A stretch of 64,000 nucleotides of DNA from a virus (IMGVR_UViG_3300034060_000074), one strand, 5' to 3'; counted from the stretch's first letter, positions 1 through 64,000 are shown. The notes: generated by a model from the letters alone, not told the origin. Numbers and translations are program-made.

Positions 1-340
1 ATTTTAACTTAGGAGCCATCTCACCACTACGTTTTTCTATTAATTCAGACTCACGCTTTAAAGCAGCCTTTCTAAAACCTGCAGGGTTGATTTCTTTATG
101 AGCAGGTGTCTTCTTATCAAGACCATAAGACTTCTCAGAACGTCCCATTTTACCACCATCTTTCATACTAGTGGCACCAAGTTCTTTATCTTTCTTTAAT
201 TTAGGAGTCATTCTAGCATTTGCTAAAGTGTTTTCTTGAACTTTAGTCCAAGCACCCTGAGGGTCAATAGGACCTACACGCTTATCAGAAGCTTTCAATC
301 CTGACATGCTACCCATGCCAGCTTTTTTTACCTTTGCCAT
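1..340 (-). CDS. Lys-rich hypothetical protein, C-terminus runs off the window; carries an MKDGGK motif like the cargo proteins
   Basis: Not in the ORF track; translated by hand from ATG at 340: MAKVKKAGMGSMSGLKASDKRVGPIDPQGAWTKVQENTLANARMTPKLKKDKELGATSMKDGGKMGR..., open to the window edge. TAATG overlap with the upstream ORF. Confidence 0.75.
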   Translation of the reverse strand, partial: MAKVKKAGMGSMSGLKASDKRVGPIDPQGAWTKVQENTLANARMTPKLKKDKELGATSMKDGGKMGRSEKSYGLDKKTPAHKEINPAGFRKAALKRESELIEKRSGEMAPKLK

Positions 341-489
341 TATTTTTTAGTTTTAGCTTTTATTTTCTTTTCTTGTTTCAGCATAGCTGGAGTTGGTTTC
401 TTCCCAGATCCTTTAGCAGCACGAATGTTATCCCACAATCCACGTTGAGATGTAGAACCATCAGCACGTTTGATCATTTCTTTTGCCAT
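340..489 (-). CDS. Small basic protein (49 aa)
   Basis: Hand translation MAKEMIKRADGSTSQRGLWDNIRAAKGSGKKPTPAMLKQEKKIKAKTKK. Coupled by TAATG stop/start overlaps on both sides. Confidence 0.8.
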   Translation of the reverse strand: MAKEMIKRADGSTSQRGLWDNIRAAKGSGKKPTPAMLKQEKKIKAKTKK

Positions 490-764
490 TATAATGTACT
501 TTTAGGGGTTTCTTCAACTTCTTTAACAATACCTGCTTCTACACCTCTAGCTAGAACAGACTCAATAGCACCTGTTGCTCTATCTGCTAAGAAGATGGCA
601 TGTGCTTCTGGTGTATTTGTAATAGCACGTAAAGCGTTTAATATAACACCAAACTCTCCTCCAGAGATGGTAAAGTTATGTTCTGTTGACCATGTATATT
701 TCTTACTAGGGTCATAACTTGGGGCTTCATTAGCCACGTCTACTTGGTTGATTTCTTCTGACAT
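489..764 (-). CDS. Hypothetical protein (91 aa)
   Basis: ORF track; directly downstream of a Bacteroidota-type promoter; stop overlaps the next start. Confidence 0.75.
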   Translation of the reverse strand: MSEEINQVDVANEAPSYDPSKKYTWSTEHNFTISGGEFGVILNALRAITNTPEAHAIFLADRATGAIESVLARGVEAGIVKEVEETPKSTL

Positions 765-786
765 AGTTATAATTTTTGTTTAACTA

Positions 787-818
787 CAAAGTTATGTATA
801 ATTTAATTACTATCCAAA
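787..818 (-). promoter_or_regulatory. Bacteroidota RpoD-type promoter
   Basis: Minus strand TTTG (815-818), 20 nt, TAACTTTG (787-794); 23 nt before the ATG at 764. Confidence 0.7.
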
Positions 819-1093
819 TTTATTTCAAACGTGATGGTAGCAGAGCTTTTGATGCTCTTGCTTAGATCCAGTTTGATATGAAATAGATTGTGGAATTTTA
901 ATAGTTCTTCTAACAGCATATTATTATACTTGGGCACAGATGCAGCCAATCTAAAATGATAAGAATGAGGATTTTTAACTATTTCTAGTGTAGAAAGCTC
1001 ATCCACTGATGCAATAATTCCTTCAAGGTGAGCAAAATAAGCAAGTTCGTTATCTTGCATCACCTCAGGAAAGAATTTCTTGTTAATCTGCAT
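803..1093 (-). CDS. Hypothetical protein (96 aa)
   Basis: ORF track; start overlaps the stop of the ferritin-like gene. Confidence 0.75.
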   Translation of the reverse strand: MQINKKFFPEVMQDNELAYFAHLEGIIASVDELSTLEIVKNPHSYHFRLAASVPKYNNMLLEELLKFHNLFHIKLDLSKSIKSSATITFEINLDSN

Positions 1094-1497
1094 TAAGACA
1101 AGGTTAATAAATATTTAGTTTTTGCTGCTTCGCCACTCAATGCATCTGCTAAGTTAGCAATATCATGATAGCTATTTACTTCACCATATTTTTTCAAGTT
1201 ACTAGCAAAGTCCATAAGAGCTGTTACAACTGATGTAGCATCTACAGCACTAAGTGCTTCTATCTTATATACTCCAGGACGTTTACCACAATAACCCATT
1301 ATTTTTTCTATCACACCATCTTTGAAATCATGTACATAATCATACAATCCCCCTAAAGCTTGGTGTTCTGCATAACTCTTTGTTTGCCAATGCAATAGAT
1401 GCAATTGCTCATGGAAATACGTAAGCTTCCCAGCTATTGTTTCCAAGTTTAATTCTCCTGATTTCATCATCTCATCAGGGAATAATGATTTTGCCAT
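1093..1497 (-). CDS. Ferritin/Dps-like four-helix protein (DUF5856-like)
   Basis: LHLLHWQTKSYAEHQALGGLYD...E motif resembles the Dps HW...H..L...Y ferroxidase segment and phage DUF5856 proteins. Confidence 0.7.
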   Translation of the reverse strand: MAKSLFPDEMMKSGELNLETIAGKLTYFHEQLHLLHWQTKSYAEHQALGGLYDYVHDFKDGVIEKIMGYCGKRPGVYKIEALSAVDATSVVTALMDFASNLKKYGEVNSYHDIANLADALSGEAAKTKYLLTLS

Positions 1498-1508
1498 TGT
1501 TAGTTGGT

Positions 1509-2009
1509 TTAACGAGGTTCTGTAGTTGTTGTACTGGTGGTACTAGTAGACGTACTAGTAGACGTACTAGTAGAAGTAGTTGTTGTTGTAGGTGTTGCTG
1601 TAGTAGTGGTAGTAGTAGTTGTATTACTAAAACTTACTTCAGGATCAAAACTAGAACATGTACAACCAGCTCCTGCTGTAATAACTGTTGTAGTTCCTGC
1701 TGCATCTGCTGCAGATATAGAACCAGTTACAGCACATATAGTGGCTACTAATAAATTGCTACCAACTAAGTTTACAGTTTGTGTGCTGTTGTCAACACCA
1801 GATCTGTAAGTGATAACTGTTGATACAGCACCTTCAGCAGTTGCTATAATTTGATAAGAGGTACCACCACTGTTACACTCGTACCCTTGTACTTGCTGCC
1901 AGTTACCCACTTTTGGTTTTGTTCGTCTAAGGATTAAGCTCCCTGCAACTACTCTGCCACTACCATCGTAGCGGACATAAGCTTTAAGATCACGATTGTT
2001 ACTTCCCAT
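1509..2009 (-). CDS. Putative virion-associated protein with a C-terminal poly-Thr/Ser tail
   Basis: N-terminal KAYVRYDGSGRVVAGSLILR domain; last ~36 aa are almost all T/S. Confidence 0.75.
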   Translation of the reverse strand: MGSNNRDLKAYVRYDGSGRVVAGSLILRRTKPKVGNWQQVQGYECNSGGTSYQIIATAEGAVSTVITYRSGVDNSTQTVNLVGSNLLVATICAVTGSISAADAAGTTTVITAGAGCTCSSFDPEVSFSNTTTTTTTTATPTTTTTSTSTSTSTSTSTTSTTTTEPR

Positions 2010-2025
2010 TGTTTAAATTTTATGG

Positions 2026-3042
2026 TTAATAGTTAAGGTTATATTTTTGTTTCAATTCTAATAATTGTTGTACGTAATAATGATTAGCGTGTTTTTTAGA
2101 ACCTTCATCATTTAATACTACGTCTAAGTGTGTATCTTTAAAAGGATCTTTACCAGCGTGATATGCTCCTTTATAGAAGGCAGGATATCCCATACTGTTT
2201 TGTCCTGTAATTCCTGCATTGTGTAGAAGTGTTGTTCTATCCAGTTTCTCAATTGGATCTGAAGACCAACAAAATTCTAATTCAGGAATGTTCTTAGTCT
2301 CTTGTTCTCTAAGCCAAATGTTCCATAGCACAGCCCACATATCTGCACACCAGCTTTGAAACCCTTTGTTCTCATCTTTAAAGAACTGTTTGTTTATGTT
2401 CTGAAGATATGTACGAATAAGTACAGAATCATTCATCACCTTCTTCCAGAAGTCAGAATCTATGTTCTTAAGGAAGTATTGAGCTCCTCCTGAATGTTCA
2501 TTGTTAGCTTCAGCTATTTCTCTATTGATGCCCACCAAGCTTGTAATTTCAGCTAGAACATCTCTAGTTTTGTATTCTTCAAGCTTCTCTGGAAGCACAT
2601 CTCTCACTTTACTATCAAAATATGAAGCATTGATATAACTGTTTGTATCAGATAGATAGTTTATATCATCATCTTTAAACTCATCAATGTTAAATTTATC
2701 TGTAAATATGACATCACAATCACAGTAAAACACTGCTTTGGTGATCATATCAGGATTGTCCTGAAAATACCTCATTAAGCAATAGGGACGTAGAATAGGA
2801 ATATACACTCCTAAATACTGACTAACGTCTCCTGTATCCTTGTAGAAAGCAAACTGTGCTTCTGGATACAGCTCCATTATCTTCTCCCATTTACCATTGT
2901 ATTCTCTAAAACTAGGTGTGTACACTAAAACAATTGCCTTGTCTGAGTGCCCAAGCTTCTTCAAGCTTTCTAACCATAGATGTACCTGCCATGTGTAGTA
3001 GACATCATCTGGCTGGGCACAGATAAATTTAAGATCCTTCAT
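2026..3042 (-). CDS. GT-A fold glycosyltransferase resembling plant peptidyl-Ser galactosyl / Hyp-arabinosyl transferases (GT96/GT95-like)
   Basis: YYTWQ near the N-terminus, DxD (FYCDCDVIF), WCADMWAVLWN and a late LLHNAG. This order recalls the Y..WQ / DxD / W..EMY / H pattern of SGT/HPAT enzymes (from memory). Confidence 0.55.
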   Translation of the reverse strand: MKDLKFICAQPDDVYYTWQVHLWLESLKKLGHSDKAIVLVYTPSFREYNGKWEKIMELYPEAQFAFYKDTGDVSQYLGVYIPILRPYCLMRYFQDNPDMITKAVFYCDCDVIFTDKFNIDEFKDDDINYLSDTNSYINASYFDSKVRDVLPEKLEEYKTRDVLAEITSLVGINREIAEANNEHSGGAQYFLKNIDSDFWKKVMNDSVLIRTYLQNINKQFFKDENKGFQSWCADMWAVLWNIWLREQETKNIPELEFCWSSDPIEKLDRTTLLHNAGITGQNSMGYPAFYKGAYHAGKDPFKDTHLDVVLNDEGSKKHANHYYVQQLLELKQKYNLNY

Positions 3043-3068
3043 ATGTAGTTTTTGTTGGTTTCTCTTTA

Positions 3069-3218
3069 TTAAGGAGTAGCTGTTGTTGTTGTACTAGTTG
3101 TACTAGTTGTGGTAGTATTAGCAGCAGTCACTCTAATCAATTGTTCTAATTGCTTAGATATTTGCCAAAGCAAATTATCTGTAGTACTCCAACCTATTTG
3201 TCTTGATGGTATTGCCAT
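3069..3218 (-). CDS. Small protein (49 aa) with a poly-Thr tail
   Basis: Not in the ORF track; hand translation MAIPSRQIGWSTTDNLLWQISKQLEQLIRVTAANTTTTSTTSTTTTATP; fills the gap between two genes. Confidence 0.8.
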   Translation of the reverse strand: MAIPSRQIGWSTTDNLLWQISKQLEQLIRVTAANTTTTSTTSTTTTATP

Positions 3219-3235
3219 TATATTAATATTTTATA

Positions 3236-4324
3236 TTATCCTACTTGATTTACTGTTACAATTAATCCAGGAATAGCAGGAATATCTCCTGAAGCTACAG
3301 CTGATGTAATTGCTATTGCATTATCTGCATTACTGTTTATTTCCCACTTAAGCTGTACATATTCATTAGCCACTGTTGTCTTAAAGAAAAAGTTCCATGC
3401 TGGTACAACATATATAGAGTTGGAAGGAAATCCTATTTGTGAAGCACTAATAGGTACACTTACACCATTTTGTGCTAACCAAATATGAATATGTGTAGCA
3501 GTGTTACCACTATTTTTTACCATCTGAGCACTAAACGCTATATTATATACACCAGGATTAGCTATTGTTATTTGAGAACCAGAAACAAGTGAAACTCCAT
3601 TGTTCCATGGATCTGAATTATTAAGACCCATTGTAAGAACAGCTCCTGCAACACCTGTTTGAGTAGTAGTGTCATAGAAAGATCCTAAATAACCAAATCC
3701 TCCAGCAGCCCCACTTGTTCCTGATGTACCTGATGTGCCTTTTGTTCCTGAAGACCCTGATGTTCCGCTTACTCCTGATGTACCAGAAGAACCTGTCGTA
3801 CCACTTGTTCCGCTAGTACCAGCGGTTCCACTTGTTCCATTAACACCACTTGTTCCAGAAGAACCAGTTAGTCCTGATGTACCTGACGTACCATTAGAAC
3901 CATTACCACCAGCAGCACCATTAAGGTTTACACCCCATGAGGTGTAAGTTCCTGATCCTACCACTTCAGAAGGAGCATCAAACACCAAAACCCCTGTAGC
4001 AGGGTTGTAGGATATAATCATTGAAACCTGATGGTTACTAATGTTATAAGCTATCAATATATCTTGAGCAACTGTGTATGCCAGTCCTGTACCTACAGTG
4101 ATGGTTCCACCAGTTCCTAATGTAAATGATGTAGAAGATGTAGTTTGATATCTGTCTCCAGATGCACCAGTTAACCCAGATGTACCAGATGTGCCTGAAG
4201 ATCCATTTGTACCTGATGTGCCAGCTACGTTTTTGATCAGGGTATCTAAATTAAGCCACCCCTTGTAACCATTACAAGGTTCGCATCTCTGATCCCAAAA
4301 ACCAGCTTTAATAAACGTAGGCAT
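3236..4324 (-). CDS. Collagen-like (Gly-Thr-Ser) fibre with a C-terminal C1q/BclA-C-like beta domain
   Basis: Two G-X-Y runs made of G/T/S flank an ~85-aa globular insert; C-terminal YLGSFYD...SQITIANPGVYNIAFSAQ resembles a TNF/C1q-like jelly-roll head. Confidence 0.65.
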   Translation of the reverse strand: MPTFIKAGFWDQRCEPCNGYKGWLNLDTLIKNVAGTSGTNGSSGTSGTSGLTGASGDRYQTTSSTSFTLGTGGTITVGTGLAYTVAQDILIAYNISNHQVSMIISYNPATGVLVFDAPSEVVGSGTYTSWGVNLNGAAGGNGSNGTSGTSGLTGSSGTSGVNGTSGTAGTSGTSGTTGSSGTSGVSGTSGSSGTKGTSGTSGTSGAAGGFGYLGSFYDTTTQTGVAGAVLTMGLNNSDPWNNGVSLVSGSQITIANPGVYNIAFSAQMVKNSGNTATHIHIWLAQNGVSVPISASQIGFPSNSIYVVPAWNFFFKTTVANEYVQLKWEINSNADNAIAITSAVASGDIPAIPGLIVTVNQVG

Positions 4325-4346
4325 ACTAGTGCAATTAAATAATTTT

Positions 4347-4377
4347 CAAAGATATGTTACTTTTTACTATTAACAAT
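4347..4377 (-). promoter_or_regulatory. Bacteroidota-type promoter for the small collagen-like fibre
   Basis: TATCTTTG at 4347-4354 (minus strand); imperfect -33 (ATTG) at 19-nt spacing; AT-rich intergenic region. Confidence 0.55.
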
Positions 4378-4469
4378 GAGTATCAATAATTTACAATAAC
4401 AAATTTAGTTATAAGTGTTTTAACTTTTTTAGTTAGAGGTTTAGAAATATCTACATATTGGTAGTAATA

Positions 4470-4598
4470 CTACTTACCTTGACCTTTATATTTCTTTACT
4501 GGTTTGTCTTTTGGACCTTTTGATTTAGCAGCTTTACCACCTTTGCGTTTTCCAAATGTAAGTTTTGTAGAGGCCACTCCTCCTTTTGCTTTTGCCAT
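4470..4598 (-). CDS. Very basic small protein (42 aa)
   Basis: Not in the ORF track; hand translation MAKAKGGVASTKLTFGKRKGGKAAKSKGPKDKPVKKYKGQGK, TAG stop at 4470-4472. Confidence 0.75.
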   Translation of the reverse strand: MAKAKGGVASTKLTFGKRKGGKAAKSKGPKDKPVKKYKGQGK

Positions 4599-4608
4599 GT
4601 TGATTGTT

Positions 4609-4995
4609 TTATCTTTTTATAGTGAAGAATTGTAATACTATAACACCAACTAATACCAGTTTTTGAGCAAACTCCCATCCACTATTATCTTTAGCAACAG
4701 GAATACGCATATTTAACCTTTCATCATATCTCACTCTATACTGATTTGTAACTGTATACAAGCTATCATATGTTGTTTTTTTCTTATTTATAATGCTGTC
4801 TTTTATATAAACATATGTCTTCAACGAATCAATTGTATTTTGATTAGATTGAAAATTATCATTTATAGTGGTTGCCTGCTTTAAGGTCATTATCACTACA
4901 GAATCATTTCCTATCTTCTTAACGATTGGATACTGGCAATAGGTTAAATTTGACACCAGTGTCAGCAAGATTGCTATCAAGTTTACTTTTAGCAT
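4609..4995 (-). CDS. Exported/membrane protein of the lysis region (spanin candidate)
   Basis: Hydrophobic N-terminus, coiled-coil-like middle, hydrophobic C-terminus (LVLVGVIVLQFF); overlaps the upstream gene by 77 nt. Confidence 0.55.
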   Translation of the reverse strand: MLKVNLIAILLTLVSNLTYCQYPIVKKIGNDSVVIMTLKQATTINDNFQSNQNTIDSLKTYVYIKDSIINKKKTTYDSLYTVTNQYRVRYDERLNMRIPVAKDNSGWEFAQKLVLVGVIVLQFFTIKR

Positions 4996-5248
4996 TAATT
5001 AATTCAGATTTTAATGAGCTAACCTCTGCCTTTAATGATACAATTTGGTTAACTGCTTGGTTTACTATTTTTGTTTGTGCTTTGGTAGCACCTTCTTGTA
5101 CAGCTGCACTATTTTTATTATTTTCTGAAACTTTGCTAAGTAGAGATTCAAACTCTTTATCTTCTTTAACTGTTTCATCAATGTGCTGAGCTGTGGTATA
5201 TTGACATCCATATAGACTTATTAATATTAAAAATGTTAATGTTCTCAT
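4919..5248 (-). CDS. Putative lipoprotein with coiled coil (spanin candidate)
   Basis: MRTLTFLILISLYGC lipobox-like signal; heptad-rich body. Confidence 0.55.
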   Translation of the reverse strand: MRTLTFLILISLYGCQYTTAQHIDETVKEDKEFESLLSKVSENNKNSAAVQEGATKAQTKIVNQAVNQIVSLKAEVSSLKSELINAKSKLDSNLADTGVKFNLLPVSNR

Positions 5249-5550
5249 TAGTGTAACTTTTTTATGGCCCCTAATTGTTGTAATGTTTGTAACTGAGTGG
5301 TAGTCACAGCTTTAGTGCTATCACTAACTCTTAATGCTTCCTGTACCTTATCTAATCTACCTTCCACCTTTTCAATACGTACATTCTGAGAAGTTGCCTG
5401 CTCTTTAAATGTTGTACGAACATCTACGTATAGATATGAAATTGCAATGAGCACCAGAAAAAGGGTGCCCACTATTGGGTTTTTAGCAAACTCCTTAAAC
5501 GATATAGGTAAAGGGTTTGCTGATATGTTTGTTTCTTTTTTCGCTGCCAT
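5248..5550 (-). CDS. Single-TM membrane protein (holin/antiholin candidate)
   Basis: TM segment IVGTLFLVLIAISYLYV followed by coiled coil; within the lysis cassette. Confidence 0.55.
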   Translation of the reverse strand: MAAKKETNISANPLPISFKEFAKNPIVGTLFLVLIAISYLYVDVRTTFKEQATSQNVRIEKVEGRLDKVQEALRVSDSTKAVTTTQLQTLQQLGAIKKLH

Positions 5551-5942
5551 TATCTTAATTTGTTTTTGTATTCTAATACAGCTAAACGCTGTTTGATCTC
5601 TGCTCTTTCAGTTGCTGCAGCTTCTTTGATATCAGTCATTTTTTGTACGATTTCCATCTTCATATCAGCTCTGCTTTGTGCTGCTGCCGCTCTAATAGCC
5701 TCCATCTCAATAGTAGTTCCCTGTGGAGGAATAGCTTTATTTTCAGTAGTTACTACCACTGCTATCTTATTATTTAAAACAGTTATCTGGTTGTTTAAGG
5801 TACTCACTTGAGTCAATAACCATCCAATAGCTGATACACAAATAGGTAAAAGTGTGAAAACTAACTTCTCTACCAACCCTGACTTACTTTTATCAGCTGC
5901 CAGTTGCTCAGATATCTTTTCATTCCTTTCTTCTTGTGTCAT
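5550..5942 (-). CDS. Single-TM coiled-coil protein
   Basis: LVFTLLPICVSAIGWLLT TM segment; translationally coupled to the endolysin. Confidence 0.6.
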   Translation of the reverse strand: MTQEERNEKISEQLAADKSKSGLVEKLVFTLLPICVSAIGWLLTQVSTLNNQITVLNNKIAVVVTTENKAIPPQGTTIEMEAIRAAAAQSRADMKMEIVQKMTDIKEAAATERAEIKQRLAVLEYKNKLR

Positions 5943-6547
5943 TATATACTACCATTTAAAAGGTTATTGTATTCATTAAAATGTTTTATACGATCTGGTA
6001 GACCAATTGTTCCACCATTAACACGCTTAGTCACTTTGGTTACCACTGCATCTGTAGCCCCCTCGTCAGCAATCTTATGTAATCCATTCTTATGGAAGAA
6101 CCAAGCTGCAGATAAAAGTGGGTACTTTGTAGCTACAAGATCAGGGTTAGCTAGGATATCCTCCTCTACAGTCTTGTCAAAAGCAGCGTAGTTATCCTTA
6201 CCTGTTAATTGTATATAACCACGACCTCTAAACTTATAACCTTCACCAGAAGCCTGAGGACCGTTACCCATACGATTAGCATAGACAACGTTAGCAATCT
6301 TTTCAGGCTTACGTTCGTACTCTTTAGCACTTATAGCTGTAAAGTATTTCTTAAAGATGCTCTGTAAACCAGCAGCACCATAGTTTAAGTTCTCTGTAAC
6401 AGCTTTGAATCCACCTGATTCATGTCCTGTTTGTGCTAGAAAATGAGCTAAACGTAAAGGAGTATTAATCTCAAACTTCTCTACTACACCAGGGATTTGT
6501 GCAATCACTGTGTCAGGAATATTTCCTTTTAACTTTTCTATGTTCAT
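5942..6547 (-). CDS. Endolysin, glycoside hydrolase family 19
   Basis: RLAHFLAQTGHESGGF...ENLNY and FRGRGYIQLTGKDNY signatures; TKRVNGGTIGLPDR C-terminus. Confidence 0.92.
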   Translation of the reverse strand: MNIEKLKGNIPDTVIAQIPGVVEKFEINTPLRLAHFLAQTGHESGGFKAVTENLNYGAAGLQSIFKKYFTAISAKEYERKPEKIANVVYANRMGNGPQASGEGYKFRGRGYIQLTGKDNYAAFDKTVEEDILANPDLVATKYPLLSAAWFFHKNGLHKIADEGATDAVVTKVTKRVNGGTIGLPDRIKHFNEYNNLLNGSI

Positions 6548-6549
6548 AG

Positions 6550-7152
6550 TTATTTAATTTTCCAATAGCTACTCAACCCATATATAACTTGACTATTGTT
6601 GTTTAATCCAATATGTAAACCAAATATCTTATCTCTCTTACTCTTGTAAAGCACTCCCCCCTGTATAGTTTGAAGTTCTATTTGTTTATTACCAGTGACA
6701 CCCCCACCCATAAATAAAGCTCCCTTAGAAGGAGCCTGCTTAGTAATAGTAGTGGTTGTATGGATAGTAGGTATCTTATAGTTATAGTTATAAGATCTAT
6801 TCTGTAAGTTGTTTTTATGTACTGTATCAGCTATAGCTACATATCCCAATGTGTCTAGCTTTAACGTATCAGTGTAGATGTTCTTTGCCAAGTAAGCAAT
6901 CACCAAGGAATCATATTGTGCTTTGAGCTTAGGATAGGATGTATCAGCTATGTATTCTGAAGGAGTTGAAATAGTGTCATGTATTGTCTCTTTGATCTTT
7001 AACTTCTTGATAATCAATGAGTCATGAACCTGCCAAGCAGTGTCATGTACAGTTACTATTTCAGACTTTTTGTCTATGTAAGTGCACCCATCATTTTGAA
7101 AAAATATAAATGCTAGTAAAACAAAAATTATGACACTAAGTAGTTTATTCAT
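6550..7152 (-). CDS. N-terminally anchored exported protein (inner-spanin candidate)
   Basis: MNKLLSVIIFVLLAFIFF signal anchor; immediately upstream of the endolysin; beta-rich C-terminus ending YWKIK. Confidence 0.5.
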   Translation of the reverse strand: MNKLLSVIIFVLLAFIFFQNDGCTYIDKKSEIVTVHDTAWQVHDSLIIKKLKIKETIHDTISTPSEYIADTSYPKLKAQYDSLVIAYLAKNIYTDTLKLDTLGYVAIADTVHKNNLQNRSYNYNYKIPTIHTTTTITKQAPSKGALFMGGGVTGNKQIELQTIQGGVLYKSKRDKIFGLHIGLNNNSQVIYGLSSYWKIK

Positions 7153-7396
7153 TATCTTCAGTTTGGTTTCTCTTATTAATAAATTTATCTACAGAAGCAA
7201 TACCAAAACAAGCTATAGTTAAGATTTTAAATGAGTCATATATGAATTCATTTACTAACAATGGTTTATTCATAGCCCCTGTAACAATATCTGTCAAAGC
7301 AAATACTATCATGATTAAAAAAGAAGCAAAACCAATTACAGCTTTCTCATTAATTGAGTTGCTGTCATCAAATAGATCAGAAAAGAATTTCTTCAT
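7145..7396 (-). CDS. Two-TM holin-like protein (probable start MKKFF at 7396)
   Basis: Two hydrophobic segments and a charged C-terminus; ORF track start at 7441 extends into the upstream gene. Confidence 0.55.
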   Translation of the reverse strand: MKKFFSDLFDDSNSINEKAVIGFASFLIMIVFALTDIVTGAMNKPLLVNEFIYDSFKILTIACFGIASVDKFINKRNQTEDNE

Positions 7397-7670
7397 GTTT
7401 TTCGTTTTTAGTTGTTTTTCTATTATTAGGTAGGATGGCATAGCTTGCTAATTCTAATTCTCTATTAGGAAGATCAAAAGGAATAGAAGCTGTTTTCTTA
7501 TAGATAATTCTTTCTAGATTATCTATACGTGTTTTGTCTACATTAGACTGAGCCATTAGGGCTTTGACATCTGATTTGATTTCAGTAACATCGTTCCAAA
7601 TCATCATTGCTAGTATTGATACTAAGCCAGGGAAAATCCAAACTTTGAAGGTTCCAACTTGTTCTTTCAT
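7377..7670 (-). CDS. Single-TM protein
   Basis: VWIFPGLVSILAMMIW TM segment followed by coiled coil. Confidence 0.6.
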   Translation of the reverse strand: MKEQVGTFKVWIFPGLVSILAMMIWNDVTEIKSDVKALMAQSNVDKTRIDNLERIIYKKTASIPFDLPNRELELASYAILPNNRKTTKNEKHEEILF

Positions 7671-7689
7671 CTTGTTTCAAAAATGACAA

Positions 7690-7723
7690 TAGCATGCCCT
7701 TCCCTAACAGGGAGAGTATGCTA
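7690..7723 (-). terminator. Probable intrinsic terminator or stem-loop after the DUF2061 gene
   Basis: TAGCAT...TCCCT-AAC-AGGGA...ATGCTA imperfect hairpin; T-rich tail on the minus strand. Confidence 0.5.
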
Positions 7724-7742
7724 TATAGTTTAAAAATGGGGG

Positions 7743-7949
7743 TTATTTCTTCAGACCATACTTAATCCATTTGTACCAAATACGTTCATGGATAAAGTAT
7801 TGAATAGGTTTGTATATAAGTTCAGCCACCCCAAAGGCAGCTCCTATCTTAATGGATTTGCTAATCCACCACATAAGCAAGAAGCCTATTATGGTGCTAA
7901 TAATCCTGTAACTTATAGTTTTTGCAATATGTCTCTTTAACAAGGGCAT
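7743..7949 (-). CDS. DUF2061-family small membrane protein
   Basis: RHIAKTISYRIIST...YFIHERIW signature; start set at the second Met because a promoter overlaps the first. Confidence 0.75.
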   Translation of the reverse strand: MPLLKRHIAKTISYRIISTIIGFLLMWWISKSIKIGAAFGVAELIYKPIQYFIHERIWYKWIKYGLKK

Positions 7950-7958
7950 AATTAGTGG

Positions 7959-7990
7959 CAAAGATATGTAAAATAAATGAATTGACCAAA
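7959..7990 (-). promoter_or_regulatory. Bacteroidota RpoD-type promoter
   Basis: TTTG (7987-7990), 20 nt, TATCTTTG (7959-7966). Confidence 0.7.
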
Positions 7991-7998
7991 TCTTTTTT

Positions 7999-8367
7999 TT
8001 AGTAGGGCTGATAGGATTTCTCCTCTACAAAGTCAGACCCATACTTAATATTAATTTCTTTTTTAATATATGCTCGCTTGTCATTCAATCTATAAACAGA
8101 TCTAGCTAGGTCAACAAACTCTTCTCCAAAACTACTAGATCTTTCAAAGTCTCTTAGAAGATCTTCCACCTTCCAGAGAAACTGGTTCACCTTAAGAAGT
8201 TCATCAGTCATAGGATCATGTAATATCTCAGGATCTATCACTGTGTTTAGGTAGTTTTTTTCCTTGAAAACATTAACCAATTTGTCTTTGTCCTTTATGT
8301 TCAAAGCTTTGATAGATAATATTGTCCATTTATCTACCACTTCTCCTATAGAAACTTCTATTTGCAT
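7999..8367 (-). CDS. DUF6165-family protein (probable start MQIEVSIGE at 8367)
   Basis: IEVSIGEVVDKWTILSIK...LWKVED..R...F..LARSVY..ND.RA.IK.EIN..YGS..VEEKSY pattern. Confidence 0.75.
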   Translation of the reverse strand: MQIEVSIGEVVDKWTILSIKALNIKDKDKLVNVFKEKNYLNTVIDPEILHDPMTDELLKVNQFLWKVEDLLRDFERSSSFGEEFVDLARSVYRLNDKRAYIKKEINIKYGSDFVEEKSYQPY

Positions 8368-8377
8368 ACTAAAAATG

Positions 8378-8408
8378 TTTGATATTCCACGCAAATATAC
8401 TAATTTTG
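8378..8408. promoter_or_regulatory. Back-to-back divergent Bacteroidota-type promoters
   Basis: Plus strand TTTG (8378-8381), 19 nt, TAATTTTG (8401-8408); minus strand TATATTTG (8392-8399), inside the 58-nt gap between divergent genes. Confidence 0.65.
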
Positions 8409-8425
8409 TTGTAAATACAATTAAT

Positions 8426-11400
8426 ATGCCCAACAGTTATACATATTTTAAGGAAGAAGTCAAGGAATGGTTCAAGAATAATGTTCCTGCTAGTACAAGA
8501 ATATTAGATATAGGCCCTGGACAAGGTACATATGGTAAGCTTTTAAGTGATATTGGGTATAGAGCTATAGATGCTGTTGAGGTGTGGGAACCCTACATTA
8601 GTGAGTATAAACTATGGGAGTATTATGGGATTATATACAACAATGATATACGTGAGTTTGATTGGTCTGAGTATGATTTTATCATCCTAGGTGATGTGTT
8701 AGAACATTTAACAGCTGAAGAAGGACAAAAGCTTATCAATGATATTGCCATGGCTAGGAAGCAATGTTTGGTTGCTATTCCATATATGATGGAGCAAGAT
8801 GGTGAGCAGTATGGTAATACATATGAAACCCACCTGCAGGCAGACCTTACAAAGGAAGTGATGGCAGAGCGTTACCCTACACTAGACTTGCTCTATGCAA
8901 ATGAGCATTATGGGTATTATGTAAGTAAGAAGGTGGTAGACAAAGCATTTGTACTCTATGCCACAGAAGCCTATTATGATATTGTGACAGCCTGTGTACA
9001 TTCTCTTACAACATTTAGTCAGTATCCTGTATTTGTTTACATGCTTAACTCTGACAAAAAGGTACCCAGAGCTACAACCATTAAATGGAACTGTGATATA
9101 GATCCAATAGAATACAACACCAAAGACCAGTTCTACATCAACAGGACAGATGATAGAATATATAACATCCTCATACAGCGTCCACTGATTGTTATAGACT
9201 GTCTAAAGTATGCTGACAGTGTGATGTATGTAGACAGTGACAGTGTTGCTACACCTTTTGTAGACAAAGTGTTTAATTATCCTGTCTCTGAGTATCCCCT
9301 GTTTACATCTAGTATCTATGACCAAATGTTTCTGAATGGAAAAGGAGATCTTGAGAAACATATATGTGAACTTCTAGCTATAAAGAGAGGCAGGTATATA
9401 CAAACAGGATACTTCCTAGCTAGTGTGAGCTGTCTGAAGTTCTTAAAGGAGTGGGCTAACATGTGTACTCATCCTACAATACTAAAAGACTTTAAGAAAT
9501 ACGCACCCTTCCATGAAGAAACTGTAGCCAATGCTGTACGCTGGAAGTATGAAATAGATCAGTCATTACCACTCATCTATACCAATGCTAGCTTGGATGT
9601 ACTAGAGAACATAGATAAATATGAGTTTGGTAAAGAACATTGGGAATGGTTTAAGCTACCTGATAGTAAGCATGAGTTGTTCTTTTACCATGGAGAGAAA
9701 CGACCAGATGTAATGTATAAGATGATTGATAGATTGAAAGGTAATAAAAGAGTGTTGTTCCTAGCTCCTCATCTATCTACAGGTGGTATGCCTGCGTTCC
9801 TATTAAAGAGAATACAAGAGATAAGCTACTGCACAGACATCTATGTAGTTGAGTACCAATGCCATAGCTTAGACTTTGTTGTACAGCGTAATGCAATCAA
9901 AGAGATTGTAGGATCTAACTTCACTACACTGTATGAGAACAAGATGGAACTGTTTGATATTATTGATAGCTGGAAGCCAGACATCATTCATCTGGATGAG
10001 CCTGCTGAGAGATATGACAGAGAGATGATTACTAAGTTGTATGATACAAACAGATCATACAAGATTGTAGAGACATTCCATGATGTAGCATTTAAGCCTG
10101 AAGAAAAAATCTTTCAGTCAGAAGCATATGCATTCTGTACACCATATCACCTCAATAAGTTTACCAACCTACAAGGTTATACAAAGGTGATTGAGTTTCC
10201 TATAGAGGATAAAAGGCCAGATGCTGTAGGTAAAATAATAGCTAAGAATATACTAGAGTTTGCTCCATTCAAGACCAGTGTTGTAAACATAGGACTATGG
10301 ACCCCAGGCAAGAATCAAGCAGAGGGAATAGAGATAGCTAAGAAGTACCCTCATATGGATTTCCATTTTGTAGGTAATCAAGCTGGTAACTTCAAAGACT
10401 ACTGGGAACCATTAATGAAAGACTTACCACCTAATGTAAAGATATGGGGAGAAAGAAATGATACATGGAAGTTTATGAGAGCTGCAGATATATTCATGTT
10501 CAACAGCACATGGGAATGCAACCCTCTTGTACTTAGAGAAGCAATCAGCTATGGTCTTCCTATCATAGCTAGAAACCTTCCTCAATATGAAGACATGTTT
10601 ACTAAGTATTTACAACCAATAGATACAGACTTAAACACTATACAAACTAACTATGAAGTACCTACAGAGAATACATTCAGACAAGACTACATAGACTTCT
10701 ACAACCACGTAGACTCTATTTCTTTACAGCCACAAGATGTAACCATCACACAACACTATGTTGTTAATCCATTCCTTGAGATAACAGGTGTGAGTGATAG
10801 TAATTTCAAGGTGGAATTCTATGATGAGCAGGGAGCGTGTCACTACAGTAGTGTGATCAAAACCAACCAGTGGGTAAAGCTAGATAGAAGCTATTACACT
10901 AAATGGAGAAGTAAGATATGGCAGGATGATGTTCTTATACATGACTACACATTAGACTATACAGACAAGACTGTCTTCATCTACTTTGATAGTGAGAGTC
11001 TTGGAGATACAATTGCATGGATACCATACTGTTTAGAGTTTAAGAAGAAGCACAACTGTCATGTTGTTGTTAGCACATATAAAAACTTCTTGTTTGAGAA
11101 AGCATATCCAGAGCTTGAGTTTGTTGCACCTGGAACACCTGTCAATGCTTATGGAGAATACATAATAGGTTGGAGATATAATAAAGACCAAGAGCCTGAG
11201 TTGTGTAACACTATACCTCTACAGAAAGCAGCTGCTAATATACTTGGACTACCATATAGAGAAATAAGACCTAGGTTTGCTTATACACCTGTGGAGTTTG
11301 AAGACAAGAGTAAGTATGTAACTATTGCTACAAACAGTACAACAGGATGTAAGTTTTGGACTAGAGAAGAGTGGCAGGAGTTAATTAACTATCTAGTGGA

Positions 11401-11803
11401 GAAAGGATACAAGGTGTATAATGTATCTAAAGAAAGAAATCCATTTGACAGATGTGTACAGATAGAAGATACATCAATGGATAACACCATTAATATGATT
11501 TGGAACAGTAAGTTCTTTATAGGACTATCTAGTGGATTAAGCTGGTTAGCTTGGATGATGGGTAAGCAAGTGGTGATGATATCTAACTTCACCAAAGCAG
11601 ACCATGAGTTTCAATCCAACTGTATAAGAATTACAGATGAAACTGTATGTCATGGCTGTTGGAACAATAAAAACTTCAAGTTTGATAGAGGAGACTGGAA
11701 CTGGTGCCCAATCTGGAAGGGTTATGACAGACAGTTTGAATGCCATAAAACCATCACAGCAGGTAAAGTTATAGCTTCCCTTCAGTCTTTAATTGCTCTC
11801 TAA
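8426..11803 (+). CDS. Four-domain enzyme: SAM methyltransferase + GT-A (DxD) + GT4-like + TibC/BAHT-like protein heptosyltransferase domain
   Basis: ILDIGPGQGTYG...ILGDVLEH (class I MTase); YVDSDS (DxD); FLAPHLSTGGMP...KNQ...ADIFMFNSTWECNPLVLREAISYGLPII (GT4); ESLGDTIAW...FIGLSSGLSWLAW...CHGCWN-C-C (TibC-like). Start moved to the MPNSY Met at 8426, just after the promoter. Confidence 0.8.
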   Translation: MPNSYTYFKEEVKEWFKNNVPASTRILDIGPGQGTYGKLLSDIGYRAIDAVEVWEPYISEYKLWEYYGIIYNNDIREFDWSEYDFIILGDVLEHLTAEEGQKLINDIAMARKQCLVAIPYMMEQDGEQYGNTYETHLQADLTKEVMAERYPTLDLLYANEHYGYYVSKKVVDKAFVLYATEAYYDIVTACVHSLTTFSQYPVFVYMLNSDKKVPRATTIKWNCDIDPIEYNTKDQFYINRTDDRIYNILIQRPLIVIDCLKYADSVMYVDSDSVATPFVDKVFNYPVSEYPLFTSSIYDQMFLNGKGDLEKHICELLAIKRGRYIQTGYFLASVSCLKFLKEWANMCTHPTILKDFKKYAPFHEETVANAVRWKYEIDQSLPLIYTNASLDVLENIDKYEFGKEHWEWFKLPDSKHELFFYHGEKRPDVMYKMIDRLKGNKRVLFLAPHLSTGGMPAFLLKRIQEISYCTDIYVVEYQCHSLDFVVQRNAIKEIVGSNFTTLYENKMELFDIIDSWKPDIIHLDEPAERYDREMITKLYDTNRSYKIVETFHDVAFKPEEKIFQSEAYAFCTPYHLNKFTNLQGYTKVIEFPIEDKRPDAVGKIIAKNILEFAPFKTSVVNIGLWTPGKNQAEGIEIAKKYPHMDFHFVGNQAGNFKDYWEPLMKDLPPNVKIWGERNDTWKFMRAADIFMFNSTWECNPLVLREAISYGLPIIARNLPQYEDMFTKYLQPIDTDLNTIQTNYEVPTENTFRQDYIDFYNHVDSISLQPQDVTITQHYVVNPFLEITGVSDSNFKVEFYDEQGACHYSSVIKTNQWVKLDRSYYTKWRSKIWQDDVLIHDYTLDYTDKTVFIYFDSESLGDTIAWIPYCLEFKKKHNCHVVVSTYKNFLFEKAYPELEFVAPGTPVNAYGEYIIGWRYNKDQEPELCNTIPLQKAAANILGLPYREIRPRFAYTPVEFEDKSKYVTIATNSTTGCKFWTREEWQELINYLVEKGYKVYNVSKERNPFDRCVQIEDTSMDNTINMIWNSKFFIGLSSGLSWLAWMMGKQVVMISNFTKADHEFQSNCIRITDETVCHGCWNNKNFKFDRGDWNWCPIWKGYDRQFECHKTITAGKVIASLQSLIAL

Positions 11804-12155
11804 TCTTTGTAGCAGAGATGTCACTTATTTCTTGAGGAGGAACATGTTCAACAACATCATATCCTACACCTCTACCAAAGTTAATAGACTCAATGTCAGG
11901 AATGATTATTAGTCTCACTTTGTTTTCTTCAATAAGATCTATTAGTTCTTCTGATAGATTCATCATTATTTGATATGCTGACCAAGGGTTCTTTTCATCT
12001 TGCTTAACATCTCGTACACATAGCAAGACCTTCTTTCCCTGGTTTAACTGTTGATCAATTAACCATCTGTGACCTTCGTGCCATGGTTGCCATCTTCCAA
12101 TGAACATAGCGTAGCCATCTGTCTTTCTATTTCCTTCAGCTAAAATATTCTGCAT
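11769..12155 (-). CDS. HxGH nucleotidyltransferase (cytidylyltransferase/NadM-like fold); possible minimal sulfate adenylyltransferase
   Basis: FIGRWQPWHEGH...NPWS...ISATKIRE motifs; coupled to the APS kinase gene. Confidence 0.7.
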   Translation of the reverse strand: MQNILAEGNRKTDGYAMFIGRWQPWHEGHRWLIDQQLNQGKKVLLCVRDVKQDEKNPWSAYQIMMNLSEELIDLIEENKVRLIIIPDIESINFGRGVGYDVVEHVPPQEISDISATKIREQLKTEGKL

Positions 12156-12574
12156 ATACGTTTGATTTGATCCACACTCTTCTCTATAGAAGTGTTAGAT
12201 GTATTAATAATTGAATCTATATTATCTCTATTTGGAACTTCAAAGTCTTCCACTTTAAATTGATCTCTACCTCTATCTTCTTCATATATAAGATAGATCC
12301 ACTTAACATCTCTAGTTAGACTGCTTAGATACTGTCTAGCTTCTTCATAAGGATACACTAGTGATAGAACAACATTGTGTCCTTTGTAGCTTAAATACTT
12401 TGCTATGTCACTAGCTCTGTTTAAGTTTTTAATCCTACCTTCTCTACTGTAGTCTTTGTTATTAAACATGTCTCTTAAGTCATCACCATCTATGTGGTGG
12501 AATCCCTCTGCCATAAACTTTTTAGCTAGGGTTGTCTTGCCTGATGCAGGCTGTCCAAAAATAACTATTATCAT
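12140..12574 (-). CDS. cysC: Adenylylsulfate (APS) kinase-like P-loop kinase
   Basis: GQPASGKTT P-loop, DGDDLR, DYSREGRIKNL and a late EVP motif typical of APS kinases; short (144 aa). Confidence 0.7.
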   Translation of the reverse strand: MIIVIFGQPASGKTTLAKKFMAEGFHHIDGDDLRDMFNNKDYSREGRIKNLNRASDIAKYLSYKGHNVVLSLVYPYEEARQYLSSLTRDVKWIYLIYEEDRGRDQFKVEDFEVPNRDNIDSIINTSNTSIEKSVDQIKRICRIF

Positions 12575-13389
12575 TTTGTATATCTAAATTGTTGAAAAAA
12601 CCATTGATAATTATCAAAGATCCAATTACTAACATCCTTACCTAATAAAGCTTTTGCTTTAGAGGGTACAGGTTCTAATCTAGTACGAATAGTATGGTCA
12701 CCAAAGCTTCCATACACTTCATCATCTTCTTTAGTTACTTGCTCTATGTTGTCCCAATCATGTTGGTAATATGGAATGCCTAAGTATTGATATATCCTTG
12801 TCATCTCTGTATCAGGATATAAACACAAGTCTTCAAATCTAACAAATAACATGTTCTTATCTGTACCCATTCTAAATATCTCTTGTAATCTTTCAATAGC
12901 AAGACCAACAGGTTGACTCTGTGCCCATATGTCTATACGTTTTGGAACTGTTGTTCCTTGCATCTGTGCCCAATTGAGAATAGCATTAGCCTTATCAGGA
13001 TTCTTTCTATAGTTGTTTTCCATAGAAGCAAAGATATCTCTAAGGTCCCTGACCATGCATATAATCTTTGGCTCTGGATGAATGAAGTTTAGGAAGTCAT
13101 AATGTATTCCCCATCCTCTACTCTTATCTACAACATATTTCTTATCTGTAATAGCATTGTAATAAGCAATCATTCCTTCTTTACAGAATGCTTGGAATGC
13201 AGCTTTCATCACCTGTGAGTCTTGAGCTTGAAACTCTGGACTGTCTGTGTAATTACCTCTAGCAGCAAACACCAATTCAAGAACACCACTAGTTGGTGTA
13301 GCATATACGTCTGGGTTTTGTGCTAATATGTTTTGTAACAATGTTGAACCTGCTCTTGGTAATGAGCTTTGATAGAATATATTTTCCAT
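12571..13389 (-). CDS. PAPS-dependent sulfotransferase
   Basis: SLPRAGSTLL (5'-PSB loop), RDLRDIFAS (3'-PB motif), VRFEDL. Confidence 0.88.
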   Translation of the reverse strand: MENIFYQSSLPRAGSTLLQNILAQNPDVYATPTSGVLELVFAARGNYTDSPEFQAQDSQVMKAAFQAFCKEGMIAYYNAITDKKYVVDKSRGWGIHYDFLNFIHPEPKIICMVRDLRDIFASMENNYRKNPDKANAILNWAQMQGTTVPKRIDIWAQSQPVGLAIERLQEIFRMGTDKNMLFVRFEDLCLYPDTEMTRIYQYLGIPYYQHDWDNIEQVTKEDDEVYGSFGDHTIRTRLEPVPSKAKALLGKDVSNWIFDNYQWFFQQFRYTK

Positions 13390-13390
13390 A

Positions 13391-14266
13391 TTAAGATTTT
13401 AAAGATGCAATAACTTGATCTACATTAAATATTTCTGTTTCATTGTTATATGGAAACTCTAATAGGTTTCCTGATATATCAAACTTCTGCAAGTATGCAT
13501 TACGTAACTCAGGCTTCTTGGTGAATGGATTACATACAATGTTATCATGTACATGATGTCCAAACACTTTAGGTTTGTTACACACCCAAAGGACTGTAGA
13601 AGGTTTATTCATAGCAGCAGCTGCGTGATGGCCAAAGCTATCCATAAACAATCTCTTACTACTAAGTTCTATAAGAACAGCTAGTGCTCTGAAGTTGTCT
13701 GTAACAGGAGTGGTGAAGTCATAACCAATCTGATCTTCTCTTCTTATGTGTACAATGTTATATTCATTTTTAAACTCCTCAATAACAGGACCTATAACAC
13801 ATGTAGGGATGTCTCTAGCCCATGAGTATTTCAACTCTTGTCCTGGAGCACCACCATTTGTTTGTAATAATAAAATAGGTTTGTCAGATGTAAACTTCTG
13901 ACCAAAGAATTTACGTTCTCTATCTGTAAGATAGAGCTTAGGTATGCTACTCTCAGGAGCGTCAATGCCAAACATCTTTGTCCATGTGAGACTCAAATGT
14001 TCATTCTGCATAAGATGTTCTGTCTGTATATATGGATCATGTCCAAACACTTTAAACTCTTTATCCTCTATAAAATCTTCATAGAAGTATTGTGTCATAC
14101 CAAAAGAAAATGAGCGATACACAAAGGGGTTGTTTATAAACACCTCTGGGTAACCGCTCATTACAATTAATTGACTATCAGGATATTGTGTATGAATTGC
14201 TTCACATACAGATGTGGCAAGTATACACTTACCTATACCACCATTGATTTGAAAAATGATATTCAT
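13391..14266 (-). CDS. GT9-like (heptosyltransferase-fold) glycosyltransferase
   Basis: GGIGKCILATSVCEAI N-terminus; LFMDSFGHHAAAAMNKPSTVLW matches the GT9 D(S/T)...H.A.A..KP...LW motif. Confidence 0.7.
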   Translation of the reverse strand: MNIIFQINGGIGKCILATSVCEAIHTQYPDSQLIVMSGYPEVFINNPFVYRSFSFGMTQYFYEDFIEDKEFKVFGHDPYIQTEHLMQNEHLSLTWTKMFGIDAPESSIPKLYLTDRERKFFGQKFTSDKPILLLQTNGGAPGQELKYSWARDIPTCVIGPVIEEFKNEYNIVHIRREDQIGYDFTTPVTDNFRALAVLIELSSKRLFMDSFGHHAAAAMNKPSTVLWVCNKPKVFGHHVHDNIVCNPFTKKPELRNAYLQKFDISGNLLEFPYNNETEIFNVDQVIASLKS

Positions 14267-14282
14267 AATTTAGCTTTATAAG

Positions 14283-14314
14283 CAAAGGTATACATTGCTT
14301 ATAATAAAACCAAA
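14283..14314 (-). promoter_or_regulatory. Bacteroidota RpoD-type promoter heading the GT9-sulfotransferase-kinase operon
   Basis: TTTG (14311-14314), 20 nt, TACCTTTG (14283-14290). Confidence 0.7.
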
Positions 14315-14324
14315 TTATTTAATA

Positions 14325-14702
14325 TTATTTTGCTGTAGTGGTAGTAGTGGTAGTTGTAGCAGGAGCACTAGTAGTTGTACTAGTTGTAGTTGTTGAATCT
14401 ACAAACACTGCTGCAGCTAATGCGTCTAATAAAGCTTGATCAAGATTAGCAGCTTCCACTCTAAATGATTGTGCATCTGGGCTATTAGGTAACCAGTCAC
14501 TAAACAAAGTGTTGAAGTTATTAATAGCATGATATGTCTTTGGACCTGTGTAGCCTACTGGCTTACCTGCCCATACGTTGTCTATCACTGCTTGTGCTTC
14601 TGCTTGTACATCTGCAATAGCTACCTGTACGTTTTGTGTGTCAGAAATTACCTGCACTGTACCAAAACCAAAAATGTGGATTGTATTCCATGCGTTTGCC
14701 AT
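14325..14702 (-). CDS. Hypothetical protein with a C-terminal poly-Thr tail
   Basis: Ends DSTTTTSTTTSAPATTTTTTTTAK; directly downstream of the giant fibre. Confidence 0.75.
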   Translation of the reverse strand: MANAWNTIHIFGFGTVQVISDTQNVQVAIADVQAEAQAVIDNVWAGKPVGYTGPKTYHAINNFNTLFSDWLPNSPDAQSFRVEAANLDQALLDALAAAVFVDSTTTTSTTTSAPATTTTTTTTAK

Positions 14703-14722
14703 AGTTGTTATTTTTTGTAAAG

Positions 14723-17700
14723 TTAAATTAAATTATTGTTTTTAAGTATATTTTCTATTATTTTTATTCTATCTTTTAAGCTATCATTCTCAGCTTTAAG
14801 TTCTTTGAAAGCGTTTACATAAGAAGCATATATGGCATCCTTCTCAAATTGTAGGATTGGACTACCACCTTGTTCAACTATCACCTCAAGACCATTCTCA
14901 TCCACTCTAGATAGTGGGTTTGTTTCCACTACACAAGACATTACTTGTTGTACTTCCTGTGCTATGAAACCATATTTCTTATGACATGATGTATCACCAT
15001 TCCAGCAATAGCTTACAGGCCTCAACTTAACAATATCATCTAGACCAAAGCAAGTATCTTGAATAGTATTCTTTCTTCTACAATCAGAAATACCACCACC
15101 CCATTGACACAAGTTATTTACAAATGTGTAGTTATTAGCTACACCTGGAATACAAGAACCAATAATGTGAGAGTTAGTTGTGCTATTACTACAGTTATAT
15201 GTACCACCTAAAATTGTTGACCAAGGAGAAGAAACATTTATTAAATTGCAACATCCACCCCCCATAAACGAACAATCAGCATATGTAAGATTACCATATC
15301 CGCCAACTACAACAGAGCGACAACCATTTGCTATATTATATAAACCACCACCTATTGTTGATTCATATCCTGATGCTGTGTTTCCTACACCACCCCCTAC
15401 AAAAGAAACATATCCTGATGCAGTATTTGAAGTGCCTCCTGTTATAGCACTTCTTGTATTTGAAGCAACGTTGTTTGTTCCGCCTGCAATTACTGACATA
15501 GCACCACCTATGGTATTGTTACTACCTCCTCCACCTATTGTAGAACAGTTAGCACTTGCAAAGTTAGAACTACCACCACCTACTGTTGAATTTATTCCTA
15601 ATGCACAGTTACTTGTACCTCCACCAACAAATGAACGACCACCTGTTGCTCTATTTACATAGCCACCTGAAACTGTTGAATAAGCTCCTGATGAACTATT
15701 ATTATAACCTCCTCCAACAAAAGCTCTTGGGCTTGTGGCACAGTTATCGCTACCACCTGCTGTTGTAGACCAAACACCTGATGAAATGTTTGCTTGACCA
15801 CCTCCAACAAATGAACAAGCTCCTGTAGCTGTGTTTGAAATACCACCTCCTACTGTTGAGCGATAAGCTGATGCTGTATTAGAACTACCTCCTCCAACAA
15901 CACTTGAATAACTACTTGATATATTAGAATTGCCTCCTCCAATAAAAGCAAAATAACAAGAAGCTGTATTATTACTACCGCCTACTACAGAACTTCTATA
16001 GAAATTGGCAGTATTTGTGAAACCTCCTCCTACAAATGACCAACCTCCTGATGCAATGTTATATCTTCCACTAAATGTTCCTGAACAACCTCCTGATGCA
16101 GTGTTTTGTAATGCACCACCTACAACAGAATGTCCTGATGATGCTATATTTAATTGTCCACCACTAACAGTAGCGTGTCCTGCTGATGCTATATTAGTAT
16201 TACCGCCTCCAATAGTTGAACAAGCCCCTGAAGCTGTATTTACAGCACCTCCTGCAATAGCAGATGTATCTCCTGAAGAAGTGTTTGAATTACCACTACC
16301 AATAAAACTTCTATATCCTGATGCTGTATGGTTACGACCACCAACTATTGTTGCCCAAGTAGTAGAAGCTGTATTTAAATAACCACCAACAACTATTGCA
16401 TATTCACCCCCACACGCTTTGTTACCATAACCACTACCAACAAATGAGAACGTAGTTGCAGCTAAATTACTTTGACCTCCTGCTACCACTGAAGCAACTC
16501 CTGATGATGTATTACCTTGACCTGAAGCATATGCAAACCCACCATTTGCAAGGTTGCCACACCCTCCTGATATTATGGAACAAGCTCCTGAAGCTATGTT
16601 ATATAAACCACTTCCTATAAATGAGTTACAACCACTTGCTGTACCTGAATCACCACCTGCAATTGCTGCGTATATTGCACTAGCTGTGTTACCATTACCA
16701 CTTCCAATAAATGCTCTAGCTCCAGAGGCAGTATTTACATTACCACCTGCTACTGTTGCGTGAGCTCCTGTTGCTCTATTCTGAAATCCTCCTCCAATAA
16801 AACTATACGCACCTGCTGCACTAAATGTTGGTGCCACTGTAAATGCACAAGCAGCAAGACTCCAAGTACCTCCTGATGTATTATTACCTACACCTCCACC
16901 TACTACAGCACCATAAGCTAAACAACCTGATGTTGCATTATATACATTATTGCAGTTACCACCACCAATAAATCCACCAAAAGCTGCAGCATAGTTTCTG
17001 CATCCTCCGCTAATAGCAGAACTTAAACCTAATGCTTGGTTTCCATAACCGCCGCTTACTGTAGAACCACCATTACCTGCTGCTTCATTACTTAATCCAC
17101 CTCCTATAGATGAATACGCACCTGATGCAGTATTTACTCTACCGCCTGCAATAGCAGCATTACTACAAGATGCAGTGTTGCAACAACCACCGCCTATTGC
17201 TGAATGTGCTCCTGAAGCTGTATTATTTCTTCCTCCTGCTACAGTAGAAAACCCTCCTGAAGCAGAATTATAATAACCGCCTCCAACAGAAGAGCAACCA
17301 CCACCTGCTGAAATACCATATCCACCACTAACTGTTGCATAAGCAGTTGTAGCTGAGTTTAGTCTACCACCACCAACAGTTGTCCAATATGAAGATGATG
17401 TATTACCACACCCACCACCTAAAAATGAACAAGCTCCTGAAGCTGTGTTACCTTGACCACCTGCTACTACTGATTTAGCTCCACTTGCTATATTAGAAAG
17501 TCCTGAACCAACAAATGAATTAGTTCCACTTGCTGTGTTTGTATCACCTCCTGCTATGGTACCATAACCTGCACTTACAGTGTTATTTGCACCACCACCA
17601 ATTGTTCCATGTATTACTGCTGAATTGTTTCTTCCACCTGATACTGTTGAATAAGTACCTGATGCAGTATTATTACATCCTCCTCCTGAAAATGAATAAT

Positions 17701-20700
17701 CTCCTGTAGCTTTTACAACTCTACCACCAACTACAGTGCTATGACTTCCTGTTGCACAGTTAAAAAGACCTCCTCCTACAAATGCTCTTGTATTTACTGC
17801 TTGGTTCAATTCTCCTCCTACCACTACAGTATAATTATTTGATGAAGTGTTAGAACATCCTCCTCCTACAAATGCACAATTACCATTAGCAGTGTTTGCT
17901 CTTCCTCCTGATACTGTTGAATGGGCTGCTGAAGCAAGATTGGCTTGACCTCCTCCTACTGTAGAAAAACCACCACTTGATGTATTACTAAATCCACCTG
18001 CTATTGTTGAATAGCACGCAGATACTGTATTTAAATAACCACCTGCTATTGTAGCCAAGTAACCACTAGCTGAGTTTCCTCTACCACCACCTACTGTCGA
18101 TTGTCCATTAGAAGATGTGTTACTAGCTCCCCCACCTACTACTGAACAGTTTCCTGATGCAGTATTACCAAATCCTCCTCCTATAAAACCACGATACCCT
18201 GATGCTGTATTACTAGCTCCACCTGCAACTATAGAATCTGCACCATTTGATACATTGCTTCTACCTCCTCCTATAAATGACCAAGTACCTGATGCTGTGT
18301 TAAGACAACCACCAACTATTGTAGCAAAAGTATTAGTAGCCCTATTCTGAAATCCTCCTCCTATAAAACTAAAATCACCTGCCGCACATATTGTAGGTGC
18401 AACATTAAATCTTTGACCATTCCAAGTACCACCTGTTGTATTACCACCTACACCACCTGCTATTGTTACAGCACAAACTTTTGCACCACAAATATAGTTT
18501 GAACTACCCCCACCAATAGCTGCAAACCCATTACCAAATGCAGTAGATACACTACAAATAAAATTTTGATAGCCTCCTGATATTGTAGAATAACTTGCAG
18601 AGTTAGTATTAAAATACCCACTCAATATAGATGCATAAGGTTTAGGGGCACTATTACCAAATCCACCACCAATTATCGATAAGTCACCTGATGCTATATT
18701 GCATCCGCCTCCTAAAACAACAGAACAAGCATTTGAGGCTGTGTTATTTGCACCACCTCCAACAATTGAATGTCCACCTGATGCTGTGTTTGAGTTTCCA
18801 CTGCCAACAAAAGAACGACTTCCTGAAGATATATTTCCTAAACCACCTCCTATTGTTCCTTCATATCCACTTGATGTATTTGCTCTACCACTTCCTACAA
18901 AAGAATATCCTGATGAAGCTGTATTACCACAACCTCCTGCTACTGCTGCTCTATAAGATGACGCTGTATTATTTTGACCTCCTCCTATAAATGAATGTGC
19001 ACCACTAGCATTATTGCTTTGACCTCCACCAATAGCAGCACAAGCTCCTGAAGAACTATTTAATTTACCACTACCTATAAAGGAATGACTTCCTAATGAA
19101 ACGTTATTACACCCACTAGCAATACCTGACATATCTCCTGTAGCACAGTTTTGCAATCCTGCACCAACAAAAGCTCTTGCATTTGTTGCAAGGTTTAATT
19201 CACCTCCTGCTACAACTGAATATATACCACTAGCTGTATTTGCACATCCTCCACTTACAGTAGAACAAGCCCCTGAAGATGTGTTAGCTCTACCTCCTGC
19301 TACACTTGCAAAAGCACCTGAAGCAACGTTTTGCTGTCCACCTGATACAATTGCTCTTCCTCCTGTGGCTGTATTTAAAATACCTCCTCCTACAGTTGAA
19401 AAATCTCCTCCTGCTGTATTTCCATATCCACCACTGACTGTTGTATTACAAGATGATGCATTATTACACGCACCACCACCCACTGTAGAACTTGAATATG
19501 CGTTAGCACAATTTTTATAACCACCTGATACAGTTGAATAACTTCCTGTTGCTCTATTCTGAAATCCTCCTCCTATAAAAGAGTATTGACCTGCAACACA
19601 TTTAGTTGGAGCAACTGTAAAATCACAAGCTGCTAAAGACCAAGTACCCCCTGTAGTGTTGTTTCCAATACCACCTGCTATGGTAGCACCAAGAACTAAA
19701 CAAGATGATGTAGGGCTGCAAATTATATTACATAATCCTGCTCCAACAAATGAATAAATACCACCTGCATAGTTTACACCACCACCAACTATTGTTGATT
19801 CTATGGCTGATGCTACGTTTGCATATCCTCCACCTATAAACGAATAACATCCTGATACAGTATGACCTCTACCGCCACCAAGGAATGACATACAGTTGCT
19901 CACTGTATTAGAAAATCCACCTACCGCTGAAGAATATCTTGAACTTACAGTATTTCCATATCCACTTCCTATAAATGAACTAGTTGCTGTAACTGTGTTC
20001 CTATCTCCACCTGCTATTGTTGCAAAATTTCCACAAGCTACGTTCGTACATCCACCTCCTACAGCAGCATATACTGCTGAAGCTATGTTACTTTGACCTC
20101 CTCCTACTGTAGAACAAGCTCCTGAAGCTGAGTTTAGATAACCTCCTGCAACCACAGAGTGAGAACCTGATGCAGTGTTTGCCTGACCGCCTAATATAGC
20201 TGCTCTATATCCACTTGCAGTGTTAGCCCATCCTCCTGCTACAACAGTTTGATAATAACTTGCTGTGTTAGCACATCCATTTCCAACAAATGAACCAACT
20301 CCTGAAGCTGTGTTACCTTTTCCACCAACCACTGCTGACTCTCCTGACGTTGCAGCATTAGCACATCCTCCACCTACAAAACTACAAGCCCCTGATGCAG
20401 TGTTTGATATACCACCTGCAACTGTTGAGTTTGCTCCTGAAGCACAGTTACTTGTTCCTCCTCCTATAGTGGAACGATTACCTGATGCTCTATTTATGTA
20501 ACCACCTGATATTGTAGAATATGTATTTGAAGCACTATTATTATAACCTCCACCTACAAACGCTCTTGGACTTATAGCACAGTTATCACTACCTCCTACA
20601 ACTGCAGACCAAGCACCTGTTGCAGTATTTGCTTGACCACCTCCAACTGTTGAACAGTTACCTGATGCAGTGTTACCTTGACCACCTCCAATAAATGACA

Positions 20701-23700
20701 TATTTGCTGAAGCTGAATTACCACTACCCCCTCCAATAAAAGAATTTGAATTTTGTGTTGTATTAGAAAGACCTCCTGCTATAGCAGAATATGTACCCAC
20801 TGAAGCATTAGCTGAACCACTTAAAGAACCACTATATGCTCCTGAAGAAGTATTTGTTACACCACATCTTACTGAAGAACATAATCCTGCTCCAAGCACA
20901 ATAACAGCACTAGAACCAACATTTATACCTGAGCTACCAGAGCTACCACTTGTACCTGACGTACCACTGGTGCCAGAAGTTCCACTTGTTCCTGAGCTAC
21001 CACTAGTTCCTGTTGTACCACTAGACCCACTAGAGCCTGTTGTACCAGAGGTTCCTGTTGTACCAGACGTACCACTTATAGCTGATGTACCACTAGAGCC
21101 TGAAGTACCTGTGGTACCTGACGTACCACCTGTACCATTGGTTCCACTTGTACCACTTGTACCTGTAGTTCCAGCTGTACCTGAGGTGCCATTAGATCCA
21201 TTAAGACCTGATGTTCCTGAGGTACCTGTAGAACCTGAGGTTCCTGATGTGCCATTGACACCACTACTGCCTGAGGAACCAGATGTTCCTGAAGATCCAG
21301 AAGTACCTGTGGTTCCAGAGGTTCCACTTGTACCACCTGTTCCATTAGTGCCAGACGTGCCACTAGAACCTGCTGAGCCACTAGAGCCAGAAGTTCCTGT
21401 TGTGCCACTTGTTCCACTTGTTGCAGACGTACCACTAGATCCACTTGTACCTGTAGTACCACTAGTTCCAGAAGAGCCAGTCGTACCACTAGTACCACTT
21501 GTTCCTCCTGTTCCATTAGTTCCACTTGTACCTGATGTTCCTGTGGTACCAGATGTACCATCTATTCCTGAAGACCCTGAAGATCCTGATGTTCCTGTTG
21601 TTCCTGAAGTACCTGAGGTTCCTCCAGATCCATTGGTGCCTGACGTACCACTAGTTCCTGTAGTTCCACTTGTTCCTGTTGTACCGCTACTACCACTGCT
21701 GCCAGAAGTGCCAGAAGTACCTGAAGAACCATCACCTCCTGATGCACCATCAAGATTTACTATCCATGATGTATAAGTACCACTACCTACTGTTCTAGTA
21801 GGTGCTGCGAATGATAAAGATCCTGTTGCTGGGTTATATGAAATTACCTCACACTCTTGGAAGTTGTTTGCATCATAAACCACAATGATTGATTGGGCCA
21901 CTGTATAAGCCAATCCTAATCCTACAATGATTGTCCCAGCATTGCCTAATGTAAAAGTAGAAGATGATGTTGTTGCATATCTATCTCCTTGTAATCCTGA
22001 GGTACCACTCGTACCACTTGTCCCAGTTGTTCCTGATGTACCAGCTGTACCACTAGAGCCTGCACTACCACTAGAACCACTTGTTCCTGTTGTTCCACTT
22101 GTTCCAGAAGTTCCTGTAGTTCCAGAAGTTCCTGTAGTACCACTAGATCCTGAGGTGCCTGTAGTGCCACTTGTTCCACTAGTACCTCCAGTACCATCTG
22201 TTGCAGATGTTCCTGAACTTCCTGATGTTCCAGAAGTACCACTAGTACCTGTAGTGCCTGATGTACCAGCACTACCACTTGTTCCACTAGTTCCACTTGT
22301 TCCTGTTGTACCTGAAGAGCCAGAAGACCCTGTTGTTCCTGAGGTGCCAGAAGTACCTCCTGTACCATCAGTGCCACTTGTTCCACTGGTTCCTGCAGTA
22401 CCAGATGTTCCAGATGTTCCAGAAGTTCCACTTGTTCCTCCTGTACCATCAGTACCTGAAGTTCCACTTGTACCACTTGAACCTGCTGTTCCACTAGATC
22501 CTGCTGTTCCACTAGTACCACTAGTACCAGTTGTACCAGAGGTTCCCCCTGTTCCATCTGTACCACTAGTTCCTGACGTTCCTGTTGTACCTGCTGTACC
22601 ACTTGATCCTGAGGTTCCTGAACTGCCACTAGTACCTGTAGTACCTGAAGTGCCACTGGTACCTGCTGTACCTGATGTACCTGTAGTACCAGCAGTTCCT
22701 GAAGAACCTGATGTACCAGAGCTACCTGAAGTTCCTGTGGTTCCACTTGTACCAGATGTGCCATCTGTACCTGAAGTACCTGATGTAGCACTTGTACCTG
22801 ATGAACCTGAGCTTCCAGAAGTACCTGTTGTACCACTTGTGCCAGTTGTACCACTAGTCCCTGATGTACCATCAGTACCACTTGTTGCAGAAGTACCATC
22901 TGTTCCACTTGTACCAGACGTACCAGTAGTTCCAGAAGTGCCAGAGGTTCCTGACGTACCATCAATACCTGAAGTACCAGAGGTACCACCTGTAGCTGTG
23001 AAGTTTGCAATAGTACCATCACCTCGTATATATTGAGCTGCTGATCCTGTTGCTACAACGTTTATAGTTCCTGAAGAAGTTATAGGGGGTGTTGTAATGC
23101 TGAATGCTGGAGGCATGGCAAGTTGTACACTTGTCACTGTTCCTACAGACCAACTTCTATTTGCTGATAAGTTTTGTGTTAAACCATTGATGCTCAACGT
23201 TCTAGTTGTAGGCACTGGTGTATATCCTAATGCAGATATAATATCTCCTTGTGTAACAGGAGTGGCAGACGTCACAAGACCTTTGCCATTCACAGCCACC
23301 TTTAAAAAGGTGTTGCTTCCATAGACATTAGGATTGACTGTCTGTAATGTAAGAGTTGTAGGAGAACCTGTCATACCAGTTCCTGTCACGTCACCAACAA
23401 TGATGATGACACCAGAAGGAACAGCAATATTTATAGGAGTGATGTTAGTCACTAATCCTTTTGTGTTCACTGTTACTACTGGAACCTGTGTAGTGGAACC
23501 ATATGTTCCTGGGTTAGGATTAACACTAGCCAATGTAAGGACAGCAGAGCCTGGGCCACTAGCTGTACCATCTCCTGTTAGTGCTGTGATATAAGGACCT
23601 GATGGTTGGTATGATGTATTATCTAAGCTACCATCCCCTTTGACAAAGTCAGAAGAGGTTCCACCTGTTGTTATTAATGCTGCAGACTCAATTGAATCTG

Positions 23701-23974
23701 TAATCTTGAATGTATAACCATTACTAAGAATGACTGTATTCTGGGTTAAGCTACCGCCTAGCTTCACTGGTTGACCAGGAGCTGACTGTATAATTCCATT
23801 TTGGAATATATACCCAAGACCAGCATCTCCAAACTTTGCGTCTATTTTTTGTAGAGCTGTCTGAAGATTATCATTAGTGTTGATGCCAGTGTATATTAAA
23901 TTCTCACCTTCATAGAATACGCAGGTGGCATTTAGTATGACTGGACATGGTTCTGCTGAACAAGATACATCCAT
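14723..23974 (-). CDS. Giant tail fibre/adhesin (3083 aa) with GTS collagen-like region, GGxxN beta-repeat region and C-terminal intramolecular chaperone (peptidase S74-like)
   Basis: N-terminal attachment motif; (G-T/S-T/S)n runs; ~14-aa ASGxxSxVxGGxxN repeats over ~1900 aa; ISDCRRKNTIQ...LDDIVKLRPVSYCW followed by a terminal coiled coil. Confidence 0.85.
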   Translation of the reverse strand: MDVSCSAEPCPVILNATCVFYEGENLIYTGINTNDNLQTALQKIDAKFGDAGLGYIFQNGIIQSAPGQPVKLGGSLTQNTVILSNGYTFKITDSIESAALITTGGTSSDFVKGDGSLDNTSYQPSGPYITALTGDGTASGPGSAVLTLASVNPNPGTYGSTTQVPVVTVNTKGLVTNITPINIAVPSGVIIIVGDVTGTGMTGSPTTLTLQTVNPNVYGSNTFLKVAVNGKGLVTSATPVTQGDIISALGYTPVPTTRTLSINGLTQNLSANRSWSVGTVTSVQLAMPPAFSITTPPITSSGTINVVATGSAAQYIRGDGTIANFTATGGTSGTSGIDGTSGTSGTSGTTGTSGTSGTDGTSATSGTDGTSGTSGTTGTSGTTGTSGSSGSSGTSATSGTSGTDGTSGTSGTTGTSGSSGTSGSSGTAGTTGTSGTAGTSGTSGTTGTSGSSGTSGSSGTAGTTGTSGTSGTDGTGGTSGTTGTSGTSGTAGSSGTAGSSGTSGTSGTDGTGGTSGTSGTSGTSGTAGTSGTSGTDGTGGTSGTSGTTGSSGSSGTTGTSGTSGTSGSAGTSGTTGTSGTSGTSGSSGTSATDGTGGTSGTSGTTGTSGSSGTTGTSGTTGTSGTSGTTGTSGSSGSAGSSGTAGTSGTTGTSGTSGTSGLQGDRYATTSSSTFTLGNAGTIIVGLGLAYTVAQSIIVVYDANNFQECEVISYNPATGSLSFAAPTRTVGSGTYTSWIVNLDGASGGDGSSGTSGTSGSSGSSGTTGTSGTTGTSGTSGTNGSGGTSGTSGTTGTSGSSGSSGIDGTSGTTGTSGTSGTNGTGGTSGTSGTTGSSGTSGTTGTSGSSGTSATSGTSGTTGTSGSSGSAGSSGTSGTNGTGGTSGTSGTTGTSGSSGTSGSSGSSGVNGTSGTSGSTGTSGTSGLNGSNGTSGTAGTTGTSGTSGTNGTGGTSGTTGTSGSSGTSAISGTSGTTGTSGTTGSSGSSGTTGTSGSSGTSGTSGTSGTSGTSGSSGSSGINVGSSAVIVLGAGLCSSVRCGVTNTSSGAYSGSLSGSANASVGTYSAIAGGLSNTTQNSNSFIGGGSGNSASANMSFIGGGQGNTASGNCSTVGGGQANTATGAWSAVVGGSDNCAISPRAFVGGGYNNSASNTYSTISGGYINRASGNRSTIGGGTSNCASGANSTVAGGISNTASGACSFVGGGCANAATSGESAVVGGKGNTASGVGSFVGNGCANTASYYQTVVAGGWANTASGYRAAILGGQANTASGSHSVVAGGYLNSASGACSTVGGGQSNIASAVYAAVGGGCTNVACGNFATIAGGDRNTVTATSSFIGSGYGNTVSSRYSSAVGGFSNTVSNCMSFLGGGRGHTVSGCYSFIGGGYANVASAIESTIVGGGVNYAGGIYSFVGAGLCNIICSPTSSCLVLGATIAGGIGNNTTGGTWSLAACDFTVAPTKCVAGQYSFIGGGFQNRATGSYSTVSGGYKNCANAYSSSTVGGGACNNASSCNTTVSGGYGNTAGGDFSTVGGGILNTATGGRAIVSGGQQNVASGAFASVAGGRANTSSGACSTVSGGCANTASGIYSVVAGGELNLATNARAFVGAGLQNCATGDMSGIASGCNNVSLGSHSFIGSGKLNSSSGACAAIGGGQSNNASGAHSFIGGGQNNTASSYRAAVAGGCGNTASSGYSFVGSGRANTSSGYEGTIGGGLGNISSGSRSFVGSGNSNTASGGHSIVGGGANNTASNACSVVLGGGCNIASGDLSIIGGGFGNSAPKPYASILSGYFNTNSASYSTISGGYQNFICSVSTAFGNGFAAIGGGSSNYICGAKVCAVTIAGGVGGNTTGGTWNGQRFNVAPTICAAGDFSFIGGGFQNRATNTFATIVGGCLNTASGTWSFIGGGRSNVSNGADSIVAGGASNTASGYRGFIGGGFGNTASGNCSVVGGGASNTSSNGQSTVGGGRGNSASGYLATIAGGYLNTVSACYSTIAGGFSNTSSGGFSTVGGGQANLASAAHSTVSGGRANTANGNCAFVGGGCSNTSSNNYTVVVGGELNQAVNTRAFVGGGLFNCATGSHSTVVGGRVVKATGDYSFSGGGCNNTASGTYSTVSGGRNNSAVIHGTIGGGANNTVSAGYGTIAGGDTNTASGTNSFVGSGLSNIASGAKSVVAGGQGNTASGACSFLGGGCGNTSSSYWTTVGGGRLNSATTAYATVSGGYGISAGGGCSSVGGGYYNSASGGFSTVAGGRNNTASGAHSAIGGGCCNTASCSNAAIAGGRVNTASGAYSSIGGGLSNEAAGNGGSTVSGGYGNQALGLSSAISGGCRNYAAAFGGFIGGGNCNNVYNATSGCLAYGAVVGGGVGNNTSGGTWSLAACAFTVAPTFSAAGAYSFIGGGFQNRATGAHATVAGGNVNTASGARAFIGSGNGNTASAIYAAIAGGDSGTASGCNSFIGSGLYNIASGACSIISGGCGNLANGGFAYASGQGNTSSGVASVVAGGQSNLAATTFSFVGSGYGNKACGGEYAIVVGGYLNTASTTWATIVGGRNHTASGYRSFIGSGNSNTSSGDTSAIAGGAVNTASGACSTIGGGNTNIASAGHATVSGGQLNIASSGHSVVGGALQNTASGGCSGTFSGRYNIASGGWSFVGGGFTNTANFYRSSVVGGSNNTASCYFAFIGGGNSNISSSYSSVVGGGSSNTASAYRSTVGGGISNTATGACSFVGGGQANISSGVWSTTAGGSDNCATSPRAFVGGGYNNSSSGAYSTVSGGYVNRATGGRSFVGGGTSNCALGINSTVGGGSSNFASANCSTIGGGGSNNTIGGAMSVIAGGTNNVASNTRSAITGGTSNTASGYVSFVGGGVGNTASGYESTIGGGLYNIANGCRSVVVGGYGNLTYADCSFMGGGCCNLINVSSPWSTILGGTYNCSNSTTNSHIIGSCIPGVANNYTFVNNLCQWGGGISDCRRKNTIQDTCFGLDDIVKLRPVSYCWNGDTSCHKKYGFIAQEVQQVMSCVVETNPLSRVDENGLEVIVEQGGSPILQFEKDAIYASYVNAFKELKAENDSLKDRIKIIENILKNNNLI
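15330..20850 (-). repeat. Protein-level ~14-residue GGxxN repeat array (beta-solenoid, YadA/Hep-Hag-like)
   Basis: Seen directly in translation; more than 100 units estimated from length; DNA copies are diverged. Boundaries approximate. Confidence 0.85.
20930..22995 (-). repeat. Gly-Thr-Ser triplet arrays (two blocks, ~20930-21730 and ~22000-22995)
   Basis: GTSGTSGTTGTSGSS... with Gly every third residue and almost no Pro; produces Pro/Val shadow ORFs on the plus strand. Confidence 0.9.
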
Positions 23975-24015
23975 AATATATTAATAATAAAAATGTGTAA
24001 GTAAATGATACGCAA

Positions 24016-24084
24016 ATAGGTGTACCTCTTTTTGTAAAGTACACCTATATACGCAAAAGTAGTTGAAATTAGTTTATTTTCAAT
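24016..24084 (-). promoter_or_regulatory. Promoter (-7 TACTTTTG at 24054-24061) followed by a 10-bp perfect inverted repeat upstream of the giant fibre gene
   Basis: ATAGGTGTAC (24016-24025) / GTACACCTAT (24039-24048), flanked by a direct repeat ATACGCAAA (24008-24016, 24049-24057). Confidence 0.55.
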
Positions 24085-24121
24085 GAGTTAGGATAAAGAA
24101 TGCCACATAATATAGCATTCC

Positions 24122-27100
24122 TTATCTATTTTCTTTCTGTATAGTAACGTCATATTCTTTAGCAAAGTCAGCATCTAAAATAGCTAGGTATGTAACTAGT
24201 GATTTTGTGAAAGGGAACATCTTCATAGCGTTCTTTACAGGCTGTGCTTTCTTCCTTACATCTTCTGCTGTTGTTTCTGATTTCATATCAAGCCCTGTTG
24301 TTTCCATCCACACATGATCCATGAATCTACCAAAGTCTTTAATGATACCAGTTGCTGGGAATATACCTTGATCTAATAAGGATTGATAGTTAACTGGATT
24401 ATAGAAGAACGAAAGCTCACCTACAAACTTATCTATCACTCTTGTTGTATATCTGTGGAAGTTCTTAGCTGCTTTGTCTTCGTCATCATCAGGTGCTATG
24501 AATCCTAGAGAGAACATCATTCCTATCAACGAACCTAAGATGGCTAATTCCTTAATCTGATTCTGTAAGTTGTTTCTTACCATATCAATGAACTGCTCCT
24601 TGGTCATATATAGTTCTTGACCTGTAGTTCTTTTATACTCCTGTCCATACTGTTCGTACATCTCATTAAGCTTCTTGATACCTTCATCATTCATATTCAT
24701 GATGTTGAGAAGGTTGGTTTGCTTATCTTTAAATGAAGAACCAATTACAGCAGCTAGTAGACGAATACGTCCAATGTCATATTTCTCACCAATAGGTATT
24801 CCATCTTCTCCAATCTCTACAGAGAAGTCATCACTCACTCTTCTGAACTCAGAGAAACGAGTATCTGTTAATTTTGGAATCCAGTTCTTAAACAACATCA
24901 TACTCTTGGTCCAGATAGACATAGACATCCTGTTGATGTCACCATCTGATAAGTTACCTGTTGCGTTTCTAGATATACGTCTAGTCAGTGTAGTGAGTCT
25001 TTGTATCTCTTCTCTATTGTTTAGATCCAAGCCAGGGATGACTAACTTACCATCTTCTATCTTTCTAGTATTAGCAATAGACCTTGTCTTCTTTAGCTCT
25101 TCAATCTCTGCATCTATCTTAGATTTACTTTCTGCAAACTTAGCAGCACTGTCATATCTATCTTTATACTTACTATTTACAAACTCTCTGATACTAACTA
25201 TTCTACCATTCTCCACCATCATGTTTTCAAGTAGGGTGAGGAATGTAGCTTTCTCTAATAGTTGTTCTGGTTTTCTCATAAAGACCATCAGAGTATCAGA
25301 AAGACTACCTCTAGTTAACTTACTCAAACCAGCTCTCTTAAATTCTTCATAAGAAAGATCATCTTTCAATGGCATGAATGTATTAACAAGTTCAATAAAC
25401 GTTTCCTTATCTTCCTCATTAGCAAAGCTTTGTCCTATAAGTTTAGCTTCATTCTTTGCAAACTCTCTAGCCTTGAAGTAGTTTCCTGCTTGGGTAGCAA
25501 TCTGAATATTACCACCAAACATGTTGGCAGCACCAGAAATGAATTCAAATCCAAGTGTCTTTAACTGGAATGCTCTGTTAGCAGCATCCATTGTTTTAAT
25601 CAATGATGTAGGTGTAGGATTTTCTTCAGGTGAGAAGATTTCTTTACCAGCTACTTTGTTGATACCATTCTTAATAAAGTTTGTCACCTTATCCATGTTC
25701 AATGGTAAGTCTGCATCATCTATAGTGTATTTTTGATCATACAATAAAGATCTTAAAAACTCATCATATATCTTTGTATTCTCCTCATTACCAGGAAGTT
25801 CTTGCACATTACCATCCTTTCTAACTACATCACTGTATCTAGTGGTATTAAGATGTCCCTTGAATGATTCAATAGTTCTTACTAAGTTTAACTGACCTTC
25901 CACCTCAGATAGATATTTGTATTTCTCTACTTGTTGGATGTATAGGATGAGGTTTTTAAATAAGTCTTCACTCACCTCAGAGTAGTCATTAACTCCTGTA
26001 TCAGTTTGTGTGAAGTCATATGTATAGTATTTAGGAATACCATTCTGTAATTCTCCTGTGATTTCATTGATGCTACCATAACCAGTGTCATCAGCTCTAG
26101 CTTGAAGACTGTTATAGAAGTTGTTCATAACAGATAACTTATTATCCCATATAAGCTGTTCAGCCATGCTCTTTCTAATGAATGGTAAGAAGTTCTTAGC
26201 CACCATATTGTTGATGTAACCAATATCCTTTGCCTTCTCATTATACTTAGTAATGAAATTGTACAACTCAAGTAGGTCAGAGTCTTTTTGAATCTCTAAA
26301 TATTCATCAGATAACCATTCACTCTTAGGGTGTCTTTTAACAACATAGTTATTAAAGCCATTAAAGTCTTCTCTATCTATATCCCATAAGCGTTGTGTCT
26401 CAAGTATATATTTTTCTCTTTGTTCATTTTGTTCTTCTGCTGAACCAGGATAAGAACTCTTGTTGATTCTAGCAATCTGGTTTTCTAATAAAGGAGCAGC
26501 TTCTTTTTTATAAGCTTCTACATCAATGTTATTTAATAACCATTCTTTATCTCCACCTTCACTAGCTTTTTTATCTATTTGCTCAAAGAAATCTTTATTA
26601 TATTTATAGATTAGTTTGTTTACTAATCCACCTTCTGTAGTCTTTTGATAAAGCTTTTGTATAAGTTTTCTTGTATCACCACCTCTAGCAACAAGCTTAT
26701 CTCTAAGACTCATTAAGACTTCCACTTCTTTAAATGCATCAGCTGAAGCATTGTTCTTTGCTGTAGATGTAAGCTTATATAACACTTGTAATGCACGTGA
26801 AGGTAGCTCTGATACACCTCTAAACCTAGCAGCCAATCCTTTGATTACTGCTTCAGCTTTGGTCAATCCTGCTACAAGGTTTCTTTGTCCTATGTGTTTA
26901 TCAGCAAACTCTTCAGATGCTTTAATAATTTGCTTGATAGAAAGTCTGATAGATTTAGATTCTGAATCTAAGTCTTCTAATATCTCCTTTCTAAGGTCTA
27001 TGTTTTCTTTCTCTGCTTCTGTAGTAGCTCCCTCTTCCATGTCTGTTGTATAGATTAAATAACCTATATCATCACCAATGCTTGAAAACACCTCAGAGAA

Positions 27101-29236
27101 TCTGATGTAATTATTCATGTCATCAGCAAAGTCAGACAACTCTTCATTAGTAGAGTCTGTATCTCTAGCAGGTCTATCCTTATAGATAGTGTTATAATCA
27201 TTTAAGATTCTATCACCATCTCTTCTCATCACCTGGATTACATCTACAAGAGGTTGTAAGTTTCCAGTTCCTTGTACTAAACGAATAGCTCTTCTCAGAG
27301 TGTTCATACGTTCAATCTTGAATATACGCTCTCCCTCATCACCTACTTGCTCTTTAGCATATTCACGCATTAATGCATTCAACTTACCTAATACACCATC
27401 AAGTGCTTCACTACCAGTGGTTTCTGATTCCTCAGATAGAGGAATAAGTTTCATCTCTGTCAATGGATCTATCTTAGATTTATCTACAGAGCCTATTGCT
27501 ATGCCATCTAGTTTGAATCCTTTCTTAGCATCCATCTTATCCACTCTTCCAAACTCTAAAGAGATGGGAATAGCACGTAACATACCAAATTCTTTGATAC
27601 CATAGTTTTCACGTAGGATGTTTTTGTATGTACCAATCTGAATATTGAAAGCTCCTTGCTTAAACCAAGCAACATCATTGCCTGCAATATGCATAAACTT
27701 CCAATCCAAGATGTGTGTTTTACCTTCTGGCTCTACAGCTAAGAAGTCAATTGTTCCAGCCTCTTTGTTCTTCCTATCATATATAACAACCTCAGAGAAT
27801 ATAAGTGTATCCTTTGGGAATGTTTCAATTAATTCTGTGTAATAGTTTTCTAGAGTTTCATACATAGCTCTACTCTCTAGATTATACTTAGTAGGTCTAG
27901 GCTCAGGATACTCACGTTTAGTTCCATCCTCATTGTAGTATCTACTATGTATTTCTTCTAAGTCTCTGTGTCCAGCTACTCCTAGAGTTCTTTTAAGTTC
28001 ATTGAACTTCTTCTCTTGTTCACTAAACACCTTATTGCCAAACCTTTCTTTATACCAAGCTTTGACCCTATCAGTTACCCTCTTTGTTATCTTTGTCCAA
28101 GTGCCATCATCATTCTTAATCTCATAGCCATTGTTAGCTTCTTCAGAATCCAATAACAAAGGATCAGCATTCTTCTCAGCATATTCAACCTTTCTAATAT
28201 TGTTAGGATCTTGTGTCTTAGCTATGTTTTCCTGTATTACTTTTTGTTGAGGACTAATAATTTGATAGTAAGGACCTTGCCCATTAATAATTGGAATACC
28301 TTCTATCTTACCACCAAGGATTTCACTAGCTGCTTCTCTAAATATATCTATACTAGCTTTACTGTATAGTCCATGAATAAAGTCTTTAATCATACTCCAC
28401 CACTTCTGAACTAATGATATGTTATCTTCATTAGCTAACTCAGGGAAGTATTCATTACCAGTGCCTTCGTTTACAATCACTTCAGCAATTAACTTATCTA
28501 CAGCTTCCTTCTTAATCTTGCGAATATCAGGCTTGCCATTAGGAAGTTGGTAATCTTTATTGTCCTTGTATAATTTGTATGTTTGATTATAGATGGCAAA
28601 CTTATCTATTCTAGATATCATTTGCGTAACTAGTTGAGGATTAGTCTGTTCTATCATAGCTGTAGCTATGTGAACAAGCTCTTCTGTTAATGCTACATCT
28701 TCTTGACCCTCAGCAATAGCAATAACACCTCTAGCCAAGTCAGCTACACCATTAATGTTTGTAGTGTCTAAGCCAGTGTTTTTAGCATATGTTGCTAAGT
28801 CCTCAATAGATATACCCATCTTAGTAGCAGCTTCCTTAACCTTTTCTATAATAGCAGGGGTAGCCACTGTGCTTGGGAATCCAGTTACTTGTAAGAAGTT
28901 AGTTGGTTCGTCATTAGTATAATCATTATCCTCTCCTTCTGTTGTTGGTTTGTTTTCTTCTACAGCCAACTCACTATTGTAATAATCTAAATACTTCTGA
29001 GCAAGCTCATTAGATGGACTGATGAAGTAGGTTGTTCTATCTCCATAGCTTGGAGTGAGTAACATTTCTCCAAAGGCATCATTAACCTTCTTAGCAGAAA
29101 GCTCAGCTAACGTATTATCAGTTATTCTTAATGAATCTCTTTCTCCATGAATATAGGTAAATCCACCATTATCCATAGCAAGGTCTCTTGCTGTGTCTGT
29201 AATATCAAACTTAATATCTAATATACATTTGCTCAT
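24122..29236 (-). CDS. Large putative virion cargo protein (1704 aa) with PD-(D/E)xK nuclease-like and degenerate zincin-like domains
   Basis: EAGTIDFLAVEPEGKTHILDWK; LTEELVHIAT; hydrophobic AILGSLIGMMFSLGFIA near the C-terminus; coupled to the RNAP gene. Confidence 0.65.
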   Translation of the reverse strand: MSKCILDIKFDITDTARDLAMDNGGFTYIHGERDSLRITDNTLAELSAKKVNDAFGEMLLTPSYGDRTTYFISPSNELAQKYLDYYNSELAVEENKPTTEGEDNDYTNDEPTNFLQVTGFPSTVATPAIIEKVKEAATKMGISIEDLATYAKNTGLDTTNINGVADLARGVIAIAEGQEDVALTEELVHIATAMIEQTNPQLVTQMISRIDKFAIYNQTYKLYKDNKDYQLPNGKPDIRKIKKEAVDKLIAEVIVNEGTGNEYFPELANEDNISLVQKWWSMIKDFIHGLYSKASIDIFREAASEILGGKIEGIPIINGQGPYYQIISPQQKVIQENIAKTQDPNNIRKVEYAEKNADPLLLDSEEANNGYEIKNDDGTWTKITKRVTDRVKAWYKERFGNKVFSEQEKKFNELKRTLGVAGHRDLEEIHSRYYNEDGTKREYPEPRPTKYNLESRAMYETLENYYTELIETFPKDTLIFSEVVIYDRKNKEAGTIDFLAVEPEGKTHILDWKFMHIAGNDVAWFKQGAFNIQIGTYKNILRENYGIKEFGMLRAIPISLEFGRVDKMDAKKGFKLDGIAIGSVDKSKIDPLTEMKLIPLSEESETTGSEALDGVLGKLNALMREYAKEQVGDEGERIFKIERMNTLRRAIRLVQGTGNLQPLVDVIQVMRRDGDRILNDYNTIYKDRPARDTDSTNEELSDFADDMNNYIRFSEVFSSIGDDIGYLIYTTDMEEGATTEAEKENIDLRKEILEDLDSESKSIRLSIKQIIKASEEFADKHIGQRNLVAGLTKAEAVIKGLAARFRGVSELPSRALQVLYKLTSTAKNNASADAFKEVEVLMSLRDKLVARGGDTRKLIQKLYQKTTEGGLVNKLIYKYNKDFFEQIDKKASEGGDKEWLLNNIDVEAYKKEAAPLLENQIARINKSSYPGSAEEQNEQREKYILETQRLWDIDREDFNGFNNYVVKRHPKSEWLSDEYLEIQKDSDLLELYNFITKYNEKAKDIGYINNMVAKNFLPFIRKSMAEQLIWDNKLSVMNNFYNSLQARADDTGYGSINEITGELQNGIPKYYTYDFTQTDTGVNDYSEVSEDLFKNLILYIQQVEKYKYLSEVEGQLNLVRTIESFKGHLNTTRYSDVVRKDGNVQELPGNEENTKIYDEFLRSLLYDQKYTIDDADLPLNMDKVTNFIKNGINKVAGKEIFSPEENPTPTSLIKTMDAANRAFQLKTLGFEFISGAANMFGGNIQIATQAGNYFKAREFAKNEAKLIGQSFANEEDKETFIELVNTFMPLKDDLSYEEFKRAGLSKLTRGSLSDTLMVFMRKPEQLLEKATFLTLLENMMVENGRIVSIREFVNSKYKDRYDSAAKFAESKSKIDAEIEELKKTRSIANTRKIEDGKLVIPGLDLNNREEIQRLTTLTRRISRNATGNLSDGDINRMSMSIWTKSMMLFKNWIPKLTDTRFSEFRRVSDDFSVEIGEDGIPIGEKYDIGRIRLLAAVIGSSFKDKQTNLLNIMNMNDEGIKKLNEMYEQYGQEYKRTTGQELYMTKEQFIDMVRNNLQNQIKELAILGSLIGMMFSLGFIAPDDDEDKAAKNFHRYTTRVIDKFVGELSFFYNPVNYQSLLDQGIFPATGIIKDFGRFMDHVWMETTGLDMKSETTAEDVRKKAQPVKNAMKMFPFTKSLVTYLAILDADFAKEYDVTIQKENR

Positions 29237-32200
29237 TAGCAGTTGTTTACATTGTTATTTTCTATCTCTGGAAGACCAGGAACTTTGATTTTCTTAACCT
29301 TTTTAGATACAGCCTTAGGAGCATTATCTTTCTTCACCTCAAAATACTTTCTAATATCATCATCTTCTTTCTCAATGGTTTGAATAAAGCCATTAGGAAT
29401 TACAGATTCTCTAGCATTTTCATAGAACTCATTAGCTCTATAACTATCTCCCCATGCGTTGATCATCTTGTAGATGAATGTATCAGCACCATAGAAGTTC
29501 TTGATGGCAAATGGTGTATCACCATTATATACCTTCTTGAACAATCCTTTCTTGATGTAAGAGAAGTCACCATCTTTTCTCATCTTAATCTTCTCTGACT
29601 TAGTTCCTTCTTCCCATGTATACACAATGTAGTCACTCTTAGACTCACGTGCCATGTGATGTATCTTTACTAACTGAGGAGTTTTACCTGCTTGGATATC
29701 AAGATTTAATGCTTCATTCTTCTTGAACTGTATGCCATTGCTGTAATACCAGTTACCTTGATTGTCCTGTTTGAATGTAGCTTTCTTGTAAGGAACAACA
29801 TCATCATCAGCCCAGTTGTTTCTTTGGAATACACCTAGTTTATAAAATTGATCTAAGTTAGGCATTTTGTCTAACTTGGACAAAGTTTTGTTATATATTT
29901 TTGCAAAGTCTTCGTAAGGAAGTAAGTTAGTAAATGATATAGGACTGTTAGCAATACCAGATTGTAATACAGAAAGTCTAACTAACTTATCATATATAGG
30001 GTCTTTGCCAAGATAAGACTTAAGTTCTTTAAAGCCATATATCATTTGGTTTTGATCATATGTCTTATTGTTCTTATTCTTAATCTTAATGTTATTAACT
30101 CCATCCTCTGTAGGAGCTGGTAGGTTTTCTAATAGATTAACTATAATGTTGTCAAACAACTTATGATTAGGATCTGCTTTAACTTTATTTACAAAGTCTG
30201 TAATTTCACCAGCAGCATTGTCTTCACCCAACAACATACCAGCAATTTCTTGGTTAAGCTTTTGATCCACCTGTACAGCCCAATCAAATAAATTAGTTAC
30301 AGCCTTTCTAGACACATTAACAAATTCATCATCTGACATATCTGTGTATGGTAGAAGCACATTCTCAAGAACACGTCTAGTGTTGTTTTTATCAGAGGTA
30401 AGAATCTCAGCATAAGCATTTCTGATGTTGCCAATTCTTTCAGCTAACTTACCTAAGAAGGAATTTTTTAATATATCATCTACAGAAGAGATGATTGTAT
30501 TCTGTGCTTTGAGCAACTGTTGTTGTTTCTTGAACACTAAGAATGGATCATTAAATGTAGATGTATCAAAGTTAGATCCTTGAGTGACAAGGAACATTTG
30601 ATTAGCCATCCTAGCATATTTTAAGAACTCATCCAACATAAACTGTTGTTCAGCTTTCTGATCTTGGTTCAAGTTGTTATTACCCACTAAACTAGACAAC
30701 TTAGATGCAGAAGGTATAGTTGTAATCTTACTAAAGTTATAGTTATCAGCCACCTTATACTTAGGACTTTGTTTCATTTCTTTAACAAAGTCATCAATAA
30801 ATAACCAAGAGTATCCAGAGTTTTCAATCTTACGTAAGTAATCACGTATGATTGGTTGGTTCATAAAATAGGAAACATCCTCAATAGGCACACCAAGCTT
30901 AGTTAAGAATAACCAAGTGGAAGCTGTATTAGGAGTGGCACCTAGTTCCATGATCCATGGACCCTTAGAGATATCCACGTAGCCATCAATAAACTGACCA
31001 ATGATATCAGAGATGTTATCTCCTTTAGCATTCTTAACCATAGACAATGTAGCAACAGGTTTGTTGTTTATCATTATCTTATTGTAGTCTTTGAAGTTTA
31101 TCTTAGCATCACGTATCCAAGCTCTATCAGCATCATCTAACATAGCTAGTTTGTCTGTGTCAACATATATGGGTTGTCTTTGGTTAAGAGAGTGGTTTGT
31201 TTGGTTAACAGCAGCAATACCAATTGCATACTTACCAGATACAAACGCTTGTCTTAATCTAGACATAAAGTTTCTATCTAACATATTGCCTGGAGTGTCA
31301 TAGTTAAATGATTCAAATCCAAGCTTTCTTGTAATCTTTTTAGCCAACCCTTTCATTTGGTCTGCAGAGTTAGGCTTAGTTAATGACGCAAAGTTTTCTT
31401 CTCTTGTAATTAAGTTTTCCATTGACTGGATATACTCATTCTCAAGACTCTTCTTATACATTCTATCTACAAACTTTTCCATTAGAACTGCCTGTAAATC
31501 AAGGTCATATAAGTCTTCAAGTTTTTTACCTGTCTCTTCCAACTTAGTCATCAATGCATCTTCAATCTCAATAACAGATAAACTATCTCCAAACATATTC
31601 TGAAGTATAGGAATCCATTTCTCAGCAGTCTTGCTAGAAGCTTCGCCAAGAGCAATATCACTTAACAGGTTTTGTAAGTTGCCAAGTTTTACTTTGCTTT
31701 CTTGTGTAATCTTAATCTTGTTTTCAGATATATCAGCATACAAGTCTTCAAACTTTTCTTTAGCAGCATCACCAATACCATAGTAAGGAACTAGTTTGAT
31801 GTTGCCAAGACCATCCTTATAAGTATTCTTCAAGTAGATGAATAACTTATCAATGTCAAAGTCAGAACCAGCTTTCTTAACTAGGGCAGAAGGAATCACA
31901 ACACTGTCACCAAACTCTCTAGGAAGGAATTGCTTAATCACAATTGCATCAATAGAGTTTTGTTTCTGTGTAGGGATACGATATGCCACACCTTTTAATA
32001 TCTTTTGTCCTTCTTCTGTATTGTTTAAATAATCAAGAAGTTCTGCGTCAGTCTTATTACTGTCAAACCATCTACCTATCATCACCTCAGCTACACGCTC
32101 ACCTTCTTTATTTGTATAAAACTTAAGAACGTCAGATGTATATCCTTTACCATCCTTAGACTTAATTCTATTCTCTTCTAAGAATGTAGAAGGAATCTGT

Positions 32201-35200
32201 ACCTTTTGACCACCAGACATCTTTGGTGTAATCACCTCTCTGTCTGCAATAGAATATAGGATGTTTCTGATTTGTTGGTAAGCAGGAGTTGCTTCAATAA
32301 CAACTTTGCCTTCTAAGAAACCAGCTAACGCATCAGCCACATTATCATTAACTTCTCTCTTTAATATTTCTCTACGTAATAAGTTAGCAGCTTTAGAGAA
32401 GTCTGCAATCTTAAACTTACCATTCTTTAACTCCTTGATTCCCATTTGTTTAAGAAGGCTTTGATAACCATTATCAATCATTGCTTCCAATAACTCTTGG
32501 TTATGCTTAATCTCATTATATAAGTTTTTACCATCATTATAGGTAGACTTATTCTTAAGAGCGTTCCATTTATCAAGACGTTGATTAAAGTTATCACCTG
32601 GTTCAAAGTCAACAGGTACACCAGCTTCCATGTAGTCAAGAGTGACTAACTTAGTAATCTGACTACCTCTAGTTACAACAGACTCATCTTTAGATGGAAC
32701 CTCAGATTGTATAGACATGATACCAAATGGTACATTAACAATACCTACATAAGGAGCTTCATTGAATTGATCGTTCTCATTGTAGGGTTCGTTAAGCTCT
32801 TCAGCTCCCACCTTTCTACCAGACTTAAACACTGTGTAATCAATGTTCTCAGCTTGCATTTTATTGTAAAACTTAATACTATTTGATTCTGGATTAAGTT
32901 GATGTAACACTCTGAAACTCAATGGATAAAGAGCAAACTTATCTAATACAATATCATTATAAGATCTACCATTAGCTTTGTTACCAGACACAATAGGTTT
33001 AAGAGGAGTGTATGCACTCTTTACACTTGGGTTCTTTTTATTAAACTCAGCAATCTCTTCCTTATTTGCACCAGACTTAACAAGCTTCTCATAAGCAATA
33101 TCAAATTTGTATTGTAATTCCTCATTATCATTCCACTCACCTGCACGTATTCTAAAGTTGCGATAGCCCTTCATAGTGATAATACCACTACCATCTGTTT
33201 CTTCCCAAGCCTCTTCTTCATAGCCAGGAAGATCACCAGTTGCTAAGACATCAGCATATGTTGCTGTTCTAAAATAGTCTTGAGTAAAGTCTGTACGTCC
33301 TATGTCACCTTCATCAAATCCTTCATTCCAAATATTATTCAACGCAGCATTCATGCTTGCTGAATTAGAAATAATAGATTGACGTGGAGATAGGAAACTC
33401 TTGATACGCTTTAACTCATCTTTATATTGATATGGATCTGAGTATAATAATTTATGTAACTCAATGTTGTTAATCATGAAATTGATTTGCAACATTTCAA
33501 GTTCTCTATTTAAGTTTTCTGTTGTAGTGGTGCCAGATTGAGCAAACGCTAAGTTTTCAACAAACCAAGTTTCTTTCTCTTCTCCTTTGGTAATGATACC
33601 ATAGTTGCTAAGACTTCTTTTGAATGCTGCTGTCTTTTCAACAATATACTTAGTGATGGCTTCATCTATTGCATTTACATTTGTATCCTCATCAGTGAAT
33701 GCATCATACACTTCTTGTGGTGTAAGCACTTCACCATTTTCACTCATAACTTGATCATGTAACTCTTCACCAAGGATATCCTTGAAGAAGCGTAACTCAT
33801 TAGTGTTTCTAGTGAATGGGCGAGTCTCTCTAGCTAATTCAATCTCAGAGAATAAATATCCTCTGAATGTATCTAGTACACCACCTGGTTGACTATAACC
33901 TGCTCTGATTGATTCCTTAGAAATAAAGTTGCCCATGTTTACCATGTGCTCAAGAGAAGCATCACCAGGTACAAGGTTGTAATAGTAACCAGCAAGGTTC
34001 ATATTAATCTCTTGTACTAAACGTTGTTTATATGTAAGCTTAGAAGATTGTTTCTTTTTACCATTACCTTGGTCTAATGTACCATCAGCCCAAGAAGCTT
34101 CCATTAACTTTTCTGTACCTTTTATACGATTACCTCCTTCAGCAATATTAAACATCTGTCCTAGGATAACTGAGTTCTTAGCAAAGTTATCTGTAAGTAA
34201 ATATGAATATGGAGTATCACGTAAGTCATTGATATTCTGTGCTTTAGAAAGAACATCTGATAATTTACTTAAAGCATTGACACCAATGAATGATTGTGTA
34301 GCATCTCCATTTACATTGTAGAACACACTATCAAATTCAGGGTTATCTATCTTAGCTTTGATATTAGCTAGTTTTAATAATCTACCATTGATAGATAATA
34401 CACTACCAGAGAAGGTAGCCACCTTATTTAACTCAGTAAAGCTTTTCTTAATACCCTTTACTGATTCTGAGAAGTCATCTTGATCCTCACCTGACATTTC
34501 TAATAAGTCAGCTTTGTTAAATATAATACCAAACTTCTTTAAGAAATTAAGTTGCTCATCAAGTGTATCTACAGCAAACTTAGAAATAACAGCTTTACCA
34601 TTAGCATCTACAACAGGCATATAAGCTTTCTGTAAACTACTATATTGGAAATATCCATTTTGTTTCTTTACAGAAACAACAATAGCATTTAAGAAATCTT
34701 GATTAAGTTGTCTTGCAGCAGTGGCAAAATTAGAATCACCCACTTGTACTTCTCCATTAGGTAATATATATAAGTTCTTTACAATAGGACTTTGCTTATT
34801 GAAAGTTCTCCATAGAGCTGAAACTAATTGAAGGTCATGTCTGTTCTTCAAATCAGTGAACTCAAATGTATCCATGTTATATGAACTCTTTGATATGCGT
34901 TCATATAGAGTGCGATAGTTTTCATCATCTTCAGCTAGCTTGCGAAGACCCTCAATCATTTCATCAGGGCTATTAGAATCATGTGTTTGGTTCATAATAG
35001 CCATAAACACCTGACTAGTAGGAAGTAAGGTGGCACCATTAATAGATGAATGCACAATTTTACCTTCTCTTACAATAGGTATTGTAGATAGTAATAGCTT
35101 CACAGCAGCGTTTGCTCTCTTGAAGTTATCTATCTGAGTGGCTTCACCATATGGATCTTCTTTAGCTTTATCAGTTATGTAAGCTGCTTCATTGTTGTTA

Positions 35201-38200
35201 TCAAACTCAATGTTATAAGCAGATAAGTATTCTTTATGTTTTTCAGCTAACTCCTCCCAGTTGTCTGTAATCTTTTGCCATAAAGCTCTAGACTTCTCTT
35301 TAGTAGAAGCTGCTTGCTCTTCAGTGATTACACCTTGATCTATTAAATCTTCAGCAGCCTTCATTGTTTTAAGGGCTGTCTTTTGTAAGTCTTCTTTAAG
35401 CTCTTGATATAATTCTACTTTGTTTACGCTTGGAATAGTGAAGAGACTCTTGTTATTCTTTGTAAACTTACCTAATGTTACATAGGTCATTTGTTGCATG
35501 ATGTCATGCACAGTTTGACCAGGTAGATCCTTAATACGATACTCACTATTAGCTCCACCATAAGCATCTGAAATATCTATAATGCCATTCTTAGCATATG
35601 ATAACTGAGAACCTAAAGGAGAATATTCTTTATAAAAACCACCAGTCATTCTCTTGAATAATTCTTCTGTGTTTCTTGCAGCTTGAGGACCATAGAAGAA
35701 TGACTTAATGAAGTTAACTAAGTCATTAAATAACTTAACAATAAATGGTTGTCCTTTAGCTGGTTTAGCTGGAACCTTTCCATATTGTACAAAGTCTCTG
35801 AATTCCTCAGCTAATTGTTCTTTGATTTGAAATGCAGTGGCATTAGAGTATTTAATATCTTGTCCTGTAATTCTATCTACAAAACTACCACTTCTATCTT
35901 TGAACTCATTTACAATGTTATCTCTTTCCTCAGGGCTAGAGAACATCTTCCATACAGCTTCAAACACTTCATGGTATGCTGTACCAACTTCTGCGTTGGC
36001 ATATACATACACACCACCATTCTTTAACATGCCCCAAGCTTCTAATCCATTAGTTCCTCTGATTATATTCTTAACTCTGTATAAAGGAATGTTAGGGAAG
36101 TTTGCTTTAAAGAAAGCTTCTATCTTAGGCCAGTCTTCTTTTTCAAACTTAGTGATTTGATCCTTAGTCTTAATACGAAAAGGAGCATCATCACCCATGC
36201 TATTCAATTGTCTTCTGATTAACTCTTCTGCATCAGGAGTAGTTGTAACAATCTGTGCAGCTTGTTTCTCTTCAGCTTTAGTAGTAGGTTGCTTTTCTAA
36301 AGCAGCTAGTTCTGCATTATATTTAGCATTAATAGCTTTAACTCCAGCTACTGTAATGTCTCCTGATTTATATTTATCTAACTCTTCTTTTCTTCTTTTT
36401 TCTATATCAGCTTCTTCAGCAGAAACAGGAGCAATAGATTGTGCTGCTTGTTGAGGAGCAACCTTCTGATATATAGATGCTACTAAAAGATCTGTAGCTT
36501 TCTTCTTGTCAATATTTCTACTCTTAGCTAATGCTTCAATAGCTTTGGTATTACCTAAATCATCTTGAACTAAACTAATACCTTTCTTACCACCACTAGT
36601 CTCAAGTTCTTTAGCATCAGCTACAAATGTAATCTTTCCTAATTGAGGATTGTCAATTACATTAGGTGTTTGATTATCAAGGATATATCTAGCTGTAGCT
36701 GTCTCAGCTAACTCACCTGTTCTAACAGCACCAGGAGTTAATAATATTGGTTTTTCTTTACCAACCTTCTCCACCACACCTGCATATTTATCAGCAGTGT
36801 CTGTAACTACAAAGTAGATACCTTCTCTGTTTGTATCACCCACACCTTTAGTTGGTCTGATAGGTACAGTGAGAGGAGTCTCTTGTCCAGTTCTACCTTC
36901 TGTAGATAATAAGTATGATTGATAGTTCTTCCAAGTCTTAGATTTAATTTTACCATCAGCAGTTACAGATGTAATTTGCTCATATGGTTTATTCCAATTA
37001 GACAAATCTTTAGCAACATAAGCAGATCTTATATTACCATACATCTTTTGTATTTGCTCAACTATCTTATCTTTATTTGATTCAACACCAATAGGACTAA
37101 ATGGTACGTTCATACCTTCATTAGAAATGTTTAATTTCAATCCTATCAATCCTGCTTTGTCAAACCATATACTATTAACACCAGCTTGGTTCTTTGGATT
37201 ACCCCAGTATACAACACTTCTTAACCATTCTAATAAACGAGTGGCTTCAGCAGAACTAAGATCACCATCTGTATATTTAATCTCTGATAGTCTGTAGATA
37301 GCATCATAAATTAATGTAGCTTCTTGTAAGCTATGTTGTTTGTTTTGTAAAGCAACATAACCATTAGCTCCAATTAAGAATGGTTTTCCTAACGCTTTGG
37401 TATAACGTGTTGATCCTCTTGATATTACACCATCCCCTAATGTTGGAACATAGATTACAGGCTTCTCAGCTAAGTCAGATTGTTTGATTAATCCAGCTTC
37501 TGTTACACCTGTTCTAGCATTCTCTACAAGTTTACCTTCAGTGTCTACCACTGGTTGAGGTATACCAAAAGATGCTTCTATCTTATGAGGTTCAAGTTCT
37601 TTACTTTCTAATGTATCTTCTACAAACTTTGTATACTCTTTAGTAATGGCTTTTATTACATTGTCAGGAGTTCCCTCTCTGAACATGCTCTTTCCACCAT
37701 ACTTCTCACTCCATTGGAGTTTAGGGTCAGGCATTACTTGGAACACAATCTTATCAAAGTTGCTTCCTATTATTGGTTGACCATCAACACCTACAAGTTT
37801 TACACCATTGCCTGATTGCTCAACCATTACTAATGCAATAGTTTTACCAGGCTCTACATCACTAGTTCCTTTGATGTGATTCATTAATCCACCAAGTCCT
37901 AATGCTTCTTCATTAGCTAATGTAACATATACACCACGTATCTTCTCCCTGTTAGGAAAGTTGTATAGGTTTGCACCAAATGCAACAGAGTTCTTATAAC
38001 CAGGAAGTTGCTGTGTAGCAACTGTAGCTCTAGGAACTACGTTGGTATCTTTTCTATTGTCTGTATCAGTTACATATATTGTTGGAACAGGAACATCTGT
38101 TGGAACTGATTCAGTATCTGATGTAGAAAGGACTTGAGCGTTACCTTTTTGATTCTTTATTTCAGCCTCTCTATTCTTTAAAAAGTCTGCTGATTGTTCA

Positions 38201-40956
38201 TCAAACTCTTTAACTATATCATTAACTAATTCAGGATCATTTAAAGAGTTTACATAGTCCATCTTGCTTTGTCCTTCCTCAGGCTTAGCAATGTCACTAT
38301 ACTTCTTTTTATTTAATACCTTATCAATTGCCTTATCTAATATATATCCTAACTCTTCAGCTGTCTCATCTTCGCTAATGTTGTAGTCTCTAAACTGTTG
38401 TGGAGTCATAAATGCTATATCACCTGTAGGAAGTTGAACTTCTAGTTCTCCTCCTAAGGTTTGTGATAATACACTTAGTGTTGGCTTAAATATTAATTTA
38501 CCATCTTGTACCAAGACAGGCTCTTTAAGAGAATACACTTTACCAATCTCTAACTTCTTCTCAACAATCTTAGCTTTTCCTTTCTTCTTTGCTGCTGCAA
38601 CTTTTTGTTCAACAGTAACTGGTACCTCTTCCTCCGCACCAAACTCTTCGTCCATCTCCTCATACCCCTTGGGATCTTGTTTGATAGCATCATATTCTTG
38701 AATGTATTTTCTTCTGTTTAATGAAAGGTCAACAACATCAGCTAGTGCAGTTTTAAGATCTTCTTTAACATCAGATATAACATCCATGCTATTGATTTGA
38801 TCTAATACATCCTGTGTAGCTTGTTTGTTAGGTTCATTACCTGCAATAATACTTTGTAGTATTTGACCAGTGTTAATACCTGCCTCATTTAAAATAGAAT
38901 TCACTTGTGGAATACGCACATCATAGTTACCCACCTTAGCTGTGCTATATACAAGTTTGTCTATCACCTTATCACTATACAACTTGTTACCTTCCTTATC
39001 AACAAGATTAGAATATCTTTCTCTAACCATAGAATAAGTATCTTCTACCTGCTTGGCTAAAGCTGATAAGTTGTCAAGTCTTTGAACAAATTGTTCTTTG
39101 GTTTCATTAGCATTAACTATTCCATCAGCTATCAATTCCTCAAAGCCTACGTTATCCATAGCTTGAGATTTGTAGTAGGATAGTTCTTGGTTAACTGCTT
39201 CTATTCTACCATATTTAACTCTAGGCATTAGATATGATAGAGTGAAGTCATGCTCCATATCTTTCTCAGTTACTTTATCATTAGCTACGATAGCAGCTTG
39301 TCTTGCTTTCTGAGAACCAATACCAATACCAATATAGTTAGCTAGATCTTTTAGAACAGCTGAAGATTTTGTTTTATTTAACGCTTCTATTGCTATGTCT
39401 GTATTTCTACCTCTCTCACCACCATATCCAAAGAATCCTCTTTCACCTAATTCACCAGATTTACCAAATCCAAATTTAGTTTTACCTTGCTCATCTTGAT
39501 AAGACCCTGCGTATCCAGCTTGTTGTAAACCACCAGACAATGCACCTATAAGTATGTTTGACATACCTTCCTTAGTATACAATGCTTGATCTATACCATA
39601 GCTAGTTATGTTTCCCATAACATCATTCATGTTATTTAGGAAACTAGAAACATCTTTTCTGTTTCTGTATGCTCTATTGAAATAATCATTAACACCAGTT
39701 TGAATAGCAAATTGTGAACCCTCTTCAAATCCTTCTGAAGGAGATACAATAAGACCACCAACATTTCTAATACCACTACCTATTTTACCAATTCTTGTTT
39801 TTGGTAAATACTTAGACCATTCTCCACCAACTACTGACTGTTCAATATCATTTATTAATGCAGCATCTGCTTTTCTAGAAGATCCCAATATTTTTGGAAG
39901 TTGAATATAGTTTGTTGCTGTGAGAAGCAATGAGTTCATTCCCCATGTAAAGTTACCCACTTTGTCTGTATACTCATTAATAGAATCTAAATCTTTGCCT
40001 GTAGGAGTTTCACCATATTTATTTCTATATTCTTCAATAGCGTTTTCTCTAAAGACATTCATATTATGAAGACCTTCTAATCCTGCTTCACCAAATGTAC
40101 CTGTAGCAGATGTAATAATTCTGTCTGAGTTTCTTAATACAGAAGCTGCTGGTGACTTCAAATACTTCTGTGCTACAGAGTTAAGTGCACCATCAAAAGC
40201 AGCAAACTTTTGTAGTCTAGGAACTGCAGACATAGATTCTTCTACAGCTGTCATTGCTTCTAGACCTTGACCTGCTTTGACTAACTTACTTGTTATGCCT
40301 AATGCTTTAATGGCTTTACTCCATGCAAAACCACCTCCTATTGTACCTAATGAATATCCTAAGTTTTTAAGGATACCATCAGAAAAGAAGTTAGCTGTTA
40401 ATAAATAATCAGGGGAATACCAGTTAGCATCAGTTTGCTTCTGGGTCATATAGTTAGGAAGTGCATCTTCTAATGCCTTGTATGAATCATCTAACTTCCT
40501 ATTAATCTCATTATCAAATAATGAAGCAAATCTACCATCACGTACCATAGCACCTAATCCATAAACAGTACCAGCTGTACCAGAAATAAAACTATTGGTA
40601 GCTGTACCTACAAACTTTAAAGCACCATTCTTCCATTGATCTAATGCACTTTGTTGTTGTGCATATTTTTCTTCTAGATCAGTTTCATATGGTCTACTGC
40701 TTTTATATCTATTGCCAATATATATTGAAGAAGTGGGAAGTTGAGGAACTTTACTTTTCTCTGGAGTAAGATTATTCCATATATCTTCAGCAGACATATT
40801 ACCGCCTGCAATTCCTGTCTTGCTATCAATTGAAGGAACATCAAAACTAACGTCTTGAAACTTTGCCTGACCACCTAAGTTAACAACTTTTGGTTCAGAT
40901 TCAGGTTGTGTAGCGTTAACACCTGCTCCTAAATTAATTACTTTTTCTTCTGGCAT
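29236..40956 (-). CDS. crAss-like virion-packaged DNA-dependent RNA polymerase (3906 aa)
   Basis: YRIPTQ...GSDFDIDKLF (DFDID at 31849-31863), the catalytic DxDxD variant known from crAss-like vRNAPs such as phi14:2 gp66; size and gene position agree. Confidence 0.85.
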   Translation of the reverse strand: MPEEKVINLGAGVNATQPESEPKVVNLGGQAKFQDVSFDVPSIDSKTGIAGGNMSAEDIWNNLTPEKSKVPQLPTSSIYIGNRYKSSRPYETDLEEKYAQQQSALDQWKNGALKFVGTATNSFISGTAGTVYGLGAMVRDGRFASLFDNEINRKLDDSYKALEDALPNYMTQKQTDANWYSPDYLLTANFFSDGILKNLGYSLGTIGGGFAWSKAIKALGITSKLVKAGQGLEAMTAVEESMSAVPRLQKFAAFDGALNSVAQKYLKSPAASVLRNSDRIITSATGTFGEAGLEGLHNMNVFRENAIEEYRNKYGETPTGKDLDSINEYTDKVGNFTWGMNSLLLTATNYIQLPKILGSSRKADAALINDIEQSVVGGEWSKYLPKTRIGKIGSGIRNVGGLIVSPSEGFEEGSQFAIQTGVNDYFNRAYRNRKDVSSFLNNMNDVMGNITSYGIDQALYTKEGMSNILIGALSGGLQQAGYAGSYQDEQGKTKFGFGKSGELGERGFFGYGGERGRNTDIAIEALNKTKSSAVLKDLANYIGIGIGSQKARQAAIVANDKVTEKDMEHDFTLSYLMPRVKYGRIEAVNQELSYYKSQAMDNVGFEELIADGIVNANETKEQFVQRLDNLSALAKQVEDTYSMVRERYSNLVDKEGNKLYSDKVIDKLVYSTAKVGNYDVRIPQVNSILNEAGINTGQILQSIIAGNEPNKQATQDVLDQINSMDVISDVKEDLKTALADVVDLSLNRRKYIQEYDAIKQDPKGYEEMDEEFGAEEEVPVTVEQKVAAAKKKGKAKIVEKKLEIGKVYSLKEPVLVQDGKLIFKPTLSVLSQTLGGELEVQLPTGDIAFMTPQQFRDYNISEDETAEELGYILDKAIDKVLNKKKYSDIAKPEEGQSKMDYVNSLNDPELVNDIVKEFDEQSADFLKNREAEIKNQKGNAQVLSTSDTESVPTDVPVPTIYVTDTDNRKDTNVVPRATVATQQLPGYKNSVAFGANLYNFPNREKIRGVYVTLANEEALGLGGLMNHIKGTSDVEPGKTIALVMVEQSGNGVKLVGVDGQPIIGSNFDKIVFQVMPDPKLQWSEKYGGKSMFREGTPDNVIKAITKEYTKFVEDTLESKELEPHKIEASFGIPQPVVDTEGKLVENARTGVTEAGLIKQSDLAEKPVIYVPTLGDGVISRGSTRYTKALGKPFLIGANGYVALQNKQHSLQEATLIYDAIYRLSEIKYTDGDLSSAEATRLLEWLRSVVYWGNPKNQAGVNSIWFDKAGLIGLKLNISNEGMNVPFSPIGVESNKDKIVEQIQKMYGNIRSAYVAKDLSNWNKPYEQITSVTADGKIKSKTWKNYQSYLLSTEGRTGQETPLTVPIRPTKGVGDTNREGIYFVVTDTADKYAGVVEKVGKEKPILLTPGAVRTGELAETATARYILDNQTPNVIDNPQLGKITFVADAKELETSGGKKGISLVQDDLGNTKAIEALAKSRNIDKKKATDLLVASIYQKVAPQQAAQSIAPVSAEEADIEKRRKEELDKYKSGDITVAGVKAINAKYNAELAALEKQPTTKAEEKQAAQIVTTTPDAEELIRRQLNSMGDDAPFRIKTKDQITKFEKEDWPKIEAFFKANFPNIPLYRVKNIIRGTNGLEAWGMLKNGGVYVYANAEVGTAYHEVFEAVWKMFSSPEERDNIVNEFKDRSGSFVDRITGQDIKYSNATAFQIKEQLAEEFRDFVQYGKVPAKPAKGQPFIVKLFNDLVNFIKSFFYGPQAARNTEELFKRMTGGFYKEYSPLGSQLSYAKNGIIDISDAYGGANSEYRIKDLPGQTVHDIMQQMTYVTLGKFTKNNKSLFTIPSVNKVELYQELKEDLQKTALKTMKAAEDLIDQGVITEEQAASTKEKSRALWQKITDNWEELAEKHKEYLSAYNIEFDNNNEAAYITDKAKEDPYGEATQIDNFKRANAAVKLLLSTIPIVREGKIVHSSINGATLLPTSQVFMAIMNQTHDSNSPDEMIEGLRKLAEDDENYRTLYERISKSSYNMDTFEFTDLKNRHDLQLVSALWRTFNKQSPIVKNLYILPNGEVQVGDSNFATAARQLNQDFLNAIVVSVKKQNGYFQYSSLQKAYMPVVDANGKAVISKFAVDTLDEQLNFLKKFGIIFNKADLLEMSGEDQDDFSESVKGIKKSFTELNKVATFSGSVLSINGRLLKLANIKAKIDNPEFDSVFYNVNGDATQSFIGVNALSKLSDVLSKAQNINDLRDTPYSYLLTDNFAKNSVILGQMFNIAEGGNRIKGTEKLMEASWADGTLDQGNGKKKQSSKLTYKQRLVQEINMNLAGYYYNLVPGDASLEHMVNMGNFISKESIRAGYSQPGGVLDTFRGYLFSEIELARETRPFTRNTNELRFFKDILGEELHDQVMSENGEVLTPQEVYDAFTDEDTNVNAIDEAITKYIVEKTAAFKRSLSNYGIITKGEEKETWFVENLAFAQSGTTTTENLNRELEMLQINFMINNIELHKLLYSDPYQYKDELKRIKSFLSPRQSIISNSASMNAALNNIWNEGFDEGDIGRTDFTQDYFRTATYADVLATGDLPGYEEEAWEETDGSGIITMKGYRNFRIRAGEWNDNEELQYKFDIAYEKLVKSGANKEEIAEFNKKNPSVKSAYTPLKPIVSGNKANGRSYNDIVLDKFALYPLSFRVLHQLNPESNSIKFYNKMQAENIDYTVFKSGRKVGAEELNEPYNENDQFNEAPYVGIVNVPFGIMSIQSEVPSKDESVVTRGSQITKLVTLDYMEAGVPVDFEPGDNFNQRLDKWNALKNKSTYNDGKNLYNEIKHNQELLEAMIDNGYQSLLKQMGIKELKNGKFKIADFSKAANLLRREILKREVNDNVADALAGFLEGKVVIEATPAYQQIRNILYSIADREVITPKMSGGQKVQIPSTFLEENRIKSKDGKGYTSDVLKFYTNKEGERVAEVMIGRWFDSNKTDAELLDYLNNTEEGQKILKGVAYRIPTQKQNSIDAIVIKQFLPREFGDSVVIPSALVKKAGSDFDIDKLFIYLKNTYKDGLGNIKLVPYYGIGDAAKEKFEDLYADISENKIKITQESKVKLGNLQNLLSDIALGEASSKTAEKWIPILQNMFGDSLSVIEIEDALMTKLEETGKKLEDLYDLDLQAVLMEKFVDRMYKKSLENEYIQSMENLITREENFASLTKPNSADQMKGLAKKITRKLGFESFNYDTPGNMLDRNFMSRLRQAFVSGKYAIGIAAVNQTNHSLNQRQPIYVDTDKLAMLDDADRAWIRDAKINFKDYNKIMINNKPVATLSMVKNAKGDNISDIIGQFIDGYVDISKGPWIMELGATPNTASTWLFLTKLGVPIEDVSYFMNQPIIRDYLRKIENSGYSWLFIDDFVKEMKQSPKYKVADNYNFSKITTIPSASKLSSLVGNNNLNQDQKAEQQFMLDEFLKYARMANQMFLVTQGSNFDTSTFNDPFLVFKKQQQLLKAQNTIISSVDDILKNSFLGKLAERIGNIRNAYAEILTSDKNNTRRVLENVLLPYTDMSDDEFVNVSRKAVTNLFDWAVQVDQKLNQEIAGMLLGEDNAAGEITDFVNKVKADPNHKLFDNIIVNLLENLPAPTEDGVNNIKIKNKNNKTYDQNQMIYGFKELKSYLGKDPIYDKLVRLSVLQSGIANSPISFTNLLPYEDFAKIYNKTLSKLDKMPNLDQFYKLGVFQRNNWADDDVVPYKKATFKQDNQGNWYYSNGIQFKKNEALNLDIQAGKTPQLVKIHHMARESKSDYIVYTWEEGTKSEKIKMRKDGDFSYIKKGLFKKVYNGDTPFAIKNFYGADTFIYKMINAWGDSYRANEFYENARESVIPNGFIQTIEKEDDDIRKYFEVKKDNAPKAVSKKVKKIKVPGLPEIENNNVNNC

Positions 40957-40962
40957 TCTTTA

Positions 40963-43803
40963 TTATTTTAATGCAGCTTGTGCAAATTCTGGACCTAGTG
41001 ATTTCAATTTATTTATAACAACCTCTAAATTTGGATCTCCTGGTAATGATTTTACAGTTCTCTTACCACCATCTGCTGTAGATGTATAAACATATGCATA
41101 ATATAAATCATTGGCTTTCACCACGTTAGCCTGCATGTCATAGTTATTATTACCTACCATTCTTGGGAATTCAAACTTTTCAAAGTATGAATCTGCTTTG
41201 GTATATGTAGAAACATCTCCTGGATCTAATTTAGATGTAGAACCTATTGGGCTTCTTCTTAGAGTGCGTCTTACATTAGTAACTTCATCTGATTCATATA
41301 ATCCACTTACATCAATACCAAGACCTCTTGCTTCATCATCTGCAATTACAATAGATCCAGACTTGTTAGTCTTTAAATCAGTTCCTAATATTTGTATAAC
41401 TTTCTTTCCATCAGGACCTGTCATTGTTTTTGCTTCTAATGAAATATCTGATAGATCTCCTTTAATAGCTTCTAACATTCCATCTAGTTCACCTGAGACT
41501 GCTAAATTCTTTCCAGACCTTCCATAGTCAAGTGTCCATCTTCTAATATCATTAAGAGTTTGTCTATCTGTTTCATTATCACCTGTAAGAACAGGCATCT
41601 TAACATCAGGTTTGAAGAAACTCTTACTTTGAAGAAGTTCAGCTTTTCTAGTCAATGCTTTTGCTGAAGCTTCAGTATCTATTATCTTATATACCTTTTT
41701 TAAATTGTTTTCAAAGTCACCTCTAGTATCTACGTTTACTTGCCATCCTTTAGGATTTCTTAAATACACCTCATCTGTAAATGGTAGTAGTTCTACAGCT
41801 TGTCTTGCTGTAGTTTTGAAGTCTCTTATAAGTCCTGAAGGACTAAGGTAACCAGTGGCAAACTTATCTAACACAGTAGGAATCAAAAAGGCTTTACCTC
41901 TACTACTTAATCTAGCCTCAGCAGCTTTAGCATTTTCTTTATGAATTTTATCATCTAGATAACCACCTACAGTTACATTACCTTTAGCATATAAAGCTAA
42001 GTCATAGAAATCTTGTTTGGTAACCATAACATCTTTACCTTGAAACTTCATTGGTGTATCTTTAACATCTACACCATTTATAACATTTGCTAAATCAACT
42101 CCAAGTTCTTTAGCCACTTGTTCATTAACATCTGCTGTTTCTTGTGATATGGATTGGAAAGTCTTTTGTTTCTTTTTGAATAAGTTATACGCATCACCCA
42201 AAGCAGGAGGTACTCCCCCTGGTTTTGTTTTTAATTGGTTTACCACTTTATCAGACCATCTTGTTATGAAATCTGTAAGTGGTTCTTTATTATCATCAGC
42301 AGCATTCTTTAAGAGAGTTTCAATACCTTGTTCTCTTGTTTTACCTAATGCTATTTGTTTACTTAATGCTTGTATATTTTTTGGATTGTTAGCAAAGAAA
42401 CCACTCCATACAAGTTCATTTCCTGAAGTTAACATATCAGTGGCAGCATTTGTTTTTGTTTGTTCAGCATTTACAACCACATCCATATTAGATAGATTCT
42501 CAGCAAACTCAAGTCCTCTTTCATCATCAGGACCAGTACCAGGTTTCTTTGGACCACCTGGACCTTTCATAGATGCTATTCTAAGAGCACTCTCACGATC
42601 TAATTCTTTTTGTCTAGATTGTTCTTTTAGATTAGCATATTTAAAAGCAAGTTCAGCAGCTGCTTCTTTCATATCATTAGCCTCTTGAAACTCCTTAAAG
42701 TTAGCTTGATAAAGAGGACTTTCCATAGCTTGCTTAGTTACCTTTACTGAACCATACATTCCTTGTAAGTTATCTAGAGAGTTTTCTTTATAAACAAATC
42801 CTCTTACGTAGTCTGGGTTCTTATAAGCTGCTTGTGCTATTTGGTCATATGAAGACTTAACACCATCAGCTTTGCTTTGAAGCTGATCTATTTCTCCTTG
42901 GATGGCTTTTTTAGCCTCATCAGTTTTTTCTAATGTTTTCTTTAATGTAAGCTCACCTATCTTATCATTATATATTGCTGTCTTTTCATCTCTCTGAGCA
43001 TACACCATATCTACAAGACCTCTTTCATCTATGTTTGCATAGTTGTACTCTCCTGTAATATTAAGTTGTTTAGCCACTCTAGGATCAGAAAAGATCTGAC
43101 CAAGTGTAGCTCTAACCTCTGCAGGTAGTCTACCCTCTTGTTCCATTCTCACCATGTAAGGAGAAACAACAGGAGTTTGTTTTATAATGTTACCCTTCTT
43201 ATCTTTTACAATATCAAACTTATAATTGCCTTGAGCATCTGTTTCATATAATTGATCAAATGACCACTTGCCTGGTTTAATAGCATCAAATTGTTCTTTA
43301 GCAAACTTCATGATATCAAAGTGAGGAGAGTATGAACCATTAAATGATTCTCCTGGCTTTGTAGAAGTTAACCAAGGTTGAGCTTGTTTATTGAAGTTAT
43401 ATATATTAGCTGGATTAGATTTACCCTCTTCTGTGTCTTTTTGAATTTTAGTTAATCCACTTCTATAAGAAGCTGTAGATGATATAGCATTTGTAATCAA
43501 TTTATCCTTAGATATTTGTGCTGTCATACCAGCAACAGAATTAACCAACTGTTGGTTAGAGAAATCACCAGCTGCCACTGTCTTTAAGTTATTACCTAAT
43601 TCACCTAGCTTTGACTGAAGATATTGTTTATCTACATCTCTATACACGTCTACCCCAGCTACTCTATCAATGTAGTTCTGGATTTTTTGCACACCTTGGT
43701 TGTATTGAGCCTGTTTGGCCATACCAACCTGGTACATCTCCTGAACTGGCAGTTCCTGGATGTATGGGTTAAATTGTGATAGTTTGTCAGTAAAAGATGC
43801 CAT
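40963..43803 (-). CDS. Putative virion cargo/ejection protein (946 aa)
   Basis: Helical, Q/K/D-rich; lies between cargo genes and the vRNAP, as in crAss-like gene order. Confidence 0.55.
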   Translation of the reverse strand: MASFTDKLSQFNPYIQELPVQEMYQVGMAKQAQYNQGVQKIQNYIDRVAGVDVYRDVDKQYLQSKLGELGNNLKTVAAGDFSNQQLVNSVAGMTAQISKDKLITNAISSTASYRSGLTKIQKDTEEGKSNPANIYNFNKQAQPWLTSTKPGESFNGSYSPHFDIMKFAKEQFDAIKPGKWSFDQLYETDAQGNYKFDIVKDKKGNIIKQTPVVSPYMVRMEQEGRLPAEVRATLGQIFSDPRVAKQLNITGEYNYANIDERGLVDMVYAQRDEKTAIYNDKIGELTLKKTLEKTDEAKKAIQGEIDQLQSKADGVKSSYDQIAQAAYKNPDYVRGFVYKENSLDNLQGMYGSVKVTKQAMESPLYQANFKEFQEANDMKEAAAELAFKYANLKEQSRQKELDRESALRIASMKGPGGPKKPGTGPDDERGLEFAENLSNMDVVVNAEQTKTNAATDMLTSGNELVWSGFFANNPKNIQALSKQIALGKTREQGIETLLKNAADDNKEPLTDFITRWSDKVVNQLKTKPGGVPPALGDAYNLFKKKQKTFQSISQETADVNEQVAKELGVDLANVINGVDVKDTPMKFQGKDVMVTKQDFYDLALYAKGNVTVGGYLDDKIHKENAKAAEARLSSRGKAFLIPTVLDKFATGYLSPSGLIRDFKTTARQAVELLPFTDEVYLRNPKGWQVNVDTRGDFENNLKKVYKIIDTEASAKALTRKAELLQSKSFFKPDVKMPVLTGDNETDRQTLNDIRRWTLDYGRSGKNLAVSGELDGMLEAIKGDLSDISLEAKTMTGPDGKKVIQILGTDLKTNKSGSIVIADDEARGLGIDVSGLYESDEVTNVRRTLRRSPIGSTSKLDPGDVSTYTKADSYFEKFEFPRMVGNNNYDMQANVVKANDLYYAYVYTSTADGGKRTVKSLPGDPNLEVVINKLKSLGPEFAQAALK

Positions 43804-43807
43804 AATA

Positions 43808-43839
43808 CAAAATTAATTTAAAATATTAGAATTACCAAG
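43808..43839 (-). promoter_or_regulatory. Possible promoter giving a near-leaderless transcript for the 946-aa/vRNAP operon
   Basis: TAATTTTG at 43808-43815, only 4 nt before the ATG at 43803; weak -33 (CTTG) at 20-nt spacing. Confidence 0.45.
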
Positions 43840-43879
43840 AGCTATAACAAATTTTAGTAATTCACTATAACTGAATTAG

Positions 43880-46666
43880 TTAGAGATTCTTTAGAGCCTT
43901 AACAACTGAGCTATTTCTAGCCTTTGTTTTTCCACCATTCTTCTGCATATAATTGTCTAGTTCACTTAATGATGGAGGGGTAGTACTACTGTCTTTAGTC
44001 TTTCTAGTTCCAATAATACGTCCTAATTCATCATATGTAAATGCTGTATCAGGAGCTAATCCTCCACTTCCTTTAGTTGATGTAGCAAATGGATTACCTG
44101 AAGTATTGAAAGATTGTAATGCGTTAGCATTAATTGCTCTGCCTTTAGGATCAAATCTGAAATTATACAGATTCTCCATAACAGCCAACTTTCTATTAGC
44201 AGCTCTTTGTTGTGCAGTCTTAGCAGCAATAGAACTTAAAGCAGCTTGGGTTTGTTCTTTAGTATTAGATTTAGCTCCTGCTTGTCTAACGTATTGTTGA
44301 TCAAGGATTTGTAAGTTTCTAAGTTGAGCATCATTTAATGCAGCTCTGTTCTTATCATAAACCTGCATTCTATTTGCTTGATTGATTCTAGTTTGCTCTC
44401 CTAAGATTTGATTCTTAGCCTGTAATGTCTGAGACATAATCATTGCCTGTGCAGCAGGATTAGAACCAGCAGCTCTAATAGCAGCTCTAGACTGAGAATC
44501 AACAGCAGCAAGTTGATCATTTAAAGAAATGTCTACAGGACTGTCTAACATTGGTTGGAACGTTTGGGCCTGTACAGGTTCTAACTGATTGGTAGCCAAT
44601 GCATAAAACTCAGGATACAACTGATCTGCAGGTAAGTCTTCGTCAGCGTTAGTTGGTCTTAAGAATGATTCTAAATTAGATAAAGCAGTAGGGCCATATT
44701 TTTCAATTCCTTTTCCTAAAAACTTACCTGTTGATTTCAATGCATTCATTAATCTACCACTCTTCTTTGATGTAGGATCACCTGGCATATCTTCAATGCT
44801 AGGAGGATAAAATTTAGGACTAGATGAAACTGTTACTTCTGGTAAATTACTGTTTGAATATCCTGCTTGATATGGAATTGTTATAGCATCTTGCTTTGGT
44901 CCAAACTGTGGAACTATGCTGTTTATATCAAACTTATATTTTGAACTGGTTATACCTTTTTGAGCAACCATACTTGGATTTGTTTCTCTTTCTAATTTAC
45001 CTTCAGCTAATTTGTCATTCTTAACACCTAACTCCTTGGCTGTCTGATGAATAGAGTCTTGTACAATACCTGCTTCTTTAATCTTATCAGCATTAATCTT
45101 TTGCCAAGCTTTAGCTCCTTGCATCATAACATTTCCTGTATTTAAAGACAGGTGATCAAATGCACTATTCTCATCAGCGTTTTCAATTAGCTTAAGACCT
45201 TTATTTATTCTCTTTAATTGTTTAGCATCATTCTTAGCAATATCAGCTACATATGTTTTAAACTTCATTCCTTTTGCTTTTGGATCTCCCATAAGATCTG
45301 CTACTTCTTTATTAATTTTCATGTTACCAAATACAACAAGGTTATCACTAGATCCACCATCTTGTAGTTTAACAGCTGGTTCACCACCTTCTACTTCCAC
45401 TTCATTCTCACCATACTTAGTTTGAATGCCACCATTGTCATGAGATGCACCTCTAAACATTCCTATCTCACCACCAGGTAAATTAGGATTGTATGACATT
45501 GTTTCAAAGCGACCCCCATCTCCCACTTCTAATTCACCACCCATAGCCATTTGTGTTCCATATTGAGCTCTAGGCATACCTGGTCTACCAGTGTATAATG
45601 CTTCTGCACTAGGAGGAGTATAATCAACCTGAGCAAGATGACCACCACTTCTTAACATATCTGCATCATGTGGAGGTTTTAAAAGATCTTTAATATTATA
45701 TTCTCCAAACTTAGTAATTGTTTGTGGTTGCCAATCATGACTTACCCATCCACCATTTTCCATGTATGCATTAAGAGGACCTTGTGATCTAGCTTGTTGG
45801 AAGGCTAATTGGTTTTGGCTCAAAGCAGTTTTATCTTTCTGTGCTTGTAATGCTCTAGCATCTTTAGCACCACCTAATGCATTACCTGCCACCTTACCTA
45901 AGAACTTACCTACAGCAGCTCCTGCAGGACCAAAGGCAGAACCAATAGATTCTCCTACAGCACTACCAACTTGAGCTTGACCTGAGTCTTGGAAGTACTC
46001 ACCAAACTCTGCTTTGGGCATATGACCACCATGTCTGAATTGTTTGTATGTTTCTTGTAATGGTTCAAATCCAAGATCATCATATATGTCATTTGTAGGA
46101 GCATATGTATTCTGAATCTCAGTGGGATTACCACCAATCATTCTACCATTCTGAGCTAGGTAGTTTGTACCTGAACCATAAGGATTACTTAATTGTCCTG
46201 GTTGAGTAGGATTATCTTCTGGTCTAACATAATTACGTTGAGGATCTTGCATAGTTTGATTAGCCTGTAAAGCAAGTCCTGATAACTGAGCAGTTTGATC
46301 TGCTTTCTTAATGTTTTTCTTTTGCTCAGCAATAGCACTAATTCCACCAGCAATCTTATCTAAGTTTTGAAGAGCACTCATACCAGCAGCTGCAGCTCCA
46401 CCACCAAAACTTCCTTCAGGATTTTTTGCAGTGGCACCAAATTTAGTAAATCCAAACTCAGGTGGTGTAGTAGCTCCAGTTTGAGCAATAGGAGGATTAC
46501 CAAAGTCAGTTAACTGATGTAATTGGTCATTGACCATCTTACTACCCATAGCAGCTTTCTTAAACTCTTTCTTATGAGCTTTCATAAATGCTTCTTCTGT
46601 TGGGTACTTTTTGTAAAATTCCTTTTCAGACTTAACTCCTGCAATCTTTAAGATTTGATCTTTCAT
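43880..46666 (-). CDS. Putative virion cargo protein (928 aa) with repeated short xxxGG motifs
   Basis: FRGASHDNGGI, EVEVEGGEP; repeated AQNG/FRHGG/MENGG/AMGG/MQKNGG; low-complexity Q/A helices. Confidence 0.6.
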   Translation of the reverse strand: MKDQILKIAGVKSEKEFYKKYPTEEAFMKAHKKEFKKAAMGSKMVNDQLHQLTDFGNPPIAQTGATTPPEFGFTKFGATAKNPEGSFGGGAAAAGMSALQNLDKIAGGISAIAEQKKNIKKADQTAQLSGLALQANQTMQDPQRNYVRPEDNPTQPGQLSNPYGSGTNYLAQNGRMIGGNPTEIQNTYAPTNDIYDDLGFEPLQETYKQFRHGGHMPKAEFGEYFQDSGQAQVGSAVGESIGSAFGPAGAAVGKFLGKVAGNALGGAKDARALQAQKDKTALSQNQLAFQQARSQGPLNAYMENGGWVSHDWQPQTITKFGEYNIKDLLKPPHDADMLRSGGHLAQVDYTPPSAEALYTGRPGMPRAQYGTQMAMGGELEVGDGGRFETMSYNPNLPGGEIGMFRGASHDNGGIQTKYGENEVEVEGGEPAVKLQDGGSSDNLVVFGNMKINKEVADLMGDPKAKGMKFKTYVADIAKNDAKQLKRINKGLKLIENADENSAFDHLSLNTGNVMMQGAKAWQKINADKIKEAGIVQDSIHQTAKELGVKNDKLAEGKLERETNPSMVAQKGITSSKYKFDINSIVPQFGPKQDAITIPYQAGYSNSNLPEVTVSSSPKFYPPSIEDMPGDPTSKKSGRLMNALKSTGKFLGKGIEKYGPTALSNLESFLRPTNADEDLPADQLYPEFYALATNQLEPVQAQTFQPMLDSPVDISLNDQLAAVDSQSRAAIRAAGSNPAAQAMIMSQTLQAKNQILGEQTRINQANRMQVYDKNRAALNDAQLRNLQILDQQYVRQAGAKSNTKEQTQAALSSIAAKTAQQRAANRKLAVMENLYNFRFDPKGRAINANALQSFNTSGNPFATSTKGSGGLAPDTAFTYDELGRIIGTRKTKDSSTTPPSLSELDNYMQKNGGKTKARNSSVVKALKNL

Positions 46667-46686
46667 ATCAAACGTTTATATGTGGT

Positions 46687-49119
46687 TTATTTATATTTAT
46701 TTAGCCAGCCACCTTTTGGATATTCAGTGACATAATCTCCATCAAATTTATAATTCTTTCCTGGTTTCATCAACTTTTTGTCACCAGTATTACTTACACC
46801 TAGTACATCATAGTTAACACCTTTCATAGTAATATCATTACCTGGAATAGTAGTTGTTTTTCCTGGGTGTGCCCATTGTCCCATTGAGTCTACAATCTGT
46901 CCACCATTCTTCCAGTTTTTAATTGTCTTGTATTTATTAACCATTACATCTGCATCTCCTAAAAGTGAAGGGTTGTTTTCAACAAGTCTTCTAAATTCAG
47001 GTGTATTAAATTCTTCAAATGGTAACTTTTGTCCTTGAAACTTTATATAAGGCATTTGTAAATTTGATCCTGTATATTTATTAAGAGTCTCATACGTTCT
47101 TTCAAGTTTTGGAAATTGCTCAATTGTTTCATCATACCAAGCAAGAGGACTAAATCCTTCAGCACGAGTAATCTTATTTAAAGTACCCATGTACTCATTT
47201 GGCTCAAGTTGTATTCTACCTGGTTGACCACTAGTTAATTTAGCAATACGTGTATTTAACAATGGCTGAGAGTGAACGCTTGTGCTTATTGGTGATATAC
47301 GTGCTTGTTTAGGCAAATGACTAAATACTATATTCATTTGCTTAGAGCTACTATTAGGGTCTCTATTAAAGAAACTTATATCATTTACATCAACATATGG
47401 ATCTCCTGCGTCTTGTGAAGTTTTAACTTCTACATAATTCATAGACTTATCTTTGTCTACTATTTTATATCTTCTGTCTATTGAATTATTTATAGGTGAT
47501 ATATCTATATCTTCATATATATTATGTCCTTCAGGATGTGCTGTTCTAAACTTACCTGCATCACTACCTTCACCAATGCGAAAGTTTTCAGGACTCCATT
47601 GTTTTTCAGTGGGTCCAGTTCTTGCTTCTGGAGGACGTGGCACAGAACCTGGTCCTCCTCTTAGTTGAGATAAAGATCTCATAGGACGTCCCTCACGAAG
47701 ATATTGTGCATCTTGTGCAATAATGTCATCTGAAATACCAGAAGTTCTTAATGCCTCCATTCTTCTATTTAACCTTTCATAAGTTAACGTTGGGTTATTA
47801 GGATGTACTATAGATCTTGGATTAGTAGCGTCAACAGGAAAATTAGTTTCTCTTCTTATATCATTCATTGCTGCTTGCTGTGCTGATTCTGCTTGAGAAT
47901 CAACTCTTCTAGCTGATGGATATTCCATTAATTCAGCATATGATGGACCAGGGTCTACTTGTTGTATTCTCTCAAATCTATCTAACGCAGTCATATCCTC
48001 AGGGGTTCCTGTAGACTGACGACTAACTCTAGGGGCATATCTTTCAGCCTCACGTGCATTCATCATAGCAAGTTCTTCATCTGTAGGAAACTGATAAGGA
48101 GCTCTTGTGCTTTGACTTCCTCGTGACACTGCTTCTGAAAGTCTTTGTTGACGTATGAGATCTAATTGTTGTTGAGATCTTTCTGCAGCAGTTGCTGATT
48201 CAAGACTTCTTGTAGAACTACCTAATCTTGGACCTGCAGTTTGTACATTATAACCAAGACGATCTACTGCTCCTTGAGACCAACGCTGAGCTTTCATAAC
48301 ATCTCCTAATGGATCAACTCCTAACGCACCTAATCCTGCAGTCATAGCTAATGTTGCAGCAGCACCACCAATATCTCTTCTAGCTACAGATTCTCCAAGT
48401 TGATCTGTTAAAGATCCAACTACGTAAGCTGGGTTTACATACTCATCAAACATTTCTCCCACTCCACCAACACTGCTAGGAAATAGTCTAAGTTTATCTG
48501 CTGTATGCCAGCTACCAGGAGTGCTTAGATCCCCCTTTGTATTTTTATTAGCTTGTCTTTCAGCTACTATCTTCTTATCACGTTCTTCTGTCTTTTTCTG
48601 GTTTTCTTTGTTTATCCTAGCATTTTCTTCTTGTTCTTTCTTTGTAAGAGGTCTTACAGCAGGAGCCACTCGTGTAGCATCTGAACGCATCTTCTCTGGC
48701 TCAAAGTTTATTAACAAACCATCTTGTGCAGAAGCTTTTGTCTTCTTAGCATATTTACCATTACTAGGAGCAGGACTTTGTGTACGTGCGTATGTGAATC
48801 CTACAGCACCTGGTAAAGCACCACCCATTGCAAACTGTCCTCCCCATGCAGGAGAATAGTTTCTACCTGTTATATCATAACCAAGACCTACAAAGTCAGG
48901 ACCTACAGATGCTTGGACATCATTAGGATTGGGTTTCTTACCATAGTTGTCATCAGGCTGTTGGTCTAAAACCATTCCTCCTTGCTCATACTTATTTAAC
49001 CATCCTCCATTTTTCATGGTGTTATCCTTTCCACATATGTGACACACATTCATATCTTTTCCACTAGAGCTTGCTTTACTCCAGGAATGTCCACATGTGC
49101 ATTTAATATTATTATTCAT
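46687..49119 (-). CDS. Putative virion cargo protein (810 aa) with N-terminal CxC...CxxC, GGWLNKY terminal repeats and an unassigned central region
   Basis: KCTCGH...CHICG; MKNGGWLNKY at the N-terminus and KGGWLNKYK at the C-terminus. Confidence 0.55.
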   Translation of the reverse strand: MNNNIKCTCGHSWSKASSSGKDMNVCHICGKDNTMKNGGWLNKYEQGGMVLDQQPDDNYGKKPNPNDVQASVGPDFVGLGYDITGRNYSPAWGGQFAMGGALPGAVGFTYARTQSPAPSNGKYAKKTKASAQDGLLINFEPEKMRSDATRVAPAVRPLTKKEQEENARINKENQKKTEERDKKIVAERQANKNTKGDLSTPGSWHTADKLRLFPSSVGGVGEMFDEYVNPAYVVGSLTDQLGESVARRDIGGAAATLAMTAGLGALGVDPLGDVMKAQRWSQGAVDRLGYNVQTAGPRLGSSTRSLESATAAERSQQQLDLIRQQRLSEAVSRGSQSTRAPYQFPTDEELAMMNAREAERYAPRVSRQSTGTPEDMTALDRFERIQQVDPGPSYAELMEYPSARRVDSQAESAQQAAMNDIRRETNFPVDATNPRSIVHPNNPTLTYERLNRRMEALRTSGISDDIIAQDAQYLREGRPMRSLSQLRGGPGSVPRPPEARTGPTEKQWSPENFRIGEGSDAGKFRTAHPEGHNIYEDIDISPINNSIDRRYKIVDKDKSMNYVEVKTSQDAGDPYVDVNDISFFNRDPNSSSKQMNIVFSHLPKQARISPISTSVHSQPLLNTRIAKLTSGQPGRIQLEPNEYMGTLNKITRAEGFSPLAWYDETIEQFPKLERTYETLNKYTGSNLQMPYIKFQGQKLPFEEFNTPEFRRLVENNPSLLGDADVMVNKYKTIKNWKNGGQIVDSMGQWAHPGKTTTIPGNDITMKGVNYDVLGVSNTGDKKLMKPGKNYKFDGDYVTEYPKGGWLNKYK

Positions 49120-49988
49120 TATTTATAAGAGATTTGAGCAGGTGCAACAATGAATTGAGAAACTATATGAGCTTCAGAGCTGTTATCAAGTATATGTCTC
49201 ACTTTGAGATCTTTAGCTCTCAATGGTTCTTTTTTAAATGATCTTTTTCCATAATCCATATTTGTTTGATTTACAAGCTTATCAACTGATAATGATTCAC
49301 AACTTGTAATAAACAAAGGTATGGATTTGTTTTTAACAAGACTCCAAAATGTATTGTATTGATAGAAGTTATCACTCTTTGTATACATAATGGTTTTACT
49401 ATTAGTATTGTATATAGGGTATGTTAAATATGCACTTAGGTTGTTAATAGGCTTTGGTACCAATTCTAATACACCTGTGGACTGTTGCCCATTGTATAAA
49501 ACAGCTTTGTTAAACCATTGATTATCAACTTGTATCTGAGCATTGTCATTAAATACACCATCTACAAGAGGTAGATAGTTATACACTTTACTGTAGTCTT
49601 TTATGTTTTGAAGAATCTCATCATAGCTTTGGTAGCTAAAAGGATATTCAATTATGTATGGTTCTATATTACCATAGAACTTATTATAATTTAATGTGTC
49701 TGTTAAGTGTCTCCAAATAGAGCCTGTGTTACATGTTGTATATGTCAAAGCTGCAAGTTCTTCTATAGTAGCAGTACCAATTAAAACTTCTATAAAGATA
49801 CCATTGCATTTGCCTGCAGATGTTATAATAACACTATCAATAGCATCATCAACGCTAACAGTATAACCATCAATTAAGTTTTGCTTGGTTATATTAGTGC
49901 CTAGAACATTACCTTCATTATCAGTGATATTGAAGGGTCCAGTTCTACCACCTGAGCACGTTAATCTTATTATTACTATTTTAGACAT
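49119..49988 (-). CDS. Probable C-terminal part of the muzzle/tail-stabilisation protein, with an added N-terminal small beta domain
   Basis: IWRHL...YNKFYG...PYIIEYP continues the WVSFHTYLPNFY block of the upstream gene; first ~70 aa resemble the N-domain of ORF 58668-59216. Confidence 0.55.
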   Translation of the reverse strand: MSKIVIIRLTCSGGRTGPFNITDNEGNVLGTNITKQNLIDGYTVSVDDAIDSVIITSAGKCNGIFIEVLIGTATIEELAALTYTTCNTGSIWRHLTDTLNYNKFYGNIEPYIIEYPFSYQSYDEILQNIKDYSKVYNYLPLVDGVFNDNAQIQVDNQWFNKAVLYNGQQSTGVLELVPKPINNLSAYLTYPIYNTNSKTIMYTKSDNFYQYNTFWSLVKNKSIPLFITSCESLSVDKLVNQTNMDYGKRSFKKEPLRAKDLKVRHILDNSSEAHIVSQFIVAPAQISYK

Positions 49989-49999
49989 ATATTAATCAA

Positions 50000-52900
50000 T
50001 TACGATGTTGCTGCAGCTGTACCAGCTAAATTACATTGTGGTGCTGCAGTAGTTGTTGTTGTAGTTGTACTTGTGCTTGTGCTAGTAGTAGTAGTGGTTG
50101 TAGGGGTACAAGATTCTATACTTAATATTACACCAGATGGATCAATTGTATATGGATTACCATTAATACTAGTATAGTATGTACCTGGAGGATCTCCAAA
50201 TGTAAACTCTGTAGTTAAACATTGATCATTATATAATTGTGTTCCCACAGTAATAGGTAACGAAGTTACATATAGTGGAGCAAAAAAAGTACCCTCACAA
50301 GTACCAAAAGGACCAAAAAGAGTTAAACTAATACCATTACATTCAACTTCAATACCAACGCAACCAACATTAACTGCTGTTCCTTCTAATATACATAGGT
50401 TTACTGCTGTTCCTTCTAATGCACATATATCTACTGCTGTACCAGACAAGTTACAATAGTATATTACTGTTGTTGTAGTGGTAGTGGTAGGAGAAGGAAT
50501 CTCTGTAACAGCTATTGCTGAGATATCACAACTTTCATTTAATCCAGAATAGAAGAAATTGTTTTCTCCTATGTAGAAGTTAGGCAGGTATGTATGGAAA
50601 CTCACCCAGCTTTTAGTATTGAAGTTAAATGAAGCAGTCCATGATTTATTACAGAAGTATTCTAAGTCTGTTACAGCTACAAATCTTTTTACTGATGTAT
50701 TACCAGCAGTTGGTTGATTTACATAAAACTCTTTAGCCACCTCATCATAGAATATTTCCTTACCTGGTTGAGGGATATAGTCTAACTTAGTAATAATTAC
50801 TCTATCAAACTTACTATCAAACACACCATGTAAACCAATATTCTTGAAGTTGTTATCTATATCAACATTTGGGAAGTATCTTAATATTTCAAATGATAAA
50901 TGGTCTGTAAAGAATCTGTTTAGACCAGAACCAAAGCCTGATATATCTGTTGCTTGGGTACCAGTGATTAAGAATATTTGTCCTCTCTTAGCATCTACAG
51001 TTACTTGACCTTGTGGTATTCTAAGCAACATTTTGTTTTGACATCCTACATAACCAAGATCTGTTTCAGCAAAGTCAATAGGGGGTGCATTACCAAATAA
51101 CTCACCACCTCCTAAATATGCAGATTGAGGATTGCTTGTATCTATTGTTAACAAGTTATTGTATAACAATGTCTTATTCTCAAATCTAGCTAATGTTGCT
51201 CTGTTCTGTATACCATCTAATGATACTAAGTTACCATAGTTTTGAGGGAAGTCAAAGAAGCTTGCTGGACGATATATCAACCAGCTATTTATTCTATTAT
51301 CAGAATAGCTTTCTTGTCTGTCAGAGTATATTGCTCTAAATGGAAAATATGTGTAACATAATTGTTGCACCCAATCTGTAGGCAAATGAGAGAAGAAGTT
51401 CTCTACGTTTTGCTTAGTAAATGTTGTATTGTAGTAGTACGTATTGTCAAATGCAATAGGTACTCTGTTCTCTTGGAACCATTGGTCAGGAATACCTGAA
51501 CTCACGTGTGGATAGTAATCACCTTCTAAGTTATTAAATGCTTGACGTAAGTCTACATTAATAGAAGACTCTACATAATAATAAGGAACTCCATAAGCAA
51601 ATAGATACATCTTACCATCATAAACATAATTAAATGTTCCTGGTGCAGTGGTACCAATAGGAGGAGTTGTAGATGTAGTGGTTGTACTAGTTGATGTATT
51701 ATCTACAATGTCATCATTAGGACAGTCAAGGTAATGAGCTTTCACTGATATGATGTTCTTCATTAATGTAGATCCTACATAATAGTCATACAATACAGAT
51801 CTTGCTGAGTACCAGTATTCTGGATAGGCTATATTACCTATCTCATCATAATAGATATCACTATCATCAGGAGCCTTAACTCTATTATCAATAAAGAATG
51901 GAAGCTTAGTTTTGAAACCAAACTTACTAATAAATGTGTCACCACCAAATACCACCTCAACACCACTTGCTGGTAGAGAATTAAATATTCTTTGGAATCC
52001 TGTATCAATTGTTTGATAGGAATATATCTGTCCCCACTGTCCATTGTTGATTGTCTTGATTGAACCATAATATGAAACAACCTTTATATCTTGTTGAAAT
52101 TCAGGGGTTCCACAGTTCCCTGATTCTCCAAGTGTAAATCTAGAATTATCAGAGATTTGACTCACACCTGCTACAACAAGGTTTGGTGTTTTATTAGGAT
52201 ATGGTAAAGCTGGTACAGATCCCACTCCAGTTCTTGTTTCAATACTTTTGGTATATACTGATGATTCTCTGTTCCAGTTATTAAGATCATAATCATCTCC
52301 CACAGATTGAACACCTGGGAATACATATTGAGATCTATCAAGTTGTCTTTGTTTAATACCTAGCGTACCAGTTAGAGGATTAGTAGCAGAATTCTGTATA
52401 GCTTCACTATAGTCATAGCTAGATATAGAATTAAAAGAATATGCAAAGTTTCTTCTACTAACTCCATTCACATATATCTGTAAGTAAGATTGATATGCTG
52501 TGAACATGGCAGTGGCATTGAACCCACCTAGATCAGCAATTGCTCTACTAGAATTCAAGGCATCTATCTGTGCTTGTTTAGTAAGAAGCTTGTACATTGC
52601 GTGCTCCTTCACTTGTACAAAGTGAGCTCTACCAGCTCCAAATAACACACTCTCCAACTTAAGAACATTACCTAATGTAGGTTGTCCAAAAGAAGTTTCT
52701 GGTGAATTAAATACTTGTCTGTATGGTGACTCATTATTATTAAATCCATCTAACTGAGCAGGATAACATTCAGTATTTTTATTGTTATTATTAGCAACTA
52801 TTGTGTATCCTGTGCAACCACTAACACGTACAGGAACAGTAGAAGAATTTACTGTAATTGACGTACCTTTTTGTACAGTGATATTTGTCAAAGATTGAGT

Positions 52901-55093
52901 GATAGGGTCTGTATAGCTAAATGCAGGTGGACCACCAGCACAAGCAAGTGGAACAGTAATTGTGTAAGCTGTAGCTGTAACATTTGTAAATGTAGCAGCT
53001 CCACTATTTACAACAGGAAGTGTAATAGAACATATCTGAGTTGTTGCTGTTGTAAAAGCAAAAATTGCTGTCTGTCCAGTGTTGCAATCTGTATATTGTA
53101 AATTACCATTAATAGTTGCTGTCACTTTGAATGTATCACATTGAGAATTGTATGCGTTGCTTTTCTCAAGTAAGAAAGGATCTTCGTTAAGATCATTATA
53201 AGGATAGTTTGGATAGTAGTAAGGAGTTCCTTCTCTATCATATTTACCCACGTTTCTAAGGATGCCCTTAGCAATAATAGATTTATTTGTACTTCTATTA
53301 CCTCTCACTATCTTAAATCCAACAATAGAGGCTTTCTCTGCAGCTGTTAAACTAGATGCTTGGATGAGAAATATTACTTGTTGTACATCTATCTTTACAC
53401 CAATTGGATATACAGCACTAGCTGATTGCATTGTTGGTTGTATCTGTCCACCAGAATATATAATAGGAGCACTCTCAAAGTGAGGACTTACAAGTACATC
53501 AGGAAATTTATGATGTCTAATTGGTTCATTAGCAAGGTCTCCCCATACATCCACATTACATGGATACAGATCTGTAGATTCCCAATATGCAAAGTCTCCA
53601 GATTGATATGGGTATGCATCTCCTATCTTTTCAGCATCTGTTGTAGGAACAGGATATGTAGCTGTTACACTAGCTGTATTATATATTTTCCAATAAGGAG
53701 CACTAGTTCCTTCTCCAATAAAGTCATTGTTAGTATTTGGTACAACAATTAAATCATTAGATGTTGATGCTCTACCAGGAATATGGAAACCATCTGTTTG
53801 TTTACCATTGTCTAATAAAAAGACTATCTCAAATGCATATACCTCATCTCTTAAATAACCTCTAAGATTGGCAGTGTAGAAGCCATCAGCATACGTATTG
53901 TTAGCTGGTAGCTTATATGTCTCCCATTGAAGTTGAATTTGATTAGCAATACCTTGATAGTTAATTCTATCAATAGATGTGAGGTTATCCCATACAATAA
54001 CATCCTGTACGTTTGTAACATCTTGAGCAATATCATAATAAGCAAACTTCTCAAGTATGTCATTAAGACTCAAAGGAATTTGAGTTATGTTCTGACCTGT
54101 ATAAGTGATTGTTCTAGACTTATCTTGTATATTGTAAGTTCCTACAAGTTCTACAGTTGTGCCATTATTTATTGTTTTAATGACAGCCAAGTTAAAGTAT
54201 TGGAAGTATCCTGTAATATCTATGTCACTGATACTCAACACAATAGAGTTTCCTACAGAGTATTGAAAGTCAGGTGTTGTTATCTCTGTGTTTGCAATAG
54301 ATACAGGATTAGTAATTGAGTAGTATGATGTATATGCATCTCCTGATGCATTACAATATTGAATAGCAAATTGATAAGCTCCTGCTTTTAAATCTCCACC
54401 TACAACAATATCAGTAACATCTAAGTTAGGAATTGTGAAGTTAGGTTGCACCTTTAACTTATTACAGTCTAACGTTGCTTCAATATCTGGATCACAATTT
54501 TGATCACCTGTAAATATGGTGATATATGGAATTGAATCAATATTAATATATCTTCTTGGATTAAGACCATCTGTCCAATAGACCTCAGTGGTACAGTTGG
54601 TAATCTTATGTACAGCTTTATGAATAGGATAGTTGATGTCAAAGTTCAAACATGGAGAATTTGCACAAACTGTTAATTCTGTATCAGGGATTGGAGTACA
54701 TAATAAATGATATACACAGTCATTGTTATTCATATACCCTATCTCACTTCCTCCTGTTTCAGGATTAGCTAAGAAGAAGATGTGTTTATTTTTCTCTTGA
54801 ATGAAGTGTGTACCAATAAGTTGGTAGCCTTCAGGAAAATCTAAACAAGCTTCATTTGAAGGTTCATTCTGATAGTTTACAGAATTAGAGTCAAAGTTCT
54901 CTAATGCTGCGTTTAGGGCATAAGAAAGTTTCCCCTTCTGTATTTGATTTACAGAAGAGTCCATGTCTAGTCCCACTCTACCAAGATTAAATTCTTGTCT
55001 TACACTAGAGGTGCCTTGATTATCTGTTCCATCCATGTCCATATCTTGAGCTTCTGTTTGGTAATTCATATTGTGCAAAACGTTGTAAGTCAT
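50000..55093 (-). CDS. Muzzle/tail-stabilisation-like protein, N-terminal major part (true start probably 55042 or 55036)
   Basis: Beta-propeller-like N-terminus, YLRDEVYAFEIVF...GFHIPGR, FGGDTFISKF, WVSFHTYLP; position after ring/tube genes as in crAss-like phages; three Thr-rich inserts. Confidence 0.7.
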   Translation of the reverse strand: MTYNVLHNMNYQTEAQDMDMDGTDNQGTSSVRQEFNLGRVGLDMDSSVNQIQKGKLSYALNAALENFDSNSVNYQNEPSNEACLDFPEGYQLIGTHFIQEKNKHIFFLANPETGGSEIGYMNNNDCVYHLLCTPIPDTELTVCANSPCLNFDINYPIHKAVHKITNCTTEVYWTDGLNPRRYINIDSIPYITIFTGDQNCDPDIEATLDCNKLKVQPNFTIPNLDVTDIVVGGDLKAGAYQFAIQYCNASGDAYTSYYSITNPVSIANTEITTPDFQYSVGNSIVLSISDIDITGYFQYFNLAVIKTINNGTTVELVGTYNIQDKSRTITYTGQNITQIPLSLNDILEKFAYYDIAQDVTNVQDVIVWDNLTSIDRINYQGIANQIQLQWETYKLPANNTYADGFYTANLRGYLRDEVYAFEIVFLLDNGKQTDGFHIPGRASTSNDLIVVPNTNNDFIGEGTSAPYWKIYNTASVTATYPVPTTDAEKIGDAYPYQSGDFAYWESTDLYPCNVDVWGDLANEPIRHHKFPDVLVSPHFESAPIIYSGGQIQPTMQSASAVYPIGVKIDVQQVIFLIQASSLTAAEKASIVGFKIVRGNRSTNKSIIAKGILRNVGKYDREGTPYYYPNYPYNDLNEDPFLLEKSNAYNSQCDTFKVTATINGNLQYTDCNTGQTAIFAFTTATTQICSITLPVVNSGAATFTNVTATAYTITVPLACAGGPPAFSYTDPITQSLTNITVQKGTSITVNSSTVPVRVSGCTGYTIVANNNNKNTECYPAQLDGFNNNESPYRQVFNSPETSFGQPTLGNVLKLESVLFGAGRAHFVQVKEHAMYKLLTKQAQIDALNSSRAIADLGGFNATAMFTAYQSYLQIYVNGVSRRNFAYSFNSISSYDYSEAIQNSATNPLTGTLGIKQRQLDRSQYVFPGVQSVGDDYDLNNWNRESSVYTKSIETRTGVGSVPALPYPNKTPNLVVAGVSQISDNSRFTLGESGNCGTPEFQQDIKVVSYYGSIKTINNGQWGQIYSYQTIDTGFQRIFNSLPASGVEVVFGGDTFISKFGFKTKLPFFIDNRVKAPDDSDIYYDEIGNIAYPEYWYSARSVLYDYYVGSTLMKNIISVKAHYLDCPNDDIVDNTSTSTTTTSTTPPIGTTAPGTFNYVYDGKMYLFAYGVPYYYVESSINVDLRQAFNNLEGDYYPHVSSGIPDQWFQENRVPIAFDNTYYYNTTFTKQNVENFFSHLPTDWVQQLCYTYFPFRAIYSDRQESYSDNRINSWLIYRPASFFDFPQNYGNLVSLDGIQNRATLARFENKTLLYNNLLTIDTSNPQSAYLGGGELFGNAPPIDFAETDLGYVGCQNKMLLRIPQGQVTVDAKRGQIFLITGTQATDISGFGSGLNRFFTDHLSFEILRYFPNVDIDNNFKNIGLHGVFDSKFDRVIITKLDYIPQPGKEIFYDEVAKEFYVNQPTAGNTSVKRFVAVTDLEYFCNKSWTASFNFNTKSWVSFHTYLPNFYIGENNFFYSGLNESCDISAIAVTEIPSPTTTTTTTVIYYCNLSGTAVDICALEGTAVNLCILEGTAVNVGCVGIEVECNGISLTLFGPFGTCEGTFFAPLYVTSLPITVGTQLYNDQCLTTEFTFGDPPGTYYTSINGNPYTIDPSGVILSIESCTPTTTTTTSTSTSTTTTTTTAAPQCNLAGTAAATS
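50371..50458 (-). repeat. 30-bp tandem repeat x3 encoding CxLxGTAV units
   Basis: TTACTGCTGTTCCTTCTAAT occurs twice exactly plus one variant; peptide CNLSGTAVDI-CALEGTAVNL-CILEGTAVNV. Confidence 0.8.
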
Positions 55094-56006
55094 TTCTTAC
55101 ACGTCTTTGCTTAGTCCATGCATCCTGTTTCTTAATCTCAATCATTGCCATTATAAAAGCCTCATCATGTAATGCTTTATAGTAAATTAACTTCTGTTGT
55201 ATTTGTTGGAATGTTTCATCAGTTAGCTGATTAGACAATGTTTCAAACACTTTATATTTAAGGAATGCCTCAACAAACTCTCTAATACGATAGTTGTCTG
55301 GAATCATTTGATTACCAACACAATCATACTCTGTAGCATAGAATATTAAATGCACCACTCCATTTCTGAAGTTGGTAACAAACTTATTATCTCTAATATC
55401 AAAGCTATCATAACCAGCAGATCCTGGAGTAAATTCTCTAATAGGAGGAGCAGTTTGATAAAACTCCCAAGCATTTGTATAAGTTACATCACAGTTTTGT
55501 CTTGCAGAAATGTTACCTGGTTTTAATAAGTATTCATGTGTGAAAGCTCTTGTTCCTTGTTGATTAGTTTTATATACAGCAGGAATGATTACAGGTAGAC
55601 AACTACCATCACATTGAGGATTGATACAACCATGATCATGTTGACAATCTACACAAGGAGTACCACCCACTGTTACAGGAGTTACCTGTATTGTGGTTTG
55701 TGAAACTGCTTGAGAGTAGAATGAATTGGCTGTTTGATATGGATAGCCAGCTGTTGATGTACACATCCAAGCTTCTCTTACAGCGTAAAAGTTATCTGGG
55801 AGTCTAGCTTCAAAGTCTTCTACATATAACACCTCTTCACTAATAACATAAGTTGCCCTACCTAACTTCTTAAGACATTTGTCTAAGTAGGTGGGAAACA
55901 ATAAATCATCCACTGCTCCTGTGTCAAAATAAGACTTTAACTCTTCCTTAACAGTTGAATAAACTGGATCAGGAGAGACAAAGTTATACTTGTAATAATA
56001 TGACAT
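55020..56006 (-). CDS. Putative tail tubular/ring protein
   Basis: Conserved crAss-like position between the IHF-like gene and the muzzle; FVTNFRNGVVHLIFYA...IPDNYRIREFVEAFLKYK. Confidence 0.55.
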   Translation of the reverse strand: MSYYYKYNFVSPDPVYSTVKEELKSYFDTGAVDDLLFPTYLDKCLKKLGRATYVISEEVLYVEDFEARLPDNFYAVREAWMCTSTAGYPYQTANSFYSQAVSQTTIQVTPVTVGGTPCVDCQHDHGCINPQCDGSCLPVIIPAVYKTNQQGTRAFTHEYLLKPGNISARQNCDVTYTNAWEFYQTAPPIREFTPGSAGYDSFDIRDNKFVTNFRNGVVHLIFYATEYDCVGNQMIPDNYRIREFVEAFLKYKVFETLSNQLTDETFQQIQQKLIYYKALHDEAFIMAMIEIKKQDAWTKQRRVRNDLQRFAQYELPNRSSRYGHGWNR

Positions 56007-56012
56007 GTTATT

Positions 56013-56489
56013 TTATTTTTTCCACTCACAGTAAATGTTTTGGTATTTACTGTCAGTTTTTATGTAATGGGATAGTAATCTAGATGTTGTACGAGAGGGC
56101 TTGAAATACCAGAGGTCTATGTTTCTTATTCTTGTAGATTCTTTGAACCACATCCAACCAAAGAAAAACCCTTCTGTATGATAGTTGAAATTGTATATGC
56201 GTTTACCTTTCTCCTTAGTCTTTTTCCAATCTATAGGTAAGTTAACTACTTCTTTACCATCAACAGTTTTTAGTTTTCTCCTTTTCTTTTTGTTGATGGA
56301 AAACTCTCCAAAGCCAAAAGGAAGTCTTGCTTTCTCTCCTGTTTCTAGAATGTAGTTTTTAAAATACTCATTGTATGAGTATATGATATTCTTCCACTGA
56401 TCAAATGTAATTTTTAAAGTGGGATTCTTATTGCAAAAATTATTGTAGTTTTCTTTACTAGAACTTCTCCAATCTATCTTTGTACGCAT
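56013..56489 (-). CDS. IHF/HU-like DNA-binding protein
   Basis: GEKARLPFGFGEFSINKKKRR matches the HU/IHF GxxVxLxGFGxF motif; crAss-like structural modules carry such a gene. Confidence 0.7.
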   Translation of the reverse strand: MRTKIDWRSSSKENYNNFCNKNPTLKITFDQWKNIIYSYNEYFKNYILETGEKARLPFGFGEFSINKKKRRKLKTVDGKEVVNLPIDWKKTKEKGKRIYNFNYHTEGFFFGWMWFKESTRIRNIDLWYFKPSRTTSRLLSHYIKTDSKYQNIYCEWKK

Positions 56490-57223
56490 TAGTTGCTTGG
56501 TTTTACAGCATTTGGTGCCTGCCCATCTGCACCATCGTCAGATATATCTGTTTTAAGTCTAAAGTAAGTAGATAACAACTTTTGAGAAGTGAGCTCTAAC
56601 ACTTGCTTCTCTAAATATCCAGGACATCCATATTCCTTATCTAAAGGATTCATACAGACTTCTTCTATAGGATATACTATACTACCACAGCCACACTCAG
56701 GGAACATTATTTCATTAGGTACATCTTCTTCAAAGAAAGCAGATATTCTTGTTGCCTTTAATAATGGATTGTTAATATATAAATAGCCACCATTAGCTAT
56801 CCAATAGTATTGTTCATTCTTTATAATAGGAAGTTTCAATAAGTTTAAATACCTATTGATTGTAATCTCTTTAAATCTTTTACCTTGACCACCCATAGCG
56901 TTGATAGAATATACACCCTGAATTACATATTGATAGTTTCCTTCAGATATGCGAGGAAGTTTATATCTGCTTCTTGCTACATTGCATGGATCTACAAATT
57001 CACAACATTCAGAAATAGGAACCTCTACCATCTCTAAACAAGGGATGGTAGTAAATAAAGTATCAGTGGCCCAAAGCTTTCTAAGATTTGTTTCACGCTT
57101 AACCAATAACTGTGTGTTGTTCTTAATCTCAGATGCCACCACCCTATCAGTGATAAGGTTATCTGTGGATAGCAACTTGTGCATTCCACGTACATCTGAA
57201 ACTAATTTCCTTAATGTTGCCAT
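56489..57223 (-). CDS. Putative tail ring/adaptor structural protein
   Basis: Position beside the IHF-like gene; helical termini and Cys-containing core. Confidence 0.5.
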   Translation of the reverse strand: MATLRKLVSDVRGMHKLLSTDNLITDRVVASEIKNNTQLLVKRETNLRKLWATDTLFTTIPCLEMVEVPISECCEFVDPCNVARSRYKLPRISEGNYQYVIQGVYSINAMGGQGKRFKEITINRYLNLLKLPIIKNEQYYWIANGGYLYINNPLLKATRISAFFEEDVPNEIMFPECGCGSIVYPIEEVCMNPLDKEYGCPGYLEKQVLELTSQKLLSTYFRLKTDISDDGADGQAPNAVKPSN

Positions 57224-58473
57224 TATAAATACTGTTTGAATATATTTGTCATTCCATCAGTCTCATCTATCAAGAATGCTGTCACTTCTGCTTTAGACAT
57301 TACGTGACCATTCTTATCATCCCAAAGACTCTTTGCATTTGAGAATGCTGGAATTTGGTAAAATTTAATACCATTAAAATCATGACTCACCTCGTGGTGT
57401 TTGTCTCCTGTAAATATATAGAAGTTATCATAATCAGACCAGTTGTTCTTAAACTCAATTGGAAATATACCAGCAAGCTTTACAGGCTTAATAGCATCTC
57501 CATGGTTAAACATCATTGCTGTATTACCATATCCTATGTATTTTCTATATTTAGGGCTGATGTTAAAGTCAGCTCTTTCTTCTTTTCTAAAATACGTTTG
57601 TAACCAATTAACCATATGCCATCCTACAAACTCATCATGATTACCAGCTACATACACTACGTTAACATTTTTAGCATATTGTAATAACATTGTAATTACA
57701 AATATTTCATGATTACATATCTTAAGAAATCCTTCATGATATGTACCTATGTTAGTTTGAGGAGTTCCTTTTGTAGTGTTGTTAGTATGCTCACTGTTAA
57801 ACTCATCTGAACCAATTATGTAAGTGATGTGATCTAGATTGTTAGATAGTTGAGCTTGAGTTAAAATAAGTTCTGTTTTAAACATCATTCTAGCAAACCT
57901 TTCTTCTATATCATTATTTCCATCTATGTCAAACTTATTCAAATGTGAGTCTTGTTTATTAATAACTAAACAAGCATGTTGCTTAGTTGGAACAAACTTA
58001 GGACTTATAACTGCTTGACTTACAGGCTCATATGAAGCTAAAAAGTCTACAAAACTATCTTGAAAAACTTGCTCTGTAGACTTCTTTCCTAACCATGCTT
58101 TGACTTGCCAATGAGGATTTCCACCATTCCCCCAGAAGTTCTGTACATATTTAGTTATTTCCCATTTCTCTGTATCTATCTTACACTTATTAATTAACTC
58201 ATCTAAGCTCTTTACTTCTTCGCTAAAATTAGCTACCACCTCTCCTGTACCCTTTACAAGGTCTTCTGTAAACTTAACAACCCTATCTTCTAAGTCTGTT
58301 ATATAGTTTCCAATCTCTGCATTTTCTTGAGCCACCTCTTCATTTCTTAGTTCTTTTAGTAAATCATCAACCTCTAATTCTGTAATTCCAAGCTTATCAG
58401 CGTAGAACTTCTTGCTCTTTTTCCAATGTAGAATGTCTTCTAACTGTTGTAGTAAGGGTTGGTTTTCAGGCAT
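57223..58473 (-). CDS. Calcineurin-like metallophosphoesterase with an N-terminal helical/HTH-like region
   Basis: QDSHLNK, GSDEFN, AGNHD, NHGD, GDKHH metal-binding motifs. Confidence 0.8.
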   Translation of the reverse strand: MPENQPLLQQLEDILHWKKSKKFYADKLGITELEVDDLLKELRNEEVAQENAEIGNYITDLEDRVVKFTEDLVKGTGEVVANFSEEVKSLDELINKCKIDTEKWEITKYVQNFWGNGGNPHWQVKAWLGKKSTEQVFQDSFVDFLASYEPVSQAVISPKFVPTKQHACLVINKQDSHLNKFDIDGNNDIEERFARMMFKTELILTQAQLSNNLDHITYIIGSDEFNSEHTNNTTKGTPQTNIGTYHEGFLKICNHEIFVITMLLQYAKNVNVVYVAGNHDEFVGWHMVNWLQTYFRKEERADFNISPKYRKYIGYGNTAMMFNHGDAIKPVKLAGIFPIEFKNNWSDYDNFYIFTGDKHHEVSHDFNGIKFYQIPAFSNAKSLWDDKNGHVMSKAEVTAFLIDETDGMTNIFKQYL

Positions 58474-58501
58474 ATGTAGCTAAGTTTAATTAAAATTAGC
58501 G

Positions 58502-58533
58502 TAAAGATAGGAACTATTTCTGATATACCCAAA
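58502..58533 (-). promoter_or_regulatory. Bacteroidota-type promoter variant
   Basis: TTTG (58530-58533), 20 nt, TATCTTTA (58502-58509). Confidence 0.6.
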
Positions 58534-58582
58534 AATTTACTAACTAATTTAATTATATAGAATAACTTTTTTTGTTAGAGTT

Positions 58583-58618
58583 AAAACAAAAACCCCCAGC
58601 CTAGAAAGGCCAGGGGGT
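58583..58618 (-). terminator. Intrinsic terminator
   Basis: ACCCCCAGCCT-AGAA-AGGCCAGGGGGT GC-rich stem followed on the minus strand by TTTTTGTTTT. Confidence 0.75.
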
Positions 58619-58667
58619 ACTCTGTAAACCAACAAACAGGGTTTTTGATATATTAAGTGTTAATCTA

Positions 58668-59216
58668 TTAACAGCTTACATAGTTTGTAAGTTCTCCATT
58701 AACATCTACTTCCACTGCATAATCAGTACCACTTCTGGTTAATTTTCTCCATCCCACTGAACCAACAAATGGTGTTGTCAAACTTGGACTATCATAGAAA
58801 ATCATTGTTACAATAGGAACAGTATATCCAGGTAAAGCATAAACAAGACTTGTTGTAGTTGAACCACTACAAGCACTAGCAGAACTACCTGTAGCTGAGT
58901 TATCAATTGTATATTCCACAGGTCCTGCTACAGTAGTTGTTGTAGTTGTTGTACTAGTACTAGTAGATGTGGTAGATGTAGTTGTTGTGGTGGTTCCTCC
59001 AGAAATAAGCATGTCAAGAGAGTTGGTACATGTTGCCAAAGAGGTCACTCTAATAATAGTAGCTCCATCAGGTACACCTGTTAGGGTGTATCCTGCTTGT
59101 AAGGCTGCTTTTGATATACCAGAAGCTAAGGGTGTAGTGTATCCATCTGCATCTGAATAGATGTCAAATGGGCCTGTATCTGCCCCAGCTAGGGTTAATG
59201 TTACTAAGACTGTCAT
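58668..59216 (-). CDS. Two-domain putative virion decoration protein with a poly-Thr linker
   Basis: Domain A (LTLAGADTGPFDIYSD...), a ~21-residue T/S linker, domain B (YDSPSLTTPF...VDVNGELTNYVSC). Confidence 0.7.
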   Translation of the reverse strand: MTVLVTLTLAGADTGPFDIYSDADGYTTPLASGISKAALQAGYTLTGVPDGATIIRVTSLATCTNSLDMLISGGTTTTTTSTTSTSTSTTTTTTTVAGPVEYTIDNSATGSSASACSGSTTTSLVYALPGYTVPIVTMIFYDSPSLTTPFVGSVGWRKLTRSGTDYAVEVDVNGELTNYVSC

Positions 59217-59238
59217 TTTTTAAATTGATTTTGATTGG

Positions 59239-59502
59239 TTATGGACATTGATTCAATAAATTACAAAGAGCAGTTTGTAATTGTACACTATTTCCAATAG
59301 CAGTTAAGATTGTTTGGGCTAATAGTGTTGGATCTAAATCAGCGTCTATCTTTTGGAGAGCCACTGTTAAGTTATCATTTGTTTCTATACCTGTATTAGG
59401 AAGATTAGGGCCTGTGTATTTTATATTGTTTGTACCAATACAATAGACAGGACCTGCAGTTTGTCCTTCTGGGGTATAACATGGATTATAAATATTAACC
59501 AT
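59239..59502 (-). CDS. Small protein made of the shared fibre-attachment-like motif
   Basis: CIGTNNIKYTGPNLPNTGIETNDNLTVALQKID is similar to the N-terminus of the 3083-aa fibre. Confidence 0.7.
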   Translation of the reverse strand: MVNIYNPCYTPEGQTAGPVYCIGTNNIKYTGPNLPNTGIETNDNLTVALQKIDADLDPTLLAQTILTAIGNSVQLQTALCNLLNQCP

Positions 59503-59511
59503 TTTTTTCTA

Positions 59512-60690
59512 TTAAGGGATGTACATTATATAATATGCAGCAATTACAGGTTGTATGTTTAAATGAGCTCCATCATTACCTGTAGGGTCAACTGTTATAG
59601 CCACATTATTAGGAGCATTGGAAGTCACTGTAATTCCAGTGGTAGCTGTTGTTGTTTGAACATTAAAAGGGCTTCTGTTTACAATACCAATATTACCAGC
59701 ACTATCCCAACCTTCTGGTGAATTGCCAAGATAATGACTATGACCAGGGTCGTTCAATGTAACAGTTGCTGTACCTAAAGCATTATGTGAGTGGGCTGGC
59801 AATTGTGAAGGAATAAGCACTATTGTGTTTGCTCCTGCTGTACCAGATAAAGCATAGTTAGGGTTGCCAGCAAAAACAGGATTAACAGCAGCATCAAGAC
59901 CAATTCCTACAGGAGGTACACTAGCAATAGCTCCTACAGCAACACGTCCTCTTTTATCAGGAGTGCCATTTAAGCCATTGCATAGATACACCTTATTGAA
60001 ACCATTTGCTGGAATACCAGCACCTGTTCCATCAAAGTCAGTCAATGACCCATAATATTCATATGCTACAAAAGGAACCATCTTTGAAGACTGCTGGGTA
60101 GAACCACCTGCTTGACTAGCTAAATAAGCAGCAATTAAAGCATCTAGGTCTGCAAGCTTAACATAGTTTGTATCTAAGTCTAAAGTAAGAGCAGCTAAGT
60201 TAGCTTCAACTATACAAAGCTTTGTTATAACAGCTTGTAATACAGCATGTGTATCACTAGAGTCTGTTACACCACTTAGACAGTCTACATCATAATCAGC
60301 ATTCAATATAGCAATTTCAGCTTCTACAGCATCAACTTGTACTTGTAAATCACAAGCAGCTCTTACTAAAGCAGACAACACCTCAACTAAGTTAGGTGTT
60401 CCTACTGGTAAGTATTGATCTACTAGTTCACAATAATAAGCAGGATTGATAGTTATGTCAATACCTGTTCCATCTAAGAAGGAAACAACAGTATCAATTA
60501 ATATATTCTCTACAGTGAGCAATGAGTCTCCTGTTGTAATACCCAATGCTTCAGAGCCAATACCTGTATATCTAACACATTGATCAGATACAATCTCTAC
60601 ACAGCCATTATAACAGGCATCACAAGGTCTTATTGTTGTAATGGTAGAAGTGGTACTTGTAGTAGTAGTAGTAGTGGTATCTTCTGGCAT
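59512..60690 (-). CDS. Fibre protein with a tail-collar (microcystin-dependent-like) domain and an N-terminal poly-Thr tract
   Basis: VYLCNGLNGTPDKRGRVAVGA...GANTIVLIPSQLPAHSH...HLNIQPVIAAYYIMY collar signature; central coiled coil. Confidence 0.75.
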   Translation of the reverse strand: MPEDTTTTTTTSTTSTITTIRPCDACYNGCVEIVSDQCVRYTGIGSEALGITTGDSLLTVENILIDTVVSFLDGTGIDITINPAYYCELVDQYLPVGTPNLVEVLSALVRAACDLQVQVDAVEAEIAILNADYDVDCLSGVTDSSDTHAVLQAVITKLCIVEANLAALTLDLDTNYVKLADLDALIAAYLASQAGGSTQQSSKMVPFVAYEYYGSLTDFDGTGAGIPANGFNKVYLCNGLNGTPDKRGRVAVGAIASVPPVGIGLDAAVNPVFAGNPNYALSGTAGANTIVLIPSQLPAHSHNALGTATVTLNDPGHSHYLGNSPEGWDSAGNIGIVNRSPFNVQTTTATTGITVTSNAPNNVAITVDPTGNDGAHLNIQPVIAAYYIMYIP

Positions 60691-60698
60691 TTTATAAT

Positions 60699-60965
60699 TT
60701 ATTTATGAATTAAAATTTTAACTCTACTAGCTATTCTTTGTACAGAGAAATGGTTGGCATAGTCTGGATTACAATACTTGTATGTTAGTATTCTTTTGTA
60801 ATTCAACAACTCACCAATTGGACTACACGCAAGGCTATAGTTCATAGAGAATATGATATTGTTATATTGAATCTTAGCTAACTCAGTTAGCTTATAGTCA
60901 ATATCTTGAAGCAAGACAGGGATGCTTGCACATTCTATACAGTTAGTTAATCTTGGCTGCAACAT
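60699..60965 (-). CDS. Hypothetical structural-module protein (probable start MLQPRL at 60965)
   Basis: ORF track; start trimmed because the upstream part overlaps the Cys-rich small ORF. Confidence 0.6.
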   Translation of the reverse strand: MLQPRLTNCIECASIPVLLQDIDYKLTELAKIQYNNIIFSMNYSLACSPIGELLNYKRILTYKYCNPDYANHFSVQRIASRVKILIHK

Positions 60966-61077
60966 ATTTAATAAGGTTTGTAGCTTGTTTAACAGCAGCA
61001 TTGCATGCTGAACATAAGCCATTAATCAATTGACATCCACAACCAAATTTAGCTCCACAGTTTCTACAGTTTGCCAT
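60943..61077 (-). CDS. Cys-rich small protein (44 aa), possible metal-binding
   Basis: Not in the ORF track; hand translation MANCRNCGAKFGCGCQLINGLCSACNAAVKQATNLIKYVAAKIN (CxxC, CxC, CxxC). Confidence 0.7.
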   Translation of the reverse strand: MANCRNCGAKFGCGCQLINGLCSACNAAVKQATNLIKYVAAKIN

Positions 61078-61078
61078 A

Positions 61079-61636
61079 TTAATAAAAGTTAATGATGTAA
61101 TTATTTCCAGAACAACCACAGTTGCTCCTAATAAAATTGTTTAACATATTATTTGCTTGCATATAAAGCTTATTAGCAGTATCTATAGCACAGTTGTTTG
61201 CAGCAGCTATTGAACCTGATATCATATAATAGATGCTAGTCAATGCCACTTTTGATTGTGTTTTGATAGCAAGATCACATTCCATTAAATCAAGTTTCAT
61301 AAAAGCATTATCAAACTTCTCTTGTATAAGCTCAGTACGCATGATGTTTCTTTCTACATGATACGTAATAGCAGGTGCCACTGTATACCTTAGATAGTAT
61401 ATACCATCTGGTAGAGGAATTAATGGTTCACCTACAAGACTAAGTCCTAAAGATGTAGAATTGAATATATTAAAGTCATTTGGAACAAATGGTAAAGATA
61501 CCACTCCAAAATTGGGTACTGTTATTTCTATTGTAGGGGAGCTCACAACAGGAGGATCTGTGTCATATGTTGAAGCGTCAGCAATACCTAGTGTTAAGGT
61601 ATTGTAAGTTGGTATTACCAATATATCTAAGACCAT
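61079..61636 (-). CDS. Putative structural protein (185 aa)
   Basis: Beta-rich N-domain (LPDGIYYLRYTV) plus helical Cys-containing C-domain; within the head-tail module. Confidence 0.6.
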   Translation of the reverse strand: MVLDILVIPTYNTLTLGIADASTYDTDPPVVSSPTIEITVPNFGVVSLPFVPNDFNIFNSTSLGLSLVGEPLIPLPDGIYYLRYTVAPAITYHVERNIMRTELIQEKFDNAFMKLDLMECDLAIKTQSKVALTSIYYMISGSIAAANNCAIDTANKLYMQANNMLNNFIRSNCGCSGNNYIINFY

Positions 61637-61640
61637 GTTA

Positions 61641-61692
61641 TTTAAAATAAAAATGCCAGAGGATTTGAGAATATCCTCTCACCCTCTGGCAT
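61641..61692 (-). terminator. Intrinsic terminator after the 386-aa structural gene
   Basis: Perfect 10-bp inverted repeat ATGCCAGAGG (61653-61662) / CCTCTGGCAT (61683-61692) followed by TTTTTATTTT on the minus strand. Confidence 0.8.
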
Positions 61693-61718
61693 AGGTTAAT
61701 ATGATAACTACCTTACTA

Positions 61719-62879
61719 TTAAGGAATTAAAGTAGTTGTTGTTGAAGTACTAGGCCATACAGTTGTAGTGGTAGACGTTGTTGTAATACAAGCGTTATCA
61801 CTAGCAACAGTTCCTAAAGCAGCTTCTAATATAGCTTCAATTGCAGCACTTAAGCTCTGAGGACTAGCTATAATTACAGTGCTATCTTCCATAATGTAAT
61901 CACCCCATTGATAAGCTGACTTGTCATACTCGTTAAACTTGATGTAGTAGGTATCATAGGTAGTACCATCTGTTACCCAACTTTCAAAGTTTTCATTATA
62001 ACCAGCCATTCTGTAAAGATGCTTTAAGTAACCAGCTTGGTAGCTATAGAAATTCTTTTCTAATTGTTGAATTTCTGCAGAAGTACCTAGAGGGTAGCTA
62101 GAGCGTTGAGTGATAACAGGTTCAGCAACAAAGTTACATCTGTCAGCCACAATAAAGTCAGCAGTAGTTGCAGGACCAGAATACACAAATGTGCGGAAGT
62201 AAAATCTGTCATACTCCCAAGGGAATGCAGCAACGTCACATGGTTGACCATATTGAGTTAGAGGCTTACCAGAGATAACTAATTTAGCACTTGCATCATT
62301 ACCAACTCTTTGGAATTGATAGAAAGTGTTAAAGCTAATGTTGTCTGGGTTATCACCAGGAGCTTGTTGTGTTAACTTGATGATAAATTGATCAATTAAT
62401 GCAGGAACGTCTACATCAGTGCAAGGATCACCACCACAATCACAACATGGAGCTTGTACAGTTACACTACGAGTGAAACCATTGAAGTATAATGTGTCAA
62501 CGTAAGAAGAGTGACCACGTAACGTTAATGTTACGATCTCACCACATTTTACTGTCCAATCACCAACTTCAGTTACTTGGTTAGCTACTGTAGCACATCC
62601 TGTAACTTTGTACCATTCTGTTACATTAGATTTGCAAGAAGAACCTGAAGGACATCCAGAAATTTTATCTGAACGCTTAGATCCTTGTAAATAAGTGTTT
62701 ACTCTACCTTGAGCTGCATAAAAATAGGGGGATGCTGCAATGTTACCAGCGTTAGCCACTGTATAATCACTACGAAACAATCCAAATTGACCAGCTGTTA
62801 AATCTTGTGTTGAGCCAGAGCTAGGTAAAGTATTGCCTACTGGTACAACAAAGAGCGTGGTTAGGGAAAAATCTGCCAT
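61719..62879 (-). CDS. Putative auxiliary capsid/major structural protein with a C-terminal Thr tail
   Basis: Third gene of the conserved post-capsid trio of crAss-like phages (by position); followed by a strong terminator; ends CITTTSTTTTVWPSTSTTTTLIP. Confidence 0.55.
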   Translation of the reverse strand: MADFSLTTLFVVPVGNTLPSSGSTQDLTAGQFGLFRSDYTVANAGNIAASPYFYAAQGRVNTYLQGSKRSDKISGCPSGSSCKSNVTEWYKVTGCATVANQVTEVGDWTVKCGEIVTLTLRGHSSYVDTLYFNGFTRSVTVQAPCCDCGGDPCTDVDVPALIDQFIIKLTQQAPGDNPDNISFNTFYQFQRVGNDASAKLVISGKPLTQYGQPCDVAAFPWEYDRFYFRTFVYSGPATTADFIVADRCNFVAEPVITQRSSYPLGTSAEIQQLEKNFYSYQAGYLKHLYRMAGYNENFESWVTDGTTYDTYYIKFNEYDKSAYQWGDYIMEDSTVIIASPQSLSAAIEAILEAALGTVASDNACITTTSTTTTVWPSTSTTTTLIP

Positions 62880-62905
62880 TTTGTTTTATTTTAAATTGTA
62901 AAAAA

Positions 62906-63637
62906 TTACTCGTTTGTTTGTATTCTATATATAGAGCTTTGAACAGCAGATTGATTTTCTGTGTACATTGCTAAATTTTGTACTGTAAGATCTAGTAACT
63001 CATCTTCAAGATAGGTTTCTAGTTCACAAGGAGAATCAATTGAATTTGTGCCATCAAATCTAACGTACCCAACTTTATCTATGTATTGTGGGTAACGCAT
63101 ATATGAAATGTATATATTAGTTGGTGTAAAAGTACCATCTGTAAATATAGAGATTTCATCAGAAGATAAGGAATTGAACGTTTCTTGATATTCAAAAGAT
63201 GGTCTATAGTGAGTGTTAGTTAAACAAAACTGTAGATCACCATGTTTAGCAAGATCTCTATTAATCCAAATCTTTCTATCTGTACACACTCCCTTGTCTG
63301 CCAATACATAACTATCAATATAGAACATGTATTTAGGAGTGAGTAAATGTATGTTTGCAGACCATTGATTTAATTCAGCGTTCTTAATTGTTAAGTTAAG
63401 AGGCTGATGGTTATAGGTCAACACCAGACTTTGTAGGTCTTCATAACGCTTTTTAAAAGAGTCTAGACCCATTCCTGATACAGTACTAAAACCATCAACC
63501 TTTTGCTTTATAAGTTTTATCTGAGCTTCATTCAACGCTAGAATTTTATCTTCTAGGTTGATTTGTTGATGTTCATTTGTTGATAGTTTATTTAGTTTCT
63601 GATCAATTTTGTATAATAAACTATCTACAGGGATCAT
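62906..63637 (-). CDS. Putative head-tail ring protein
   Basis: KIDQKLNKLS...LNEAQ...CELETYLEDELLDLTVQ helical adaptor-like pattern; conserved position. Confidence 0.55.
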   Translation of the reverse strand: MIPVDSLLYKIDQKLNKLSTNEHQQINLEDKILALNEAQIKLIKQKVDGFSTVSGMGLDSFKKRYEDLQSLVLTYNHQPLNLTIKNAELNQWSANIHLLTPKYMFYIDSYVLADKGVCTDRKIWINRDLAKHGDLQFCLTNTHYRPSFEYQETFNSLSSDEISIFTDGTFTPTNIYISYMRYPQYIDKVGYVRFDGTNSIDSPCELETYLEDELLDLTVQNLAMYTENQSAVQSSIYRIQTNE

Positions 63638-64000
63638 AATGCAGCTATTTTTTTACCTTTTAATTTACCTTCTAAAATCAATAATTGATCTTGATTATCA
63701 TCATCTGCTAAGAACTTAACTAAATCATCTTCATCCTTAGCTATTTCAAACTCACCTTCATAGATCTTACCATTTGGTTTAGCTCTATATACTGAGTGAG
63801 CAACTGCTTGTTTAACCAAGTCTTTAATATGGAGTAAGTTTTCCTTCATGTCTGCAAATCTGTTAAACACCTCAATTGGACTTAACCCTTGATATTTGCC
63901 ATTCTTGAATTCTGTTTGTTTTAATAGGTTATCCACCTGATTGTATACAGATTCTTCTTTTGAATCATCTGATATTGGAAGACCAAGTAGACGAGCTACC
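63634..64000 (-). CDS. 3' part of a conserved structural-module gene (start lies outside the window)
   Basis: Frame is open to the window edge (VARLLGLPISDDSKEESVYNQVDNLLKQ...); the track's 63936 start is an internal GTG. Confidence 0.7.
   Translation of the reverse strand, partial: VARLLGLPISDDSKEESVYNQVDNLLKQTEFKNGKYQGLSPIEVFNRFADMKENLLHIKDLVKQAVAHSVYRAKPNGKIYEGEFEIAKDEDDLVKFLADDDNQDQLLILEGKLKGKKIAAL

Follow-up and report, generated by a model that had tools for sequence, protein, structure and literature searches.

To our knowledge, sulfate-activating enzymes come in two types only, Sat and CysDN, and no previously described small or novel ATP sulfurylase was found in the open literature. 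The described systems closest to the locus presented here are the PAPS synthases and other Sat-CysC fusions (human PAPSS1/2, 1x6v; Aquifex aeolicus Sat-APS kinase, 2gks), which carry out the same two steps that we propose below, and in which, as in our locus, a nucleotidyltransferase of the HIGH superfamily and a protein of the APS-kinase fold are coupled or fused, both orders being found among the relatives of our genes. The kinase model from our locus matches these structures, but the protein is without the lid, and the nucleotidyltransferase, of 128 aa, is much smaller than a Sat (approximately 390 aa, with a catalytic domain of approximately 220 aa), showing no PF01747 match, no PUA-like domain and neither the QxRN nor the GxxKxxD loop. 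A second system is the NadM-type NMN adenylyltransferase (NMNAT; TIGR01527; 1f9a, 1ej2, 2qjo, 2qjt), which resembles our protein in its GRxQPxHxGH motif, in the first two thirds of its fold and in its C-terminal motif, S-x-T-x-x-R, whereas the gene context of our protein is that of sulfur metabolism and not of NAD. A third example is presented by Allochromatium vinosum, in which sat immediately precedes aprMBA and shares its transcript (PMC3779200). In approximately 25 SAR11 loci, relatives of our gene take this sat position, upstream of genes for a protein with 4-5 TM helices, AprB and AprA, but the SAR11 gene encodes a 126-aa NadM-derived protein and not a Sat, and this context is one of the relatives, not of the locus itself. 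Finally, the NodPQ/NodH-type modules, like our locus, combine a PAPS supply of their own and a carbohydrate-type sulfotransferase in one gene cluster, but their sulfurylase is of the CysD/CysN type, coupled to a GTPase, and our genes are phage-borne, lie beside virion fibre genes, and are not accompanied by CysD or CysN.

The locus in question resides on the uncultured viral contig IMGVR_UViG_3300034060_000074, of a marine phage, a stretch of 64,000 nucleotides of which (the window) was analyzed. The relevant features are as follows.

8264..11803, plus strand: 1179-aa multidomain enzyme with methyltransferase, GT, GT1/GT4 and GT9-like regions (Pfam)
11769..12155, minus strand: mini-NT, 128-aa nucleotidyltransferase of the HIGH superfamily, candidate sulfate adenylyltransferase (Pfam, fold, gene context)
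12140..12574, minus strand: KIN, 144-aa lid-less APS-kinase-like P-loop kinase (Pfam, PDB sequence matches, AF2/Foldseek)
12571..13389, minus strand: ST, 272-aa PAPS-type sulfotransferase (Pfam, PHROG, conserved motifs)
13391..14266, minus strand: 291-aa protein encoded directly upstream of ST, a possible GT9-like glycosyltransferase (ESM Atlas lead)
14325..14702, minus strand: 125-aa protein with a Thr/Ser-rich C-terminal tail (ORF and sequence; neighbours in loci L003, L004 and L023)
14723..23974, minus strand: 3083-aa structural protein, fibre-like, with long repeats of Gly-Thr/Ser triplets (ORF and sequence)

The preliminary description had placed three overlapping or abutting genes at 11769-13389, and all three ORFs are indeed found there, ST, KIN and mini-NT following each other on the minus strand. 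The stop of ST and the start of KIN overlap in an ATGA, KIN and mini-NT overlap by 16 nt, and the gene for the 291-aa protein ends one base ahead of the ST start; these junctions fit translational coupling, and the spacing of the genes suggests that they are co-transcribed. A scan for promoters and terminators returned matches at chance level only. Co-transcription with a GT9-like gene, also part of that description, fits the spacing, but the GT9 label finds neither a Pfam nor a PDB sequence match. Homologues, at 53-99% identity, are present in 507 IMG/VR stretches and 7272 database proteins, indicating that the genes are real. No match to cultured phages was recovered by blastn, and the only phage matches by tblastn were fused kinase-NT genes and NadM-Nudix genes.

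KIN matches the Pfam APS_kinase family (PF01583) with 42.9 bits (cut-off 21.1), and its PDB sequence matches are mostly APS kinases, including all three best ones. Its AF2 model (pLDDT 95.6) was compared with the PDB by Foldseek, and the top 49 matches are all APS kinases or APS-kinase domains, with TM of up to 0.87. Its P-loop and its DGDxxR, YS..GR..N and PY...R motifs have aligned counterparts in canonical CysC, residues G7, G12, K13, D31, R34, R47, P75 and R80 remaining invariant when six canonical CysC sequences are aligned along with it, and these shared motifs presumably include the residues that contact APS in APS-kinase structures. The mobile lid (KGLYKKAR...FTGI) is absent, approximately 23 residues being missing compared to canonical CysC, and the NCBIfam equivalog model TIGR00455 gives 39.9 bits, under its cut-off of 138.7. 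We presume this short kinase to be specific for APS.

As to the sulfotransferase, ST matches Sulfotransfer_3 (PF13469, 74.1 bits), Sulfotransfer_1 (PF00685, 51.2 bits) and phrog_27463 (E 1.8e-42), its best NCBIfam match being the nodulation sulfotransferase NoeE, at 42 bits, below the cut-off. Both PAPS-binding motifs, the 5'-PSB loop SLPRxGSTL and the 3'-PB motif RDxRxxxxS, show conservation of 90% or more across 21 viral homologues, and, together with the Pfam matches, they identify ST as a PAPS-dependent sulfotransferase. The 1179-aa enzyme, whose gene is convergent with that of mini-NT and overlaps its 3' end, possesses Methyltransf_23, Glycos_transf_1 and Glyco_transf_9 domains by Pfam, and homologues of these domains are found in 14 of 80 viral loci, mostly those of the closest relatives of mini-NT. 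The 291-aa protein has no Pfam family at E <= 0.01, no PDB sequence match, and no significant BLASTP similarity to the GT9-like C-terminus of the 1179-aa protein, and its GT9-like label is a weak one, taken from the ESM Atlas, in which, of the 100 named clusters nearest to it, 66 fall in one set, only a minority of whose members have PF01075 (15% in the listed cluster). A homologue of it accompanies mini-NT in 18 of the 80 viral loci; with one exception, these loci encode ST as well. The 125-aa protein, which matches no Pfam or PHROG family and has homologues in the equivalent position in loci L003, L004 and L023, is a possible target of glycosylation or sulfation, and the 3083-aa fibre-like protein, encoded by the first gene of the co-oriented run, is likewise a possible substrate of the modification genes.

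The third protein, mini-NT, is a member of the HIGH (HxGH) nucleotidyltransferase superfamily by its motif, its Rossmann-like core and its match to CTP_transf_like (PF01467; 23.7 bits, cut-off 21). Its motifs are GRWQPWHEGH, GRGVGY and ISATKIR; H26-E-G-H29 is invariant in 137 sequences, the family-wide invariant residues in the alignment are R21, H26, H29, R48, R95 and R119, and within the GRGVGY loop G94, R95, G98 and Y99 do not vary. The AF2 model has a pLDDT of 80.8, with a low-confidence C-terminal third that includes the GRGVG loop (pLDDT 57-64). The nearest folds are those of the NadM NMNATs (Z 8.3) and, at Z of about 6, of ATP sulfurylases (1v47, 6.3; 1x6v, 6.1; 1j70, 6.0; 4maf, 5.8; 15-21% identity), and the fold also resembles PPAT and GCT; the likeness of the predicted model to Sat is at the superfamily level only. 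Foldseek searches of the PDB and of Swiss-Prot models returned only NMNAT and PPAT, over approximately 80 residues, Sat having come up in the VIA-wide search only. Profiles do not point to Sat: PF01747 has no match across the viral record, and Sat is absent among the PDB sequence matches of the NT family profile. The SxTxxR motif is common to the whole nucleotidyltransferase superfamily. When GRGVGY and ISATKIR are set against the GRD(HAG) loop and SGTxxR of Sat, without superposition and with the loop of low confidence, the likeness of GRGVG to GRDHAG is only suggestive. In the QxRN(P)xHxxH loop of Sat, the Gln and the Arg bind sulfate (PMC3779200), and this QxRN is not reproduced in mini-NT, in which G-R-W-Q-P-W-H-E-G-H aligns only the Pro and the two His.

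When mini-NT is aligned with three genuine NadM sequences, a segment of 25 residues (a helix and the YSGNP loop) following the DIE(C)N strand is deleted, along with approximately 35 residues of the C-terminus. This segment, with its aromatic residue stacking on the nicotinamide and its YSGNP loop, we take to be the one that binds NMN in the published NMNAT structures. R48, which replaces the Gly of IGSAQ, and R95, in the invariant GRGVGY loop, are specific to the mini-NT family. By its sequence, then, mini-NT descends from a NadM-type NMN adenylyltransferase that lost its NMN-binding segment and gained two invariant arginines. It stands outside the Sat family; should it be a sulfurylase, its origin would be a separate one, from a NadM-like ancestor.

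An APS-kinase-like gene is located directly upstream of the mini-NT gene in 76 of the 80 viral loci, and in 74 of 80 cellular loci mini-NT is beside or fused to an APS-using enzyme, so that co-occurrence, which the preliminary description had named as a check on its reading, supports that reading. The cellular partners are APS kinase, dissimilatory AprBA or assimilatory CysH, three unrelated users of APS or PAPS. The kinase and mini-NT genes adjoin each other or form a fusion, either one coming first (KIN-NT or NT-KIN). One example is SAR406, in which a canonical 199-aa CysC (226 bits) is encoded directly upstream of mini-NT. In Bacteroidota, the genes for CysC and mini-NT are accompanied by those for a CysQ-like protein, for a flippase and for two sulfotransferases of the Sulfotransfer_1 family. 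In SAR11, the gene is followed by those for a 264-aa membrane protein (4-5 TM helices), AprB, AprA and TauE, and in Nitrospiraceae it follows genes for sulfite reductase and CysH. The triad with a sulfotransferase also occurs with differing families of the latter, Sulfotransfer_5 in SAR406, Sulfotransfer_1 in Bacteroidota, and a weak Sulfotransfer_3 in Pyrinomonadaceae and Chitinophagaceae. In phylogenies, the AprBA- and CysH-linked sequences nest within kinase-linked clades, and thus one function appears to serve all partners.

The known sulfurylases, in turn, tend to be missing where mini-NT is present. Both Sat and CysD are absent in 31 of 36 non-SAR11 carriers, among them a MAG assembled as a single chromosome of 4.5 Mb and the 3.7-Mb assembly of an isolate. 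SAR11 is the most abundant marine heterotroph, and among 121 genomes of the SAR11 family 71 are positive for AprB, 69 of these encoding mini-NT and only 4 encoding Sat (Fisher p 4e-20 for the association, with genomes counted without correction for phylogeny, many of the cellular genomes being incomplete SAGs or MAGs). Most SAR11 have indeed been described as lacking an ATP sulfurylase (PMC10356861). Canonical Sat co-occurs with mini-NT in Nitrospiraceae genomes and in a few SAR11 genomes.

Taken together, the APS-using partners, the scarcity of Sat and CysD in the carriers and the loss of the NMN segment make the sulfurylase reading the best supported, and we consider it probable, on comparative grounds, that mini-NT is an ATP sulfurylase acting in a compact pathway of sulfate activation and transfer with KIN and ST. 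In such a pathway, mini-NT would transfer the adenylyl group of ATP to sulfate, giving APS and PPi; the translationally coupled, lid-less KIN would then phosphorylate the 3'-OH of APS (APS + ATP -> PAPS + ADP), pulling the unfavorable sulfurylase step forward, and ST would pass the sulfate from PAPS to an acceptor, probably a glycan made by the products of the neighbouring glycosyltransferase genes and carried by the Ser/Thr-rich fibre or by the 125-aa protein. Beside AprBA in SAR11, enzymes of this family would catalyze the opposite direction, APS + PPi -> ATP + sulfate. Specificity of mini-NT for sulfate, and likewise the identity of the acceptor, we infer from this setting. The proposal of the preliminary description, that the 128-aa protein is a stand-alone minimal ATP sulfurylase, thus gains support from comparative genomics, through the APS-using partners and the absence of Sat and CysD in carriers. 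Its further claim, of a self-contained sulfation pathway, holds for the window and the close relatives, but most phage loci are without a recognisable sulfotransferase.

This lack is the main weakness of the PAPS-pathway reading. A recognisable sulfotransferase is found in only 21 of the 80 phage loci, and in 9 of the 34 with full flanks. In two near-complete phage genomes with the NT-KIN pair, neither PF13469 nor PF00685 has a match above cut-off (one match of 15 bits was seen), and CysH (PF01507) is also absent, so that no PAPS sink was found there. The kinase-NT fusion, phrog_10255, is present in cultured Sano-like phages and in DLP6. Recurrent neighbours of the pair, by Pfam, are DNA methyltransferase, DUF3310, DHH, NUDIX, carbamoyltransferase, small HAD, AAA_5 ATPase, UvdE and epimerase, and a recurrent 376-aa neighbour returned nothing informative from the ESM Atlas. 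Such loci, in which the pair is accompanied not by a sulfotransferase but by a DNA methyltransferase with DUF3310, or by a carbamoyltransferase together with a small HAD phosphatase, lend some weight to a different scenario, in which the pair activates another small anion or phospho-compound, giving a different 3'-phosphorylated adenylate (compare PPAT and dephospho-CoA kinase) or adenylylating selenate or phosphonate, while ST is served by host-made APS through the phage kinase only. The mini-NT model, which does not reveal substrate specificity, is compatible with this scenario. We nevertheless hold it to be unlikely, as it leaves unexplained both the pairing of mini-NT with AprBA, CysH and canonical CysC and the missing Sat and CysD in carriers, and as the kinase retains the DGDxxR and YS..GR..N motifs of canonical CysC.

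It is also conceivable that mini-NT only consumes APS or uses phosphate, as an APS:phosphate adenylyltransferase (ADP sulfurylase) or an APS pyrophosphorylase, which in the phage would tune the APS level rather than supply APS. The equilibrium of ATP sulfurylase lies strongly toward ATP and sulfate, and the AprBA context in SAR11 calls for removal of APS, not for its synthesis, both of which agree with such a role; the pairing or fusion with a kinase in genomes without another source of APS, though, requires net synthesis, and this makes the role quite improbable. As the ATP sulfurylase reaction is reversible, the difference from the sulfurylase reading is more a matter of direction than of enzyme.

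A NadR-like NAD salvage module, with the kinase making NMN from nicotinamide riboside and mini-NT making NAD+, unrelated to the adjacent ST, would accord with the NadM NMNATs being the closest relatives of mini-NT by sequence and fold, with the known occurrence of NAD salvage genes in phages (NadM-Nudix being among the weak phage matches) and with the NUDIX gene near the pair in some loci. Against it, the NadM family models score far under their cut-offs (TIGR01527, 29.8 bits versus 181.2; NF002243, 34.4 versus 127), and the cellular neighbours are sulfur genes. Archaeal carriers of mini-NT have a full NadM as well, and bacterial carriers have NadD; mini-NT is not the housekeeping NMNAT. With carriers keeping their own NadM or NadD, a kinase of the APS-kinase and not the RNK-like fold, and the presumed nicotinamide-binding segment deleted, this explanation was rejected as very improbable. 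Activation of a sugar phosphate for the GT9-like glycosyltransferases, such as heptose-1-phosphate to ADP-heptose in the manner of HldC or RfaE domain II, is suggested by the GT9-type domains adjoining the cassette and by the like size and fold of HldC and small cytidylyltransferases (5x9q, Z 5.8; 3glv, Z 7.0), but it was rejected on gene context and has hardly any likelihood, the pair being kept in most loci without any glycosyltransferase, its partner being an APS-type and not a sugar kinase, and the cellular contexts being those of APS enzymes.

Returning to the sulfurylase reading, we lean, by a little, toward its widest form: that the NadM-derived protein, a "mini-Sat," represents a third, so far unrecognised class of ATP sulfurylase beside Sat and CysDN, that with the lid-less kinase it makes up a PAPS synthase smaller than any other known (272 aa for the two proteins), that its role in marine phages is the sulfation of their own glycosylated fibres, and that it supplies the step that AprBA-carrying SAR11 reportedly mostly lack. 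If this is true, a third type of sulfate-activating enzyme, of 112-135 aa, would alter the way in which genomes are interpreted with regard to sulfur metabolism, and would account for the APS kinases without a sulfurylase in genomes of many phyla. It would also fill the acknowledged gap of Sat beside AprBA in SAR11 (PMC10356861). Thousands of phage genes now recognized as "cytidylyltransferase-like" (7272 homologues) would become auxiliary genes of sulfur metabolism, and the phage presented here would encode, among its fibre and glycosylation genes, a route of its own that is complete from sulfate to the sulfated product, so that virion surfaces may possibly be sulfated.

The minus-strand cassette noticed in the preliminary description is present as described, with open reading frames and Pfam matches for a nucleotidyltransferase (NT), an APS-kinase-like protein (KIN) and a sulfotransferase (ST), on a window covering 64 kb out of a 67.6-kb uncultured viral record that is about 58% complete.

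Genes of the cassette and its surroundings in the window
7999-8433, minus strand, DUF6165 gene, beside the 1179-aa fusion gene
8264-11803, plus strand, 1179-aa fusion with methyltransferase, GT1/GT4 and GT9-like regions, convergent with the NT gene
11769-12155, minus strand, NT, 128 aa (Pfam CTP_transf_like, 23.7 bits)
12140-12574, minus strand, KIN, 144 aa (Pfam APS_kinase, 42.9 bits)
12571-13389, minus strand, ST, 272 aa (Pfam Sulfotransfer_3, 74 bits)
13391-14266, minus strand, 291-aa protein, same run
14325-14702, minus strand, 125-aa protein with a poly-Thr tail, same run
14723-23974, minus strand, 3083-aa fibre-like protein with long Gly-Thr/Ser repeats, first gene of the co-oriented run

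An ATGA overlap joins ST and KIN, and KIN shares 16 nt with NT. For the 291-aa gene, labelled "GT9-like" in the preliminary description, a weak ESM Atlas lead is the only support found. Homologues of the 1179-aa fusion and of the DUF6165 gene are found mostly in loci of the closest relatives of NT. The 3083-aa gene opens the run that the sulfation cassette closes, and its product carries Gly-Thr/Ser triplet repeats that extend over several hundred residues, along with long Gly/Ser/Asn/Ala-rich repeat regions. The 125-aa protein, which has no family match, closes with a stretch of about 20 Thr/Ser residues, its homologues keep their position in three related viral loci, and it is a possible target of O-glycosylation or sulfation.

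KIN scores above the Pfam cut-off and below the NCBIfam equivalog cut-offs. Its PDB sequence matches, including the three best, are mostly APS kinases, and the top 49 Foldseek matches to its AF2 model (pLDDT 95.6) are all APS kinases or APS-kinase domains (TM up to 0.87). Aligned to six canonical CysC proteins, KIN keeps the P-loop and the DGDxxR, (Y/F)S..(G/D)R..N and PY...R motifs, while about 23 residues, the mobile lid of canonical CysC, are absent. We class KIN as a lid-less, APS-kinase-type enzyme. Both PAPS-binding motifs are retained in ST, whose best curated match, under the cut-off, is the carbohydrate sulfotransferase NoeE.

The preliminary description had also inferred that NT is a stand-alone minimal ATP sulfurylase. 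The nearest sequences are the NadM-type NMN adenylyltransferases (E 3e-4 for the single sequence; E 4e-9 for the family profile, across the N-terminal two thirds), while the NadM family models score only 30-34 bits on NT versus cut-offs of 127-181. The nearest fold to the AF2 model (pLDDT 80.8, weak in the C-terminal third) is NMNAT (Z 8.3), followed by PPAT, GCT and HldC, versus Z 5.7-6.3 at 15-21% identity for ATP sulfurylases. This comparison places NT in the HIGH superfamily; the substrate is not given by structure. When 137 sequences of the family are aligned to three genuine NadM proteins, they show a 25-residue deletion, comprising the helix and YSGNP segment after the DIExN strand, the part that holds nicotinamide in NMNAT structures, and the loss of the C-terminal residues (about 35). 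Two invariant arginines are specific to the family, R48 (Gly in NadM) and R95, the latter in an invariant GRGVGY loop. The likeness of this loop, which lies in an uncertain region of the model, to the GRDHAG of the canonical ATP sulfurylase Sat is suggestive only, and NT does not reproduce the sulfate-binding loop of Sat. In databases the mini-NT family is named "cytidylyltransferase-like" or "NMN adenylyltransferase," and no description of such an enzyme was found in the literature searched. A role as the housekeeping NMNAT is ruled out, as carriers keep their own NadM-type gene or NadD: a full-length NadM-type gene is also present in all four archaeal carriers examined (two over the family cut-off), and NadD is encoded by five bacterial carriers.

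NT relatives are encoded on 507 IMG/VR stretches. In 76 of the 80 best viral loci the kinase lies directly upstream, while only 21 of the 80 contain a homologue of the sulfotransferase, as do 9 of the 34 with full 6-kb flanks. One recurring arrangement, found in 28 viral loci (among L026-L046, L051-L054, L066-L068, L075 and L081-L082), is a compact operon in which DUF3310, a short APS kinase, the mini-NT and an N6/N4 DNA methyltransferase follow one another, often with a 376-aa protein, DUF5856 and a DHH phosphoesterase downstream, and with no recognisable sulfotransferase in any of the 28. In another arrangement (L048-L050, L071, L074 and L020-L021 among its loci), kinase and NT, with or without a small HAD gene between them, adjoin a carbamoyltransferase; the 112-aa HAD-type phosphatase is inserted in five loci, and the NodU/CmcH-type carbamoyltransferase adjoins the pair in nine. 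Several further arrangements occur among phage loci, and two phage genomes that are near-complete and encode the pair have neither a sulfotransferase above the cut-off nor a PAPS reductase. A fused kinase-NT, phrog_10255, is encoded in cultured Sano-like siphophages and in phage DLP6, away from any sulfotransferase and among early or DNA-metabolism genes, annotated as "kinase" or "adenylylsulfate kinase":

5620-6357, Xylella phage Sano (NC_042344, L001), fused kinase-NT
5593-6324, Stenotrophomonas phage DLP6 (L002), fused kinase-NT

In Sano, a gene annotated as cysteine dioxygenase lies about 3 kb upstream of the fusion. Judged on sequence, fold and viral context alone, NT would be an improbable ATP sulfurylase.

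A scan of cellular genomes with the family profile, one genome per species, matched at least 500 loci, of which 80 were kept, from Marinimicrobia, Bacteroidota, Acidobacteriota, Nitrospirota, Patescibacteria, Planctomycetota, Omnitrophota, Alphaproteobacteria (SAR11) and three archaeal groups. Of these 80, 74 have an APS-using enzyme that adjoins NT or is fused to it, and these partners are of three kinds, unrelated to each other. The first is APS kinase, which may precede or follow NT and is either a neighbouring gene or fused to it. In SAR406, NT directly follows a canonical 199-aa CysC (226 bits), and Sulfotransfer_5 and sugar-nucleotide genes lie close by. Bacteroidota loci run CysC, NT, a CysQ-like protein, a flippase and two Sulfotransfer_1 genes, and a gene that matches Sulfotransfer_3 weakly comes next in a Pyrinomonadaceae chromosome and in a Chitinophagaceae MAG. 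In the Pyrinomonadaceae chromosome (L102, 7912-9123), genes for a phage tail collar domain protein and a DUF6916 protein immediately precede those for CysC, NT and the sulfotransferase-like protein, and this cassette may be part of a tail-like or prophage element or lie next to one. A single cellular locus, in a Flavobacteriaceae MAG (L091, 8737-11434), joins homologues of ST (43%), KIN and NT with one of the 291-aa protein (44%); this locus may represent a prophage, or a phage contig that was binned into the MAG, and could hint at host range. The second kind, dissimilatory APS reductase, occurs at about 25 SAR11 loci (L117, L125, L137 and about 22 others, around 9950-15100), in the order NT, a 264-aa AprM-like protein with 4-5 TM helices, AprB, AprA, a 116-aa protein and the sulfite exporter TauE. 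The whole run is operon-like, and in it genes for a Cys/Met PLP enzyme, an MFS transporter and a TenA-like protein precede NT. In Allochromatium, sat is directly upstream of aprMBA and co-transcribed with it (PMC3779200). One SAR11 locus (L147) lacks the aprMBA genes, and there NT abuts TauE. The third kind is assimilatory APS/PAPS reductase, in the order sulfite reductase, CysH, NT in two Nitrospiraceae loci. APS is the one metabolite that all three kinds of partner share.

The phyletic pattern of canonical ATP sulfurylases was also considered, with many of the genomes being partial. Among 36 non-SAR11 genomes with NT, Sat is present in three and CysD in two, and 31 have neither, including a single-chromosome 4.5-Mb Pyrinomonadaceae assembly (a MAG), a 4.1-Mb Chitinophagaceae genome and the isolate assembly of Halocatena pleomorpha. 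Most SAR11 are reported to lack ATP sulfurylase (PMC10356861). In one set of 121 SAR11-family genomes, 79 encode NT, 71 AprB and 69 both (Fisher p = 4e-20, shared ancestry ignored); AprB occurs without NT in two, both on small contigs, and NT without AprB in 10, mostly as kinase fusions. Sat is found in only six of the 121, and is absent from 67 of the 71 AprB-positive genomes.

In the tree, NadM and the mini-NT family are separate (support 99). The AprBA-linked NTs of SAR11 nest among kinase-linked and kinase-fused ones, the CysH-linked NTs nest within a CysC-linked Bacteroidota clade, and phage NTs group with those of SAR406, the window's NT belonging to a clade of 17 sequences from phages; for 13 of the 17 a sulfotransferase is encoded close by. 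As partners are swapped without a split in the NT lineage, the tree is consistent with a single activity kept across the family.

The most economical explanation of these genomic patterns would be that NT interconverts ATP and sulfate with APS and PPi. In the virus, NT would supply APS to the coupled kinase KIN, which would in turn produce PAPS for the adjacent ST. The neighbouring glycosyltransferase genes and the Ser/Thr-rich structural proteins suggest, as far as we can infer, that the acceptor of ST may be a virion-associated glycan.
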